In this document: positions 1 to 47,957 of the stretch, in pieces
Layout: the number at the start of each line of letters is the position of its first letter
How positions within the stretch are numbered: position 1 is the first letter of the stretch
Source: Candidatus Limnocylindria bacterium
Lineage (GTDB): Bacteria; Chloroflexota; Limnocylindria; Limnocylindrales; CSP1-4
Direction of reading: 5' to 3'
NCBI GenBank assembly: GCA_041482475.1
Contig: JBGPDX010000001.1
Location: 1 to 47,957, forward strand
Length of the DNA stretch: 47,957 nt
The notes under the pieces: model-generated
The model's input: the letters and a program-made list of their open reading frames with translations, nothing else
Told to the model about the DNA's origin: nothing
Databases searched by the model: none
Made by a program: the position numbers and the translations under genes

Positions 1-704
1 GGGTCGGTGAACATCTCGGTATGGACGCCAAGGTCCCGCTTGGTCGACAGCGCCTGGGCAACGGCGACAGGGATGCCGCCGATGCCCATCTGGATGGTGG
101 CGCCGTCGGCGACGAGGTCAGCGACGTAGCCACCGATCCTGCGCTCGACCTCGCCGAGCGCGCCCGGGACGTACTCGTACGGCGGGACGTCCACCTCGAC
201 GGCGAGATCGATGTCGCTGACGTGGACGAAGCTGTCGCCGAGCGTTCGAGGCATCGATCGGTTCAGCTGAACGATGACCGTCCTGGCCGCTCGCATCGCC
301 GCATGCATCGCCTCGACGGACGTCCCAAGCGAGCAGAAGCCGTGCGCGTCCGGGGGCGTCGCGTTGACGAATGCGGCGTCGAGCTTGAGCGTCCCGGAGG
401 TGAACAGCCGCGGTACGTCGGACAGGAAGACCGGCACGTAGTCGGCGCGGCCCTCGTTGACCGCGGCGCGGGCGTTCGGTCCGATGAACAGGGCACGGTG
501 CCGGAAGTGCCCGTCCATCTCCGGCGCCAGGTGCGGCCCCGGACCTTCGCAGTGGAGGTGGACGACACCGACGTCCTTGAGCTCGGCGGCGCGAGCCACG
601 AGGGCGTCGAGCAGGACCGACGGCGTCGCCGCGGCACAGTGCAGATAGACCTGGTCGCCGCTTTTGACCCCCGACACCGCTTCTGACGCCGTGACGATCC
701 GCAT
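1..704 (-). CDS. acetyl-CoA hydrolase/transferase family protein (4-hydroxybutyrate CoA-transferase-like), N-terminal ~234 aa; the 3' end runs off the window
   Basis: Absent from the ORF track because it is edge-truncated. Reverse-strand ATG at 702-704, with GGAGG in 711-720. Hand translation gives MRIVTASEAVSGVKSGDQVYLHCAAATPSVLLDALV...FLSDVPRLF...GFCSLGTSVE...ADGATIQMGIGGIP, which are blocks typical of this family. Confidence 0.8.
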   Translation of the reverse strand, partial: MRIVTASEAVSGVKSGDQVYLHCAAATPSVLLDALVARAAELKDVGVVHLHCEGPGPHLAPEMDGHFRHRALFIGPNARAAVNEGRADYVPVFLSDVPRLFTSGTLKLDAAFVNATPPDAHGFCSLGTSVEAMHAAMRAARTVIVQLNRSMPRTLGDSFVHVSDIDLAVEVDVPPYEYVPGALGEVERRIGGYVADLVADGATIQMGIGGIPVAVAQALSTKRDLGVHTEMFTD

Positions 705-795
705 GACCTGGACAGCCTCCTGAAAACCCCGGTCGACGACACGGGCCAAAGGACCCGATCTTCGGACCGGTCGGTGGTTCGGTTGACGGTGGCCG

Positions 796-1461
796 CTAGC
801 GGTCGATCCGGCGCTTGGCGACGAACGCCGCCGCCTGGGCCCGACGCTCGAGGTTCAGCTTCGACAGGATCGAGCTGACGTAGTTCTTGACGGTCTTGTC
901 GGACAGGAAGACGTCGGTGGCGATCTCCTTGTTCGTCTTCCCCTCGGCGACCAGGAGGAGGATCTTCTGCTCCTGGGCGGTCAGCTGGGCAAGCTCGTCG
1001 GCGATCCCGCCTGTCGCCAGCCGGCGAATCCGCTCGAGAACCTTTTCGGTCACCGCCGGGTCGAGCAGCGACTCACCACGACCCACCGCTTCGAGCGCGG
1101 CGATGAGGTCGCGGCCTCGAATCTGCTTGAGGAGGTAGCCGGACGCCCCCGCGACGATCGCGGACAGCACCGCCTCCTCGTCCGGGTAGGAGGTCAGCAT
1201 CACGACCCGCGTCTGGGGCCGATCCGCCCGGATCTCGCGGCACGCCTCGATGCCGGTCCCGTCGGGGAGTCGGACGTCCATCACGACGATGTCCGGTTCG
1301 TGACGACGAGCCTGTTCCACGGCCTCGGCGACCGTCCCGGCCTCGGCGACGACCTGGAAGGCCTCGCGCCGATCGAGGAGGGCGACGAGACCCTGGCGGA
1401 CGACCTCGTGGTCGTCGACCACGAGCAGTCGCAGCGGGCGGGCGGGAACGACGTCAGTCAA
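796..1461 (-). CDS. NarL/LuxR-family response regulator (DevR/DosR-like)
   Basis: 221-aa ORF. Receiver domain (LRLLVVDDHEVVRQG, DIVVMDVRLPDG, VVMLTSY) plus LuxR HTH (LTAQEQKILLLVAEGKTNKEIA...SDKTVKNYVSSILSKL). The start codon at 1459-1461 is TTG and overlaps the kinase stop as TTGA. Confidence 0.9.
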   Translation of the reverse strand: MTDVVPARPLRLLVVDDHEVVRQGLVALLDRREAFQVVAEAGTVAEAVEQARRHEPDIVVMDVRLPDGTGIEACREIRADRPQTRVVMLTSYPDEEAVLSAIVAGASGYLLKQIRGRDLIAALEAVGRGESLLDPAVTEKVLERIRRLATGGIADELAQLTAQEQKILLLVAEGKTNKEIATDVFLSDKTVKNYVSSILSKLNLERRAQAAAFVAKRRIDR

Positions 1462-2729
1462 TCCGTCTGTTCCTCGAACGGTCCAACGGGCATCGTCACA
1501 ACGATACGCGTGCCGCGGCCGGCCTTGCTGTCGATCGCCAGCGTGGCGCCCAGGGCCGCGGCGCGCCGAGCCATGTTGCGCAGCCCAAGATGCCCCGCGG
1601 AGCGCGGTTCGGACGGGTCGAAGCCACGCCCGTTGTCGGCGATCTCGAGCGACAGCGATGTTCCCTCGCTGGCGACCGATATCCGGGCGGTCGAGGCGCC
1701 GGAATGCCTGGCGATATTGCTCAGGGCCTCGCGGGCGAGCTGGAGCAGCTCCCCCACTCCCCTGGCGTCGAGATCCTCTGCCCCCTGGGCCGAGGTGACG
1801 TCCAGCTCGACATCGACCGCCGCAGCGGCCCGCAGCTCCTCGACGAGGCCTGCCAGGCCGGCGGCCAGATCGCTACCGCCGGTCTCGTCGGCCGCGAGTC
1901 CCACGATGAACCGGCGGATATCGCGGGTCACGACATTGAGGCGGTCGATGGCCCGGTCGATTCGGGAGGCCGCCTCGGACCTGTCGGAGTCCATCAGCTC
2001 CGGAACGTCCTCGAGGGCGAGGACCACGCCGTAGATCGCCTGGATGATCCCGTCGTGGAGGTCCTTGCCGATGCGGTCGCGCTCGTCGACCAGTGCGAGT
2101 CGACGTACCTCGGCGTGGAGCCGGGCCCGCTCCACGGCAATCGCCGCGTGGATCGCGAACCTCTCGGTCAGGCGCTGGTCCGCCTCGCTGAATTCCGCGG
2201 CGCCCAGCTTGTTCGTCAGGTAGAGGTTGCCGATCGCTCGACCGCCAACGCTGACCGGGACGCCAAGGAACGACGACATCGCCGGGTGGTTGGGCGGGAA
2301 GCCGTATGAGTCGGGATGCCCGACAATGCTCGCGATTCGGTACGACCGCCCCTCGCGGATGATGAGCCCCAGCAGCCCGTGGCCCCGGGGTGGGGCTCCG
2401 ATTCGCTCGCGTTCCCTCGTCCCGATCCCACTCGTGATGAAACGCTCGATGCGCCCGCCGGTGTCGACGACGCCAAGGGCGGCATATTCCGCCCGCACCA
2501 GCTGACGCACCGTGTCGGCAATCAGCTGGAGCACGGTCTCGAGGTCGAGCACACCGGCGATGGCCCGGGTTGCGGCGTCCAGCGCCTCGAGCTGGTCGGA
2601 CAGGGAAGCGCCGCCCGGGCGTGCCCCTGGCGACGGCCTCGGAGTGCCTGCGTCTGCGCCGCCGGCTGCCCTGCCCCGCATCGTCACAGGCCCGAGCGTA
2701 GCAGCCACGAACGGACAGCCGAAGGACAC
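1458..2729 (-). CDS. sensor histidine kinase with one N-terminal GAF domain (HisKA_3 + HATPase_c; DevS/DosT-like)
   Basis: 423-aa ORF. GAF block (GHGLLGLIIREGRSYRI...GHPDSYGFPPNHPAMSSFLGVPV...IGNLYLTNK), H-box (DERDRIGKDLHDGIIQ) and ATPase N/G boxes (LSNIARHSGA, IADNGRGF, GHLGLRNM). The true start may be the internal ATG at 2681 (MRGRAAGG). Confidence 0.85.
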   Translation of the reverse strand: MSFGCPFVAATLGPVTMRGRAAGGADAGTPRPSPGARPGGASLSDQLEALDAATRAIAGVLDLETVLQLIADTVRQLVRAEYAALGVVDTGGRIERFITSGIGTRERERIGAPPRGHGLLGLIIREGRSYRIASIVGHPDSYGFPPNHPAMSSFLGVPVSVGGRAIGNLYLTNKLGAAEFSEADQRLTERFAIHAAIAVERARLHAEVRRLALVDERDRIGKDLHDGIIQAIYGVVLALEDVPELMDSDRSEAASRIDRAIDRLNVVTRDIRRFIVGLAADETGGSDLAAGLAGLVEELRAAAAVDVELDVTSAQGAEDLDARGVGELLQLAREALSNIARHSGASTARISVASEGTSLSLEIADNGRGFDPSEPRSAGHLGLRNMARRAAALGATLAIDSKAGRGTRIVVTMPVGPFEEQTD

Positions 2730-2794
2730 TCGGCCCCCGCGAACGGGCCGGACGTCCCTTCTCGCCCGAGGGCGCCGGGCCGACGATCTCCGCC

Positions 2795-4087
2795 ATGTAT
2801 CCAGAGCCCCCGGCTCCCCTGACCGATCTGCCGGGGCCCGAACACGCGTCGGCGGTCACCTTCGAGCGACGTTCGCTGTCCCGCCGCGGGTTTCTCAGGA
2901 CCGCCACCCTGACCGGTGGCGGTCTCGTCGCCGCGGGGGTCGCGGCCTGCGCTCCCGCCGCAGCCGCTCCAACGTGGACCTTCGGGCCTCCTCTCCAGGC
3001 TCCAACGGCTGCCGCCGGGACGGCTCCGTCCTCGCCTCCCGAAACGCACGGCCCCGATCAGGCGTCGCCCTCGCCGACTTCCGCTGGCGCGGTCGACCAC
3101 GACGCCATCGCGCTCGCCGTCGTGAAGCGGTTCCTCGGCGGCGAATACGGCCAGGTCGACGGCGCCGGCAATCAGCCGTTGAAGCCCACGCTGGACGGGA
3201 ACGTCAAGGTCTTCGACATCAGCATCGACCGGATCAGCCACCGTATCGACGCCCAGAAGCCCGCCCTCCAGGCGCTCGGCTACAACGGGACGTGGCCGGG
3301 ACCGCGGCTGGATGTCGTCGAGGGGGACCCGGTCCGGGTGACCTTCCGCAACAACCTCGACGAGTCGACAGGGGTCCACTTTCACGGCCAGCGGGTCCCG
3401 AACCGGATGGACGGTGTCCCGCACCTGACCCAGGATCCGATCCAGCCGGGCGCGAGCTTCACCTACGAGTTCGTCGCCAGGACCGTCGGCTCACACATGT
3501 ACCACTCACACCACAACGCGACGGATCAGGTCGGCCGAGGGCTGCTGGGAGCGTTCATCGTCCATCCGGGCGACCCCGCGAAGGGCTACGAGCGGGCGTT
3601 CGGCGTCAGCCAGGACATCGTCTGGATCAGCAACGACTCCCTGGGCGGCTTCACGATCAATGGTCGGGGATTCCCGGCGACCGCGCCGATCGTGGCCAGG
3701 AAGGGCGAGCGCATCCTCGTTCGGTTCATGAACGAGGGGATCATGACGCACCCGTGGCACCTGCACGGGATGCCGATGCGGATCGTCGCGCGCGACGGGT
3801 ATCCCCTTGGACCAGCCTCGTTCCTGTGCGACACGCTCGGCGTCAATCCGGGTGAACGCTGGGACGCGATCATCGACTGCGACGACGTCGGCGCGTGGGC
3901 CTTCCACTGCCACATCCTGCCCCACGTCGAAGGGCGCGACGGCATGTACGGCATGGTGACCGCGCTGGTCATCCAGGATGGCGCCGCGGCCTCCCTGGAG
4001 ACGGCGACCGGGGCCACGCCGGTCCTCGCGGCGGCGTCTGCCGCGGGCTCGACGGCGTTCGCCTGCCGCCTCCCCGGCGCGGGCTAG
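2795..4087 (+). CDS. Tat-exported multicopper oxidase (cupredoxin domains)
   Basis: 430-aa ORF. Twin-arginine signal (SLSRRGFLRTATLTGGGLVAAGVAAC). All four copper motifs are present: HFHG, YHSHH, HPWHLHG and HCHILPHVEGRDGM. Confidence 0.85.
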   Translation: MYPEPPAPLTDLPGPEHASAVTFERRSLSRRGFLRTATLTGGGLVAAGVAACAPAAAAPTWTFGPPLQAPTAAAGTAPSSPPETHGPDQASPSPTSAGAVDHDAIALAVVKRFLGGEYGQVDGAGNQPLKPTLDGNVKVFDISIDRISHRIDAQKPALQALGYNGTWPGPRLDVVEGDPVRVTFRNNLDESTGVHFHGQRVPNRMDGVPHLTQDPIQPGASFTYEFVARTVGSHMYHSHHNATDQVGRGLLGAFIVHPGDPAKGYERAFGVSQDIVWISNDSLGGFTINGRGFPATAPIVARKGERILVRFMNEGIMTHPWHLHGMPMRIVARDGYPLGPASFLCDTLGVNPGERWDAIIDCDDVGAWAFHCHILPHVEGRDGMYGMVTALVIQDGAAASLETATGATPVLAAASAAGSTAFACRLPGAG

Positions 4088-4095
4088 CCGCTGCC

Positions 4096-4632
4096 ATGGA
4101 ACGCCCGCTCGCCTTGCTCGGCCGGCCGCTTCCGCTTCGGCGCATCCGGCGGATCCTCCTCGCGACGGACCTGTCGACCACCTCTGACGAGGCGACGGCG
4201 AGGGCCCTCGAATTCGCCTCGGGGTTCGGGGCGACCTTGCTGGCAGTCAGCGTCATCGACCCGCGAACGCTGCAGCTGGTGGGAGAATCGAGGCTCCGGG
4301 TCGACCAGGTCCGCGGCATCCGCGAGAATGCCGTTCACGATCTCATCGATCGCGGGCGCGAGCTTGGGATCAAGGTCGATTACCTCATCTGGCAGGGCGA
4401 CCCTGGCGAGGCCATCGTGGACGCAGCGCGTGCGGAGCAGGCGGACCTGATCGTCGTCGGCAGCCACGGCCGCGGGGTCGTCAGCCGATTCCTGATCGGG
4501 AGCGTTTCCGACCACGTCGTTCGTCACGCGTCCGTTCCCGTGCTCGTCGTGCGGCCGCACCGGATTGACGGGCAGGCTTTCGCGGCCGAGGCGCCAGGCG
4601 ACATCGGGTCCTCTGGACCGCCGAACGTGTGA
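4096..4632 (+). CDS. universal stress protein (UspA family)
   Basis: Internal ATG at 4096 of ORF 3895..4632, 8 nt after the oxidase stop. Sequence RRILLATDLS...LLAVSVID...ADLIVVGSHGRGVVSRFLIGSVSDHVVRHASVPVLVV is a classic USP fold with its ATP-binding motif. Confidence 0.85.
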   Translation: MERPLALLGRPLPLRRIRRILLATDLSTTSDEATARALEFASGFGATLLAVSVIDPRTLQLVGESRLRVDQVRGIRENAVHDLIDRGRELGIKVDYLIWQGDPGEAIVDAARAEQADLIVVGSHGRGVVSRFLIGSVSDHVVRHASVPVLVVRPHRIDGQAFAAEAPGDIGSSGPPNV

Positions 4633-4673
4633 CGTTCGACCCTCCGCGCGTGGCAGGTGCCCGGCGGAGAGTA

Positions 4674-4713
4674 GGGCCCACGGAGTCGCCGGGCCCACGG
4701 AGTCGCCGGCCCG
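4674..4713. repeat. 17-bp tandem direct repeat, 2 full copies plus a partial third (GGGCCCACGGAGTCGCC)
   Basis: Read directly: 4674-4690 and 4691-4707 are identical, and GGCCCG follows. It lies about 30 nt upstream of the DoxX-like gene start. Confidence 0.85.
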
Positions 4714-4741
4714 CCAACCGGCTCCCGAACGGTGAGGTCAA

Positions 4742-5494
4742 ATGATGTCTGCGCTGCGCCGATTGGTAGTCCCGATCGGGGTGATCGCCGCCCTGCTGCT
4801 GTTCTACCTGGTCAACCCGTGGGTCAATCCCGACGGCTCGCTCCTCCAGGCGGTGACCGTTGCCTTCTGGGTCGCGTCGATCGTGCTGGTGGTCGCCCTG
4901 TTCGAGGACCGCAAGGATCCGGCGAGCGATGAAATCGAGATCGAAGGCCCCTCCTTCGCGCGATTCCTGTTCAACAACTCGCGGGCCGGCCTCCTGTGGC
5001 TGCCGATCCGGATCTTCGTCGGCTTCGAATGGCTGGACGCCGGCACGCACAAGCTGACGGGCGCAGGCTGGCTCGACGGAGGCTCGTCGCTCCTGGGCTT
5101 CTGGCAATCCGCCGTGAAGATTCCTGACACGGGCCGGCCGGCGATCACCTTCGAGTGGTATCGCGGCTTCCTCCAGATCCTCATCGACAATCACGCCCAA
5201 ACGTGGTTCTCGTACGTGATCGTGTTCGGCGAGATCGCCGTCGGGGTGGCGCTTGTCGTCGGCGCGCTGACCGGCGTCGCCGCCTTCTTCGGCGCCTTCA
5301 TGAACATGTCGTTCCTCCTGGCCGGCTCGGCCTCGACCAATCCCGTCATGTTCACGCTCGCCGTGGGCCTGATCCTCGCCTGGAAGGTCGCCGGGTACTA
5401 CGGCCTCGATCGGTACCTGCTGCCGATGCTGGGCACGCCCTGGCGACGCGGTGCGTTGTTCCCGCGCCCGCAACCACGCGCTTCCGCAACCTGA
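4742..5494 (+). CDS. DoxX/DoxD-like integral membrane protein
   Basis: 250-aa ORF with multiple hydrophobic helices. The central block FARFLFNNSRAGLLWLPIRIFVGFEWLDAGTHKL...VIVFGEIAVGVALVVGALTGVAAFFGAFMNMSFLLAG resembles DoxX/DoxD (thiosulfate:quinone oxidoreductase subunit-like) proteins. Confidence 0.75.
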   Translation: MMSALRRLVVPIGVIAALLLFYLVNPWVNPDGSLLQAVTVAFWVASIVLVVALFEDRKDPASDEIEIEGPSFARFLFNNSRAGLLWLPIRIFVGFEWLDAGTHKLTGAGWLDGGSSLLGFWQSAVKIPDTGRPAITFEWYRGFLQILIDNHAQTWFSYVIVFGEIAVGVALVVGALTGVAAFFGAFMNMSFLLAGSASTNPVMFTLAVGLILAWKVAGYYGLDRYLLPMLGTPWRRGALFPRPQPRASAT

Positions 5495-5575
5495 CCCGCC
5501 GCGCCGGCGGGTGAGGCGGACAGGGCACGACGGTGTGACCATCGGCGCAGTCGCGCACGGCGACACTCACCAACC

Positions 5576-5607
5576 GACGGCGGCAGGCCAGGAGGCCTGC
5601 CGCCGTC
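5576..5607 (+). terminator. intrinsic-terminator-like hairpin downstream of the DoxX-like gene
   Basis: Perfect 14-bp stem GACGGCGGCAGGCC / GGCCTGCCGCCGTC with a 4-nt loop AGGA, followed by CTTCCTGCC. It sits about 80 nt after the stop at 5494. Confidence 0.6.
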
Positions 5608-5754
5608 CTTCCTGCCGGGATCCGGGAGCTTCGGCAGGTGAGGGAGTGGCCGCCCGGCCCTGTCGCCCGGCCCACTGTCGCCGCGACACTGGTGCATGAC
5701 CGGGACCTGGCCGGCGGCCAGGGCTCGGATCGCAACGCCACAGGAGGACGGAAG

Positions 5755-6255
5755 ATGCGAATCCTCGTCAGCACCGCGTCGAAGCACGGCGCGACGGCGG
5801 AAATCGGCGACGCCATAGGCCAGGCTCTCCGCGCCGGTGGGGCCGATGTCGTGACGCTCCCGCCGGAACGCGTCGCAACCCTCGACGGCTTCGACGCCGT
5901 GGTCCTCGGCAGCGCCGTGTACGCCGGGCGTTGGCTGGATTCCGCCAAGGACTTCCTCGCTCGCCACGAGGCGGCACTGAAGTCGCGCCCGGTGTGGCTT
6001 TTCTCCAGCGGGCCGCTCGGCGACCCGCCGATGCCGGCCGGCGACCCGGCCGACATGGCCTCGCTCCGGAGTTTCAGCGCGCAGGAACCACGCGTCTTCG
6101 CCGGTCAGCTCGACAAGGGCGGGCTGGGCCTGGTCGAGCGGGCGATGGTTGCCGCCGTCCGCGCCCCGGAAGGCGACTTCCGGCAGTGGGACGAGATCCG
6201 GGCCTGGGCCGGGGAGATCCTGGCCGCCCTCCAGCCTGTGGCCCCGGCGCCGTGA
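5755..6255 (+). CDS. flavodoxin-like domain protein (HemG/Flavodoxin_5-like)
   Basis: Internal ATG at 5755 preceded by AGGAGGA. Sequence MRILVSTASKHGATAEIGDAIG...FDAVVLGSAVYAGRWL...PVWLFSSGPLG. Confidence 0.8.
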   Translation: MRILVSTASKHGATAEIGDAIGQALRAGGADVVTLPPERVATLDGFDAVVLGSAVYAGRWLDSAKDFLARHEAALKSRPVWLFSSGPLGDPPMPAGDPADMASLRSFSAQEPRVFAGQLDKGGLGLVERAMVAAVRAPEGDFRQWDEIRAWAGEILAALQPVAPAP

Positions 6256-6325
6256 CGCCTGACCGTTCGGCCGGGGCCCGGTCCCGGCAACCCGAGCCGA
6301 ACGGCCAGCAGGACCGTTGACAGCC

Positions 6326-7138
6326 ATGCCACGCCGTTCACGCCGATCGGCCACGACGCGTAACGAGCCTCGCCGCCTCGATCGCGGGCAGCCGACCCGG
6401 AAGCGGCCGACAGCCGCGGTGCGTCACGCCACCGTCTGGCGGTCGCCGGTCATGCTCGTCTCGGGTCTTGCCCTGGCGGCAGCCGTGATCGTGACGATCG
6501 CGCTCGCCCAGAAGGCTGCGCCGCCCAGAGGCAGCGGGACGGACGGGCTTGTGCTGTCGACGACCTCCTACCCGCAGGGCTTGATCAGCGGGCAGGCGCT
6601 CGGGAGGCTGGACGCGCCGGTCACCCTCGAGGTGTGGTCGGATTTCCAGTGCCCGTACTGCGGCATGTTTGCGCGGACCTACCTGCCTCGCCTGGTATCC
6701 GATTTCGTGGCCGCCGGTCAGCTCCGGATCGTGGCCCGCGACGTCGCCTTCGTCGATCGCGGCACGTCGACCGAATCCGCCGATGCCGCGGTCGCTGCCG
6801 CCTGTTCCGCGGACCAGGGAAGGTACTGGCAGTACCACGATCTGCTGTTCTGGAATCAGAACGGCGAGAACAACGGCGCGTTCGACGACAACCGTCTCGG
6901 CGCCATGGCGGACAAGCTCGTCCTCGATCGCCCGTCCTGGGACGCCTGCCGCGCTGATCCGAAGCGCGCGCGAGCCGTCGCGGCGACGACCTCGGATGCG
7001 GTCGCCGCCGGCATCAACTCGACCCCGACCCTCGTGTTGAACGGCGCCGTCAACGCCGGCCTGCCCCGGACCTACGACGACCTCGCGAACGCGATTCGCG
7101 CCCGGCTCGCACCAACACCGGGCCCTTCTGCATCGTGA
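6326..7138 (+). CDS. DsbA-family thiol:disulfide oxidoreductase, membrane-anchored or secreted
   Basis: Thioredoxin-fold CxxC motif (VWSDFQCPYCGMF) and an N-terminal hydrophobic segment (MLVSGLALAAAVIVTIALA). The first ATG is at 6326; the track ORF starts at TTG 6317. Confidence 0.85.
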   Translation: MPRRSRRSATTRNEPRRLDRGQPTRKRPTAAVRHATVWRSPVMLVSGLALAAAVIVTIALAQKAAPPRGSGTDGLVLSTTSYPQGLISGQALGRLDAPVTLEVWSDFQCPYCGMFARTYLPRLVSDFVAAGQLRIVARDVAFVDRGTSTESADAAVAAACSADQGRYWQYHDLLFWNQNGENNGAFDDNRLGAMADKLVLDRPSWDACRADPKRARAVAATTSDAVAAGINSTPTLVLNGAVNAGLPRTYDDLANAIRARLAPTPGPSAS

Positions 7139-7551
7139 CGAATCGACGGACGGGCCAGGCCGGCGCCGTCGTCGCGGTGGCGGGTCTTGCCGTGGCCGGC
7201 TATCTCACCGTCGTGAAGCTGTCGGGACAGCTGCCGGCCTGCGGTCCGCTCCGCGGCTGCGAAACGGTCGCCCTGTCGGAGTACAGCGACATCGCCGGGA
7301 TCCCGCTGGCCGTGCTCGGTCTGCTGTTCTCCGCGCTCGTGGCGCTGCTCCAGCTCGCCTGGTGGCGACTCGGCTCGCGTCCGGCACTGGTCGGGGCATA
7401 TGGCCTCGGGCTGGCCGGCGTGCTGGTCATCGGCTACCTGACGTACCTGGAGTTGTTCGTCATCGGCGCCGTCTGCGTCTGGTGCGTGGCCTATGGCGCG
7501 ACCGTGGTCGTCGGCTGGGCGATCGCGGCCCTCGCCCTTCGCCGAGCCTGA
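7135..7551 (+). CDS. vitamin K epoxide reductase (VKOR) family membrane protein
   Basis: 138 aa with four hydrophobic helices, loop cysteines (PACGPLRGC) and a CxxC in the last helix (CVWC). The GTG start overlaps the DsbA stop as GTGA. Confidence 0.85.
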   Translation: MTNRRTGQAGAVVAVAGLAVAGYLTVVKLSGQLPACGPLRGCETVALSEYSDIAGIPLAVLGLLFSALVALLQLAWWRLGSRPALVGAYGLGLAGVLVIGYLTYLELFVIGAVCVWCVAYGATVVVGWAIAALALRRA

Positions 7552-7775
7552 CAGTCGGCTCCCTCACGGTCGATCGCCGAACGGGCCGCCAGCCTGGCGG
7601 CACGACGGCTGATCGATGACCGGCGGGCAGGGAGGTACACTCCGGGACCCGCCGGCCGGGACGGCGGCGCTCAGCTCGGAGGACGGGCGATGCTGGCCGA
7701 CCTCTCGTTCCGCGGTCTCCTCCTCGTCGCCCCGACGTCGGTCGTCGGGCTCGCGGCGCGCCGCGGAGGATCCCG

Positions 7776-10544
7776 GTGAACGCGTCCGACCCGGAACGCC
7801 GGCGCCTGACGGACGCGCGAGACGGGCGTGCCGCCTGGCGCCGCTGGGGACCGTACCTGTCCGACCGGCAGTGGGGCACGGTCCGCGAGGACTATTCGGA
7901 GGATGGCGATGCGTGGGGCTACCTGCCGCACGACCAGGCCCGATCGCGCGCCTACCGCTGGGGCGAGGACGGACTCCTCGGGATCAGCGACGACTACGGC
8001 CGGCTCAACTTCGCCGTGGCCTTGTGGAACGGCCAGGACCCGATCCTCAAGGAACGGCTGTTCGGGCTGACGGGCCCGGAAGGCAATCACGGCGAGGACG
8101 TCAAGGAGGTCTACGCCCACCTCGATGCGACGCCCACCGGTTCGTACCTCAAGGCGCTCTACCGCTATCCGCAAGGCGCGTTCCCGTATGCCGGTCTCGT
8201 CGAGGAGAGCCGCCGCCGCGACCGTTCCGTGCCCGAGTACGAGCTGAGCGACAGCGGGGTGTTCGACGAGAACCGCTTCTTCGACCTGGTCGTCGAGTAC
8301 GCCAAGGCCGACGTCGACGACATCGTCATCCGGATCGCCGCCACCAATCGCGGGCCGGACGCCGCGCCGCTCCACGTCCTGCCGACACTCTGGTACCGCA
8401 ACACCTGGTCGTGGGGGCGCCATCCGGTCGCCCCGACGATCGGCGTCGAGGACCGGCGCTCCGGCCGCGCCACGCTGCTCGCGTCGCACATCCGGATGGG
8501 CGACTACCGGTTGGTCATCGACGGCTCGCCGGAGCTGCTGTTCACCGACAACGAGACGAACGCCGAGCGGCTGTTCGGGGTTCCGAATGCATCACCCTGG
8601 GTCAAGGACGCCTTCCACGAGTTCGTCGTCGGCGGGCGGGTGGAGGCCGTGAACCCCGCCCTTCGCGGGACGAAGGCCGCGGCCCGCTTCCCGCTGACGA
8701 TCAAGCCGGGCGAGACCCGGACGCTGCGCCTTCGCCTCAGCCGGGCGCGCCACGACAACCCGTTCGAGGACGCCGACGAAATCCTCGCCACCCGGATCGC
8801 CGAAGCCGACGCGTTCTTCGCCCCGATCGCCGACGGCCTGACCGACGACGAGGCCCTCGTCCAGCGGCGGGCGTTCGCGGGCCTCATCTGGACGAAGCAG
8901 CTGTACACCTACGACGTCGCCGAGTGGCTCGACGGCGATCCCGGGGGCCCGCCACCGCCGTCATCCCGCGCACGCGGCCGGAACGCCGGCTGGCGCGAGC
9001 TGAACACGCAGGACGTGCTGTCGATGCCCGACGGCTGGGAGTACCCGTGGTTCGCGTCGTGGGACCTGGCCTTCCACATGCTGCCGATGGCCCTCGTGGA
9101 CCCGGATTTCGCGAAGGACCAGCTGGTGCTGCTGACCCGTGAGTGGTACCAGCATCCGAATGGCCAGCTGCCGGCCTACGAATGGAACTTCTCCGACGTC
9201 AATCCGCCGGTCCATGCCTGGGCGGCGTGGCGGGTCTACAAGATCGATCGCCGGATCAACGGTCGAGCCGATCGCGCCTTCCTCGAGCGCGTCTTCCACA
9301 AGCTGCTGCTGAACTTCACCTGGTGGGTCAACCGCAAGGACGCCGACGGCCACAACGTCTTCCAGGGTGGCTTCCTGGGCCTCGACAACATCGGCGTCTT
9401 CGACCGTTCGGCGGAGCTGCCGGTGCCCGGCCATCTTGGCCAGGCGGACGGCACGGCGTGGATGGGGATGTACTCGCTGAACATGCTGGCGATCGCCCTC
9501 GAGCTGGCCCGCGAGGACCGGGTCTACGAGGACGTCGCGACGAAGTTCTTCGAGCACTTCCTCTACATCGCGGGAGCCCTCAACGGCCTCGACATCGAGT
9601 CCGTGCCGCTGTGGGACGACGAGGACGAGTTCTTCTACGACGTCCTCCACCTCGACTCGGGCCCGTACGTCCCGCTCAAGGTCCGCTCGCTGGTTGGCCT
9701 GATCCCGCTGCTGGCGGTCGAGACGCTCGAGCCGGATCTCCTCGACGCGCTGCCCGAGTTCAAGCGCCGGATGGGCTGGTTCCTCCGCAATCGTCCGCAG
9801 CTCGCCTCGCTGGTGCCGTCGTGGGAGGAGCCGGGCGTCGGCCGGCGGCGGCTGCTGGCCCTGGTCCACGGACACCGGCTGAAGGCGCTGCTGGGGCGGA
9901 TGCTCGACCCGGACGAGTTCCTGTCCGACCACGGAATCCGCTCGCTGAGCGCGTGGCACCGGGATCATCCGTTCGTCCTCAACCTCGCCGGCCAGGACCA
10001 CGTCGTCGACTATGAGCCGGCCGAATCGCGGACGCCCGCCTTCGGCGGCAACTCGAACTGGCGCGGACCCATCTGGTGGCCGGTCAACTACCTGCTGATC
10101 GAGGCGCTCCAGAAGTTCGACCACTACTACGGCATGGACTTCCAGGTGCCGCTCCCCGCCGGAAGCGACCAGCTCCGGTCGATCGGCCAGGTCGCCGACG
10201 AGCTGGGGCGCCGGCTCGAGTCGCTGTTCCTGCGGGACGCCGCGGGCCGCCGGCCTTTCCGTGGCCCCGATGCGGGCTCGGCGGCGGAGGGCGCCGTCGA
10301 CGACTTCGTTCTCTTTCACGAGTACTTCGACGGCGACACGGGGCGCGGTCTGGGGGCCAGCCATCAGACGGGCTGGACGGCCCTCGTCGCCAAGCTGCTG
10401 GAGCAGCGAGCGCGGCGCCGGCGAGAGACTGGCGAATCGGCGCCGTTGCCGGAGACGACGCCGGACCCCACGGCCGACGAGGTCGTGGTCGGCAGTGATG
10501 GGCGGCGGGATTCCGTCGATCGTGTGGCCGGAGGGACGTCATGA
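7776..10544 (+). CDS. large (alpha/alpha)6-type glycoside hydrolase, GH63 / MGH1-like 'glucosidase'
   Basis: 922-aa ORF with a GTG start after GGAGGA. The N-terminal block [46 protein letters not shown] and later blocks ([29 protein letters not shown]) match my memory of this family. No signal peptide is visible. Confidence 0.7.
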
Positions 10545-11038
10545 CGTTGCGGGAGATCCAGCAACCCATCAAGGAGCGATACCGCGACGAGCCGGATGCG
10601 GCCTTCATCACGCTGCGCGCCTCGGGCAGCTCGGCGGACGGGGCGATGAGCTGCTCCGTCGACGTCGGGCGGGCGCTCTACGCGGCCGGTGCCCACGCGG
10701 GCGTGGGCGGCGGGGGGGCGTCGGCCTGCTCCGGCGACCTGCTGCTCGGGGCGCTGGCCGCCTGCGCCCAGATCACCTGCCAGATGGTTGCCGCCAACAT
10801 GGGCCTCGACGGCCTCGCGATCGCCGTTGCCGTCGAGGGAGACCTCGACCTCCGCGGAACGCTGGGCAGCCCGGACGTAGCGGTCGGCTTCCAGGCGATC
10901 CGCCTCCGGTTCACCATCGGCGGCGACGTCCCACCGGACCGGCTGGAGCGGCTGAAGGAGCGCACCGAGCGCTTTTGCGTGGTGCTCCAGACCCTCCTCG
11001 CCCCGCCGTCGATCGACGCGACGTGGAGTGCGGCGTGA
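10541..11038 (+). CDS. OsmC/Ohr-family peroxiredoxin-like protein
   Basis: 165 aa with the two conserved Cys contexts (GDLLLGALAACAQITC and RTERFCVV). The ATG overlaps the upstream stop as ATGA. Confidence 0.85.
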   Translation: MTLREIQQPIKERYRDEPDAAFITLRASGSSADGAMSCSVDVGRALYAAGAHAGVGGGGASACSGDLLLGALAACAQITCQMVAANMGLDGLAIAVAVEGDLDLRGTLGSPDVAVGFQAIRLRFTIGGDVPPDRLERLKERTERFCVVLQTLLAPPSIDATWSAA

Positions 11039-11051
11039 GCGAGCGCGCCGC

Positions 11052-11597
11052 CTACCCCCGCTTCGAGCGCGGCTGACCCGCGTTCGACTCCCGGAGCTCG
11101 TCCCGGAGCAGATCCATCAGCAGCCCGTCGTGCCACGTTCCGTCCGGGCCGCGCTCGTACTGGCGCATCACCCCGACGGATTTGAAGCCGACCCTGGCGT
11201 AAGCCGCGATCGCCCGCCCGTTGGACGCAGCCGGGTCGATCGTCAGCCGGTGATGGCCGCGCTCGTCGAACAGGTAACGCGCCAGCGTCCGCACGACGTC
11301 GGACCCGACACCCTGACCGTGGACCGCCGTCGCCAGGAAGATGTCGATGCTGGCGTGGCGGTAATCCGGCTCCGCCTCCTCGCCGTACTGGACCTGGCCG
11401 ACGAGCTGCCCGTCGAGCTCGACCGCCAGCTCGACGTCGGCGTCGTCGTCCGGCTCACCGGCGGCTTCGACGGTGCCGCCCAGTGCCCACCAGCGCGCCA
11501 CTTCCGGCTCGGCGCGGATCTCCCGGAGTCGCGGTCGATCGGCCGCGGTCAGCGGCCTGAGCACGACGCGGTCGCCCCTGAGCGTGGGATGGTCCAT
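11052..11597 (-). CDS. GNAT-family N-acetyltransferase
   Basis: Internal ATG (complement 11595-11597) of ORF 11052..12026. Sequence MDHPTLRGDRVVLRPLTAADRPRLREI...IFLATAVHGQGVGSDVVRTLARYLFDERGHHRLTIDPAASNGRAIAAYARVGF carries the acetyl-CoA motif. The R/P-rich N-terminal part of the listed ORF overlaps the next gene and looks non-coding. Confidence 0.85.
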   Translation of the reverse strand: MDHPTLRGDRVVLRPLTAADRPRLREIRAEPEVARWWALGGTVEAAGEPDDDADVELAVELDGQLVGQVQYGEEAEPDYRHASIDIFLATAVHGQGVGSDVVRTLARYLFDERGHHRLTIDPAASNGRAIAAYARVGFKSVGVMRQYERGPDGTWHDGLLMDLLRDELRESNAGQPRSKRG

Positions 11598-11631
11598 CGC
11601 GGGTCCGTTGCGTCGGCGGGGTGACGGGGGG

Positions 11632-12645
11632 CTACGTGGAGCGGCGGCGCGACGCCCGCAGGCCGAGACCGGCGACGACCGCGGCCAGCAGCACGGCAAC
11701 GGCAAGGACCGGCCAGACGGAAGGCGCCGCGCTGCCGGCGGGATCTCCAGCCGGCGCGGGCGCCGCGGAGCTCTGCGCCGTCGGCCCGGCGACGGCTGCG
11801 GCGACGGCGGACGTCGCCGGTGACCCTGTCGTGGGCGTGGGCGTGGGGCTGGCAGCCGGCGTGGCCTGGGCGGTCGGAGCGGGCCGAGCCGTGGGCGTCG
11901 GAGTGGCCTTCGGCGGCTCCGTGGCCTTCGGTATCGTGGCCGGCGCGGCGATCGGCTGGACGGACACCCAGTCGCCCTCCCACGCCATCCGCACCCCCGC
12001 GTAGTGCCACGGCGTGAAGAAGCCACGCAGCTGGCTGGGCGTCAGCTTCGTGTCGGGGCGCATGTCGAGGCCATACGTCCGGCTCTGGAGGCCGTACAAC
12101 GGGCCGACGACGCGGACGCTCGTCACCGTGAAGTGGCTGGTGGCGGCCGGATCGGCCGTGGCGGTGAACCCGGTGAGGACCCAGGCATGGTCACCGTGCG
12201 CCACGGTGATGCCGACCGGCAGGTTGGTCCGGCGCAGGTTGGTGACGGCCGAACGCAGCGCCGAGTCGAAGCTGGTGCTGGCGACCATGTGGTAGCGGCC
12301 GTCCACGAAGTGGCGGAGGCCCGCCGCCCAGCCGGCCGGCTCGACGCCGTCCTTCAGGGGGATGAAATAGCGATCGTGCGCCCGCATGTAGTCGAAATAG
12401 CGTGACTGGCTTGCCGCGGAGTGGTCCGCCTCGTGGCGGACGATGTTGCGAACGATCTGGACGCTTGCCGCGGTGCACCACAGCCACGACTGCTGGGTCG
12501 TGAAGACACCCTGGCGGTAGAGGTCGACGCCACCCGTCCAGCGCGACGCGGCGCCAGCCGGGGTGGGGGCTGCCCCAACGGCAGCCACGACCAGGCTGGC
12601 CAACACCAGCCGCGCGACGACCCCCGGCCGGGACAGGGCTCTCAT
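11632..12645 (-). CDS. secreted papain-fold (C39-like) cysteine peptidase-like protein with a P/T/A-rich linker and C-terminal membrane anchor
   Basis: Signal peptide (MRALSRPGVVARLVLASLVVAAVGAAPTPAGA). Gln-x5-Cys nucleophile context (TTQQSWLWCTAASV) and candidate catalytic His (HGDHAWVLTGF). About 90 aa of P/T/A-rich sequence, then VWPVLAVAVLLAAVVAGLGL followed by RASRRRST. The alternative upstream ATG is at 12672. Confidence 0.6.
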   Translation of the reverse strand: MRALSRPGVVARLVLASLVVAAVGAAPTPAGAASRWTGGVDLYRQGVFTTQQSWLWCTAASVQIVRNIVRHEADHSAASQSRYFDYMRAHDRYFIPLKDGVEPAGWAAGLRHFVDGRYHMVASTSFDSALRSAVTNLRRTNLPVGITVAHGDHAWVLTGFTATADPAATSHFTVTSVRVVGPLYGLQSRTYGLDMRPDTKLTPSQLRGFFTPWHYAGVRMAWEGDWVSVQPIAAPATIPKATEPPKATPTPTARPAPTAQATPAASPTPTPTTGSPATSAVAAAVAGPTAQSSAAPAPAGDPAGSAAPSVWPVLAVAVLLAAVVAGLGLRASRRRST

Positions 12646-12687
12646 CCCCCAATGGTCGCGCCGATCGCCCATCCGCGCCAGCCCGGT

Positions 12688-13359
12688 TCAGGCCGAGGGG
12701 GCCACGACTCCGGGATCGGGCTCGCGACCGTAGACGGCCACCCGCCAGAACAGCGTGGTCCGCTCGGACCGAAGCCGCAGGCCGGCCGCCGCGACGAGGC
12801 CGTCGATCCGCGGGTTGGGATGGGCGAAGGACCGATACCGTTTCCGTCGCAGTCGCATGACGAAGTTGAGCAGCGGGACCGCCAGCCGGAACAGCCATCG
12901 GTCGCGCGGCAGGGCGATCCCGTACACCCGGCGGGCACGCGCGGCCGACAGCCCGACCAGCGCATCCGCATCGGGATAGCAGCAGATCACCCGATCCAGG
13001 GTGACGATGTCCGCGACGTCGACCTCGGCCGCGCGCCGCGTGAAGTCACCCTCGAGCACCTCGATCCGGTCGGCGAGATTGGCGCGTCGCGCCTCCGCCC
13101 GGGCGACGTCGAGGTAGGCCTTCGATGCGTCGACGAGCACCGCCCGGCCGGCGCCGGCCCGCAACAGCTCCTGATCGATGACCCCGATCCCACCGCCGAC
13201 GTCGAGCACCGTCGCGCCCTGGACCCCAAACGGCCGGATGAGCTCGAGCAGCAGCTGCGTGGTCCGGTCCGGGCCTCGCTTCCGATAGCGGTCGCGGGCG
13301 CGTTCGGCCGTCCGCCGGTCGAAGATCGAGGCGAAATCGTCGCAACCGCAGGTGTCCAT
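12688..13359 (-). CDS. class I SAM-dependent methyltransferase
   Basis: Internal ATG (complement 13357-13359) of ORF 12688..14136. Sequence MDTCGCDDFASIFD...; SAM motif I is VLDVGGGIGVID. The rest of the listed ORF is R/A-rich and overlaps the PPOX-family gene. Confidence 0.8.
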   Translation of the reverse strand: MDTCGCDDFASIFDRRTAERARDRYRKRGPDRTTQLLLELIRPFGVQGATVLDVGGGIGVIDQELLRAGAGRAVLVDASKAYLDVARAEARRANLADRIEVLEGDFTRRAAEVDVADIVTLDRVICCYPDADALVGLSAARARRVYGIALPRDRWLFRLAVPLLNFVMRLRRKRYRSFAHPNPRIDGLVAAAGLRLRSERTTLFWRVAVYGREPDPGVVAPSA

Positions 13360-13361
13360 GG

Positions 13362-13838
13362 TCAGCCCGCAGTCGTAGCGTCGTCCGCGAAGTCCCAGGC
13401 GCGAATCCGGTCCGGCACCAGGCGGATGACGACGTGTGGCTCGTTGTACCCCGCCGCGAACGCCTCGGCCGCGTCCGGGCTGATATAGCGGGCCGCGGTG
13501 CGCCGGACGACGTCGTGGAATCCGTCGACGGACAGGGTCGCCCGTCCGGAGGCGTCGACGCCGCGGTACGGCATCGTCTGCTCGGCGATCGCAAGGCTGG
13601 CCCGCGGGTTCCGCTCGAGATGGCGGACCTTGCCCTCCGAGACACCGCCCGTCCAGACATTGAAGCCGCCGTCCCGCCACTCGTGCCAGACCGGCGACAG
13701 CATGACCGTGCCGTCCTGCCGATAAGTCGCCAGCACCGCCACGATGGGCAGCTCCAGGAGGTCGCCGAGGTCGACGATCGAGAGGCCCGTCCGCATGGGC
13801 CCGATGATGCCATCCCCCGGACCAACGGCGCGACCCAT
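13362..13838 (-). CDS. pyridoxamine 5'-phosphate oxidase-family (possibly F420/FMN-dependent) protein
   Basis: Sequence LELPIVAVLATYRQDGTVMLSPVWHEWRDGGFNVWT...RNPRASLAIAE is typical of the PPOX split-barrel family. The alternative start is ATG at 13796 (MRTGLS...). Confidence 0.75.
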   Translation of the reverse strand: MGRAVGPGDGIIGPMRTGLSIVDLGDLLELPIVAVLATYRQDGTVMLSPVWHEWRDGGFNVWTGGVSEGKVRHLERNPRASLAIAEQTMPYRGVDASGRATLSVDGFHDVVRRTAARYISPDAAEAFAAGYNEPHVVIRLVPDRIRAWDFADDATTAG

Positions 13839-13924
13839 TCGAACAGGGAAGCCGGTGGGCGACCCGCGACGCGAGCCGCCACCGGCCGGAGCGTCCCGCC
13901 GTGGAGCCGGACGCCCCGCTCGAG

Positions 13925-14227
13925 CTAACCGCTCGAGCTGCTGCTCGGGCTGCTGCTCGGGCCCTGCCCGCCCATGTTCGGGCAGTTGTGGCCCGAGCCG
14001 CGGCTCGGCTTCGTCGACGGCGCCGCCGTCGCACCGTTGCCGGACGGCTGCGTGGTCGCGTTGGGGGCCGAAGACGAGCTGGGGTCAGGGCTGGCGGCCA
14101 TGACGGCCGCGACGCCTCCAACACCCAGCAGGCCAACCGCCAGGATGGCGGTCAGCAGTCCCCGACGAACGCCCGTGACCTTGCGGTCGGCGGGCGGCGC
14201 CTGTGCTGGCTGGTCGTACCAGTCCAT
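13925..14227 (-). CDS. small membrane-anchored protein, S/P-rich ectodomain (hypothetical)
   Basis: 100-aa ORF with AGGAGG 6 nt upstream of the ATG. One TM helix (GLLTAILAVGLLGVGGVAAVMA), then low-complexity S/P/T/A sequence containing GHNCPNMGG. Third codon positions are GC-rich in frame. Confidence 0.55.
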   Translation of the reverse strand: MDWYDQPAQAPPADRKVTGVRRGLLTAILAVGLLGVGGVAAVMAASPDPSSSSAPNATTQPSGNGATAAPSTKPSRGSGHNCPNMGGQGPSSSPSSSSSG

Positions 14228-14512
14228 GTGAACCTCCTGTTCGTGACGTGAATGGCTGATCGCTGGCTAACCCATAGGCGGAGACTCCCCGACGTGCGCG
14301 AACAGGACCGCAACCTTTCCGCGCTGACGATGTCGGACCGGATGCGGCGCCCCGCAGCGACGGCCGCGGTCAAGGGAACCGGTTGACCGAGTGCGCGGCG
14401 GGCGGCGGCTGGCCTGGCTGCAGCGAGGCAGACGGGGCGGGGTCATGACAACCTCCGGGTCCCGTGGGCTCGGGCACGCGTCTCCTGCCGTGGGGTGCCC
14501 CCGGCAGATGGA

Positions 14513-14548
14513 CTCGGGGCGCTTTTGCGGTGACTGGAGCGCCCCGAG
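14513..14548 (-). terminator. candidate terminator hairpin after the exporter/VOC operon
   Basis: 11-bp inverted repeat CTCGGGGCGCT / AGCGCCCCGAG with a 14-nt loop, about 66 nt downstream of the VOC stop (14614). There is no U-tract, so confidence is low. Confidence 0.35.
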
Positions 14549-14613
14549 TGGCGAGAAGGTTTGTCCGGGCTACCTTTCGGGGCGGTTACGAGGGGTCTGC
14601 CCCGTGGCCGCGG

Positions 14614-15072
14614 TCAGAAGTCGCGCCGACCCTCGAAGTGCGCCTCGACTCCCGGACGGCTCAGCTCATACAGCGCGAGGCGCTGGCCGCCGGGCGTGCG
14701 GAACGAGCACAAGGGTCCCATCGGGATCTCGAGCCTCGTCTCCTCGTGCCAGCCGCGTTCCGCCAGCCGCGCCGTCGCAGCGTCGAGGTCGGCGACGCGG
14801 TAGACGAGGATCGGCACGTCGCCGTCGAGGTGGCCGGCCAGCAGGATCCGCGGCGGCGCAGCTGTCAGCTCGACCATCGCGACGCGCGTCCCCATGCCCT
14901 CGACGGCGAACACCAGCCGGCCGCCGAGGACGTCGGTGAACCAGCGCGCGTCGGCGGCGACGTCGGCGCTCGGGATGTACAGGAAGTCGAGCTGTTCGAA
15001 CGTGGCCGTCAGCCCGTGATCTCGGCGCGCTCCGTGAACAGCGACGCGACGATGACCGCGCCGGCCAGCCAT
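14614..15072 (-). CDS. VOC (glyoxalase/bleomycin-resistance/dioxygenase) family protein; start uncertain
   Basis: The C-terminal 132 aa of ORF 14614..15771 (LTATFEQLDFLYIPSADVAADARWFTDVLGGRLVF...CSFRTPGGQRLALYE) form a VOC beta-alpha-beta-beta-beta fold. The nearest canonical start is ATG at 15070-15072 and adds 20 R-rich residues overlapping the permease. A CTG at 15010-15012, overlapping the permease stop as CTGA, fits the fold better. Confidence 0.7.
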   Translation of the reverse strand: MAGRRGHRRVAVHGARRDHGLTATFEQLDFLYIPSADVAADARWFTDVLGGRLVFAVEGMGTRVAMVELTAAPPRILLAGHLDGDVPILVYRVADLDAATARLAERGWHEETRLEIPMGPLCSFRTPGGQRLALYELSRPGVEAHFEGRRDF

Positions 15073-15821
15073 CCGAACACGACGAGCAGGGCCGTGTCGG
15101 CCGGCAACGAGGCGACGCCGTTGCCCCCGAAGCCGCCACCGTTGGTCTGGCCCGTCGCGACGGCCGCACGGGCGACGTTGAACGGCAGGTACTTGACGAT
15201 GTCCGGCAGGAAGATCGCCGCGAACGACTCGCCGAAATACAGGCCGATCCCGACGCCGATTCCCGCCAGCTGGCTCCGCGCCAGCGTCGCGACGGCGAAG
15301 CCGAGGGCGGCCTGCTCGAGCAGCGCGATCCAGCCGCGGACGAACTGCCGCGGCAGTCGGGCGAGCGTGGCGGGATCGGCGAGGTCGCCGGTCGGCACGC
15401 CGGCCAGCCGGCCGCCCACCATCGCCGCGCCGATCCCGACGAGGAAGGCGACGATCAGGCCGATCGCGACGAGGAGGGCGATGGCGGCGCACATGGCGAG
15501 CACATAGCGGCTTCGGCTTTCGCCCCGTGCAACGGCGGACTTGAGGGTCCCCCACGTCCACTCCGAGCCGGCGATCGCGGCACCATAGATGACAGCCAGC
15601 AGCCCGCCCAGCCCCAGGATGAAGGACAGGATCACGTCGTACGCCTCCGGGAACGCCAGGATCGCGAGCGCCTCTTGCGCGCCCGGCTGGTTCTGGGTGC
15701 GGCCGGCCGTCCCTCCCACGGCGATGAAGACCAGCGCCAGCAGGGCCACCAGCAGACCCAGCGTGAGCCACGTCGCGAGGCGGCGGCTGAGCTTCCGCAG
15801 ATCCGACGCGAACAGCCTCAT
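15009..15821 (-). CDS. ABC-2-type exporter permease
   Basis: 270 aa with about 6 hydrophobic helices, starting MRLFASDLRKLSRRLATWLTLGLLVALLALVF. The ATG overlaps the ATPase stop as ATGA. Confidence 0.8.
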   Translation of the reverse strand: MRLFASDLRKLSRRLATWLTLGLLVALLALVFIAVGGTAGRTQNQPGAQEALAILAFPEAYDVILSFILGLGGLLAVIYGAAIAGSEWTWGTLKSAVARGESRSRYVLAMCAAIALLVAIGLIVAFLVGIGAAMVGGRLAGVPTGDLADPATLARLPRQFVRGWIALLEQAALGFAVATLARSQLAGIGVGIGLYFGESFAAIFLPDIVKYLPFNVARAAVATGQTNGGGFGGNGVASLPADTALLVVFGWLAGAVIVASLFTERAEITG

Positions 15822-16789
15822 CGGCCGGCCTCGACGGCCGCGCCGGCCGGGGCGGCCGTGTGATCGGTCGCTGTCAGCTCGAGGAACACGGACTCCAGGT
15901 CGCTCCCGGAATCGAGACCGGACAGATAGATCCCGGCGTCGGCCAGGGCGCGGGTGACGTCCGAGGCGCGCTCCTGCGGGATCTGCACGGTCAGCCAGCC
16001 CTGTCCGTCGGTCGACGGCGTGACGCTGCCGACGCCGGGGAGCGGGCGCAACGCGGCCGCGGCCGCCTCGACCTCGGCGGGCCGAATCCGCGCCCGGACG
16101 ACGCCCTCGCCGGCGAGGAGCGTGGCGATCGGTCCCTCGCGAACCAGCCGTCCCAAGGCCACGATCCCGACGACATCCGCGAGCTGCTGGACCTCGCCCA
16201 GGATGTGGCTGGAGATGAACACGGTCTTGCCGCTGGACGCGAGTTGCCGAAGCGTGTCACGCATGGCGACGATCCCCGCCGGGTCGAGCCCGTTGGCCGG
16301 CTCGTCCAGCAGCAGCAGCTTCGGGTCGCTGAGGAGGGCTGCGGCGATGCCGAGCCGCTGCTTCATCCCCATCGAGTACCGCGACACGGCATCATCGGCG
16401 CGATCGCGCAGCCCGAGCAGCTCGAGGAGCTCGTCGACCCGGTGTCGCGGCGTCGGCGCGCCGGTGGCCGCGAGTACCCTCAGGTTCGCCCGCCCGGACA
16501 GGTACGGGTAGAAGGTCGGCGACTCGATCAGCGAGCCGACCTCGAACAGGCGGCGGCGGTCGCGGCGTCCGAACGGCCGGCCAAGCAGCTCGATCGTGCC
16601 CGCGTCCGGGTGGATCAACCCGGTCAGCAGGCGCATCGTGGTCGTCTTGCCCGCGCCATTCGGGCCCAGGAAGCCGTAGACCACGCCGCTCGGGACGGAC
16701 AGGTCGAGGCCCGCCAGCGCCATCTGCGAGCCGTAGGACTTGCGGAGGCCGCGCGTGGCGAGCGCAAGGCTGCCGGACGACATCGTCAT
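15818..16789 (-). CDS. ABC transporter ATP-binding protein (DrrA/ABC-2 type, with C-terminal extension)
   Basis: Internal ATG at complement 16787-16789. Walker A (GPNGAGKTT), signature (YSMGMKQRLGIA) and Walker B (LLLLDEP) are present. Confidence 0.9.
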   Translation of the reverse strand: MTMSSGSLALATRGLRKSYGSQMALAGLDLSVPSGVVYGFLGPNGAGKTTTMRLLTGLIHPDAGTIELLGRPFGRRDRRRLFEVGSLIESPTFYPYLSGRANLRVLAATGAPTPRHRVDELLELLGLRDRADDAVSRYSMGMKQRLGIAAALLSDPKLLLLDEPANGLDPAGIVAMRDTLRQLASSGKTVFISSHILGEVQQLADVVGIVALGRLVREGPIATLLAGEGVVRARIRPAEVEAAAAALRPLPGVGSVTPSTDGQGWLTVQIPQERASDVTRALADAGIYLSGLDSGSDLESVFLELTATDHTAAPAGAAVEAGR

Positions 16790-16890
16790 GGCGCGCAACG
16801 CTAGCAGAGCGCCTGCGCGATCGCCTCCCGCGACGCGACTCGTGGCGGCATGATTCGGCACCGCGTCGCTGCGAGGGAGAGGACAGGCTG

Positions 16891-17859
16891 ATGGCGAGTT
16901 CGGGACGGGTCCGCTGGGGAATCCTGGGCACCGGCGGGATCAACGAGCGATTCCTCGCCCATGTCCGGGAGGCACCGAACGCCGAATTCGTCGCCGTCGG
17001 CAGCCGAACCGCCGCACGCGCACGAGCCTTCGCGGCCCGCCACGAGCTCGAACGGGCGCACGGCTCGTACGACGCGCTGCTGGCCGACCCGGCCGTCGAT
17101 GTCGTGTACATCTGCCTGCCCAACGCCCTCCATCACGAGTGGACGATGCACGCGCTGGCGGCCGGCAAGCACGTCCTGTGCGAGAAGCCGTACTCGCGCC
17201 ATCCCGCCGACGTCGTCGAGGCATTCGACGCGGCCGACGCCGCCCGGCTGCGCTTGATGGAAGGCTTCATGTGGCGACACACGCCGCAGGCCCGCCGCTT
17301 CGTCGAGCTGCTGCCCGAGATCGGCGAGCTGCAGGCGATCCGGGCAACGTTCAGCTTCCGGATCGCCGACCGGGGCGACGTTCGCCTGCGGCCGGATCTC
17401 GACGGCGGCTGCCTGATGGACGTCGGGTGTTACTGCGTCAGCGGCACGCGGCTCGCGGCGGGCCGCGAAGCGGACCGGGTCCGCGCCGAGCAGTTCGTCG
17501 GCGAGTCGGGGGTCGATGAACGGTTCGCCGGTCTCCTCCATTTCCCCGGTGGCGTCAGCGGCACGATCGTCGCCGGGTTCCACTCCGAGCACGCCAGCCT
17601 CGAGGCCATCGGGAGTGACGGATCGCTGCTGCTCCCCGACGCGTGGACCGGTCGCGCCACGGCGCTGTTGCTCGATGGCCGGGAGATCCCGGTCGAGCCG
17701 CAGGATCCGTATCGGCTCGAGGTCGAGAATCTCAGCGCGGCGATTCTCGGCCAGGCGGAGCCGCTCCTGGGCCGCGCCGATGCGCTCGGCCAGGCGAGCA
17801 CGATCGAGGCGCTCTATGCCGCGGCCGGCTCCGCGGAGCCGGCGACCGTCGCGAGCTGA
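16891..17859 (+). CDS. Gfo/Idh/MocA-family NAD(P)-dependent oxidoreductase
   Basis: Sequence VRWGILGTGGINERF...VVYICLPNALHHEWTMHALAAGKHVLCEKP is the Rossmann and EKP motif typical of the family. GGGAGAGGA lies upstream of the ATG. Confidence 0.9.
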   Translation: MASSGRVRWGILGTGGINERFLAHVREAPNAEFVAVGSRTAARARAFAARHELERAHGSYDALLADPAVDVVYICLPNALHHEWTMHALAAGKHVLCEKPYSRHPADVVEAFDAADAARLRLMEGFMWRHTPQARRFVELLPEIGELQAIRATFSFRIADRGDVRLRPDLDGGCLMDVGCYCVSGTRLAAGREADRVRAEQFVGESGVDERFAGLLHFPGGVSGTIVAGFHSEHASLEAIGSDGSLLLPDAWTGRATALLLDGREIPVEPQDPYRLEVENLSAAILGQAEPLLGRADALGQASTIEALYAAAGSAEPATVAS

Positions 17860-17880
17860 ACCACGCGGCGCCCCCGGGCG

Positions 17881-19116
17881 TCAGGCGTCGAGTCGCTCCC
17901 CCACCCGAGCGGCGATGACCCGGCCGATCGCCAGCGACGCCGTCGCCGCCGGCGAGGGCGCGTTCCGGACGTGCAGCACCCGCCCCGACCCGGCGAAGTC
18001 GAAGTCGTCGACCATCGTGCCGTCGCGGGCGAGCGCCTGGGCGCGCACGCCGGAAGGCCCGAAAACGAGCTGGTCCGCGCGCAGCTCGGGGATGTAGCGC
18101 TGGAGCTCGCGCAGGAACGCGCCCTTGGACCAGTCGCGCCACATCTCCGCCAGACCGGTGCGCAGGTACCTCGTCGCCAGGCGGAGAAAGCCCGGGTAGG
18201 TCAGCGTTCGGAACAGGTCGGCCGGTGACAGGTCGCGGCGACGGTAGCCGGCGCGGGCGAAGGCGAGGACGGCATTCGGGCCGGCCCACACGTTGCCGTC
18301 GATCCGGCGGGTGAAATGCACGCCAAGGAACGGGAAGCGCGCATCCGGCACCGGATAGACGAGACCGCGTACCAGGTCGCGGGCATCGGGGGTGAGGGTG
18401 TAGTAGTCGCCGCGGAAGGGCACGATCCGCGGAGCGTCGGGCCCGGCGTCGCCGGTCATCGCCGCCAGCTGGTCGGCCCACAGGCCGGCGCACACGACGA
18501 CGGTACGCGCCGCGACGTTGCCGCCGTCGGTGCGGACGATCGTCGTTCCATGCCGGTCCTCGATCCCGGTCACCCGCCGGCCCGTCTCGATCGTCCCGCC
18601 GGCCGTTCGAACGTCAGCCGCGTACGACAGCGCGACGGCACGGAAGTCGACGATCCCCGTGGTCGGGCTCCACAGCGCGCGGATGCCGGCGACGTGCGGC
18701 TCGATCTCCCGGATCCGTTCCGCGCCGACGAGCTCCAGGCCCGGCACGTCGTTGGCCGTCGCCCGCTCGTGCAGCGCGGTCAGCCGCTCCAGCTCGTCGT
18801 TGGCCAGGGCCACGACGAGCTTCCCGGTCCGCTGCAGGGCAATCCCCTTCGCCGCGCAATAGGTCTCGAGGGCGGCCTTGCCCTCGCGACAGAGCTGCGC
18901 CTTGAGCGAGCCGGGCGCGTAATAGAGTCCGGCGTGGACGACCCCGCTGTTGTGCCCGGACTGATGGGCCGCGAGCTCGGGCTCGCGCTCGAGGACAACC
19001 AACCGAAGGCCGGGTCGATCCTGGAGCAGGTGCCGGGCGGTCGCCAGCCCGACGATCCCGCCGCCGACGATCGCGACGTCGACCGTGCGACTGTCGAGCG
19101 ATGCGCCGCCGGTCAC
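17881..19116 (-). CDS. lhgO: FAD-dependent L-2-hydroxyglutarate oxidase/dehydrogenase-like protein
   Basis: Motifs VDVAIVGGGIVGLATA and HQSGHNSGVVHAGLYYAPGSLKAQLC, plus a length of 411 aa, match LhgO/YgaF-type enzymes. The GTG start overlaps the upstream stop as GTGA. Confidence 0.8.
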   Translation of the reverse strand: MTGGASLDSRTVDVAIVGGGIVGLATARHLLQDRPGLRLVVLEREPELAAHQSGHNSGVVHAGLYYAPGSLKAQLCREGKAALETYCAAKGIALQRTGKLVVALANDELERLTALHERATANDVPGLELVGAERIREIEPHVAGIRALWSPTTGIVDFRAVALSYAADVRTAGGTIETGRRVTGIEDRHGTTIVRTDGGNVAARTVVVCAGLWADQLAAMTGDAGPDAPRIVPFRGDYYTLTPDARDLVRGLVYPVPDARFPFLGVHFTRRIDGNVWAGPNAVLAFARAGYRRRDLSPADLFRTLTYPGFLRLATRYLRTGLAEMWRDWSKGAFLRELQRYIPELRADQLVFGPSGVRAQALARDGTMVDDFDFAGSGRVLHVRNAPSPAATASLAIGRVIAARVGERLDA

Positions 19117-20216
19117 TGTACCGGTGTGGCGCGCGGAAACGGGACGCCGAGTCGCTCGCCAAGCTCGACCAGAGAGGCGTGATGGCGCGCGTCGATGGCG
19201 ACCCCACGCTCATCCGAGCGGCGCTCCGCCTCGGCCTCCGGCTCTCCCGGGATGAGGACGCGCCCCGGGGCGCCGGGCACGGTCTCTGCGGAGGTCAGCT
19301 GGTCGAAGTAGCGCTCCAGCCTGGCCTCGAACGCGCCGGGCTCGTCGATGGCCGCGGGATCGATGACCGAGAAGGCCTGGCCAAGGTCCGACGGCGCCGT
19401 CGTCGCGAACAGGCCGATGATGTTCGGGCCGAACGACGCCCCGGCCAGGATGCCGGTCAGCAGGTCGACGCCAAGGCCCAGGCCGTAGCCCTTGTAGCCG
19501 GCCGTCTCCTCGAGGCCGCCGAGCGGCAGCAGGGCGCCCGCGAGCGCCGCCTCCGGCGTCGTCGCCGGCCGCCCGTCCGGCCCGATGGCCCAGCCCACCG
19601 GGAGCTGCTCGCCACGCCGCGCCGCCACCTCGATCCGCCCGCGCGGGATCGTCGAGGTCGCCATGTCGAGGCAGAACGCTCCCCAGCGGCCGGCGGGCGC
19701 GGCGAGCGCGATCGGGTTGGTGCCGATCAGTGGCCGCAGGGCGCGCGTCGGGGCGACGAGCGGCGAGCTGTTGGTGAACGACAGGCCGATCATCCCGGCC
19801 GCCGCGGCGCGAAGCGCGTACCAGCCGGCGATGCCGTAGTGGTTCGAGTTGCGGACGACCGCGACGGCCGAGCCGGTGGTGCGGGCCCGTTCGATGGCCC
19901 AGTCGATGGCGATCCGCGACGCGTGGTGGCCCCAGCCGTTGCGGGCGTCGAAGCGTGCCAGTGCCGGCTTCTCGCGCTCGACCACGGGGCGCGCGGCGGG
20001 GTCCATCACCCCGGCGTCGACGAGCGCGACGTAGTTCGCCAGCCGGGCCGTGCCATGGGACGCGATCCCCCGCCGGTCAGCGGCGACGAGAATCTCCGCG
20101 ACGTCGGTGGCGATGTCGCCGGGAGTGCCGAGTTTGGCGAGGAGTGCCACCGTCCAGGCCCGGAGGAGATGGGCTCGGACGGTGGCGCCCTCGGCGGGAT
20201 CGGCGTAGACGGGCAT
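19113..20216 (-). CDS. Ldh_2-family (malate/L-lactate/ureidoglycolate-type) 2-hydroxyacid dehydrogenase
   Basis: 367 aa with blocks ADRRGIASHGTARLANY, VVRNSNHYGIAGWY, GTNPIALAAP, MATSTIPRG and GYKGYGLG. Confidence 0.85.
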   Translation of the reverse strand: MPVYADPAEGATVRAHLLRAWTVALLAKLGTPGDIATDVAEILVAADRRGIASHGTARLANYVALVDAGVMDPAARPVVEREKPALARFDARNGWGHHASRIAIDWAIERARTTGSAVAVVRNSNHYGIAGWYALRAAAAGMIGLSFTNSSPLVAPTRALRPLIGTNPIALAAPAGRWGAFCLDMATSTIPRGRIEVAARRGEQLPVGWAIGPDGRPATTPEAALAGALLPLGGLEETAGYKGYGLGLGVDLLTGILAGASFGPNIIGLFATTAPSDLGQAFSVIDPAAIDEPGAFEARLERYFDQLTSAETVPGAPGRVLIPGEPEAEAERRSDERGVAIDARHHASLVELGERLGVPFPRATPVQ

Positions 20217-20225
20217 ACCGTGCGC

Positions 20226-21245
20226 TCAGGCCGGAGCCGTGGCGGCCTCGAGCCCATGCATCTCGGGGACCAGGTCGCCGCGCTCGATCGCGTGGCGGAA
20301 GATGTCGACGGTCTCCCGGATCGCCTGACCGAGCGGCGTCACCGGGACGTCGCCGAGCACGTCGGTCCCGGCGTCGTCGATGGCTCCGGGAAACGGCAGT
20401 GGCTTCGGGTCGAAGGTCACCAGGCCTCGGGCGCCCGGCACGGCGGCCTCGATGGCCGTCACGACATCCTCCATCGAGGCGATCGAGCCGCCCAGGTTGA
20501 AGACCTGCGCGCCCGTCAGCTCGCTGTGGCTGGCCGCAATGAGCGTCCTGGCGACGTCCGCCGCATATTGGAGCAAGGTCCGCCCGCCGAAGGCGATCCG
20601 ATACGGCCGACCGACGACGGCGGACAGGATGGCCTTGGTGGGGCCGCTCGTCATCCCCTGGTCGCGACCCGGGCCGTAGACCGTCAGCGGCCGGAGACCG
20701 ATCGTCGACAGGCCGTCGTCCAGCCAGTAGACCCGCGCGTTGCCCTCGTTGGCGAGCTTGTAGACGCCGTAGTGGGTGACTGGATGGGCGGTCGCGTCGA
20801 CGTGGAGGCGCCCGTCCGCGGCGTCGGCGTCCGCGGCGTCGAACATCCCGATGGAGCTGGTGTAGACGACCTTCGCAATGCGGTCGGTTCGCGCCTTGAC
20901 GGCCTCGAAGACGTTGACGGTCCCGACGACGTTGACGAGCGCGCCCAGTGGCGGATTCGCGCGGGCGAACGGCACCTGCAGCGCGGCGAGGTGGATGACG
21001 TTCGTGATGTCGTGCTCGTCGAGCGCCGCCCCGACGGAGCCCAGCTCGGTGATGTCGCCGCGGACGAAGATGACCCTGCGCAGCTCGTCGTCGGACATGA
21101 TCAGGCGCAGGCGTTTCGGGTCGCCGGCAAGGTCGAAGGCAACGACCGGCAGACCCTGCCGGACCAGCGTCCTGACCGTCCAGGCGCCGATGCAGCCGAG
21201 GGCGCCGGTGACGAGGAAGCGCTCGCCCGACCGTGCGCCTGTCAC
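20226..21245 (-). CDS. NAD-dependent epimerase/dehydratase-family (extended SDR) protein
   Basis: Rossmann motif FLVTGALGCIGAWTVRTLV and catalytic YxxxK (YGVYKLANE). The GTG start overlaps the FAH stop as GTGA. Confidence 0.85.
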   Translation of the reverse strand: MTGARSGERFLVTGALGCIGAWTVRTLVRQGLPVVAFDLAGDPKRLRLIMSDDELRRVIFVRGDITELGSVGAALDEHDITNVIHLAALQVPFARANPPLGALVNVVGTVNVFEAVKARTDRIAKVVYTSSIGMFDAADADAADGRLHVDATAHPVTHYGVYKLANEGNARVYWLDDGLSTIGLRPLTVYGPGRDQGMTSGPTKAILSAVVGRPYRIAFGGRTLLQYAADVARTLIAASHSELTGAQVFNLGGSIASMEDVVTAIEAAVPGARGLVTFDPKPLPFPGAIDDAGTDVLGDVPVTPLGQAIRETVDIFRHAIERGDLVPEMHGLEAATAPA

Positions 21246-22111
21246 GACGCGATCCGGCAGCGGTTGGTGAGCCGGCCGATGCCCTCGATCTCGACGACCA
21301 CCTCATCGCCGTCGGCGAGCCAGAGCGGGGGCTTCCGGAAGGCGCCGACGCCGGCCGGCGTCCCGCTGGCGATGACGTCGCCGGGCTCGAGGGTGAACGC
21401 CCGGGAGCAGTGGCTGACGATCTCGGCGACGCCGAAGTAGAGGTCGGACGTTCGCGCCGACTGGCGCTCCTCGCCGTTGACCAGGCAGCGGATCGCGAGG
21501 TCGCGCGCGTCGCCGATCTCGTCGCCGCTGACCACTACGGGCCCGATGGGACAGAACGTGTCGAGCGACTTGCCGCGGGTCCACTGACCGTCGCCGAACT
21601 GCAGGTCGCGCGCCGACACGTCGTTAAGGCAGGTGTACCCGAGGACGCAGTCGAGCGCGCTCGATTCGTCGACATTGCGCGCGGTCCGGCCGATGACGAC
21701 GCCGAGCTCGGCCTCGTAGTCCACCTGCCTGGTGAGCGACTGGCTCCAGCGGATCTCGTCGCCGTGGGCGATCAGGGCGGTCGGGAACTTCGCGAAGATC
21801 AGGGGCGCGGGAGGCGGCTCGGTCCCGGACTCCGCCGCGTGGTCCTTGTAATTGCGGCCGATCGCCACGACCTTGCCGGGACGTGGCACGGGGGCCAGGA
21901 GTCGGAGTTTCGCCAGGGGCCGGCCCCGGGCCGCGATCCGATCCGGGTTCGCCTGGCGCAGGCGATCGACGCCCGCCGCGCCGGCGGCGAACAGCTCGGC
22001 CATCGTTCGCGGCCCGTCGTCGACGAGCTCCGTGGCGGGAAGCGCACACTCGTCCGCGACCACCGCGAGTCGCTCGCCGTCGCGGTCGTCCAGGTACGAG
22101 CAGAGCCGCAT
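21242..22111 (-). CDS. fumarylacetoacetate hydrolase (FAH) family protein, COG0179 type (candidate 2,4-diketo-3-deoxy-sugar-acid hydrolase)
   Basis: 289 aa with blocks KVVAIGRNYKDHAAE, PLIFAKFPTALIAHGD, VDYEAELGVVIG, NDVSARDLQ, KSLDTFCPIGP and PGDVIASGTPAGVG. Confidence 0.9.
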   Translation of the reverse strand: MRLCSYLDDRDGERLAVVADECALPATELVDDGPRTMAELFAAGAAGVDRLRQANPDRIAARGRPLAKLRLLAPVPRPGKVVAIGRNYKDHAAESGTEPPPAPLIFAKFPTALIAHGDEIRWSQSLTRQVDYEAELGVVIGRTARNVDESSALDCVLGYTCLNDVSARDLQFGDGQWTRGKSLDTFCPIGPVVVSGDEIGDARDLAIRCLVNGEERQSARTSDLYFGVAEIVSHCSRAFTLEPGDVIASGTPAGVGAFRKPPLWLADGDEVVVEIEGIGRLTNRCRIAS

Positions 22112-22134
22112 CCGCCCTCCGTCCCCCGCTTGGC

Positions 22135-22173
22135 CCGTTCAGCATGCTGGCTTCCGAACGAGATGTTGAACGG
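22135..22173. promoter_or_regulatory. inverted repeat / candidate operator in the divergent FAH-AOR promoter region
   Basis: CCGTTCAGCAT (22135-22145) pairs with ATGTTGAACGG (22163-22173), forming 11-bp arms with 1 mismatch. The first arm contains the perfect 10-bp palindrome CAGCATGCTG (22140-22149). Confidence 0.35.
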
Positions 22174-22216
22174 TACGCTAGGCTCGTCCGGGACGTCAAT
22201 CGCGGTGGAGGGGACG

Positions 22217-24160
22217 GTGAGCCGGTTCGGCCACTGGGGACGCATCCTTCGGGTCGACCTGTCGACCGGATCGCTCGGCGCGGACCAGCTCGACGACGAC
22301 AGCTGGCGGCTGTATGCCGGCGGCTCGCTCCTCGCCACGCGACTCCTCCTCGCCGAGACGCCGCGCGGGCTCGACGCCTTCGATCCGGCCGCCGTCCTGA
22401 TCGTCGCGTCCAGCGCCGTCGCCGGCCACCGGGCGCCGGCATTGCCTCGCTTCTCGGTCGTGGCGAAGTCGCCACTGACCGGCGGCATCGGCGAGGCGCG
22501 CGCAGAGGGCCCGTTCGGCATCGCCCTCAAGGCCTGTGGCTTCGACGCGCTCGTCATCGGGGGGGCGTCGGAGCGGCCCGTTGCGCTGACAATCGTCGAC
22601 GGCCGGCCGAAGCTCATCCCGGCGGACGACCTGTGGGGCCTCGACACATCGCAGGTCGTCGACGCCCTCGAGGTGCGCCTTGGCCCGTGCCACGTGGCGA
22701 CCATCGGGCCGGCCGGTGAGCGCCTGGTCCGGTTTGCCGGCGTCGTGGCGGACCGCTCGTTCGCCGCGCCGCGGATGGGACTCGGGGCGGTCATGGGGGC
22801 CAAGCGCCTGAAGGCCGTCGCGATCGTCGGCGGCGAGGCGCCACCGGTGGCGGACCCGGGCGCGCTCGATGCCATCCGCCGGGCCTACGCCGGCGCGGTC
22901 GACCGGAATCCGGTCACCAGGTGGCAGCGGCGCCCGCCGGGCTTCGGCGCCTGGGTCGGTGGCGCGCCGGCCGGCTCGTACGCGGTCGAGAACTTCAGGA
23001 CGTCCGCGTTCGACGCGCGGGGCTACCTCGCCGACGCCTTCGAACAGCGTCTCGCCTGGAGCGCCGACGGCTGTCCCGGCTGTCCCAGCGATTGCATCAA
23101 GGGGTTCGCCGGCTCGCCGGATGCGGCAGCCGTCAGGCGGACGGCCGAACGACGGGAGGGCGGCCTCCACCAGGAGGCGATCGCCGCCCTCGGCCCGAAC
23201 CTGGGCCTCGGCAACCTCGGGGATGTCATCGACCTGAACGGGCAATGCCTGCGGCTGGGCCTCGACCCGGTGTCGACCGGCTTCACCCTGAGCTTCGCCA
23301 TGGAGTGCCGCGAGGCGGGGATCGCGACCGGGCACGACCTCGACGGACTCGACCTGCGGTTCGGCCAGGCTTCGGCCGCGACGGCGATGGTCGACCGGAT
23401 CGCCCGGCGTGAAGGGAGTGGCGACTGGCTGGCCGAGGGATCGGCGCGGGCTGCCACGCATGTCGAGGGTGCGGCCGGCCGGTACGCCCTGACCGTCAAG
23501 GGCCTCGAGCTGCCGCCGTTCGACCCGCGGGCCCAGGCGGGCCTCGCCCTGGGATTCGCGACGGCGCCGTTCGGGCCTCGCTACGACGTCGCCGAGCACG
23601 ACGCCGACTACGACGACGAGGCGCCGTCCTGGCCGCACGCCCTCGAGCTGTCGCGGCCGCTGGGCATCGTGGCGCTGTCGCCGGCGACGGCACAGACGCC
23701 GCAGAAGGTCCGCGACTTCGCGGTGCTCGCCCAGCTGTGGAGCGGCTTCGATGCACTGCTCGTCTGTCCGTTCGCGAGCGCGCCGGTCCGGATCCTGTCG
23801 CTCGACGACGTCGCCCGGCTCGTGCGTGCCGTGACCGGCTGGCAGACGAGCTCGGACGAGGTCATGGGCTGGGGCGCGCGCCGCCTCCAGCTCATGCGGA
23901 TCTACAACATCCGCGAAGGGCTCGGAGCGACCGACGACGCGCTGCCCGACCGGTTCTTCGACGAGCCTCTCGACGCGGGGCGCCATGCCGGCACCCATCT
24001 CGACCGGCGGGCCTTCGCCGCGATGATCGCTCGCTACTACGAGCTGATGGGCTGGGACCGCGAGGGCGTCCCCACGCTCGCCGCACGGTCGGCGCACCAT
24101 CTCGAGTGGACGGCATTTGGAGAGGAGCGAGGATGGCCTTCGACCCCACCGAGCGCGTGA
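22217..24160 (+). CDS. aldehyde:ferredoxin oxidoreductase (AOR) family, tungsto-/molybdopterin + [4Fe-4S] enzyme
   Basis: GTG at 22217 after GGAGGGG, in frame within ORF 21233..24160. Sequence VSRFGHWGRILRVDLSTG...LYAGGSLLATRLL...RFSVVAKSPLTGGIGEARAEGPFGIALKACGFDALVIGGAS...GLGAVMGAKRLKA. The cluster motif CPGCPSDC (CxxCxxxC) is present, with a later candidate fourth Cys (LLVCPF). Confidence 0.85.
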   Translation: MSRFGHWGRILRVDLSTGSLGADQLDDDSWRLYAGGSLLATRLLLAETPRGLDAFDPAAVLIVASSAVAGHRAPALPRFSVVAKSPLTGGIGEARAEGPFGIALKACGFDALVIGGASERPVALTIVDGRPKLIPADDLWGLDTSQVVDALEVRLGPCHVATIGPAGERLVRFAGVVADRSFAAPRMGLGAVMGAKRLKAVAIVGGEAPPVADPGALDAIRRAYAGAVDRNPVTRWQRRPPGFGAWVGGAPAGSYAVENFRTSAFDARGYLADAFEQRLAWSADGCPGCPSDCIKGFAGSPDAAAVRRTAERREGGLHQEAIAALGPNLGLGNLGDVIDLNGQCLRLGLDPVSTGFTLSFAMECREAGIATGHDLDGLDLRFGQASAATAMVDRIARREGSGDWLAEGSARAATHVEGAAGRYALTVKGLELPPFDPRAQAGLALGFATAPFGPRYDVAEHDADYDDEAPSWPHALELSRPLGIVALSPATAQTPQKVRDFAVLAQLWSGFDALLVCPFASAPVRILSLDDVARLVRAVTGWQTSSDEVMGWGARRLQLMRIYNIREGLGATDDALPDRFFDEPLDAGRHAGTHLDRRAFAAMIARYYELMGWDREGVPTLAARSAHHLEWTAFGEERGWPSTPPSA

Positions 24161-25179
24161 CGCTGGGGCGCAGCCGGGTGACCGTCACCAGGCTGGGCCT
24201 CGGCACGGCCGAGATCGCCGGGCTCTATCGCCCGGTGACGGACGAGGCGGCCGTGCAGCTCGTGCGCCACGCCTGGGACGCCGGCGCTCGTTACTTCGAC
24301 AGCGCCCCGCTGTACGGCTACGGCAACGGGGAGCGGCGGCTCGGTTTGGGACTGCGTGGCCGCGAGCGGGAGGCCTTCGCCGTCTCGACCAAGGTCGGCC
24401 GGCTGCTCGTTGCCGTGGACCGGATTCCGCCCGGTGCGGTGATCGACCGGCAGTCGCGCGACGGCGTCGACGACGCGTTCTACAGCGGCACGCCGGCCGT
24501 CCGACCCATCTTCGACTTCAGTCGTGACGCGGTGATGCGGTCCGTCGAGGAGAGCCTCGCGCGCCTTGGCCTCGACCGCGTCGACATCCTCTACATCCAC
24601 GACCCCGACGATCACTGGGAGGACGCCATCGGCGGCGCCTATCCGGCGTTGCACGCGCTTCGCGCGGCCGGCGTGGTCGGGGCGATCGGGGCCGGCATGA
24701 ACCAGCCCGGGATGCTGGCGAGGTTCGCCCGCGAGGGCGACTTCGACGTGTTCATGCTGGCCGGCCGCTACACGCTCCTCGACCAGAGCGGCCTCGCCGA
24801 GCTGCTCCCGCTGTGCGTCGAGAAGGGCATCTCGGTCGTCGGCGCGGGGATCATGAACAGCGGCCTGCTGGCGGACCCGAAGCCGGGCGCCCTGTTCGAC
24901 TACGTCCCGGCATCGCGCGTGCTGGTCCACCGCGCCCAGCGGATCCGCGAGGTGTGCGCCCGCCACGGCGTCGGCATTCGCGCGGCAGCGATCCAGTTCC
25001 CCCTCGCCCATCCCGCAGTCGCGGCGATCGTCGCCGGCGTCCGGTCCGTCGAGCACTTCGACGACTATCCGCGGCTGCTGGCCGAGTCGATCCCGGACGA
25101 CCTGTGGGCTGACCTCAAGGCGGAGAGCCTCATCGCGCCACAGGCACCCGTCCCCACCGCCACGGCCGGCGTCGGGTGA
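24133..25179 (+). CDS. aldo/keto reductase, D-threo-aldose (L-fucose/D-arabinose) 1-dehydrogenase-like
   Basis: ATG at 24133 after GGAGCGAGG, in frame within ORF 23737..25179. Sequence VTRLGLGTAEIAG...AWDAGARYFDSAPLYGYGNGERRLG...VDILYIHDP. It overlaps the AOR 3' end by 28 nt. Confidence 0.8.
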   Translation: MAFDPTERVTLGRSRVTVTRLGLGTAEIAGLYRPVTDEAAVQLVRHAWDAGARYFDSAPLYGYGNGERRLGLGLRGREREAFAVSTKVGRLLVAVDRIPPGAVIDRQSRDGVDDAFYSGTPAVRPIFDFSRDAVMRSVEESLARLGLDRVDILYIHDPDDHWEDAIGGAYPALHALRAAGVVGAIGAGMNQPGMLARFAREGDFDVFMLAGRYTLLDQSGLAELLPLCVEKGISVVGAGIMNSGLLADPKPGALFDYVPASRVLVHRAQRIREVCARHGVGIRAAAIQFPLAHPAVAAIVAGVRSVEHFDDYPRLLAESIPDDLWADLKAESLIAPQAPVPTATAGVG

Positions 25180-26024
25180 CGACCGTCGACGCCCATCACC
25201 ATTTCTGGGACCCGGCCACGGCCGACTACCCGTGGATGACCGACGAGGTGGCGCCCATTCGCCGGGCCTTCGGGCCGGCCGATCTGGCGCCGCTGCTGAC
25301 CGAAACGGGCATCGACGCGACGGTCCTGGTCCAGACTCGCTCGAGCCTCGACGAGACGCGCCAGTTCCTGGCGACCGCGGCGGCGGAGCCGTTCATCGCC
25401 GGCGTCGTCGGCTGGGTCGACCTCACCGCCCCGTCCGTGAGCGACGCCATCGCCGCCCTGCGGGCGGCGCCGGGCGGCGATCGCCTGGTCGCCATCCGCC
25501 ACCAGGTCCACGACGAGCCCGACCCGGACTGGCTGGCCCGGGCGGATGTCCGGCGCGGGCTGGCTGCCGTGGCGTCGAGCGGCCTGGCCTACGACCTGCT
25601 CGTCCGCCCGCGGGAGCTGCCGTCCGCGCTCGGCGTGGCGCGCGCGACCCCGGGCCTGCGGTTCATCGTCGATCACGCCGCGAAGCCGCCGATCGCCTCG
25701 GGTCGGCTCGAGCCGTGGGCGAGCCGGCTGCGGCCCCTCGCCCGGCTCGACAACGTGTCCTGCAAGGCGTCGGGCCTGGTGACCGAGGCGGACTGGACGT
25801 CGTGGGCGCCGGACGACCTGCGGCCGTACGTCGAGATGGTGCTCGAGCTGTTCGGCCCGGCGCGGCTGATGTTCGGCTCGGACTGGCCCGTCTGCCTGCT
25901 CGCGGCGACCTACGAGCGGGTCGTCCACAGCGTGCGGGAGCTGACGAGCTCACTGACGGTTGCGGAACGTGGGCGGATCTTCGGCGGGACCGCGATCGAG
26001 ACCTACGCGCTGCGGATCGCCTGA
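25176..26024 (+). CDS. amidohydrolase_2 (cog3618) sugar lactonase, L-fucono-1,5-lactonase-like
   Basis: Sequence MTTVDAHHHFWDP...IVDHAAKPP...MFGSDWPVC carries the metal-ligand blocks of cog3618 lactonases. The GTG start overlaps the AKR stop as GTGA. Confidence 0.85.
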   Translation: MTTVDAHHHFWDPATADYPWMTDEVAPIRRAFGPADLAPLLTETGIDATVLVQTRSSLDETRQFLATAAAEPFIAGVVGWVDLTAPSVSDAIAALRAAPGGDRLVAIRHQVHDEPDPDWLARADVRRGLAAVASSGLAYDLLVRPRELPSALGVARATPGLRFIVDHAAKPPIASGRLEPWASRLRPLARLDNVSCKASGLVTEADWTSWAPDDLRPYVEMVLELFGPARLMFGSDWPVCLLAATYERVVHSVRELTSSLTVAERGRIFGGTAIETYALRIA

Positions 26025-26923
26025 GCGGCCGTTCCGGCGGATCTGCCGACGACGGCGACGGGGTTTTCGAGCGTCCCCAGCGGCCCGGCCTCGATGCGCA
26101 CGATGTCGCCGTGGCGGAGGGTGAACGATGGGTCAGGGACGACGCCGGTGCCGCTCAGCAGGATCGCGCCGGACGGGAGCTCCAGGGCACGGCCAAGGAA
26201 CTCGACCAGCTCGTCGAGCGGCCGCCGGATGCGAGCCGTCGTGGTCGCGTCGTCGACGACCGTCGCGCCGTCCCGACTGACGACGAGGCGAAGGCTGAAC
26301 GGCGGCGACACCTCGGTCGACGGCACGAGCGCCGGCCCCAGCGCGCACGAGCCGTCGTACACCTTGGCCTGCGGCAGGTAGAGCGGGTTCTCGCCCTCGA
26401 TCGTCCGGCTCGAGACGTCGTTGCCGATGGTGTAACCGGCGATCGACAGGTCCGCCGCGACGACGAGCGCCAGCTCCGGCTCGGGGACATTCCACGCCGA
26501 GTCCGCCCGGATGCCGATCCGCTCCCCCGGGCCGCGGACGCGCCAGCCGGGCGACTTGAAGAACAGCTCCGGGCGGTCGGCCTCGTAGACGCGGTCGTAG
26601 ACCGACGCCTCGGCCGACTCCTCCATCCGCGCGTCGCGCGAACGCTCGTAGGTGACGCCGGCGGCCCAGATCTCCTGCTCGTCGACGGGGGCGAGGATCC
26701 GCCAGCCGGTGGGCACCGCTTCTCCCGACGCGATCGCCACGGCCTCCGCCAGCCCCGTCGGGCCGCGGCGCAGGATGGCGGCCACGGACTCCACCGGTTC
26801 GAGCAGGTGGCGCGGCCCGCTGGCGACCTCGCCGGCGGCGAGGCGCACCGAGCCATCGGGCAGCCGGAGGCGGAACAGCGCTCGCGTCACCGCAGCCTCA
26901 CGGGCTCCGGCCGTCGCCGTCAC
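26003..26923 (-). CDS. FAH-superfamily protein of the KdaD (2-keto-3-deoxy-D-arabinonate dehydratase)-like branch
   Basis: Blocks IWAAGVTYERSRDARMEES...VYDRVYEADRPELFFKS...ADSAWNVPEPELALVV...GNDVSSRTIEGENPLYLPQAKVY...LLSGTGVVP recall archaeal KdaD rather than hydrolase-type FAH. The alternative GTG start at 26890 removes the 26-nt overlap with iclR. Confidence 0.75.
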   Translation of the reverse strand: MTATAGAREAAVTRALFRLRLPDGSVRLAAGEVASGPRHLLEPVESVAAILRRGPTGLAEAVAIASGEAVPTGWRILAPVDEQEIWAAGVTYERSRDARMEESAEASVYDRVYEADRPELFFKSPGWRVRGPGERIGIRADSAWNVPEPELALVVAADLSIAGYTIGNDVSSRTIEGENPLYLPQAKVYDGSCALGPALVPSTEVSPPFSLRLVVSRDGATVVDDATTTARIRRPLDELVEFLGRALELPSGAILLSGTGVVPDPSFTLRHGDIVRIEAGPLGTLENPVAVVGRSAGTAAQAIRSA

Positions 26924-27743
26924 GGGCGTTCGCCACGAGCGGGTTCGACAGCAGGCGGGCGAGCCGCTTGAGGTCCGCGGCGAGGGCCTCGATGCGGGCG
27001 GGGTCGGCGCGCGCCTTGAGCAGCGTGACGCTCACTCCGTACTGATCGCTTCCCGAGCGACGCGGGATCGCCACGCCGATGCAGATGATTCCCTCCGACG
27101 TCTCCTCGTTGTCGACGGCGTGGCCGCGGCGCCGGACCTCGTCGAGGTCGTCGAGCAGGTCCGCCACGCGACGGTGCGAGTTACGGGTCAGTGTGGGCAG
27201 GGACTCGACGCCGCGCAGGCGGTCGGCGAGATCGGCGGGGTCGAGCGCGGCCAGGGTCGCCTTGCCGAGCGCCGTACAGGACGCCGGCAGCCGCCGCCCG
27301 ATCTCCGAGGCGAGACGGATCGGCTGGCGGCCGTCGTGCCGCGCGACATAGGTGACCTCGAGGCCGTCGAGCAGCGCCATCTGCATCGTCTCCTCCGACG
27401 CGACCGGCAGCCGGTCGGCAAGGTCGTAGAACTCCTGGACCTGGTCGACCGTGGCGAGGTAGGCGCCACCCAGCTCGGCCAGCCGCCGCCCCAACCGGAA
27501 CCCGGCGCCCGCCCGCCGGACGAGCCCGGCCTCGACGAGGGCGCTGCAGATGTTGGCGACGGATGACTTCGGCAGGCCAAGCCGGCGGGCGAGCTCGCTG
27601 AGCGGCGTCGGAGCCGACGAGTTCTCGGCCAGCGCATCGAGAATGGCCGCCGCCCGCGTCACAGCGGGGGCGAGCGTCGCCGCTCCGCGGGCCTCCGCAT
27701 CGAGGTCCGCGGAATCGTTGACGGTCCTTGACTCGCTTCGCAT
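26898..27743 (-). CDS. IclR-family transcriptional regulator
   Basis: Internal ATG (complement 27741-27743) of ORF 26898..29189. It has a wHTH ([45 protein letters not shown]) and an IclR effector domain ([30 protein letters not shown]). Confidence 0.9.
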
Positions 27744-27746
27744 ACT

Positions 27747-27792
27747 GTCCAGCCTACCGTCTATCGTCCAGCATTTTGGACGCAGCGTCCAG
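27747..27792. promoter_or_regulatory. candidate IclR operator set in the 69-bp iclR/fucD divergent region
   Basis: Three direct GTCCAG hexamers lie at 27747, 27766 and 27787 (19- and 21-bp spacing). The middle one is part of the palindrome CGTCCA-gcattt-TGGACG (27765-27782). Confidence 0.45.
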
Positions 27793-27812
27793 ACCGAGGG
27801 ACTTCCATTCTG

Positions 27813-29150
27813 ATGGCCCCGCGGATCGTCTCGCTCGAGGTGCACGACGTCCGGTTCCCGACGTCGCGCTCGCTCGACGGCTCGGACGCGATGAATCCCG
27901 ACCCCGACTACTCGGCGGCGTACGTGGTCCTCCGAACGGACGATCCCGCCTGGCCGACCGGCCACGGCCTGACGTTCACGACCGGCCGCGGGACCGAGGT
28001 CGTGACGACGGCCGTCAAGGCGCTCCGGCCGTTGGTCGTCGGGCGGTCGGCCAGCTCGATCTTCGGCGACATCGGCGGCTACTGGCGCGAGCTGGTGGGA
28101 GACAGCCAGTTGCGCTGGATCGGCCCCGAGAAGGGCGTCATCCATCTCGCCACGGCGGCCGTCGTCAACGCCACCTGGGACCTCTGGGCGAAGCGCGAGG
28201 GCAAGCCGCTCTGGAAGCTGCTGGTCGACCTGCCGTCGGAGGAGATCGTTCGGGCGATCGATTTCCGCTACCTGACCGATGCCTTGACGCCGGACGACGC
28301 GCTGGCCATCCTGCGGCCGCTCGAGGCGACCAGGTCGAGGCGCGAGGCGGAGATGATCCGCGACGGCTACCCGGCCTACACGACGTCGGTCGGCTGGCTG
28401 GGCTATTCGGACGACAAGATCCGGCGGCTCTGTTCGGAGGCCCTGGCCGACGGCTGGACGAGCTTCAAGATGAAGGTCGGCGCGGACCTCGACGACGACA
28501 TCCGGCGGGCGCGGATCGTGCGCCAGGCTATCGGCCCGACGAACCTGCTGATGATCGATGCCAACCAGCGCTGGGACGTGGGGACGGCGATCTCGTGGGT
28601 CAAGGCCCTGGCCGAGTTCGAGCCGTACTGGATCGAGGAGCCAACCAGTCCGGATGACATCCTGGGCCACGCGGCGATTGCCCGCGCCGTCCACCCGATC
28701 CGCGTCGCGACCGGCGAGCACGTCCACAACCGGGTCATGTTCAAGCAGTTCCTGGCGGCCGGCGGGATGGACGTCTGCCAGGTCGACGCCTGCCGGCTGG
28801 GCGGCGTCAACGAGGTGCTCGCCGTGCTGCTGCTGGCCGCCCGCTTCGGCGTGCCGGTCTGTCCGCACGCCGGCGGGGTGGGGCTGTGCGAGCTCGTCCA
28901 GCACCTCGCGATCTTCGACTACATCGCCGTCAGCGGCGACCTGTCGGGCCGGATGGTCGAGTACGTCGACCACCTGCACGAGCACTTCGTCGATCCGGTC
29001 AGGATCCGGAACGGTCGCTACGTCGCCCCGGAACGGCCGGGCTACGGCGCCGAGATGCTTCCGGACAGCCTGCGCCGCCACACCTTCCCCGGCGGTGAGG
29101 TGTGGCAGACCGTGGCCGTGGGAGCGGCCGAGGGGGGATCCAGTCGGTGA
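27813..29150 (+). CDS. fucD: L-fuconate dehydratase (enolase superfamily, mandelate racemase subgroup)
   Basis: 445 aa. The N-terminus [39 protein letters not shown] is nearly diagnostic of FucD. Later blocks are [32 protein letters not shown] and ATGEHV. Confidence 0.9.
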
Positions 29151-29206
29151 CCGTGCAGCGGCGAGCCGGTTGGCGCGGCGCTGCGGCACAAGTTGAGGAG
29201 GGTCTC

Positions 29207-30769
29207 ATGGTGAAACGTCGGTCCCTGCGCGGCGTCGGCCTCCTGGCGAGCGTGGTGCTCGTCGCTGGTGCCTGTCAGGCAGCGGCGCCCAGCTCGGCGC
29301 CGGCCAGCGTCGCGTCCAGCGCCCCGGCCGCATCGGCATCGTCCGCCCCGGCGTCGCAGGCGCCGCGGGGCACCAAGTTCAAGGGCGTCAACGTCAACAT
29401 CCTCACCTTCAACGGGCCGCAGGTCGCCGAGCCGCTGCAGCGGCGCGCGCCGGACTGGGAGCAGCTCACCGGCGGACACGTCAACGTCATCGCCGTCGGC
29501 TTCCAGACGATCTACGACAAGGCGCTGCTCGACGCGTCGACCGGCACCAACTCGTTCGACGCCTACGTCTTCGACCCGCAGTGGATGGGCGACTTCGTCG
29601 CTCCCGGCTACCTGCTCGACATCACCGATCGGGTCAACAACGACCCGCAACTGAACTGGCAGGACATCGGGCCGTACTTCCGCGACTTCAGCGCGACCTA
29701 CAACGGCAAGGTCTACATGGTCCCGCTCGACGGCGACTTCCATATGGTCTACTACCGGAAGGACCTGTTCGACAAGGACGGCGTCAAGCCGCCGGCAACC
29801 TGGGACGACTACCTGACGATCGCCGCCAAGTACAACGGTCAGGACCTTAATGGCGACGGCCAGCCGGACTACGGCTCGTGCATCGCCAAGAAGAAGGGCG
29901 CCCAGAGCTACTGGTGGATCATCTCCATTGCCGCCGGCCTGCTGCAGGCGAAGGGCACCAACGAAGGGGCGTTCTTCAACACGAAGGACATGAGCCCGCT
30001 CTTCGGCCAGAACGAGGCCATCACCAAGGCCCTCGACACCTACGCGAAGACGGCCACGTTCGGACCGCCCGACGAGCTCAACATGGACGTCGGCGGGACC
30101 CGCGGCCTGTTCACCACCGGGCGCTGCGCCCTGTCGATGGACTGGGGTGACATCGGCACCCTGGCCCCCGGCACGTACGCCCAGGACCGGACCGGCGCGA
30201 CGATCACGCCGGGCTGGAAGCAGATTCTCGACCGCTCGACCGGCAAGCTCGTGGCGTGCGATGGGACCACCTGCCCGAACGCGGTCGACGGCGTGAACTA
30301 CGCGCCGTTCTCCTCCTTCGGTGGCTGGTCCGGCGCCATCAACGCCAAGTCCCCGAAGGCCCAGCAGGACGCGGCATACGACTTCCTGTCGTACATGAGC
30401 TCACCGGCCATCTCGGGCGTCGACGTGACGCTCGGCAAGACCGGCTACAACCCGTACCGGACGTCGCACTTCTCGAACATCGATCCGTGGATCAAGGCCG
30501 GCCTCAGCGAGGCGGCCGCGAAGAACTACCTGGGAGCGATCCAGGCCAGCCTGCAGAACAAGAACATGGTCCTCGACCTGCGGATCCCGCTGACCAAGCG
30601 GTATGAGCAGGACGTGCTCGACACCGCGGTCTCGCAGTACCTGGCCAAGGAGCTCGACGCCGCTGGCGCCGAGCAGGCCATCGCCGATGGCTGGAACGCC
30701 ATCACCGACGAGGCCGGGAGGGCCAAGCAGCTCGCTGCATACGTCGCCAGCCTTGGCGTCCAGCGATAA
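29207..30769 (+). CDS. ABC sugar transporter substrate-binding lipoprotein (SBP family 1)
   Basis: ATG at 29207 after GAGGAGG. Lipoprotein-type signal (MVKRRSLRGVGLLASVVLVAGAC), an S/A-rich tether, then an SBP fold (VNILTFNGPQVAEP...FDAYVFDPQWMGDF). Confidence 0.85.
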   Translation: MVKRRSLRGVGLLASVVLVAGACQAAAPSSAPASVASSAPAASASSAPASQAPRGTKFKGVNVNILTFNGPQVAEPLQRRAPDWEQLTGGHVNVIAVGFQTIYDKALLDASTGTNSFDAYVFDPQWMGDFVAPGYLLDITDRVNNDPQLNWQDIGPYFRDFSATYNGKVYMVPLDGDFHMVYYRKDLFDKDGVKPPATWDDYLTIAAKYNGQDLNGDGQPDYGSCIAKKKGAQSYWWIISIAAGLLQAKGTNEGAFFNTKDMSPLFGQNEAITKALDTYAKTATFGPPDELNMDVGGTRGLFTTGRCALSMDWGDIGTLAPGTYAQDRTGATITPGWKQILDRSTGKLVACDGTTCPNAVDGVNYAPFSSFGGWSGAINAKSPKAQQDAAYDFLSYMSSPAISGVDVTLGKTGYNPYRTSHFSNIDPWIKAGLSEAAAKNYLGAIQASLQNKNMVLDLRIPLTKRYEQDVLDTAVSQYLAKELDAAGAEQAIADGWNAITDEAGRAKQLAAYVASLGVQR

Positions 30770-30842
30770 GCCCATCGATGTCGAATCCCCGGAGCCGATC
30801 CCAGCGGGGTCGGCACTGAGGGATCGGGCCACGCGCCGAGCG

Positions 30843-31946
30843 GTGTATACCCTCGGCGCGTGGCGTTCGGAGGGGGCGGCCAGGTGGCTCTTCATCTGGC
30901 CCGCCGTCCTCCTCATCCTCGTCATGTCGTTGTTCCCGCTCGTCGCCTCTGTCGCCCTGTCGCTGTCGCGGCTGGCGTTCCACCAGGGCGGCGTCGACCT
31001 CAAGCTCATCGGCTTCGCCAACTACCAGCAGCTGCTGTTCGGGATCGAGCGGTCGCATTTCCTGGGCGTGCTCAAGCCGCCCAACGCGATCGGCTGGACG
31101 ATCGTGGTCGCCGTCGCCGCGCTGACGACCCGGGCCCTGGTCCGGAGCGCAAGGTCCGGGCGTGTGCGACCGGTCTTCCTCGTCATCAGGTTCCTGGGGG
31201 CCGTCCTGCTGGTCGGGCTCGTCTGGATCGTCGTCCAGGCGCTGGCGAGCGACGGCGGCCGCCCCGGCGCTCTCATCGTCACCCTGATCTTCGTCTTCGT
31301 CGGGATCGGGCTGCAGTACGCGCTGGGCCTTGGCCTGGCGCTGCTGGCCGTCCAGCAGGTCCCGTGGCGACGTTTCTTCCGGGTCGTCTTCCTCATTCCG
31401 CTGACGATCACCCCGGTCGGCGTCGGCTACATGTTCCTGATGATGACCGACACGTCGAAGGGGCCTTTCGAGCCGCTGTGGATCGCCCTTGGGCTCCGCA
31501 ACTTCACCTGGGTGACCGACCCGTGGCTGGCGCGCGCGGCGGTCATCATCGGCGACACGTGGCAGTGGACGCCGTTCGTCTTCATCGTCCTGCTCGCCGC
31601 GCTCGAGAGCCTCGACCAGGAGATCCGCGAGGCCGCCCTGGTCGACGGCGCGAGCCGCTGGCAGAGCTTCATCCACATCACCATGCCGGCCATCCTGCCG
31701 GTGACGACGACGATCGTCCTCATCCGGATGATCGAGGGCTTCAAGATCATCGACATGCCGAACATCCTGCTCGGCGGCGGACCCGGGACGGCCACCCAGT
31801 CGATGACGCTCCAGGCCTACATCGACTGGAACACCCTGAATCTCGGCCGATCGGCGGCGGTGGCCTATCTGCTGCTCATCCTCGTGTCGGTCGTGGCGAC
31901 GGCCTACGTCAGCTTCGTCCGCCGCCGCGCGACGGAGGCGGTGTGA
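30843..31946 (+). CDS. ABC sugar transporter permease (MalF/UgpA-like), unusually long
   Basis: GTG at 30843, in frame in ORF 30603..31946. The EAA loop is DQEIREAALVDGASRWQSFIHITMPAILP. At about 367 aa it has extra hydrophobic segments compared with typical ~300-aa homologues. Confidence 0.8.
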   Translation: MYTLGAWRSEGAARWLFIWPAVLLILVMSLFPLVASVALSLSRLAFHQGGVDLKLIGFANYQQLLFGIERSHFLGVLKPPNAIGWTIVVAVAALTTRALVRSARSGRVRPVFLVIRFLGAVLLVGLVWIVVQALASDGGRPGALIVTLIFVFVGIGLQYALGLGLALLAVQQVPWRRFFRVVFLIPLTITPVGVGYMFLMMTDTSKGPFEPLWIALGLRNFTWVTDPWLARAAVIIGDTWQWTPFVFIVLLAALESLDQEIREAALVDGASRWQSFIHITMPAILPVTTTIVLIRMIEGFKIIDMPNILLGGGPGTATQSMTLQAYIDWNTLNLGRSAAVAYLLLILVSVVATAYVSFVRRRATEAV

Positions 31947-32968
31947 CCAACCCGTTCCGCCGCCGCGCCGTCCACGACCTGTCGCCGCCGGCCAAGGTCG
32001 CCGCGTTCGGCCTCCTGCTGGCCTGGTCGTTCGTCGTCCTCTTCCCCATCTACTGGTTGTTCGTCACGTCGTTCAAAACGCCCTACCAGGTCGACAAGGG
32101 CCCGTTCTACATCCCGTTCGTCGACTTCCAGCCGACCCTCGACGCGTGGCGCTACATCCTCGTCGAGCTGGGCAACGACACGCTCCGCCCGTACCGCAAC
32201 ACGGTGGTCGTGGGACTGACCAGCTCGATCATCGCCCTGATCGTCGGCTCCGCGGCGGCCTATGCCCTCGTCAGGTTCACCTACCGGCCGCGGATCGGCA
32301 TCATCGCCCTGTTCATCGGCAGCGCGGCGTTCGGCTTCGTGGCCGCAGGGCTTGGCGCACCGCCGCTGATCGCCATCGCCGGAGCGCTGGGTGCGTTCGT
32401 CATCCTGGCCCAGACGATCGGCAAGCGGTTCCGGCGGGCGCTCGGCAACGGCGACATCGCGTTCTGGCTCATCTCGCAGCGGATCCTGCCGCCGATCGCC
32501 GTGGTCGTCCCGATGTACGTCCTGTTCCAGCAGGTGGGGCTGCTCGACAGCCTCGTCGCCCTGGTCATCACCTACGTCGCCGCCAACCTGCCGATCGTCG
32601 TCTGGCTGATGCGCGACTTCTTCGCCTCGCTGCCGCGCGAGCTCGAGGAATCGGCCGCGGTCGACGGGGCGTCGGTCTACCGCATCGTCCGCTCGATCGT
32701 CCTGCCGATCTCCGTTCCCGGCCTCGTCGCGACCTTCCTGATCGTCCTGATCTTCGCCTGGAACGAGTTCCTCATCGCCCTGGTCCTGACCTCGGCCAAT
32801 GCCCAGACGATGCCGCTCCAGGTCGCCGCCCAAAACGCGACCCGCGGGCCGCAGTGGTGGGCGATGTCGGTGCTGATCCTGATCATGATCGCGCCGGTCG
32901 TGGCGATGGCGATCGCCCTTGAGCGCTACATCACCCGAGGCCTGCTGGTGGGCGCCCTCAAGGGTTAG
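31943..32968 (+). CDS. ABC sugar transporter permease (MalG/UgpE-like), unusually long
   Basis: GTG at 31943 overlaps the previous stop (GTGTGA). The N-terminus is LLLAWSFVVLFPIYWLFVTSFKTP and the EAA loop is LEESAAVDGASVYRIVRSIVLPISVPG. An insertion of about 55 aa with two hydrophobic stretches follows AAYALVRFTYRPR. Confidence 0.8.
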   Translation: MTNPFRRRAVHDLSPPAKVAAFGLLLAWSFVVLFPIYWLFVTSFKTPYQVDKGPFYIPFVDFQPTLDAWRYILVELGNDTLRPYRNTVVVGLTSSIIALIVGSAAAYALVRFTYRPRIGIIALFIGSAAFGFVAAGLGAPPLIAIAGALGAFVILAQTIGKRFRRALGNGDIAFWLISQRILPPIAVVVPMYVLFQQVGLLDSLVALVITYVAANLPIVVWLMRDFFASLPRELEESAAVDGASVYRIVRSIVLPISVPGLVATFLIVLIFAWNEFLIALVLTSANAQTMPLQVAAQNATRGPQWWAMSVLILIMIAPVVAMAIALERYITRGLLVGALKG

Positions 32969-33122
32969 GCGGCGGCGAGCGGCGCGGGCGTCGCGGCGAG
33001 GGGCGGCAGCGGGGGCGCCGGGGCCGGCCGGACCGGCCGCACATGCGGCTGTCGATTCGGTCGTCGGCCGTTCGTCTTCCGGGTAGAGCGGCCGCCAGGT
33101 CGCGATGCAGGAGGACCCTGAG

Positions 33123-33470
33123 ATGGCCGACCGGATCATTCACGTCGAGGTCGTCGGGCGGGACGCCGGCAAGCTCCAGCGCTTCTTCTCGGAGCTGTTC
33201 GGCTGGAAGCTCGACACCAACAACCCGGGCGGGTACGGCATGGCGTCGGCTGCCGACAACGGCGTCGTGACCGGCATCGGCTCGACGCCGGACGGTAGCG
33301 CCGGCCACACTACGTTCTATGTCGCCGTCAAGGACATCGACAAGGCGCTCGAGAAGGCGACGAAGCTCGGCGGACGGGTGATCATGCCGAAGATGAGCCC
33401 CGGCCCGAACGCAACGATCGCCCTGCTGGCCGACCCGGAGGGACACGTCATCGGCCTGAGCGAGGTCTGA
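33123..33470 (+). CDS. VOC (glyoxalase I-like) family protein
   Basis: Sequence MADRIIHVEVVGRDAGKLQRFFSELFGWKL...TFYVAVKDIDKALEKATKLGGRVIMP...IALLADPEGHVIGL. GGAGGA lies upstream of ATG 33123. Confidence 0.8.
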   Translation: MADRIIHVEVVGRDAGKLQRFFSELFGWKLDTNNPGGYGMASAADNGVVTGIGSTPDGSAGHTTFYVAVKDIDKALEKATKLGGRVIMPKMSPGPNATIALLADPEGHVIGLSEV

Positions 33471-33486
33471 TCCGGGGCGTGATCCG

Positions 33487-33520
33487 CGCGCGGCCGCCGT
33501 GTCGCTGCGGCGGCCGCGCG
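33487..33520 (+). terminator. GC-rich hairpin terminator candidate
   Basis: Perfect 13-bp stem CGCGCGGCCGCCG / CGGCGGCCGCGCG with an 8-nt loop, 17 nt after the VOC stop. There is no U-tract. Confidence 0.5.
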
Positions 33521-33575
33521 ACCGCTCGGCCGCCCACGCTCGGCGCAGGTCAGCGTCCGCCGGATCGCGAGGCGT

Positions 33576-33899
33576 ATGGTTCGCACCATGAAGGGCGATC
33601 GCGTCGAGGCCATCGTCGACACGGGACAGGGTGTCCAGCGCTTCGAGATCGTCGCCACCCGCAACGGCCGGCGGATCGAGGTGACGACCGCTCGCGGGGT
33701 GGTCGAGGTCACGGAGGTGACGCGCGGCGGGACGCCCGTCCGGACCGGCCGCTTCATGGCGAGTCGCCTGATCGCCCTGGTCGAGCACCCCGCCCAGGAG
33801 GGGGACGGCGCCGGCGTCGACGTGACCACCCGGCGGCGGCTGGGTGGCCTCGAGGCTGCGCGCGGCCGCCGGGCGGCTCAGGCCGAAGTGGCGGAGTAG
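33576..33899 (+). CDS. hypothetical protein (107 aa)
   Basis: The ORF has strongly GC-biased third positions. The sequence (MVRTMKGDRVEAIVDTGQGVQRFEIVATRNGRRIEVTTARGVVEVTEVTRGG...) has no motif I recognise. Confidence 0.4.
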   Translation: MVRTMKGDRVEAIVDTGQGVQRFEIVATRNGRRIEVTTARGVVEVTEVTRGGTPVRTGRFMASRLIALVEHPAQEGDGAGVDVTTRRRLGGLEAARGRRAAQAEVAE

Positions 33900-33906
33900 C
33901 GCCCGC

Positions 33907-34584
33907 CTACTCTTCCGCGTCCGTGCCGGCCACCACGACACCGATGATCCCGGCCGCTTGCTCGATCGCGTCGACGAGGTTCGACCCGGCTCGCTGCCTG
34001 ATCTCGAATCCGACGGCGAACTTCGTCGTCTCGAGCCGCTCGGTCTGGACGCCGACGATCTCGAGCCGATTCCGAGCCAGGACTGCCGAGATCTCGGCCA
34101 GCGCCTCCAGCCGGTCGACGACCAGGTTGAGCCGCATCGTCAGCCGGTCGGCGCGGTGGAGGCGCTCGGCGACCCGGTTGAGCGGCCACAGCGAGAAGAT
34201 CACGATGATCGATCCGGTCAGCCCGATCACGTACTCGCCCGCGCCGGCTGCGAGCCCGATGGCGGCCGTCGCCCAGAGACTTGCCGCCGTCGTCAGGCCG
34301 CGGATCGACGCGCCGTCCTTGATGATCGCGCCGGCGCCCAGGAAGCCGATCCCCGACACGATCTGGGCGGCGACGCGCGACGGGTCGATCTGCGACGACG
34401 TCGTCCCCTGGAACGCGAAGATCGACAGCTCTGTGAAGATCGCCGACCCCAGCGCGACGAGAAGGTGTGTCCGCATCCCGGCCGGGTGGCCGTGGATCTC
34501 GCGCTCGACGCCGATCAGTGCGCCGAGCGCGGCCGCGATCAGCAGCCGAACCGACAGGTCGGCCTGGAGGGTGAAGTCGGTCAT
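33907..34584 (-). CDS. mgtC: MgtC/SapB-family membrane protein with a C-terminal ACT-like domain
   Basis: Sequence LLIAAALGALIGVEREIHGHPAGMRTHLLVALGSAIF...AAQIVSGIGFLGAGAII...GLTTAASLWATAAIGLAAGAG. The symbol is meant at family level only. Confidence 0.85.
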   Translation of the reverse strand: MTDFTLQADLSVRLLIAAALGALIGVEREIHGHPAGMRTHLLVALGSAIFTELSIFAFQGTTSSQIDPSRVAAQIVSGIGFLGAGAIIKDGASIRGLTTAASLWATAAIGLAAGAGEYVIGLTGSIIVIFSLWPLNRVAERLHRADRLTMRLNLVVDRLEALAEISAVLARNRLEIVGVQTERLETTKFAVGFEIRQRAGSNLVDAIEQAAGIIGVVVAGTDAEE

Positions 34585-34747
34585 CGCGACCTGGCCTGGC
34601 GGGAGAGACGGGGCGCCGAGACGAGGCCGGACCGCGGCGCGAGGGACGTGTCCATGGTCGCCCGCAGTCTAGGCTGCGGTCGGCGGGCCCGCGCGTCCGC
34701 GGCGAGCGCCGGGACCGCCGGCGGGCCGCGTCCGGGGCGGCCGACGG

Positions 34748-35713
34748 TCAGTCGCGGGCGACGGCCCGCGGAGTGGCGACCTCCTCCAGGTCGAGCCAGG
34801 CGATCTCCTCCGCGGTCAGTGATAGCTCGACCGCCCGCGCGTTCGACCGCAACTCCGCGGGGGTTCGCCCGCCGGCGATGGCGACGGTCGGAAACGGCTG
34901 GTTGAGCACCCAGCCGAGCGCGACCTGACCGGCGTCGAAGCCGCGCGTCGCACCCAGGAGCGCCGCCCGGCGCCGACGCTCGCGATTGTCCGCGCTGTCG
35001 TAGACGGCGATGACTCGCCGATCGTCCGTCTCGAGCGAGTCCGGGTCGCGCACCGCGAAGAAGCCGGCGGCCTGCGGCGACCAGGCGAGGAGCGGCAGCC
35101 GCCTGGCCGCATACCAGTCGCGCGTCGCGCGCTCGGAGGCCGATGCGCAACCTGCCCACGGCGGCTGTGACCAGCGCGCCAGTGACAGGTTCGGGCTGCT
35201 GCAGACGAAGCCGCGCAAGCCGTGACTTCGGGCGTGGGCGTCGGCCTCGTCCAGGCGGTCGGTCGACCAGTTCGACGCGCCGATCGCGCCGAACCGGCCC
35301 GCTTCCAGGTGCCCGTTGAGCCAGTCGAGGATGGCGCCGACGGGGACGCCCGGGTCGTCGCGATGGAGGACGTAGAGGTCGACGCTGTCGAGGCCGAGGC
35401 GCTCGAGGCTGCCGAGCAGGTCCGCCTCGATGTCGGCCGCCGTCATCCGCGACCGCCCGTCGTAGGGGTGGGCGCCCTTCGTCTCGATGATGACCTGGTC
35501 GCGACGACCGCCCTCGGCGAGCCAGCGGCCGATCACCAGCTCGGAGCCGCCGAGACCGTAGTTCTGGGCCGTGTCGACGAGGTTGCCGCCCAGGTCGAAG
35601 AACGCCTCCAGCAGCGCCGACGCCTCATCGAAGCGCTCCGGCGCGAACCACGCCGTACCCAGGGCAAGTCGCGAGACGGGCGTATCGAGATGCGACAGGA
35701 CGATGTGGTCCAG
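34748..35713 (-). CDS. aldo/keto reductase; probable non-canonical (CTG) start
   Basis: The C-terminal 321 aa of ORF 34748..36331 form an AKR (LGTAWF...GGNLVDTAQNYGLGGSELVIGRWL...VDLYVLHRDDP...GASNW). No ATG, GTG or TTG lies between the SIS stop (35724-35726) and the catalytic D/Y block. A CTG at 35711-35713 lies 6 nt after AGGGGA. Confidence 0.7.
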   Translation of the reverse strand: MDHIVLSHLDTPVSRLALGTAWFAPERFDEASALLEAFFDLGGNLVDTAQNYGLGGSELVIGRWLAEGGRRDQVIIETKGAHPYDGRSRMTAADIEADLLGSLERLGLDSVDLYVLHRDDPGVPVGAILDWLNGHLEAGRFGAIGASNWSTDRLDEADAHARSHGLRGFVCSSPNLSLARWSQPPWAGCASASERATRDWYAARRLPLLAWSPQAAGFFAVRDPDSLETDDRRVIAVYDSADNRERRRRAALLGATRGFDAGQVALGWVLNQPFPTVAIAGGRTPAELRSNARAVELSLTAEEIAWLDLEEVATPRAVARD

Positions 35714-35723
35714 CGGTCGTCCC

Positions 35724-36761
35724 CTAGCGGGTGAGGGTGACCTTTCGGAGGTGCCGCGGCGCGTCGGGGTCGAGACCGCGGGCGCGGGCCAGATGATAGG
35801 CGACGAGCTGGCACGGGACGATCGACACGACGGGCATGAGCCAGTCCGGGACGCCGGCCGGCAGGCGAAGGCCGGCGCCCAGGCCCAGGGCGTCGTCGCG
35901 GTCGGAGACGACGACGAGGTCGACGCCGAAGTCGTCACGGAGGCGCGCGAGGAGGGCGACCAGGTCGGCCGCCGGCGGGCCCGACGGTGCCACGGCGAGG
36001 ACGGCGAAGCCCGGCTCCAGAAGGGCCAGGGGGCCGTGCTGGAAGTCGGCTGACGAGTAGGGATCGGCGAGCAGCCGGGCCAGCTCCTTGAGCTTGAGCG
36101 CCCACTCGCGAGCGGTGGCGTACTCGAAACCGCGGCCCAGTACGATGGCGCCGCCGATGCCCGAACGCGCCCGCGCGACCTTCCTCGCCTCCGGTTCGAC
36201 CTCGAGGGCGGCCGCCATCGCCGACGGCAGGTCCGCCAAGGACGCCTCGGCGGCCGCGTCGTCGGGCCCCAGGGCGACCGCGAGCAGGGCGATCGCGACG
36301 AGCTCCGCGGTGTAGGTCTTCGTCGCCGCAACCGCTCGCTCCTCGCCGGCGGCGAGGTCGACGGCGTACTCGGCGGCCATGGCGAGGGGCGAACCGGGGC
36401 GGTTGGTGATGGCGATCGTCGGCGCGCCCTGGCGCCGCGCGGCGGCGACCACGGCGACGACGTCGGGCGACTCGCCGGACTGGCTGATGCCGAGCACGGC
36501 CGACCGCCCGAAGCGAGGCTCGACCCCGTAGAGCGTCACCAGCGACGGGGCCGCCAGGGCCACCGGCATCGCCAGGCGCACGCCCAGGACGTACTGGGCG
36601 TAGACGGCCGCGTGGTCCGACGTCCCTCGTGCGGCGATGACGACCTCGTCCACGCCGCGCCGGCGGAGCTCGGCGGCGATCCTCGCGATCGCGTCCCGCC
36701 CGTCCGCGATCAGCCGCGCGACGACGGCGGGTTGTTCGCGGATCTCGTCCCTCAGGCCCAC
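35724..36761 (-). CDS. SIS-domain sugar-phosphate isomerase/deaminase (GlmS isomerase-domain-like; NagB-II/FrlB type)
   Basis: 345 aa with two SIS repeats (VVIAARGTSDHAAVYAQY, VLGISQSGESPDVV, AVAATKTYTAEL, GRGFEYATAREWALKLKE). Confidence 0.85.
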   Translation of the reverse strand: MGLRDEIREQPAVVARLIADGRDAIARIAAELRRRGVDEVVIAARGTSDHAAVYAQYVLGVRLAMPVALAAPSLVTLYGVEPRFGRSAVLGISQSGESPDVVAVVAAARRQGAPTIAITNRPGSPLAMAAEYAVDLAAGEERAVAATKTYTAELVAIALLAVALGPDDAAAEASLADLPSAMAAALEVEPEARKVARARSGIGGAIVLGRGFEYATAREWALKLKELARLLADPYSSADFQHGPLALLEPGFAVLAVAPSGPPAADLVALLARLRDDFGVDLVVVSDRDDALGLGAGLRLPAGVPDWLMPVVSIVPCQLVAYHLARARGLDPDAPRHLRKVTLTR

Positions 36762-36771
36762 CGGCGAGGCG

Positions 36772-37644
36772 CTAGCCCTTGACCGCGCCGGCGAGGCCGC
36801 GGACGAAGTAGCGCTGGACGGCGACGAAGAAGATCAGGATCGGCACCACGGTCATCGTCACACCCGCGGCGATCGACCGGAAGTCCGAGCTGAAGAAGCC
36901 CTGCAGCGCGGCGAGACCGACCGGCAGGGTCATCGATTCACGGGTATGGAGCATCAGCGACGGCCACAGGAAGTCGTTCCACGACACGACGAAGGTGAAG
37001 ATCGCCACCGCCGCGAGCGACGGCCGGACGATCGGCAGCATGACGTGCCACCAGATCCTGGCCTCGTTCGCCCCGTCGATCCGGGCCGCGTCGAGCAGGT
37101 CGTTCGGGACGCTCCGGAACGCCTGGCGCAGCAGGAAGATGTTGAACGCGCTGGCGAGATTCGGGAAGACGAGGGCCGGCAGGGAGTCGTAGTAGTGGAA
37201 GACGTTGACCGCGAGCACGAAGCTGGGGATGTACGTCAGCTGGACCGGGACGATGAGCGTCGCGAGCAGCAGGTAGAAGATCCCGTCACGACCGCGGAAC
37301 CGCATCTTGGCCAGCGGATACGCGGCGAGCGATGCCACGACGACGTTCAGGACGACGACGGCGATCGAGACAACGATGCTGTTGAGGAAGAAGTGCAGGA
37401 CCGGCAGCGAGTCCCAGACCTTGGCGTAGTTGTTGAGGGTGGGGTCGCCGGGGAGGAACTGTGGCGGCACCGAGAAGATGAGGTCCTTCGGACCCTTCAG
37501 CGACGTCAGCAGGATCCAGGCGAACGGGAAGACCGTGATGACGCTCATCACGATGAGCAGGGCGTACCAGAAGATGTTCTGTGCCCGGAAGCGTCGCCGT
37601 CGGGCGACCCTGAGCGAGACCGCACGGGCCTGCGGCGTCGCCAT
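36772..37644 (-). CDS. ABC sugar transporter permease (MalG-like)
   Basis: Internal ATG (complement 37642-37644) overlaps the upstream stop (TGATG). The N-terminus is ALLIVMSVITVFPFAWILLTSLKGP and the EAA loop is LLDAARIDGANEARIWWHVMLPIVRPS. Confidence 0.9.
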   Translation of the reverse strand: MATPQARAVSLRVARRRRFRAQNIFWYALLIVMSVITVFPFAWILLTSLKGPKDLIFSVPPQFLPGDPTLNNYAKVWDSLPVLHFFLNSIVVSIAVVVLNVVVASLAAYPLAKMRFRGRDGIFYLLLATLIVPVQLTYIPSFVLAVNVFHYYDSLPALVFPNLASAFNIFLLRQAFRSVPNDLLDAARIDGANEARIWWHVMLPIVRPSLAAVAIFTFVVSWNDFLWPSLMLHTRESMTLPVGLAALQGFFSSDFRSIAAGVTMTVVPILIFFVAVQRYFVRGLAGAVKG

Positions 37645-38519
37645 CAGTCGGCCGTCGTTCCGCGTTCCAGGAGCCGGACGTTGAAGACGGAGAAGGCCAG
37701 GGTCAGCGCCAGCAGGACGATCGCGATCGCCGACGCGTAGCCGGCATGCTGGAGCGTGAAGGCCTGCTTCCACAGGTAGAAGACGACCGTCACTCCGCTG
37801 TCGAGAATCCCACCCGTGCGGTTCGTCAGGACGTAGATCTCGTCGAACACCTTCAACGCGGCGAGGCTCGAGATGACCGCGACGAAGACGATCTGCGGCC
37901 GGAGTCCGGGCAGGCTGACGTGCCAGTGCTTCTGGAAGTCGTTGCAGCCGTCGATCCGGGCGGCGTCGTAGAGCTCCTCCGGGATGTTCTGGAGGCCGGC
38001 CAGGAAGATGACCGAGTAGTACCCGACGCCCGCCCAGATCGTCAGCATGATGGCGATCGGCAGGATGAGCGACGGGTCGCTGAGCCACTGGATGGGCTCT
38101 TTCAGGACGCCCAGCCAGAGCAGCACGCTGTTGATGAAGCCGTTGCGGTCGAACAGCCAGCGCCACGAGATGCCGATGGCGATGCTGCCGCTGATGGCCG
38201 GGACGTAGTACAGCGCGCGGAACACGTGGATCCCGCGCAGCCGGCGATTGACGACGATGGCGAGGACGATCGACAGCACGATCAGCGTCGGCGTCGCGAT
38301 CAGGTAGACGAGCGAATTCGTGAGCGCTTTCCAGAACGTCGGGTCGGCCACGAGCTGGCGGTAGTTGTCGAGGCCTACCCAGACGGGCGGCCGGACGATG
38401 TCATAGCTGGTGAAGCTGTAGTAGACGACGCTGGCGATCGGGTAGAGCACAAAGACCGCGATCAGCCCGATGGCCGGCGCGAGGAAGAGGTACGGGGTCA
38501 GCGATCGCTTCTGTGTCAT
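37644..38519 (-). CDS. ABC sugar transporter permease (MalF-like)
   Basis: 291 aa. The N-terminus is TPYLFLAPAIGLIAVFVLYPIA and the EAA loop is PEELYDAARIDGCNDFQKHWHVSLPGLRP. Confidence 0.9.
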   Translation of the reverse strand: MTQKRSLTPYLFLAPAIGLIAVFVLYPIASVVYYSFTSYDIVRPPVWVGLDNYRQLVADPTFWKALTNSLVYLIATPTLIVLSIVLAIVVNRRLRGIHVFRALYYVPAISGSIAIGISWRWLFDRNGFINSVLLWLGVLKEPIQWLSDPSLILPIAIMLTIWAGVGYYSVIFLAGLQNIPEELYDAARIDGCNDFQKHWHVSLPGLRPQIVFVAVISSLAALKVFDEIYVLTNRTGGILDSGVTVVFYLWKQAFTLQHAGYASAIAIVLLALTLAFSVFNVRLLERGTTAD

Positions 38520-38583
38520 CGTCTCGTGGTCGTCCGGTCGGCCCCCTCCCGGACCGGAAGGGGGCCGTTGGCGCGGATTGCCG

Positions 38584-39981
38584 CTACTTGATCAACGCGT
38601 TGGCCTTCGCCACCGCGTCGCTCAACGCCTTCTGAGCCGGGACCGGATTGGTCCCGAACAGGGCGGATTCGATGGCCTTGCGGACGATCTCGTTGACGTC
38701 GCCCTTGCTGGGCACCGTCGGGACGATGTCCTGGTAGGTCGAGACGATGCTCTTGGCGATCGGCCGCGCGCTGTCCTCGATGGCCGACGGCGTGCCCGAG
38801 AAGAACGGGTCGTCGTACGACTTCGGGGTCGACGGGTAGATGGCCACCAGCTTCGAGAACTCGAGCATGCTGCGGGCGTTCGTGAAGTATTGGGCCAGTG
38901 CGATCGACGCGTTCGGGAACTTCGTGTCGGCCTTGACGGAGATGCCCATCAGCCCCTTGCTGGCGACCCCCGATTTGCCGATCGGTGCCTGGACGACGGC
39001 CAGGTTGTTGTAGAGCTGGGAGTTGTTCGACTTCACCTCGCGGATGAGGTTCGGTCCGGTCTGGTAGAAGGGCGCCTGTCCGGCCGAGAAGAGGAGCAGT
39101 CCGACGCGGTCATCGGTGCTCGTCAGGATCGAGTTGTCGACGGTCCCGGCCTTGACCATGTCGGCGTACCTCTGGAGCCACGCGACCGCCTCGGGCGAGT
39201 CGAACGTGAACTTCTTGCCGTCGTCGCTGATGACCTTGACGCCGGCGTCGTAGACCATCTGGGCGAGCAGGTCGCTGACCGTCAGGCGGATATCGCAGAC
39301 GGTGGAGGCCTTGTCCTTTAGGGTCTGGCAGATGTCCTTCAGCCCGGCGACTTCCTTGGGGAAGTCCTCCGGCTTGAGGCCCGCCTTGTCGAAGATCTGC
39401 TTGTTGATCAGGTCGACATTGATGCTTTGGTACCACGGGAACTGGAAGTTCTTGCCCGCGACGAGCTGCTCCTTCCACAGTCCCGGGAAATAGACATCCT
39501 TGACGGCCTGCGGGACCCTGTCGTCGAGCGGGAGCAGGAGTCCCTTCGACGCGTAGTCGCTGACCCAGCCTTCGGCGACCGACAGGTTGATGACGTCCGG
39601 TGCGCTCTTCGCGGCGTAGGAATTGTCGAGGTCCTGGCGGAACGTCGCCTGGTGGTCTTCCCACTTGACCGTGACGCCCGGGTAGGTCGCCTCGAAGCGG
39701 GCGATCGTCGCCTTGATGTAGTTGTCGAATGCCGGCGACAGGTAGAACGTCCAGAACGTGATCTGGGCATTCGGCTCGACGTTCTGGATGACGGCTTCGG
39801 CCGGATCCGGCGCCAGCGGCGCGGCGCTGGCCGGAGCGGCGGCGGTGGCCGACGCGGCCGCCGATGCCGCAGCGCTGGCCACCGCGGACGAGGCCACGCT
39901 CGGCGACGGACTGGCGTTCGTCGAGCAGGCGACGGCAAGCACCGCGGCCAGCGCGAGCGCCAAGAGTTTCCTGATGTTCAC
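38584..39981 (-). CDS. ABC sugar transporter substrate-binding lipoprotein
   Basis: GTG at complement 39979-39981, after GAGGAGGA. Signal plus Cys (VNIRKLLALALAAVLAVAC), an S/A-rich tether, then an SBP fold (ITFWTFYLSPAFDNY...). Confidence 0.85.
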   Translation of the reverse strand: MNIRKLLALALAAVLAVACSTNASPSPSVASSAVASAAASAAASATAAAPASAAPLAPDPAEAVIQNVEPNAQITFWTFYLSPAFDNYIKATIARFEATYPGVTVKWEDHQATFRQDLDNSYAAKSAPDVINLSVAEGWVSDYASKGLLLPLDDRVPQAVKDVYFPGLWKEQLVAGKNFQFPWYQSINVDLINKQIFDKAGLKPEDFPKEVAGLKDICQTLKDKASTVCDIRLTVSDLLAQMVYDAGVKVISDDGKKFTFDSPEAVAWLQRYADMVKAGTVDNSILTSTDDRVGLLLFSAGQAPFYQTGPNLIREVKSNNSQLYNNLAVVQAPIGKSGVASKGLMGISVKADTKFPNASIALAQYFTNARSMLEFSKLVAIYPSTPKSYDDPFFSGTPSAIEDSARPIAKSIVSTYQDIVPTVPSKGDVNEIVRKAIESALFGTNPVPAQKALSDAVAKANALIK

Positions 39982-40099
39982 CTGGGGATCCTCCTCGTTA
40001 CGACTGTCATCTGGGATCGCGCGGCCGGTCGCTGTCGTGCCATCACCTCTGCGATCGGCCCGTCTGGGTGGTCTCGATTCGTCTGTGCCGGGTGAGCGT

Positions 40100-41119
40100 C
40101 TAGCCGTCGCCCACCTCCCTCCCCACTGGCGTCGAGCGCGCGCCGGCGAGCGCCGATCGGGCCAGGGCGATCGCGCCCCAGGCACCGCTGTCCGCGGCCG
40201 GCAGCAGGTGGACGACACCGGGCACGAGGACTTCGCGCGCGAGCGGCGAGGCGTCGCGCAACCGGTCGAGTGCCCGCAGGAGCGGGTCGAGGAACGCGTC
40301 GCGAGCCTGGGCGACGCCGCCACCGACGGCCACGATCTCGACGTCGTAGGCCATGACGAGCAGGTGGATCGCGCGAGCGAGAAGCGCCCCGACGTCGTCG
40401 GCGACGCGGACGGCGAGCGGATCGCCCGCGGCGGCCGCCTGGTAGACGTCGGCGGCTGTGAGCGGATCGACGCCGGCCAGCGATGATTGGCCGTCCGCGG
40501 CGAGCGCTTCGGCGGCTCGCCGGGCGACGGCAGGTCCGGCGGCGAGCGTCTCGAAGCAGCCTCGAAGTCCGCACGGGCAGGCAGGACCGTTGGCGTCGAC
40601 GACGATGTGGCCGATCTCTCCGGCCATGCCCCGCGGTCCGCGGCGGACTCGTCCGTCGAGGACGATGCCGGCCGAGATGCCGGTCCCGACGCTCAGGTAG
40701 GCGAAGTCCTCGACCTCGCCGAGGACGCGGCGCTCACGCAGTCCGGCGGCGGCGGCGCGCACGTCGTTCTCGAGGGCGACGGGAACGCCCAGTGCACCGG
40801 ACAGCCGCGGGCCCAGCGGCAGGTCGTGCCACCCCAGGTTGACCGCCTGGGACACGGTGCCGGCGACGGGATCGACGCGGCCCGGGACGCCGACGCCGAT
40901 TGCGCCGACGGAGGCGAGGCCGCTCCCCGCTTCGGCGAGGGCGGCGCCGATGGCCTTGCCGATCACGTCGACAGCCCGGGCCGGCGCCCCGACGGCCGTC
41001 GGCAGCGTGTAGCGCGCACGGACGACGAAATCCCGATCCGTGACGAGGACGGCGATCTTGCTGCCGCCCACGTCGACGCCGACGAGCAACCCACGATCGG
41101 TTCGCGCGACGTCGGTCAT
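40100..41119 (-). CDS. ROK-family sugar kinase
   Basis: ATP-binding motif LLVGVDVGGSKIAV, block ENDVRAAAAG and the ROK zinc motif GEIGHIVVDANGPACPCGLRGCFE. There is no HTH. The ATG overlaps the regulator stop as ATGA. Confidence 0.85.
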   Translation of the reverse strand: MTDVARTDRGLLVGVDVGGSKIAVLVTDRDFVVRARYTLPTAVGAPARAVDVIGKAIGAALAEAGSGLASVGAIGVGVPGRVDPVAGTVSQAVNLGWHDLPLGPRLSGALGVPVALENDVRAAAAGLRERRVLGEVEDFAYLSVGTGISAGIVLDGRVRRGPRGMAGEIGHIVVDANGPACPCGLRGCFETLAAGPAVARRAAEALAADGQSSLAGVDPLTAADVYQAAAAGDPLAVRVADDVGALLARAIHLLVMAYDVEIVAVGGGVAQARDAFLDPLLRALDRLRDASPLAREVLVPGVVHLLPAADSGAWGAIALARSALAGARSTPVGREVGDG

Positions 41120-42321
41120 CGCGCCGGCACGAGCCCCAGCTCGCGGACCATCAGCAGAGCCGCCGCGCCAAGGACGACCTCGTCGGTCGACGCGCGCCCG
41201 ATGTCGATCCGGGTTCGGCCACCGAGCATGCCCAGCGAGCGTCGCGCAGCCTCGTCACGGACCGCCTCGAGCCAGGGCTCGCCGAGCGCGGCCACGCTGC
41301 CGATGAGGACGATCCGATGGATGTTGAGGGCGCCGATGAGACTCGCCACCGCCGCGCCGAGGAAGCGTCCTGCGGCCACGACGACCCGGCGCGTCGACTC
41401 GTCGCCGGCGTCCAGGCCGGCGCGGATGGCCTCGAGATCGAGCGTGCCATGGGCGGCCAGACGCCGCCCAAGGAACGAGTCTGGTGTGGCCTCCGCAGCC
41501 TCGGTCGCGTCGCTGAGAATGGCCCGCGAGCTGGCTACGGTCTCCAGGCAGCCGAACCGGCCGCAGCGGCACGCCTTGCCATCGTCGACGATCCCCGTGT
41601 GGCCAATCTCGCCGGCGCCGAACCCGTCGCCGTGGAACAGCTCACCACCGAGGACGACCCCGGCGCCGATGCCGTGGCCCACCCTGATCGCGATGAGGTT
41701 CGCCGAGGCGCCCTCGCCGGCGAATCGGTACTCGGCGAACGCCGCCGCACGCGAGTCGTTGGCGACGTACGTGGGCACGGCGAAGCGCTCGCGGAGCAGC
41801 CGGCCGAGCGGCAGGTCCTGCCAGTCGAGGTTGACGGCCCAGCGGATCGTGCCGTCCCCGGCATCGACGATGCCGGGCGTTCCGACGCCGATGCCCAGCA
41901 GCAGCCCGGGCACCTCGCCAACCAGCTGATCGACGAGGCGGTAGACGACCTCGAGCGCCTCGTCTCCGTTACGGCCGCCGACCGGCAAGCTGGCCGTCCG
42001 GCGGATCTCGCCGTGGAGGTTGACCACGGCGCCGTTGAACGCCCGTTCCCCCAGGTCCAGGCCGATCACGTGGCGGGCGTCCCCGTCGACCTGGACGAGG
42101 ATCGGGGCCTTGCCGCCGCTCGATGGGCCGCGCCCGACTTCCCGGGCGAGGCCGTCGGACAGGAACGCATTGACGAGCTGACTGACCGTGGTTCGGGTCA
42201 GCCCGGTGAGGCGCGCGACCTCGGCGCGGCTGACCGGGCCATGGTCGTAGAGGGTCCGCAGGACAAGGCCCTGGTTGTGGGCCCGGGTCTGACGATGGGT
42301 CGCCTTGGCGGGCAGCGGCAT
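41116..42321 (-). CDS. ROK-family transcriptional repressor (NagC/XylR-like)
   Basis: An N-terminal wHTH (NQGLVLRTLYDHGPVSRAEVARLTGLTRTTVSQLVNAFLSDGLA) is fused to a ROK domain (ANDSRAAAFAE, GEIGHTGIVDDGKACRCGRFGCLE). The ATG is at 42321; the track ORF starts at GTG 42336. Confidence 0.85.
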   Translation of the reverse strand: MPLPAKATHRQTRAHNQGLVLRTLYDHGPVSRAEVARLTGLTRTTVSQLVNAFLSDGLAREVGRGPSSGGKAPILVQVDGDARHVIGLDLGERAFNGAVVNLHGEIRRTASLPVGGRNGDEALEVVYRLVDQLVGEVPGLLLGIGVGTPGIVDAGDGTIRWAVNLDWQDLPLGRLLRERFAVPTYVANDSRAAAFAEYRFAGEGASANLIAIRVGHGIGAGVVLGGELFHGDGFGAGEIGHTGIVDDGKACRCGRFGCLETVASSRAILSDATEAAEATPDSFLGRRLAAHGTLDLEAIRAGLDAGDESTRRVVVAAGRFLGAAVASLIGALNIHRIVLIGSVAALGEPWLEAVRDEAARRSLGMLGGRTRIDIGRASTDEVVLGAAALLMVRELGLVPAR

Positions 42322-42335
42322 GTCCCCTCGCGGCA

Positions 42336-42379
42336 CTTTGGCAAATGAGTTGACAAAGGCAGTCTAGGGGCTTTGTCAA
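42336..42379. promoter_or_regulatory. three copies of a 9-mer (CTTTGKCAA / TTGACAAAG); candidate ROK-repressor operators and promoter
   Basis: CTTTGGCAA lies at 42336-42344, TTGACAAAG at 42350-42358 (inverted) and CTTTGTCAA at 42371-42379. The last two form a perfect 9-bp inverted repeat with a 12-nt spacer. TTGACA is also a -35-like hexamer. Confidence 0.45.
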
Positions 42380-42538
42380 TAGTCTTGACGAACACGTCGG
42401 GAGCACGCCGAGAGCACGCCGGGCGCAGCCGGCGGCGCTCTGCAAGGCCGTCGTAACCCACCCTCAACCCGCCGATCTGCCCTTCCCGGCGAAAGTTCGG
42501 GCATAGTCTCGGTCACCGTTCCCCCATCGGAGCCTGCC

Positions 42539-45310
42539 TTGCAGTCCGCACCCCGTCGCGTCGAGAGGACGCCCGTCCACCGCCGGCCATCCACCCCGGG
42601 CTGGATCGCCGTGATCGTCTTCGGACTCCTTGCCGCCATCGGCGCGCTCGTCGCCATCGCCGTCGTCGGCGGCTACCTGGTCCTCTCCCGCGACCTGCTG
42701 AGTCCCCAGGACCTCGCGGTCCCGCAGGCCGAGGAATCGATCGTCTACGACCGGACCGGCAAGATCGAGCTGGCCCGCTTCGGCCAGATCCACCGGGAGG
42801 CGGTCGCCTTCGACCAGATCCCGACGATTCTCATCGACGCCACGACGGCGGTCGAGGACAAAACGTTCTGGACGAACACCGGCTTCGATCCCGCGGCCAT
42901 CGTGTCGGCCGGGCTCGACGCCCTGCGCGGACGTAGCCGCGGCGCCTCGACGATCACCCAGCAGCTCGTCCGGCAACGGCTCCTCGCGCCCGCCCTCGTC
43001 CAGTCGGACTCGCGGACGCTCGAGCGGAAGCTCAAGGAGATCATCCAGTCGATCCGGCTCACCCAGTATTACAGCGGCGAGGACGGCAAGCGCCAGATCA
43101 TCACCGCCTACCTCAACCAGAACTTCTACGGCAACAGCAGCTACGGCGTGAAGGCGGCCGCACGGAGCTACTTCAACAAGGACCTCAAGGACCTGACCCT
43201 CAGCCAGGCCGCGATTCTCGCCGCGCTGCCACAGTCGCCGTCGAGCTACGACCTGGTGCGGAACGCGATCGAGCAGGACGACGGCAGCCTGGTCGTGCCG
43301 TCCGACACGGAGATCGTCCAGCGCCGCAACGTCGTCCTCGATCTGTTGGCGAGCGGCCGGACGCCGCTATCGGGCAGCGAGTACAGCGCCGCCGACTTCG
43401 AGGCCGCCAAGCAGGACCCGGTCGTCCTCGCCCCCCAGACGGAGACCCGCTGGATCGCGCCGCATTTCGTCTGGGCCGTCCGCGACGAGCTGACCCGAAC
43501 GCTGTGCGGCGAGGGCGCCCAGACCTGTCCGCAGATCGAGCAGGGCGGCCTGCGGATCACGACGACGCTCGACGTCGATCTTCAGAAGGCGGCCGAGAAG
43601 TGGGTCAAGGCGGCGGCCATCGTCCCCAGGGCCAAGGACCCGAAGCAGGCGGCCAGGGACCTTGGCCTGAAGTACGACACGTGGATGCAGCGGCTGCGCG
43701 ACAAGGACCTGAACAACGGCGCCCTCGTGGCGATCGACTACCAGACCGGGGAGCTGGTGGCCTACGTCGGGTCGGCCGACTACTACGCCAGGAAGGGCAG
43801 CCCGCAGTTCCAGCCGAAGTTCGACGTTGTCGGCGACGGCTACCGCCAGCCCGGGTCCGCCTTCAAGCCATTCAACTATTTGACCGGGATCGACGATCAC
43901 ACGCTGACGGCGTCGACGATGTTCATGGACGTCTCCACGGACTTCGGCGGCAACTACCACCCGACCGATGCCGACAACCTCGAGCGGGGTCCCGTCCGCG
44001 TCCGGATGGCCCTCCAGTTCTCGCTCAACATCCCGTCGGTCAAGGCGGGCCTGGTCAACAGGACCGAGCACGTGTTCGCCCGGGTCCAGGACTTCGGGAT
44101 GCGCTTCCGGGAGGGCGCGACAGCCCCCGGACCTGCGCTCGCTCTCGGGGTCCAGGAGATTCGGCCGGTCGACCTCGTGACGGCCTACGCGACGCTGGCG
44201 AACCAGGGTCGCTACGTCGGCCACACGACCATCCTCCACGTCCAGGACGCCAGCGGCAACGACGTCATCGCGGCGTACGACGAGCATCCCCAGGGGCAAC
44301 AGGTGGCGAGCCCGGAGGCGGCCGCGATCGTGACGGACATCCTCGCCGGCAACACCGATGTCAAGGTCAACCCGTTCTGGGGCAAGTTCGCCATTCTCGA
44401 CGCCGGAAAGCGGCGACCGGCGACCCTCAAGACCGGCACCAACAACGACGCCAAGGACCTCAATGCCTACGGCTTCATCGCCCCGCCCACCGCACAGGGC
44501 CGGGCGGCCGGCGAGTTCGCCCTGGCCGTCGGAGTGTGGAACGGCAACTCCGACAACACGGTCGTCTCGACGCCCCAGAAGCCCGTCTTCTCGATCGACG
44601 TCTCGACCTACGTCTGGCAGGGCTTCCTGACCGAGGCGACGAAGGGCTGGCAGATCAATGCCTTCACGCTCCCGAATACCCTGGTCACAGCCGACGTCGA
44701 CCCGTGGACGGGCCTCAAGCCGGCGCCTGGCGGCAAGAGCGTCAAGGAGCTCTTCATCGGGGGGACGGAGCCGACCCAGTCCGTCGGAAACGGCGGCGGC
44801 GTCTGCGGCCAGGCGGTCCTCGACACCGCCGGCTTCGAGTCGCGGTTCGACCAGTGGATGACGGCGGACCGCAACTGGATCGCCCGCGCCCAGCGCGGGC
44901 CCGGCGTCGCCGGTGGCCCCGACCGCACCCGGACGACGTACTTCTACAACCGGTCGTTCATGCCGTATGGCGCGTCGTGGGGACCGCTGCTCAACGGCGC
45001 CGGGTGCGAGACGCCGGGCCCGAGCCCCAGCTGCTACCTGCTGCCCACCCCGGACGCGTCGGGCGTGGTGCCCTCCTTCGCAGTGCCCAGCCCCAGCGGC
45101 TCCGGTCCCGCCCCCGAGCCGTGTCCAACGCCGTCGGCCGAGCCTTCGCCGTCCGAATCGACATCGCCGTCACCGTCGCCAAGCCCGTCGCCTCCGGTGT
45201 CGACGTCCCCGGGACCGACGCCGAGTCCGGTGCCGACGCCGAGCGCGTCGGCGTCCGCGCCGCCGAGCGCATCCGCGTCCGCCTCGCCCGGCCCGGCTGG
45301 CCCGAGCTGA
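42539..45310 (+). CDS. class A penicillin-binding protein (GT51 transglycosylase + transpeptidase) with a P/S-rich C-terminal tail
   Basis: 923 aa with a TTG start 6 nt after GGAG. It has an N-terminal TM anchor and GT51 motifs (ATTAVEDKTFWTNTGFD, GASTITQQLV, RKLKE). The transpeptidase motifs SxxK (PGSAFKP), SLN and KTGT are present. The last ~90 aa are P/S/T/A low-complexity sequence. Confidence 0.9.
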   Translation: MQSAPRRVERTPVHRRPSTPGWIAVIVFGLLAAIGALVAIAVVGGYLVLSRDLLSPQDLAVPQAEESIVYDRTGKIELARFGQIHREAVAFDQIPTILIDATTAVEDKTFWTNTGFDPAAIVSAGLDALRGRSRGASTITQQLVRQRLLAPALVQSDSRTLERKLKEIIQSIRLTQYYSGEDGKRQIITAYLNQNFYGNSSYGVKAAARSYFNKDLKDLTLSQAAILAALPQSPSSYDLVRNAIEQDDGSLVVPSDTEIVQRRNVVLDLLASGRTPLSGSEYSAADFEAAKQDPVVLAPQTETRWIAPHFVWAVRDELTRTLCGEGAQTCPQIEQGGLRITTTLDVDLQKAAEKWVKAAAIVPRAKDPKQAARDLGLKYDTWMQRLRDKDLNNGALVAIDYQTGELVAYVGSADYYARKGSPQFQPKFDVVGDGYRQPGSAFKPFNYLTGIDDHTLTASTMFMDVSTDFGGNYHPTDADNLERGPVRVRMALQFSLNIPSVKAGLVNRTEHVFARVQDFGMRFREGATAPGPALALGVQEIRPVDLVTAYATLANQGRYVGHTTILHVQDASGNDVIAAYDEHPQGQQVASPEAAAIVTDILAGNTDVKVNPFWGKFAILDAGKRRPATLKTGTNNDAKDLNAYGFIAPPTAQGRAAGEFALAVGVWNGNSDNTVVSTPQKPVFSIDVSTYVWQGFLTEATKGWQINAFTLPNTLVTADVDPWTGLKPAPGGKSVKELFIGGTEPTQSVGNGGGVCGQAVLDTAGFESRFDQWMTADRNWIARAQRGPGVAGGPDRTRTTYFYNRSFMPYGASWGPLLNGAGCETPGPSPSCYLLPTPDASGVVPSFAVPSPSGSGPAPEPCPTPSAEPSPSESTSPSPSPSPSPPVSTSPGPTPSPVPTPSASASAPPSASASASPGPAGPS

Positions 45311-45316
45311 CACGGC

Positions 45317-45342
45317 GAAGCCGCCGACCGGTCGGCGGCTTC
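45317..45342. terminator. perfect 26-bp palindrome; candidate bidirectional terminator
   Basis: GAAGCCGCCGACC/GGTCGGCGGCTTC lies 7 nt after the PBP stop and 48 nt after the stop of the convergent 37-aa ORF. Confidence 0.6.
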
Positions 45343-45390
45343 ACTGCGGTTGCGAGTCCGCGGCTCCCCCCAGGCCGCGGACGATCGAGC

Positions 45391-45504
45391 CTACTTCGGG
45401 AACGGGCCGGGGCCGCTCCCGGCGAATGCGGCTACTGCGCCGAGCAGCGACAGCAGCGCGGCGACCGTTCCGGCGGACAACACGGACCTCAGCGAGACGC
45501 GCAT
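45391..45504 (-). CDS. unlisted 37-aa ORF encoding a signal-peptide-like pro-peptide (MRVSLRSVLSAGTVAALLSLLGAVAAFAGSGPGPFPK)
   Basis: Found by hand and below the track's size cutoff. ATG at complement 45502-45504, with GGAGG 9 nt upstream. GC3 is high in frame. The n-region has 2 Arg, the hydrophobic core is about 20 aa, and A-F-A|G is a plausible signal-peptidase site leaving GSGPGPFPK. It is flanked by a terminator palindrome. Confidence 0.4.
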   Translation of the reverse strand: MRVSLRSVLSAGTVAALLSLLGAVAAFAGSGPGPFPK

Positions 45505-45571
45505 CTCCAGGGACCTCCATTCCTCCGTGGCCGGGCTTGGCACGGGACCTCACCGATGCTATGGTTCGGCC

Positions 45572-45892
45572 GTGCGAAAGTCAAGTATTGCTAAACATTT
45601 CCGCGCTGGGGCCGGCAGCCCGCTGTCGCTGGCCATTGGGCGGGAGCTTCGCCGTCAGCGCCAGGCGCGGGGCCTGACCCAGGCGTCGCTGGGGGCCCCG
45701 CTGACGCGGGCCTTCGTCTCCGCGGTGGAGCACGGCCGGACCGTGCCGTCGATCCCGGCCCTGGCGCTCCTGGCGGATCGGCTGGAAGTACCGCTCGATG
45801 ACTTCTTTTCGGGAGTCAAGATCGAGATGACCGTGCTGTACAATGGCGGCCATGAACGCCGTACGAACCCGCCGTCGCGTTGTCGTCGATGA
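45572..45892 (+). CDS. small XRE-family HTH protein
   Basis: The in-frame GTG at 45572 is the closest start to the HTH (LSLAIGRELRRQRQARGLTQASLGAPLTRAFVSAVEHGRTVPSIPALALLADRLEVPLDDFF). The upstream part of ORF 45350..45892 looks non-coding. The 3' end overlaps the next gene by 50 nt. Confidence 0.55.
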   Translation: MRKSSIAKHFRAGAGSPLSLAIGRELRRQRQARGLTQASLGAPLTRAFVSAVEHGRTVPSIPALALLADRLEVPLDDFFSGVKIEMTVLYNGGHERRTNPPSRCRR

Positions 45893-47144
45893 CCGTCCGC
45901 TGGCGCACGCGATCGGCCAGCGCCTCCGCCAGGCTCGCCTCGCCGCCGGCCTGACCCAGCAACAGCTCGCCGGCGACCGCTATACGAAGGCCTACATCAG
46001 CGCCCTCGAGAATGGCATCGCCAAGCCGTCGATGGCCGCCCTGAACTACCTCGCCCCGCGCCTCGGCAAGACCGCCTCGGAGATTCTGTCCGATCCCAGC
46101 CGGGCGTGGGCGCGGCTGGAGGCGGACCTCGCGCTTGCGTCGGGCAACTGGCAGGCCGCTCTCGACGGTTACGCGGGCCTCCTCGAGGAGGTCCAGGAGC
46201 GAGGATCAAGAGCCGAGTTGCTCACCGGGATCGCCGAGAGCCACTGCCGGCTCGACCATCCGGCAGAGGCCATCCGGCCCGCGGCCGACGCCTCGGCGAT
46301 CTTCGCCGACCTTGGTCGTGAGGCAGATCGAGCGCGCGCCGACTACTGGCTTGGGTCGGCCCATCATCAGCAGGACAACCAGGACGAAGCGCGGGCCGTG
46401 CTGCGGTCGATCCTCGACCGGACCCGTAGCGGAATCGAGCTGGGCCCCGACTTCAGCACCCGCGTCCTCATCGCGCTGGCGGCGGTCGAGACGCACGACG
46501 GCGAGCCGGCCAAGGCCCGCGCCTACCTGGAAGAGGGCCGGACGCTCGCCGGGGAGCTCGACATGCGCCGACGCGGCGCCTTCATGGCCACGCTCGCCAC
46601 CGCTTACCGCGACGCCGGGGACCTGGAGGCGGCCATCCGCCTGGGGCTCCAGGCGCTGGCGCTGTTCCAGGCCGCGGAATCGGACCTGGACGCGGGCCTC
46701 GTCGAGAACCAGCTCGCCCTGGCCTACCTGGCCATGGGTAACGTCGACCGGGCGCGGACCACGATCCGCCGTGCCCGGACGACCGCGGACGGCGCCGAGC
46801 GGCTGGCGGCCGTCCTCACCGACACCGAGGCGATGATCGAGCTGGGCGCCGGCAACCTCGATCGGGCGCTCCAGCTGGCCGATGAAGCCATCCAGCTTGC
46901 CGAACGGACGGAGAACCAGAAGGGCGTGCTCGACGCGCTGACGACGCGCGCCAGGACGTTCTCCGCCATGGGCCGCCACGACGATGCCGCAGCCGCATTC
47001 GAACGTGCGCACGACCTGGCCGAACGGACCGCTCCGGCCTCGAGGCGTCGCCAGATCCTCAGCGCCTGGGCGGATTCGCTGGCGGCTCTCGGGCGCCACG
47101 ACGAGGCGTTCGCCATCGCGAGGCGTGCCCTCGCGTCGCACTGA
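45843..47144 (+). CDS. XRE-family HTH regulator fused to a TPR-repeat domain
   Basis: 433 aa. The HTH is LAHAIGQRLRQARLAAGLTQQQLAGDRYTKAYISALENGIAKPSMAALNYLAPRLG. About 330 aa of helical-hairpin repeats follow, with TPR-like spacing (e.g. GNWQAALDGYAGLL, GDLEAAIRLGLQALALF, GNVDRARTTIRRA, GRHDDAAAAFERAHDLA, GRHDEAFAIARRAL). The alternative ATG is at 45852. Confidence 0.8.
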   Translation: MAAMNAVRTRRRVVVDDRPLAHAIGQRLRQARLAAGLTQQQLAGDRYTKAYISALENGIAKPSMAALNYLAPRLGKTASEILSDPSRAWARLEADLALASGNWQAALDGYAGLLEEVQERGSRAELLTGIAESHCRLDHPAEAIRPAADASAIFADLGREADRARADYWLGSAHHQQDNQDEARAVLRSILDRTRSGIELGPDFSTRVLIALAAVETHDGEPAKARAYLEEGRTLAGELDMRRRGAFMATLATAYRDAGDLEAAIRLGLQALALFQAAESDLDAGLVENQLALAYLAMGNVDRARTTIRRARTTADGAERLAAVLTDTEAMIELGAGNLDRALQLADEAIQLAERTENQKGVLDALTTRARTFSAMGRHDDAAAAFERAHDLAERTAPASRRRQILSAWADSLAALGRHDEAFAIARRALASH

Positions 47145-47163
47145 CGCGGGCGCCTCCATCGCC

Positions 47164-47751
47164 ATGTCTGCGGGCGGCCGCCGGCTGACGCTATCGCCGA
47201 TCGGCTTCGATATCGTCCTCGCCCTGAGCCAGGCGCCGGACGGCCTGCGGTTGGCCGACATCGGCCGGATCATCGGGTCGCCGGTCAGCTCGGTTCAGAC
47301 CGCGCTGCGGATCCTCATCGCCAACCACCTCGTCGATCGCGCGGAGGCCGACCCGCCGCGGTACGGCCTGTCCGTCGAGCATCCCGCCCGGGAGGAGCTC
47401 GCCTCGCTGGCGACCGTGCTCCCCGAGCCGGCGCACGCGATCGGCATCATCCTCCGCGCCAACCCGGCCGTCCGCTACGCCGCGGTGGACTCGATCGGGT
47501 TCCTCGTCGCCGAAGGCCGCGATTCGGACCGTGCCGCGGTCGACGCTCTGAACCGCCATCTCGCCCTCGTCGCCGACGCCCGGTCCGATGCGCCGACCCT
47601 GATGCGCATGACCGATGAGGAGCTGGGGCGCCTCGCCCGGGTCGCGATGGGCCTGCGCAAGCGGGTCCGACAGGCGCTCACGATCAAGGGCCGGCCTCCG
47701 GTCGTCGTCAACGCGACCGACGCGGACCGCGCGAGGCCCGCCGCCGGCTGA
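47164..47751 (+). CDS. winged-helix (MarR/IclR-like HTH) protein with an uncharacterised C-terminal domain
   Basis: Internal ATG at 47164 of ORF 46984..47751. Sequence IGFDIVLALSQAPDGLRLADIGRIIGSPVSSVQTALRILIANHLVDR looks like a wHTH. I do not recognise the remaining ~120 aa. Confidence 0.55.
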   Translation: MSAGGRRLTLSPIGFDIVLALSQAPDGLRLADIGRIIGSPVSSVQTALRILIANHLVDRAEADPPRYGLSVEHPAREELASLATVLPEPAHAIGIILRANPAVRYAAVDSIGFLVAEGRDSDRAAVDALNRHLALVADARSDAPTLMRMTDEELGRLARVAMGLRKRVRQALTIKGRPPVVVNATDADRARPAAG

Positions 47752-47809
47752 CCCGACCGCGAACCAGCCGTTATCGGCCCGTCATCGAAGTTGTGCGACG
47801 ATCCGCGCG

Positions 47810-47957
47810 ATGAACCCTCCCGATCGCCGCACGCTCCCGGCCGCCCTCGCCGGGGCCATCGCCGCCGGCGTCTCGATCGGCTTCTCTGAGCTCGTCGCCG
47901 GGCTCGTCCCGGGGGCGCCGTCGCTGCTCGCGTCCGTCGGCCAGACGGTCATCGACC
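47810..47957 (+). CDS. 5' fragment of a membrane protein (N-terminus resembles actinobacterial sulfite-oxidase-like molybdopterin oxidoreductases); runs off the window
   Basis: ATG at 47810. Hand translation gives MNPPDRRTLPAALAGAIAAGVSIGFSELVAGLVPGAPSLLASVGQTVID. Only 49 codons are visible, so the family call is weak. Confidence 0.4.
   Translation, partial: MNPPDRRTLPAALAGAIAAGVSIGFSELVAGLVPGAPSLLASVGQTVID

What the first reader, a model, noticed from the sequence alone, without database searches (positions are those of the whole stretch)
22217..26024. AOR-family aldehyde:ferredoxin oxidoreductase is the first gene of a sugar 1-dehydrogenase/lactonase operon
- **Seen in the sequence:** A 648-aa AOR-family protein carries the CxxCxxxC cluster motif CPGCPSDC. 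It is followed by an AKR aldose 1-dehydrogenase-like gene with a 28-nt overlap, then a cog3618 lactonase with a GTGA overlap. The three genes are almost certainly co-translated.
- **Established knowledge:** Bacterial oxidative L-fucose/D-arabinose routes use NAD(P)-dependent aldehyde dehydrogenases, such as 2,5-dioxopentanoate or lactaldehyde dehydrogenase. Pterin-dependent AORs oxidising pathway aldehydes are known mainly from archaeal non-phosphorylative sugar pathways and from anaerobes.
- **Inference:** With the KdaD-like dehydratase and FucD nearby, AOR may take the aldehyde-oxidising step (2,5-dioxopentanoate to 2-oxoglutarate, or lactaldehyde to lactate). That would make a ferredoxin-linked Weimberg-type pathway. 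No ferredoxin, tungstate/molybdate uptake or pterin-biosynthesis gene is visible in this window.
Basis: partly seen in the sequence, partly recalled or inferred. Interest (0 to 1): 0.65.

Follow-up and report, generated by a model that had tools for sequence, protein, structure and literature searches.

The report
Pterin aldehyde oxidoreductase in sugar-oxidation cluster
A metal-pterin aldehyde-oxidising enzyme usually linked to anaerobes is a fixed, co-regulated part of a sugar-oxidation gene cluster in soil bacteria, and it probably replaces the usual NAD-dependent enzyme for the last step to 2-oxoglutarate.

Summary
**Observation: confirmed.**
- Window 22217-24160 encodes a 647-aa AOR/WOR-family protein with all four [4Fe-4S] cysteines.
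- It overlaps an aldo-keto reductase gene by 28 nt.
- That gene overlaps a cog3618-type lactonase gene by GTGA.

**Context**
- L-fuconate dehydratase (FucD), a KdaD-type 2-keto-3-deoxy-D-arabinonate dehydratase, an IclR regulator and an ABC transporter lie alongside.
- This core cluster recurs in eight separate contigs, including a Limnocylindrales and an Acidimicrobiia MAG.
- One operator-like palindrome sits upstream of both the AOR operon and the FucD operon.

**Best reading (confidence about 0.5)**
- The AOR oxidises 2,5-dioxopentanoate to 2-oxoglutarate, in place of an NAD(P)-dependent aldehyde dehydrogenase (ALDH).
- KdaD homologues elsewhere sit most often next to an ALDH of the alpha-ketoglutarate-semialdehyde type. 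The AOR-linked clusters carry no ALDH.

**Main rival**
- L-lactaldehyde or glycolaldehyde oxidation. The wider AOR clade often lies in L-fucose isomerase, kinase and fucosidase operons.

**Caveats**
- Two of the four second-shell residues of canonical AORs are replaced by Phe.
- The metal, the electron acceptor and the substrate are untested.

No publication linking these was found. I class it as a new variant of a known kind, interest about 0.6.

The parts
16891..17859 (+). GFO/IDH/MocA-family NAD(P) oxidoreductase. It is an accessory gene of the cluster.
   Evidence: - Pfam GFO_IDH_MocA.
- It recurs next to the cluster in L001, L081 and L087.
17881..19116 (-). FAD oxidase that reaches the NCBIfam cut-off for L-2-hydroxyglutarate oxidase.
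   Evidence: - NF008726 scores 522 bits against a cut-off of 299.
- It is present in W, L001, L085 and L087, and merged with Ldh_2 in L089.
19113..20216 (-). Ldh_2-family 2-hydroxyacid dehydrogenase.
   Evidence: - Pfam Ldh_2, E 7e-110.
- It recurs in L001, L081, L085, L087 and L089.
20226..21245 (-). Extended SDR (epimerase/dehydratase family). It is transcribed away from the AOR operon and belongs to the conserved core. Its role is unknown.
   Evidence: - Pfam Epimerase.
- Only weak matches to solved structures.
- Present in all eight orthologous clusters.
21242..22111 (-). FAH-family protein of the HpcE / 2,4-diketo-3-deoxy-sugar-acid hydrolase type (FAH1). It is present in only some of the clusters.
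   Evidence: - Pfam FAA_hydrolase, E 5e-75.
- PDB 8gsr, L-2,4-diketo-3-deoxyrhamnonate hydrolase, E 5e-51.
- Absent from L002, L084 and L085.
22137..22152 (.). Operator-like palindrome GTTCAGCATGCTGGCT in the divergent promoter region upstream of the AOR operon.
   Evidence: - It is one of only two places in the window that match GTYCAGYATNYTGKAC at up to 2 mismatches, against 0.35 expected.
- It is conserved upstream of the AOR gene in seven other loci.
22217..24160 (+). AOR/WOR-family pyranopterin [4Fe-4S] oxidoreductase, first gene of the operon.
   Evidence: - Pfam AFOR_N and AFOR_C.
- PDB 1aor, E 1e-88.
- AlphaFold model pLDDT 93. Foldseek TM-score 0.87/0.93 to 1aor at 32% identity.
- C286, C289 and C293 are invariant and C517 nearly invariant in the clade.
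24133..25179 (+). Aldo-keto reductase, probably an aldose 1-dehydrogenase for sugars of L-fucose / L-galactose / D-arabinose configuration.
   Evidence: - Pfam Aldo_ket_red.
- The best solved relatives are L-galactose dehydrogenases, E 3e-29.
- It overlaps the AOR gene by 28 nt.
25176..26024 (+). Amidohydrolase_2 (cog3618-type) sugar lactonase.
   Evidence: - PDB 4dlf (BmulJ_04915), E 4e-55.
- NCBIfam L-fucono-1,5-lactonase scores 239 bits, below the cut-off of 400.
- GTGA overlap with the AKR gene.
26003..26923 (-). KdaD-type FAH-family 2-keto-3-deoxy-D-arabinonate dehydratase. Its product would be 2,5-dioxopentanoate.
   Evidence: - PDB 2q18 (S. solfataricus KdaD), E 1e-55. The PEPELA and ENPLYLPQxK stretches are shared.
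- JGI names its homologues 2-dehydro-3-deoxy-D-arabinonate dehydratase.
26898..27740 (-). IclR-family regulator, probably the regulator of the cluster.
   Evidence: - Pfam HTH_IclR and IclR_C.
- Conserved in all the orthologous clusters.
27766..27781 (.). Operator-like palindrome GTCCAGCATTTTGGAC between the IclR and FucD genes.
   Evidence: - Exact match to the consensus.
- Conserved upstream of FucD in seven other loci.
27813..29150 (+). L-fuconate dehydratase (FucD, enolase superfamily).
   Evidence: PDB 1yey and 2hxt, E 5e-184, aligned over the full length.
29207..30769 (+). Solute-binding protein of a sugar ABC transporter.
   Evidence: - Pfam SBP_bac_1.
- Syntenic in all the orthologous clusters.
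30774..32968 (+). Two ABC permease genes (about 30774-31946 and 31886-32968). The starts are approximate.
   Evidence: Pfam BPD_transp_1 for both.

Best explanation
The cluster encodes an oxidative, non-phosphorylative route for sugars of the L-fucose / L-galactose / D-arabinose configuration. All enzyme activities below are inferred from homology; none was measured.

**Proposed steps**
1. The ABC transporter imports the sugar.
2. The AKR oxidises C1 to the lactone.
3. The cog3618-type lactonase opens the lactone.
4. FucD dehydrates the sugar acid to the 2-keto-3-deoxy acid.
5. For the pentose (D-arabinose) branch, the KdaD-type dehydratase gives 2,5-dioxopentanoate (alpha-ketoglutarate semialdehyde).
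6. The AOR-family enzyme oxidises that aldehyde to 2-oxoglutarate at its pyranopterin metal centre. Electrons leave through its [4Fe-4S] cluster to a separately encoded carrier, probably a ferredoxin.

The AOR thus takes the place that an NAD(P)-dependent ALDH holds in ordinary Weimberg-type clusters.

**Shown directly**
- The gene identities, by homology.
- The overlapping reading frames.
- Conservation of the cluster in eight contigs.
- The shared operator-like motif.
- The presence or absence pattern of ALDH genes.

**Inferred**
- The substrate of the AOR.
- The sugar that is used.
- The metal and the electron acceptor.
For: **Identity of the parts**
- AOR fold and cluster ligands are intact.
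- FucD matches 1yey at E 5e-184.
- The lactonase matches 4dlf at E 4e-55.
- The AKR is closest to L-galactose dehydrogenases.
- FAH2 matches Sulfolobus KdaD at E 1e-55 and shares the PEPELA and ENPLYLPQxK stretches.

**Conservation**
- The core is SDRe | AOR-AKR-lactonase | KdaD-IclR | FucD-transporter. It is present in the window and in L001, L002, L081, L084, L085, L087 and L089.
- Nine equal contig lengths between the AOR and KdaD hit lists point to more shared contigs.
- These AORs form one branch of a neighbour-joining tree.

**Gene displacement**
- Among 106 direct neighbours of KdaD homologues that lack an AOR, the commonest family is Aldedh (24). ILVD_EDD (11) and MR_MLE (6) follow.
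- Eight of ten sampled neighbours best match the alpha-ketoglutaric semialdehyde / 2,5-dioxovalerate dehydrogenase models.
- L097 and L100 carry ALDH-KdaD-FucD operons whose FucD is 68-69% identical to the window's.
- No ALDH was found at E<1e-3 in the 90 AOR-carrying stretches (the window and 89 loci), nor in L088, which has KdaD only. Together these are 91 sequences, 1.40 Mb.
- With at least 3 kb of flank, 9 of 19 KdaD loci have an ALDH against 0 of 8 AOR-linked ones (Fisher p = 0.026).

**Co-regulation**
- The same operator-like palindrome lies upstream of the AOR and FucD operons in eight loci.

**Product**
- An L-2-hydroxyglutarate-oxidase equivalog in the divergent operon fits a C5-dicarboxylate end product.
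Against: - Nothing here is biochemical evidence.
- The statistics are thin. There are eight AOR-linked clusters and p is about 0.03. Some FucD-KdaD clusters also lack an adjacent ALDH (L124, L129-L131).
- An ALDH could be encoded elsewhere in these genomes.
- Relatives of this AOR at 42-53% identity lie in L-fucose isomerase, fuculokinase and alpha-L-fucosidase operons. There the only free aldehyde is lactaldehyde.
- With L-fucose or L-galactose as the substrate, the KdaD step would give a ketone and not an aldehyde (my own chemical reasoning). The reading therefore needs a pentose substrate.
- The conserved extended SDR has no role in this scheme.
- Thr243 and Tyr427 of canonical AORs are Phe in the whole clade (review PMC12096430). 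The chemistry may therefore differ.
- No ferredoxin gene and no Mo/W-cofactor gene was found in the window.
Confidence: 0.5

Rival explanations
1. The AOR oxidises L-lactaldehyde to L-lactate, or glycolaldehyde to glycolate for D-arabinose. These are the short hydroxy-aldehydes released when fucose-type sugars are split by an aldolase.
For: **L-fucose threads across the wider clade**
- L083 has LacI-FucI-FGGY kinase-arginase-like-AOR-SDR-GFO in one operon.
- L043 (Virgibacillus halophilus) has a class II aldolase, a kinase, a transporter, AOR, FucI, a kinase and an aldolase-SDR fusion.
- L018 has FucI-kinase-alpha-L-fucosidase-AOR.
- GH29 fucosidases lie near the AOR in L031, L040 and L045.

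**Other points**
- E. limosum WOR1, another family member, oxidises lactaldehyde in vitro (PMC11725836).
- The Ldh_2 and FAD-oxidase genes in the window could deal with lactate.
Against: - No aldolase family (DHDPS, HpcH, class II or KDPG type) is in the conserved core. Only L081 has a KDPG-type aldolase, at the edge of the cluster.
- The conserved partner is a KdaD-type dehydratase.
- The KdaD-linked AORs form their own branch, separate from the FucI-linked ones. Their substrates may therefore differ.
- L043 already carries an aldolase-SDR fusion of the kind reported to include lactaldehyde dehydrogenase activity (my own knowledge).
Confidence: 0.2
2. The AOR oxidises the free aldose (L-fucose, D-arabinose or a relative) straight to the sugar acid. 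It would run in parallel with the AKR and lactonase.
For: - Several loci carry a bare AOR-MR_MLE gene pair between housekeeping genes: L023, L026, L027, L032, L048 and L066.
- Sugar acid formation followed by dehydration would be consecutive steps there.
Against: - The window already encodes a dehydrogenase and a lactonase for this step, in the same operon.
- Aldoses are almost entirely cyclic hemiacetals and are not known substrates of AOR-family enzymes (general knowledge).
- This does not explain the link to KdaD or the lack of ALDH genes.
Confidence: 0.07
3. The enzyme has a different job. It could be a general scavenger of reactive aldehydes made during sugar-acid breakdown, or it could catalyse a non-aldehyde reaction, as other divergent family members do (for example benzoyl-CoA reductase BamB or WOR5/ASOR).
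For: - Two of the four canonical second-shell residues are replaced by Phe, and a clade-specific GPRYDxxEHDWDYD insertion lies at the active-site loop.
- The neighbours of the wider clade are varied and include MlrC/M81, URO-D-like, M20 and arginase-like proteins.
- Glyoxalase-family genes lie near the cluster in the window and in L084 and L087.
Against: - A generic detoxifier would not be expected to sit at the head of the operon with overlapping reading frames, conserved across two phyla and under the same operator.
- The catalytic Glu313 equivalent is invariant.
- There is no extra Cys ligand of the BamB/YdhV type. This rests on my own reading of the alignments and I did not test it specifically.
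Confidence: 0.18

Closest known systems
Pyrococcus furiosus aldehyde:ferredoxin oxidoreductase (AOR sensu stricto, WOR clade 87; PDB 1AOR)
   Same: - Same two Pfam domains.
- Same fold, with TM-score 0.87/0.93.
- All four [4Fe-4S] cysteines, Arg76, Arg182, the second pterin-motif Asp and the catalytic Glu313 are conserved.
- Single-subunit type, with no partner subunit genes nearby.
   Different: - Only 32% identical.
- Thr243 and Tyr427 are Phe.
- The His448 region carries an insertion, so the alignment there is ambiguous.
- Asp338 is Leu in the window protein and Asn in the clade consensus.
- The hosts are mesophilic bacteria of groups that are mostly aerobic.
- The gene sits inside a sugar-catabolic regulon, not in peptide fermentation.
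Brevibacillus massiliensis BmWOR / Haloferax WOR83 (WOR clade 83), the only family members characterised from aerobes (PMC9424855)
   Same: - Single-subunit AOR-family enzyme in aerobes.
- It shows that such enzymes can work with ferredoxin in air-breathing cells.
   Different: - The window protein is much further from WOR83 (9q1t, E 2e-45, aligned over the N-terminal 450 residues only) than from P. furiosus AOR.
- BmWOR is described as a broad aldehyde detoxifier, not as part of a sugar pathway.
Weimberg-type (Route II) D-arabinose pathway of Sulfolobus solfataricus and bacterial counterparts (PMC6336799)
   Same: - Same order of steps: aldose dehydrogenase, enolase-superfamily dehydratase acting on D-arabinonate, FAH-type KdaD.
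- The expected product is 2,5-dioxopentanoate.
   Different: - The known pathways end with an NAD(P)-dependent ALDH (EC 1.2.1.26).
- Here no ALDH is present, and an AOR-family gene is.
- The dehydratase is a FucD orthologue, and the first two steps use an AKR and a cog3618 lactonase.
Bacterial L-fucose diketo-hydrolase pathway (Xanthomonas FucD cluster; Burkholderia BmulJ_04915 lactonase cluster)
   Same: - FucD, a cog3618 lactonase and a sugar 1-dehydrogenase are present.
- In some clusters, an FAH-family hydrolase-like gene (FAH1) is present too.
   Different: - That pathway produces no free aldehyde and contains no AOR.
- Its 4-dehydrogenase is a classical SDR, whereas only an extended SDR is present here.
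- FAH1 is missing from three of the eight orthologous clusters.
Archaeal non-phosphorylative Entner-Doudoroff variants, in which an oxidoreductase that is not an NAD-dependent ALDH oxidises glyceraldehyde (my own knowledge)
   Same: - The idea is the same: a pathway aldehyde from sugar-acid breakdown is oxidised by a metal-pterin enzyme instead of an ALDH.
   Different: - Different organisms, a different aldehyde and a different pathway.

Membership tests
AOR/WOR family (pyranopterin [4Fe-4S] oxidoreductases) | AFOR_N and AFOR_C domains and the three-domain fold | tested here: met
   - Pfam E 9e-60 and 2e-83.
- AlphaFold pLDDT 93. Foldseek TM-score 0.87/0.93 to 1aor.
AOR/WOR family (pyranopterin [4Fe-4S] oxidoreductases) | Four Cys ligands of the [4Fe-4S] cluster (CxxCxxxC plus a distal Cys) | tested here: met
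   - C286, C289, C293 and C517 align with P. furiosus C288, C291, C295 and C494.
- They are invariant or nearly invariant in 45 clade members.
AOR/WOR family (pyranopterin [4Fe-4S] oxidoreductases) | Pterin-binding residues (Arg76, Arg182 and the two DxxGL(C/D)x motifs) | tested here: inconclusive
   - Both Arg residues and the second-motif Asp are conserved.
- The first-motif Asp338 is Leu here and Asn in the clade consensus. It is also Asn in the solved AORs 9mqx and 9g7j.
AOR/WOR family (pyranopterin [4Fe-4S] oxidoreductases) | Bound W- or Mo-bis-pyranopterin cofactor | not testable with these tools
   - This needs metal analysis of the protein.
- No cofactor-synthesis or uptake gene, and no Moco riboswitch, was found in the window.
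AOR sensu stricto (broad-spectrum aldehyde:ferredoxin oxidoreductases) | [quoted passage not shown] | tested here: not met
   - Glu is conserved (E320).
- Thr is replaced by Phe243 and Tyr by Phe435, in both the pairwise and the profile alignment.
- His aligns with Tyr456 in one alignment and His461 in the other.
AOR sensu stricto (broad-spectrum aldehyde:ferredoxin oxidoreductases) | Ferredoxin as the physiological electron acceptor | not testable with these tools
   - No ferredoxin gene is in the window.
- No Fer4-type family is among the top 25 families of direct neighbours across the clade, and none is among the Pfam hits on record for the annotated loci.
Weimberg-type (Route II) oxidative pentose pathway | Aldose 1-dehydrogenase, lactonase and sugar-acid dehydratase | tested here: met
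   By homology only: AKR, cog3618-type lactonase, FucD.
Weimberg-type (Route II) oxidative pentose pathway | 2-keto-3-deoxypentonate dehydratase giving 2,5-dioxopentanoate | tested here: met
   By homology only: FAH2 against Sulfolobus KdaD, E 1e-55, with the PEPELA and ENPLYLPQxK stretches shared.
Weimberg-type (Route II) oxidative pentose pathway | NAD(P)-dependent alpha-ketoglutarate semialdehyde dehydrogenase (ALDH superfamily) | tested here: not met
   - No ALDH at E<1e-3 in the window or in any AOR-linked locus.
- The rest of each genome was not searched.
L-fucose diketo-hydrolase pathway | L-2-keto-3-deoxyfuconate 4-dehydrogenase (classical SDR) and 2,4-diketo-3-deoxyfuconate hydrolase (FAH) | tested here: inconclusive
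   - Only an extended SDR with weak matches is present.
- FAH1 resembles the rhamnonate-pathway hydrolase: 8gsr at E 5e-51, and 203 bits in NCBIfam against a cut-off of 500.
- FAH1 is missing from L002, L084 and L085.
L-fucono-1,5-lactonase (NCBIfam NF052480 / cog3618) | Score above the curated equivalog cut-off | tested here: not met
   - 239 bits against a cut-off of 400.
- It is still the closest solved relative (4dlf, E 4e-55).
- The protein is a family relative, and its substrate is not fixed by this.

The most novel reading that the evidence does not exclude
**The reading**
- A large, uncharacterised clade of AOR/WOR-family pyranopterin enzymes is dedicated to sugar catabolism.
- The clade has a remodelled active site, with Phe in place of Thr243 and Tyr427 and a GPRYDxxEHDWDYD loop.
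- It lives mostly in oxygen-respiring soil and freshwater bacteria.
- The window's branch would be a 2,5-dioxopentanoate:ferredoxin (or other carrier) oxidoreductase.

**What it would mean**
- It would make an aerobic Weimberg-type pathway feed low-potential electrons.
- It would also imply an oxygen-tolerant W or Mo enzyme in central carbon metabolism.
Probability: 0.4. Interest if true: 0.75.

Novelty: new variant of a known kind. Interest (0 to 1): 0.62.

Why it matters
- **A testable role for an unassigned clade.** Only 4 of the 92 clades of this enzyme family have a known physiological role, and only one member has been characterised from an aerobe (PMC9424855, PMC12096430). This finding gives a specific, testable role for another clade: a named substrate, a named pathway, and partner enzymes that can make the substrate in vitro.
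- **A change in where these enzymes are expected.** If the reading is right, metal-pterin aldehyde oxidoreductases are ordinary parts of sugar catabolism in common soil and freshwater phyla. These include Chloroflexota, Actinomycetota, Acidobacteriota and Planctomycetota.
- **Effects on metabolic reconstruction.** Tungsten or molybdenum supply could limit the use of fucose- and arabinose-type sugars. Reconstructions that look for an ALDH to close the Weimberg pathway would wrongly score these organisms as incomplete.
- **Possible use.** The enzyme would be an NAD-independent route to 2-oxoglutarate for pathway engineering.

Tried and rejected
**Searches that found nothing**
- Rfam at gathering threshold gave no match, so there is no Moco/Tuco riboswitch.
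- A six-frame scan for CxxCxxCxxxC found no ferredoxin.
- Full-text searches linking AOR to alpha-ketoglutarate semialdehyde or to fuconate gave no papers.
- The paper with the 92-clade tree (Schut et al. 2021) is not held, so I could not assign a clade number.

**Methods that failed or were limited**
- My first ORF-based gene calls failed in high-GC DNA. I replaced them with a codon-usage caller trained on the AOR or KdaD gene of each locus.
- The plasmid collection gave one clade member, Nonomuraea gerenzanensis at 43% identity, but the record has no annotation.
- A strict shared k-mer search between the two promoter regions found nothing. The motif appeared only when orthologous promoters were compared.
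- The absence of ALDH genes from 1.4 Mb of AOR neighbourhoods is weaker than it looks. Background ALDH density in the comparison contigs is also low: 0 in 255 kb lying more than 3 kb from KdaD.

**Readings considered and set aside**
- WOR clade 83 membership is unlikely, because the match to 9q1t is weak and partial.
- A pseudogene is unlikely, because the ORF is intact, all ligands are conserved and the closest relatives (the KdaD-linked group) are 59-74% identical.
- Subclade-specific Arg gains (R12, R346, R365, R624) might suit an acidic substrate. I could not map them onto the model, so I give them no weight.

Full report
**1.

The window is about 71% G+C. The reading frame 22217-24160 (+) translates to a 647-aa protein that matches both Pfam domains of the aldehyde:ferredoxin oxidoreductase family: AFOR_N at E 9e-60 and AFOR_C at E 2e-83. 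The motif CPGCPSDC lies at residues 286-293.

The GTG start at 22217 has GGAGG 7-11 nt upstream. It also fits the N-termini of 44 homologues. A public gene call used an ATG 54 nt further upstream.

The next gene is an aldo-keto reductase. It starts at ATG 24133 behind a purine-rich stretch and overlaps the AOR gene by 28 nt. The third gene is an Amidohydrolase_2 protein. It starts at GTG 25176 inside the AKR stop, which is the GTGA overlap. An independent gene caller made the same calls on other contigs that carry the identical protein.

**2. What the parts are.**

*The AOR.*
- Its closest solved structure is P. furiosus AOR (1aor, E 1e-88). The electron-bifurcating WOR 9mqx, FOR, two bacterial AORs, WOR83, WOR5 and BamB follow.
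- An AlphaFold model built on 45 relatives has pLDDT 93. It superposes on 1aor with TM-score 0.87/0.93 at 32% identity.
- The four cluster cysteines, Arg76, Arg182, the second pterin-motif Asp and the catalytic Glu313 equivalent are conserved.

*The neighbours.*

| Gene | Coordinates | Best evidence |
|---|---|---|
| Enolase-superfamily dehydratase | 27813-29150 | L-fuconate dehydratase 1yey, E 5e-184 |
| Amidohydrolase | 25176-26024 | L-fucono-1,5-lactonase BmulJ_04915 (4dlf), E 4e-55 |
| AKR | 24133-25179 | L-galactose dehydrogenases, E 3e-29 |
| FAH-family gene, convergent with the lactonase | 26003-26923 | S. solfataricus KdaD (2q18), E 1e-55; PEPELA and ENPLYLPQxK stretches shared |

- A second FAH protein (21242-22111) resembles diketo-sugar-acid hydrolases.
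- An extended SDR, an Ldh_2 dehydrogenase, an FAD oxidase and a GFO-family oxidoreductase complete a divergent operon. The FAD oxidase passes NCBI's cut-off for L-2-hydroxyglutarate oxidase.
- An IclR regulator and a sugar ABC transporter flank FucD.

**3. The arrangement is conserved and co-regulated.**

A scan of species-representative genomes with a clade alignment returned 80 loci. Look-ups of individual proteins added more. The core is extended SDR | AOR-AKR-lactonase | KdaD-IclR | FucD-transporter. It is present in:
- the window;
- a Limnocylindrales MAG (L001);
- an Acidimicrobiia MAG (L002);
- five metagenome contigs: L081, L084, L085, L087 and L089.

These AORs form one branch of a neighbour-joining tree of 77 clade members.

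Comparing promoters across the eight loci shows a palindrome, GTYCAGYATNYTGKAC, upstream of both the AOR operon and the FucD operon. In the 48-kb window it occurs at up to 2 mismatches only at 22137-22152 and 27766-27781, against 0.35 places expected by chance. I read this as one regulon under the cluster's IclR protein. That reading is an inference.

**4. What the AOR most likely does.**

Every step up to 2,5-dioxopentanoate has a candidate enzyme: dehydrogenase, lactonase, FucD and KdaD. FucD is known to accept D-arabinonate, and FAH-type bacterial dehydratases are known to make this semialdehyde (PMC6336799). The usual last enzyme is an NAD(P)-dependent ALDH.

I fetched 80 metagenome loci with KdaD homologues 47-64% identical to the window's. 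None carries an AOR.
- Among 106 of their direct neighbours, the commonest Pfam family is Aldedh (24). ILVD_EDD dehydratases (11) and MR_MLE (6) follow.
- Eight of ten sampled neighbours best match the alpha-ketoglutaric semialdehyde / 2,5-dioxovalerate dehydrogenase models.
- Two contigs carry ALDH-KdaD-FucD operons whose FucD is 68-69% identical to the window's.
- In contrast, four ALDH seeds find nothing at E<1e-3 in the 90 AOR-carrying stretches, which are the window and 89 loci. They also find nothing in L088, which has KdaD only. Together that is 91 sequences and 1.40 Mb.
- With at least 3 kb of flank, 9 of 19 KdaD loci have an ALDH against 0 of 8 AOR-linked ones (p = 0.026).

This pattern is what one expects if the AOR has displaced the ALDH. 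The L-2-hydroxyglutarate oxidase in the cluster also fits a C5-dicarboxylate product. I put this reading at about 0.5.

**5. Why not higher.**

*The wider clade points to L-fucose.* Members 42-53% identical to the window protein occur in Chloroflexota, Actinomycetota, Planctomycetota, Acidobacteriota, Alphaproteobacteria, Spirochaetes, Bacillota and Bacteroidota. Their gene contexts are varied but rich in sugar genes:
- MR_MLE in 14 of 81 loci, and SDR in 10;
- cog3618-type amidohydrolases in 8, and AKRs in 7-9;
- L-fucose isomerase in 4, or 5 counting L083;
- GH29 alpha-L-fucosidase in 3, or 4 counting L018.

Three operons join the AOR to L-fucose isomerase and a sugar kinase. They come from Virgibacillus halophilus (L043), a Pseudogracilibacillus (L018) and a 4.18-Mb contig (L083). 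L043 also carries class II aldolases, and L018 a fucosidase. In that pathway the free aldehyde is L-lactaldehyde. Lactaldehyde or glycolaldehyde oxidation is therefore the main rival (about 0.2), although the conserved core of the window's cluster has no aldolase.

*Other rivals.* Bare AOR-MR_MLE pairs in Roseiflexaceae and others would suit direct aldose oxidation, which I rate low (about 0.07). A scavenging role or a different chemistry takes most of the rest.

*The active site is not canonical.* A 2025 review lists Thr243, Glu313, Tyr427 and His448 as the conserved second shell of aldehyde-oxidising members (PMC12096430). In this clade Thr and Tyr are both Phe. The His region carries an insertion (GPRYDxxEHDWDYD) that aligns in two different ways and is the only low-confidence loop of the model.

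*Remaining weaknesses.*
- The sample of AOR-linked clusters is small.
- An ALDH could lie elsewhere in these genomes.
- The conserved extended SDR has no role in my scheme.
- With a 6-carbon sugar, the KdaD step would give a ketone and not an aldehyde.

**6. Electron acceptor and cofactor.**

No ferredoxin motif, Moco riboswitch, or Mo/W-uptake or pterin-synthesis family was found in the window. No Fer4-type partner is among the top 25 families of direct neighbours across the clade, and none is listed for the Pfam-annotated loci. The enzyme therefore looks like the single-subunit type. Ferredoxin is the default acceptor for that type, but this is untested.

**7. Comparison with what is known, and novelty.**

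The protein is a member of the AOR/WOR family by domain, fold and cluster ligands. It fails the second-shell test for AOR sensu stricto. It is not close to clade 83, the only clade characterised from an aerobe (PMC9424855).

The pathway resembles the Sulfolobus and bacterial Route II D-arabinose pathway and the bacterial L-fucose pathway, but it lacks the ALDH that defines Route II. Full-text searches found no paper linking this family to fuconate or to alpha-ketoglutarate semialdehyde. Only 4 of the 92 family clades have a known role.

I class the finding as a new variant of a known kind. It is a known enzyme family recruited to a known pathway type, in organisms and at a step where it has not been described.

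Noticed in passing
window 22137-22152 and 27766-27781; also L001, L002, L081, L084, L085, L087, L089 upstream of the AOR and FucD genes: - A conserved palindrome, GTYCAGYATNYTGKAC, lies in both divergent promoter regions of the cluster. It is probably the IclR operator.
- A second conserved element, TGAACGGTACGCTA followed about 17 nt later by GTCAA, follows it upstream of the AOR gene.
   Followed up: partly
window 17881-20216 (-); L089 16163-18538: - An L-2-hydroxyglutarate-oxidase equivalog and an Ldh_2 dehydrogenase travel together with the cluster.
- In L089 they are called as a single 791-aa product.
- Their role in the pathway is unexplained.
   Followed up: partly
AOR residues 243, 435 and 451-466 (window about 22943, 23519 and 23567-23614): - A clade-wide change of the active-site second shell: Phe in place of Thr243 and Tyr427.
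- An invariant GPRYDxxEHDxDYD insertion, which is the only low-confidence loop in the AlphaFold model.
   Followed up: partly
L023, L026, L027, L032, L042, L078 (Roseiflexaceae, Thermoflexus and other Chloroflexota): A two-gene AOR-MR_MLE module sits directly after a purK-like ATP-grasp gene and, in some of the loci, before htpG. No other sugar genes are adjacent.
   Followed up: no
L014, L015, L022, L024, L029, L035: In six loci the AOR clade member is directly next to an MlrC/M81 (DUF1485) peptidase-like gene. URO-D-like genes are present in L014 and in several other clade loci, and sulfatases in L024 and L035. This context does not fit the fucose theme.
   Followed up: no
L043 (Virgibacillus halophilus KCTC 13935) 2693-18500: A cultured aerobe carries a clade member inside a fucose/rhamnose-type operon: class II aldolase, kinase, transporter, M20 peptidase, AOR, FucI, kinase, aldolase-SDR fusion and DeoR. 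It could serve as an experimental system.
   Followed up: partly
window 5638-7551 (+): A Flavodoxin_5-domain protein is followed by DsbA-like thioredoxin and VKOR genes. A multicopper oxidase lies at 2795-4087. This fits an oxygen-exposed lifestyle. The flavodoxin-like protein is the only small redox carrier candidate in the window.
   Followed up: no
window 12688-14136 (-): The high third-position-GC signal switches frame near 13362-13410 inside a 482-aa ORF. Only the C-terminal part of that ORF matches methyltransferase domains. It may be a frameshift or two genes.
   Followed up: no
window 34748-42336 (-): A second, unrelated sugar locus: AKR, SIS-domain protein, ABC permeases and binding protein, and two ROK-family genes.
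   Followed up: no
L124, L129, L130, L131: Permease-FucD-KdaD operons have neither an ALDH nor an AOR next to them, so the last step is also unassigned there.
   Followed up: no

Follow-up and report, generated by a model that had tools for sequence, protein, structure and literature searches.

Peptide signalling systems of the RRNPP type have been delimited by a five-criterion signature (Bernard et al. 2023, PMC10075063), under which a propeptide of 10-100 aa with a Sec/SPase I signal (SignalP) or a SHP match is encoded as the direct neighbour, at -60 to 400 bp, of a receptor of 250-500 aa with TPRs. The largest survey of these systems covered Firmicutes and viruses only (PMC10075063). Signalling of this type is regarded as a trait of Firmicutes and their phages; the locus described here, which is conserved throughout one class of Chloroflexota, is a candidate with the same logic. 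The full-text literature was searched for RRNPP combined with Chloroflexi, and for quorum sensing combined with Limnocylindria, and nothing relevant was found.

The window, i.e. the whole stretch of DNA that was analysed, is a contig of Candidatus Limnocylindria (Chloroflexota) of 47,957 nt. Limnocylindria are abundant and largely uncultured, and are common in soils and fresh waters. By its sequence, the locus agrees with the RRNPP architecture in most points of the signature, with a predicted propeptide of 37 aa and a candidate receptor of 433 aa that carries TPRs.

In the NprR-NprX and PlcR-PapR pairs of the Bacillus cereus group, the receptor consists of an N-terminal XRE-type HTH followed by TPRs, as it does here. 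NprR has about 423 aa and nine TPRs, which is near the 433 aa and approximately nine helix pairs of the present protein. The NprX and PapR propeptides (about 40-48 aa) carry an N-terminal Sec signal and have their active part at the extreme C-terminus, and the genes of each pair are neighbouring and autoregulated; in both respects they can be likened to the pair described here (PMC10075063). The genes papR and nprX lie downstream of the receptor gene in the same orientation, whereas the peptide gene here is divergent and the promoters overlap. The known propeptides need further proteolysis, whereas cleavage by signal peptidase alone would yield a 9-mer here. Finally, NprR and PlcR belong to Bacillota and to strain-variable loci, in contrast to a class-wide chromosomal locus of Chloroflexota.

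A divergent peptide gene with closely apposed or overlapping promoters is shared with Rgg-SHP and PrgX-PrgQ of streptococci and enterococci, in which the binding site of the regulator lies at or near the peptide promoter. However, SHP and PrgQ lack a Sec signal and depend on PptAB for export and on Eep for cleavage, and the peptide here is predicted to be Sec/SPase I-like. The pair lies outside the Rgg/SHP family: the Rgg model TIGR01716 was not among the NCBIfam matches of the 433-aa protein at E ≤ 0.01, the N-terminus of the peptide is Sec-like, and the candidate receptor has canonical Pfam TPRs.

The RcoLS20/RapLS20/Phr*LS20 system of plasmid pLS20 (PMC3814332) has a similar three-part composition: a TPR protein and a secreted peptide are joined by a small XRE repressor that acts at divergent promoters. 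RapLS20 is an anti-repressor of Rco that lacks an HTH, whereas the TPR protein here has its own HTH, paralogous to the small XRE; the system of pLS20 is plasmid-borne and the present one chromosomal, with a small XRE that is dispensable in one clade (clade B, see below). The arbitrium system AimR-AimP of Bacillus phages likewise combines an HTH + TPR receptor with a Sec-exported propeptide of about 43 aa and a C-terminal signal, but is phage-borne and co-directional, and its mature hexapeptide is freed by extracellular proteases. AimR was not listed among the PDB-profile or Foldseek matches of the 433-aa protein.

The small open reading frame and its genomic partner

The first-pass annotation had proposed an ORF of 37 aa plus stop codon at 45391-45504 on the minus strand. 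This ORF was present, and its translation from the window reads MRVSLRSVLSAGTVAALLSLLGAVAAFAGSGPGPFPK; the JGI gene caller lists both this gene and a 106-aa gene on the identical contig. GC contents of the first, second and third codon positions were 0.66, 0.61 and 0.89. The claim of GC-rich third positions was thereby confirmed in value, but not as a distinguishing feature, since the mirror antisense frame also has a GC3 of 0.89 and few stops. Because the two frames are inseparable by GC3 alone, comparative data were needed, and these do separate the frames: dN/dS was 0.32 in the peptide frame, the lowest of the frames compared, versus 0.44 in the mirror frame and >1.2 in the other frames. 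The ribosome-binding site GGAGG was found as described, at 45514-45518 (minus strand), 9 nt upstream of the ATG. GGAGG or AGGAG precedes the ATG of almost every orthologous peptide gene, and CCTCC is the sole conserved block between this ATG and the promoters in orthologous loci.

On the plus strand, a divergent gene begins with GTG 45572, at the claimed distance of 67 bp, and encodes a small stand-alone XRE HTH protein of 106 aa with HTH_31/HTH_3 domains (45572-45892; Pfam HTH_31 2.1e-10). The gene of the 433-aa HTH_31 + TPR protein (45843-47144, plus strand) is directly next, as proposed, and overlaps the 3' end of the 106-aa gene. Translation likely begins at ATG 45852, which would yield the 430 aa that most orthologues have. 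The small XRE is a paralogue of the HTH of the 433-aa protein, with 52% identity to residues 19-74 of the latter (E 6e-12). No known RNA families or tRNAs were found in the window.

It was considered that the ORF might be no gene, and that its conservation might be accounted for by a small XRE extended at its N-terminus, by GC3 bias of the mirror frame or by conserved DNA elements. The properties of the mirror frame given above would fit this explanation, as would the XRE frame, which in the window is open back to 45350. The extension was rejected: the XRE frame is open through the peptide region in only 6 of 40 loci, and in clade B the small XRE gene is missing altogether. Besides the position of the lowest dN/dS, the start codon, Shine-Dalgarno sequence, stop position and protein features are kept across 64 distinct sequences while conserved residues vary synonymously, and a dedicated peptide-gene promoter is present in 40/40 loci. 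The explanation is already contradicted by these comparative results and has scarcely any probability left. From sequence comparison, the small ORF is a real gene, translated-looking and under purifying selection.

Conservation beside orthologues of the 433-aa protein, on which the earlier proposal depended, was clearly borne out, the conserved part being the C-terminal tail. The same minus-strand ORF was detected in 74 of 86 orthologous XRE-TPR loci; 11 loci end too early to be scored and one is without the ORF, which corresponds to 74/75 scorable loci. Among five unrelated TPR loci, none had a peptide ORF. A phmmer search with the single 37-mer returned 4 relatives only, and a profile search was needed for the wider family; the profile of 31 peptides led to 272 unnamed small proteins (database clusters). 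In the reverse test, starting from the peptide family, XRE-TPR was the divergent neighbour in all four places inspected. No Pfam or NCBIfam model matched the peptide family, which is annotated only as hypothetical protein.

The second clade of loci, clade B, also belongs to Limnocylindria and has a receptor identity of approximately 47%. Its neighbours differ, with a NifU-like gene in place of PBP1A, and the small XRE, present in clade-A loci only, and the 195-aa winged-helix protein are both absent. The peptide gene of clade B is directly divergent from XRE-TPR, 165-191 bp apart; in the window, the starts of the two genes are 338-347 bp apart and the small XRE gene lies between them. Since the peptide gene is kept beside XRE-TPR in clade B without the small XRE, gene neighbourhood points to XRE-TPR as its partner. 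The 195-aa protein (47164-47751, plus strand) is an uncertain member of the cassette. It has a weak winged-helix N-terminus (HTH_IclR 4.8e-4, below cut-off), no NCBIfam family was found for it, and its synteny is confined to clade A.

The locus is syntenic and vertically conserved among relatives and thus does not have the mobile, patchy distribution of toxin-antitoxin or defence modules. Such an identity was rejected; PADLOC gave generic HTH/TPR matches only, and a HipB-type match was far below the cut-off.

Architecture of the predicted pre-peptide

The 64 distinct sequences follow the plan of a pre-peptide with a basic N-terminus, an uncharged stretch of about 22 residues and an A/V-x-A motif. 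The length is 34-42 aa in 63/64 distinct orthologues, and a single call of 26 aa is probably truncated. In the window, codons 1-28 (45421-45504, minus strand) form the predicted signal part with A-F-A at positions -3 to -1, and the predicted released 9-mer GSGPGPFPK, the tail that is conserved across orthologues, is encoded at 45394-45420 (minus strand). Two to four K/R occur within the first 10 residues of 61/63 peptides, the signal part is free of D/E in 63/63, and the uncharged run is exactly 22 residues long in 47/63. Alanine is found at -1 in 63/64 peptides, of which 60 also have A or V at -3.

The tail measures 9 aa in 45/63 peptides. Exactly 6 residues separate the A/V-x-A motif from a hydrophobic-Pro pair in 60/61 peptides, and the pair is followed by K/R/H and then by the stop codon. 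Among orthologues, synonymous codon changes are seen at conserved tail residues, and dN/dS of the tail is 0.385. The tail motif follows the receptor clade, with xP-F-P-K/R/H in clade A and GGGD-F-P-R in clade B; the predicted released peptide has 9 residues, or 11 in clade B. Peptide and receptor are both strongly conserved class-wide, and the diversification into pherotypes that many RRNPP systems show is not seen, which speaks against a signalling cassette of this type.

By its sequence, the 22-residue uncharged stretch might also be taken for a membrane anchor. The product would then be an uncleaved single-pass membrane microprotein, N-in with an exposed tail of 9 residues, which modulates a membrane or cell-envelope protein and is regulated by the XRE proteins. 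The run of 22 residues in 47/63 peptides is as long as a membrane span, membrane-embedded modulators are numerous among bacterial proteins of 30-40 aa, and PBP1A adjoins in the window. However, the linkage to PBP1A is not conserved, with an ACT-domain gene in one locus (L009) and the NifU-like neighbour in clade B, and a functional link was rejected on account of this broken synteny. The near-invariant A/V-x-A exactly 6 residues before hydrophobic-Pro, the small or polar residues at -4 to -7 and the lack of Pro at +1 of the predicted cleavage site (63-64 distinct peptides) are features of a signal-peptidase site and are needless for an anchor. The membrane microprotein is accordingly considered improbable, and export followed by cleavage is the preferred reading.

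Four other identities were rejected. A Pfam match to a holin (E 0.019) was below the cut-off and a composition effect; a Tat signal was dismissed because the RR pair is not conserved among the peptides; the sequences contain no lipobox Cys of a lipoprotein; and no modifying enzymes of a RiPP precursor were found near the peptide gene in the inspected loci.

Control region and 3' end

A scan for sigma-70-like consensus elements found 2 promoters, versus 0.0 ± 0.1 in shuffled sequences. The peptide-gene promoter (45556-45584, minus strand) is close to consensus and consists of TTGACT (45584-45579), a 17-nt spacer and TAGCAT (45561-45556); the pattern TTGAC[A/T/G]-17-TA[G/C]C[A/T/G]T was found at the same position in 40/40 clade-A loci, and its -35 falls within the opening codons of the small XRE reading frame. 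The small-XRE promoter (45537-45565, plus strand; TTGGCA, 17 nt, TATGGT) overlaps the -10 of the peptide promoter by 2 nt. It was above the full threshold in 19/40 clade-A loci, and its -10 is conserved as TAnnnT. This -10 ends 6 nt short of GTG 45572, or 7 nt in most orthologues, and a leaderless mRNA is thereby implied. A third -10, TGTACAAT (45837-45844, plus strand), lies within the 3'-terminal part of the small XRE gene, ends 7 nt before ATG 45852 and represents the XRE-TPR gene's own leaderless promoter. Of 38 clade-A loci, almost all have it in the form TGTA[C/T]A[A/C]T-N7-ATG, and clade B has it as TGTAGACT-N6/7-ATG; a peptide-gene promoter was not convincingly identified in clade B. 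On these predictions, the arrangement would be a three-promoter switch of one peptide gene with an SD and two regulator genes with leaderless transcripts.

The A/T-rich 18-bp block GTCAAGTATTnnTAAACA at 45580-45597 is a candidate operator or UP element and is invariant in orthologous loci. It covers most of the -35 hexamer of the peptide promoter plus 13 bp upstream of the hexamer and lies within codons 3-9 of the small XRE gene. An exact match was found in 22 loci, and the block is unique in the window. In XRE codons 4-8, the third base is A/T in 90-100% of the loci although codon 7 varies in its amino acid, a sign of constraint on the DNA itself.

The operators proposed in the first-pass annotation were of a different kind. 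Three GGACCTC repeats are indeed present at 45484, 45511 and 45545, but a role as operators was rejected: the heptamer occurs at chance frequency (17 found in the window versus 14.9 ± 3.8 expected), is conserved in no orthologous locus, and in one copy is merely the complement of the Shine-Dalgarno sequence. The arms of the dyad, CCGTG (45525-45529) and CACGG (45541-45545), also exist, but as a conserved element, either operator or 5'-UTR hairpin, the dyad found no support. RNA folds per locus had a mean z of -0.2, RNAalifold yielded no consensus pairs, a positional stem test against shuffles was not significant, and covariation of the arms between loci was unsupported. A second motif, AGTCAAG at 45814-45820, was discarded as operator for lack of conservation. 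As judged from conservation, the real control elements are the two overlapping promoters and the 18-bp block.

At the 3' side, the peptide gene converges with the PBP1A gene. The 26-bp palindrome that had been placed at the end of the ORF is perfect, but is located at 45317-45342, 49 nt beyond the stop codon and 7 nt past the PBP1A gene, and is probably a shared, bidirectional terminator. A hairpin of the form GTCCGCGGC-N9-GCCGCGGAC with a 9-bp stem (45356-45382) is situated 9 nt past the peptide stop and is a probable terminator without U-run; no T-run was found beside either structure. The fold of the 3' region had -57.4 kcal/mol (z = -2.8).

Candidate receptor and signalling model

The 433-aa protein comprises an XRE-HTH and nine TPR-like helix pairs and is the candidate peptide receptor and regulator. 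Pfam matches above the cut-offs were TPR_12 (6.9e-24), TPR_2 (5.8e-18) and TPR_MalT (3e-12), together with HTH_31 (4.7e-9). More than 1100 homologues were retrieved, mostly of 430-433 aa and named Chloroflexota or Limnocylindr-. The AF2 model (pLDDT 86) is all-helical, with a 5-helix HTH and about 9 helix pairs. In a PDB profile search, the matches to PlcR (E 1.9e-5) and ComR cover the HTH only; RapH was matched with E 0.0067 and NprR (5dbk) with E 0.024. The top Foldseek matches of the model are generic TPR proteins, the best being the peptide-binding TPR superhelices of LGN/Pins (E ~1e-9), and RapI is at rank 44 (E 2.5e-6, TM 0.53-0.62). The NCBIfam model of the Streptomyces NsdA family gave 50.7 bits over residues 212-280 only and did not reach its cut-off of 75 bits. 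In the profile search and in the predicted structure, the protein shows only generic HTH + TPR similarity to known RRNPP receptors, and the likeness of its sensor domain to theirs is indistinguishable from generic TPR similarity.

The peptide gene is a strong candidate for Gram-positive-style peptide signalling outside Firmicutes. That the locus as a whole is an RRNPP-like signalling cassette, vertically conserved in Ca. Limnocylindria, is the favoured explanation and is given an even chance of being correct. Of the peptide-receptor pair suggested earlier, the conserved pairing and most of the RRNPP architecture stood, and the operators (repeats and dyad) fell. In the proposed model, the pre-peptide would insert N-in via Sec, as suggested by the 2-4 N-terminal K/R, the ~22 uncharged residues and the absence of D/E before the cleavage motif. 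Signal peptidase I would cut past A/V-x-A and release a Gly/Pro-rich peptide, here GSGPGPFPK. The peptide would build up outside the cell and presumably be taken up again by an oligopeptide permease; Opp-type genes were not found within the window. Inside the cell, the TPR superhelix of the 433-aa protein would bind it on its concave face, and the DNA binding of this protein would change. The likely DNA target is the 18-bp block; a protein bound to it would occupy the peptide-promoter -35 and, counted on the leaderless xre transcript, roughly +9 to +26. With the protein so placed, a single site could govern the two promoters and complete a loop of autoregulation. The HTH-only paralogue of 106 aa in clade A is a probable competitor for this DNA that does not sense the peptide, in a Cro-like or Rco-like role.

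The peptide may instead be an exported and released output, of which XRE-TPR and the small XRE control the production only; the TPR domain would then sense something else or mediate protein contacts, and the peptide would act on another receptor, e.g. a membrane sensor, or extracellularly. Regulators are often divergent from genes that they merely regulate, and a divergent regulator-target pair is the commonest bacterial arrangement. Overlapping promoters demonstrate co-regulation only, the closest likeness of the TPR domain is to generic scaffolds, and the conserved, undiversified tail fits a conserved extracellular target equally well. On the other hand, no other receptor candidate is conserved beside the peptide gene, where the neighbours vary by clade and XRE-TPR is constant, and where pairings of an HTH-TPR protein with a small Sec-type peptide gene have been described, ligand and receptor is the sole paradigm (PMC10075063). 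An output function is on this evidence held to be unlikely, though a serious competitor of the signalling cassette.

Taken further, the cassette could extend peptide quorum sensing by cytoplasmic HTH-TPR receptors beyond Bacillota for the first time. It would be a core circuit of Limnocylindria, inherited vertically throughout the class, in which signal peptidase alone makes the 9-mer, and in which the three-promoter switch and the HTH-only paralogue set the response. This extended proposal is tentative and somewhat short of an even chance. If it is true, current views either greatly underestimate the age of RRNPP-style signalling or underestimate the number of its origins, and unannotated small peptide partners may exist for other orphan XRE-TPR regulators in high-GC bacteria. 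The pairing offers a concrete search recipe for the ligands of such regulators, and the hypothesis can be tested cheaply without culture by use of a synthetic 9-mer, recombinant 433-aa protein and 70-bp DNA.

In an exploratory comparison, clade-specific columns of the receptor were sought as possible partners of the clade-B Asp. Nineteen such columns were found, with charge changes at 193, 413, 418, 420 and 427.

Coding evidence for the small ORF

The G+C content of the window is 71%, and homologues of its proteins were named Chloroflexota, Candidatus Limnocylindria or Limnocylindrales. The locus comprises, on the plus strand, PBP1A with Transgly and Transpeptidase domains (42539-45310), a 106-aa HTH protein termed small XRE (45572-45892; HTH_31/HTH_3), the 433-aa XRE-TPR protein (45843-47144; HTH_31 and TPR) and a 195-aa protein with a weak winged-helix match (47164-47751). 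The small ORF of 37 aa (45391-45504) lies on the minus strand. The sequence features described in the first-pass annotation (the ORF and its GGAGG at a distance of 9 nt, the gap of 67 bp, the dyad, the GGACCTC copies and a 26-bp palindrome) were found to be correct. The placement of the palindrome at the ORF end had to be revised: it is located at 45317-45342, 7 nt beyond the PBP1A stop codon and 49 nt past that of the peptide gene. A hairpin at 45356-45382 is nearer to the 3' end of the peptide gene.

Orthologous loci were gathered by a genome scan, look-ups of single homologues, and a metagenome scan with a receptor alignment, the last yielding 80 loci of 47-82% identity. A peptide HMM derived from the first peptides was run against six-frame translations of these loci. 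Conservation of the ORF beside orthologues of the 433-aa protein, on which the proposed signalling cassette depended, was confirmed: the ORF was detected in 74 of 86 loci, 11 others end at most 410 nt upstream of the receptor gene (two of them with a cut-off peptide N-terminus at the contig edge), and a single locus, L075, is without it. The HMM gave no match at five unrelated TPR loci. L075 (1836-3000) has ample upstream DNA yet no peptide gene; a 176-aa ECF-sigma-like ORF lies upstream on the other strand, and its receptor ORF, when read from TTG, is extended at the N-terminus to 463 aa.

GC3 alone is no validation of the ORF, since the mirror antisense frame has the same value (0.89). That the ORF is not a gene is nevertheless regarded as very improbable. 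It is contradicted by dN/dS, which in 128 close pairs is lowest for the peptide frame (0.32, against 0.44 for the mirror frame and 1.2-2.4 for the remaining four), by GGAGG or AGGAG upstream of nearly every orthologous peptide ATG, and by the use of several synonymous codons for conserved peptide residues. Judged from these sequence comparisons, the small ORF is a gene. Translation of the region as an N-terminal extension of small XRE was rejected, that frame being open across the region in only 6 of 40 loci.

JGI gene calling on an identical contig also predicts the small ORF, as do public gene callers many times elsewhere. A profile search with the peptide family returned 272 clusters, mostly of 36-42 aa, none with a Pfam domain. 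Those carrying a name were nearly all "hypothetical protein", with one evident mis-annotation. No name or family model was found in NCBIfam or among these clusters, and a new gene family is well supported. The database entry P0122, a 2427-aa protein with 11 stretches matching the 37-mer (E 1e-6), is presumably no relative but a repetitive protein of low complexity, rich in Ala, Leu and Gly.

Gene order and linkage to XRE-TPR

The loci form two clades, A and B, both within Limnocylindria; the window belongs to clade A. There the order is PBP1A, peptide gene (reverse), small XRE, XRE-TPR, 195-aa wHTH, molybdopterin oxidoreductase and DUF3090. In the clade-A loci L009, L010 and L030, PBP1A and the peptide gene are separated by an inserted ACT-domain gene, which shows that the peptide gene moves together with the XRE genes rather than with PBP1A. 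The inserted gene in L009 (1690-2424) and L010 (1168-1902) encodes 244 aa with a faint ACT-domain match and is confined to one sub-lineage. Clade B (receptor identity about 47%) has the order LigD, NifU-like, peptide gene (reverse), XRE-TPR, an unrelated gene of 185-196 aa on the other strand and DUF3090; small XRE and wHTH are absent, and peptide and receptor starts are 165-191 bp apart. From both gene orders, XRE-TPR is the sole gene staying immediately next to the peptide gene. In the reverse test, starting from three peptide clusters, XRE-TPR was the divergent neighbour in 4 of 4 places.

One NCBI MAG with a clade-B locus (L095/L096, entry P0276) is labelled Patescibacteria group bacterium. 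Its context of LigD, NifU and DUF3090 is the same as in Limnocylindria contigs, which makes mis-binning or a wrong label probable for this contig. The 195-aa protein (47164-47751) is syntenic 3' of XRE-TPR throughout clade A; its sole domain match is a sub-threshold IclR/MarR-type wHTH, no NCBIfam family was found for it, and it constitutes an orphan family.

Sequence comparison identifies small XRE as a paralogue of the HTH within the receptor (52% identity over 56 residues, E 6e-12). The small XRE and XRE-TPR genes overlap by 41-50 nt in different frames (within 45837-45892), and the conserved C-terminal SRRRR of small XRE probably arises as a side effect of encoding, in the other frame, the invariant RRRVVVDD at the receptor N-terminus.

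Control region

A consensus promoter scan of 45250-45900 returned exactly two promoter-like sites, compared with 0.0 +/- 0.1 in shuffled sequences. The plus-strand site consists of TTGGCA (45537-42), a 17-nt spacer and TATGGT (45560-65), the minus-strand peptide site of TTGACT (45584-79), 17 nt and TAGCAT (45561-56). The -10 hexamers of these sites share 2 nt and each -35 lies on the transcribed side of the other promoter; the divergent promoters should therefore exclude each other. The peptide promoter was present at the same position in 40 of 40 clade-A loci. On the plus strand most loci have 7 nt between the end of the -10 (TAnnnT) and the XRE start, and the window has 6 nt, implying a leaderless small XRE mRNA; the accompanying -35 is less strong, reaching the threshold in 19 of 40 loci. 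The locus contains a conserved, selected small gene with Shine-Dalgarno sequence and promoter, obligately paired with XRE-TPR, and its promoter overlaps that of the regulator.

An invariant A/T-rich block, GTCAAGTATTnnTAAACA (45580-45597), covers the -35 of the peptide promoter plus 13 bp upstream and lies within small XRE codons 3-9. At codons 4-8 the third position is A or T in 90-100% of loci, against a genome GC3 near 0.9, and the amino acid at codon 7 varies between loci, which indicates constraint on the DNA and not on the protein. No second copy of the block occurs in the window, and it matched exactly in 22 loci. It is read as the -35 plus either a candidate operator or a candidate UP element.

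A third promoter element, the -10 TGTACAAT (45837-45844), located where the small XRE and XRE-TPR genes overlap, ends 7 nt before ATG 45852 and is kept in almost all of 38 clade-A loci; the clade-B equivalent, TGTAGACT, has the same distance from the receptor ATG. On this evidence the receptor gene seems to be transcribed from a leaderless promoter of its own, probably with ATG 45852 as the true start and a product of 430 aa, the length of most orthologues. The GGACCTC repeats and the CCGTG/CACGG dyad, previously suggested as control elements, are not supported in that role: the repeats occur at chance frequency and are not conserved in orthologous loci, and three tests revealed no conserved structure at the dyad.

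The clade-B peptide/XRE-TPR intergenic region (165-191 bp; e.g. L055 and L061) contains a conserved inverted repeat, CCGATGGG-N15-CCCATCGG, and in the same alignment the further conserved blocks GTACTTTCG and GGTCAAGTG. These could be an operator or a 5'-UTR structure. A search of this region for a clade-B peptide promoter gave no convincing candidate.

Peptide, receptor and relation to RRNPP systems

Peptide anatomy was counted over 64 distinct sequences (63 or 61 for some features). In the common plan Met is followed by 2-4 K/R within the ten N-terminal positions (61/63), D/E is absent ahead of the cleavage-like motif (63/63), and there is an uncharged run, 22 residues long in 47/63. Ala occupies -1 in 63/64 and Ala or Val occupies -3 in 60 of those 63; +1 is G, A, D, S or V, never Pro. 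After the A/V-x-A motif exactly six residues precede a hydrophobic residue (F in 44/61), and the peptides end with Pro, then K/R/H, then the stop codon, clade B often being 2-3 residues longer. The tail motif, x-P-F/Y/L/W-P-K/R/H in clade A and [A/V][S/T]GGGDFPR with or without LR or FR in clade B, tracks the receptor clade in these alignments. An uncleaved membrane microprotein was considered improbable as the product; the fixed six-residue gap between A-x-A and hydrophobic-Pro and the constant 9-residue tail argue for cleavage and a ligand of defined length.

Pfam places HTH_31/HTH_3 at receptor residues 24-75 and several TPR families over about 148-425. The AF2 model (35 homologues; pLDDT 86, pTM 0.77) comprises an HTH of five helices, followed by a linker and about nine helix pairs. 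LGN/Pins TPR domains, which bind extended peptides in their inner groove, ranked first in Foldseek against PDB (E ~1e-9, TM up to 0.75 on target), with RapI at rank 44. Profile search of PDB sequences matched PlcR and ComR over the HTH only, RapH with E 0.0067 and NprR (5dbk) with E 0.024. An NCBIfam scan of the receptor gave nothing above cut-offs, and PADLOC gave generic matches only. The receptor therefore fits in kind and size, but these data show no homology to any RRNPP subfamily beyond the common HTH and TPR modules.

We give an even chance to the peptide being the exported ligand of XRE-TPR in an RRNPP-like cassette. The pre-peptide would be exported via Sec and cut by SPase I after A-F-A, and the released GSGPGPFPK would be taken up and bound in the TPR groove. 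The peptide-bound receptor would then change occupancy of the 45580-45597 block, a possible control point of both the peptide and xre promoters; in clade A the HTH-only paralogue may act as a signal-blind competitor. A regulated output with another target is an unlikely, though not negligible, role for the peptide.

With respect to the five-criterion RRNPP signature (PMC10075063), propeptide size, receptor size and TPR content agree. The Sec signal is predicted by hand scoring only, and the features so scored fit; direct adjacency holds in clade B and not strictly in the window. The layout with a divergent peptide gene resembles Rgg/SHP and PrgX/PrgQ. In predicted peptide type (Sec signal, active C-terminus) and in the construction of the receptor, the locus is similar to NprR/NprX and PlcR/PapR, and the additional small XRE is reminiscent of Rco of pLS20 (PMC3814332). 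Unlike known RRNPP systems, the locus occurs in a different phylum, is conserved class-wide without diversification, has a predicted mature peptide needing no protease beyond SPase, has regulator genes predicted from -10 positions to be leaderless, and shows an overlapping-promoter design. It is classed as RRNPP-like in its way of working rather than as a proven member of that group. RRNPP_detector was applied to Firmicutes and viruses only (PMC10075063), and full-text literature searches for RRNPP with Chloroflexi and Limnocylindria with quorum sensing found nothing relevant. A new variant of known signalling logic in a new phylum, with a putative ligand-receptor pairing, is credible.

The neighbourhood 27813-42336 contains two gene sets for sugar-type ABC transporters (SBP_bac_1, BPD_transp_1), two genes of the ROK family, one of them with a MarR-type HTH, and SIS-domain, MgtC, glyoxalase and enolase-superfamily genes; no oligopeptide (SBP_bac_5) transporter was seen in its scanned part. 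The PBP1A C-terminus (45060-45310) consists of about 80 low-complexity residues rich in Pro, Ser, Ala and Thr (PSPSPSPSPP...), as is typical of linkers that span the cell wall.
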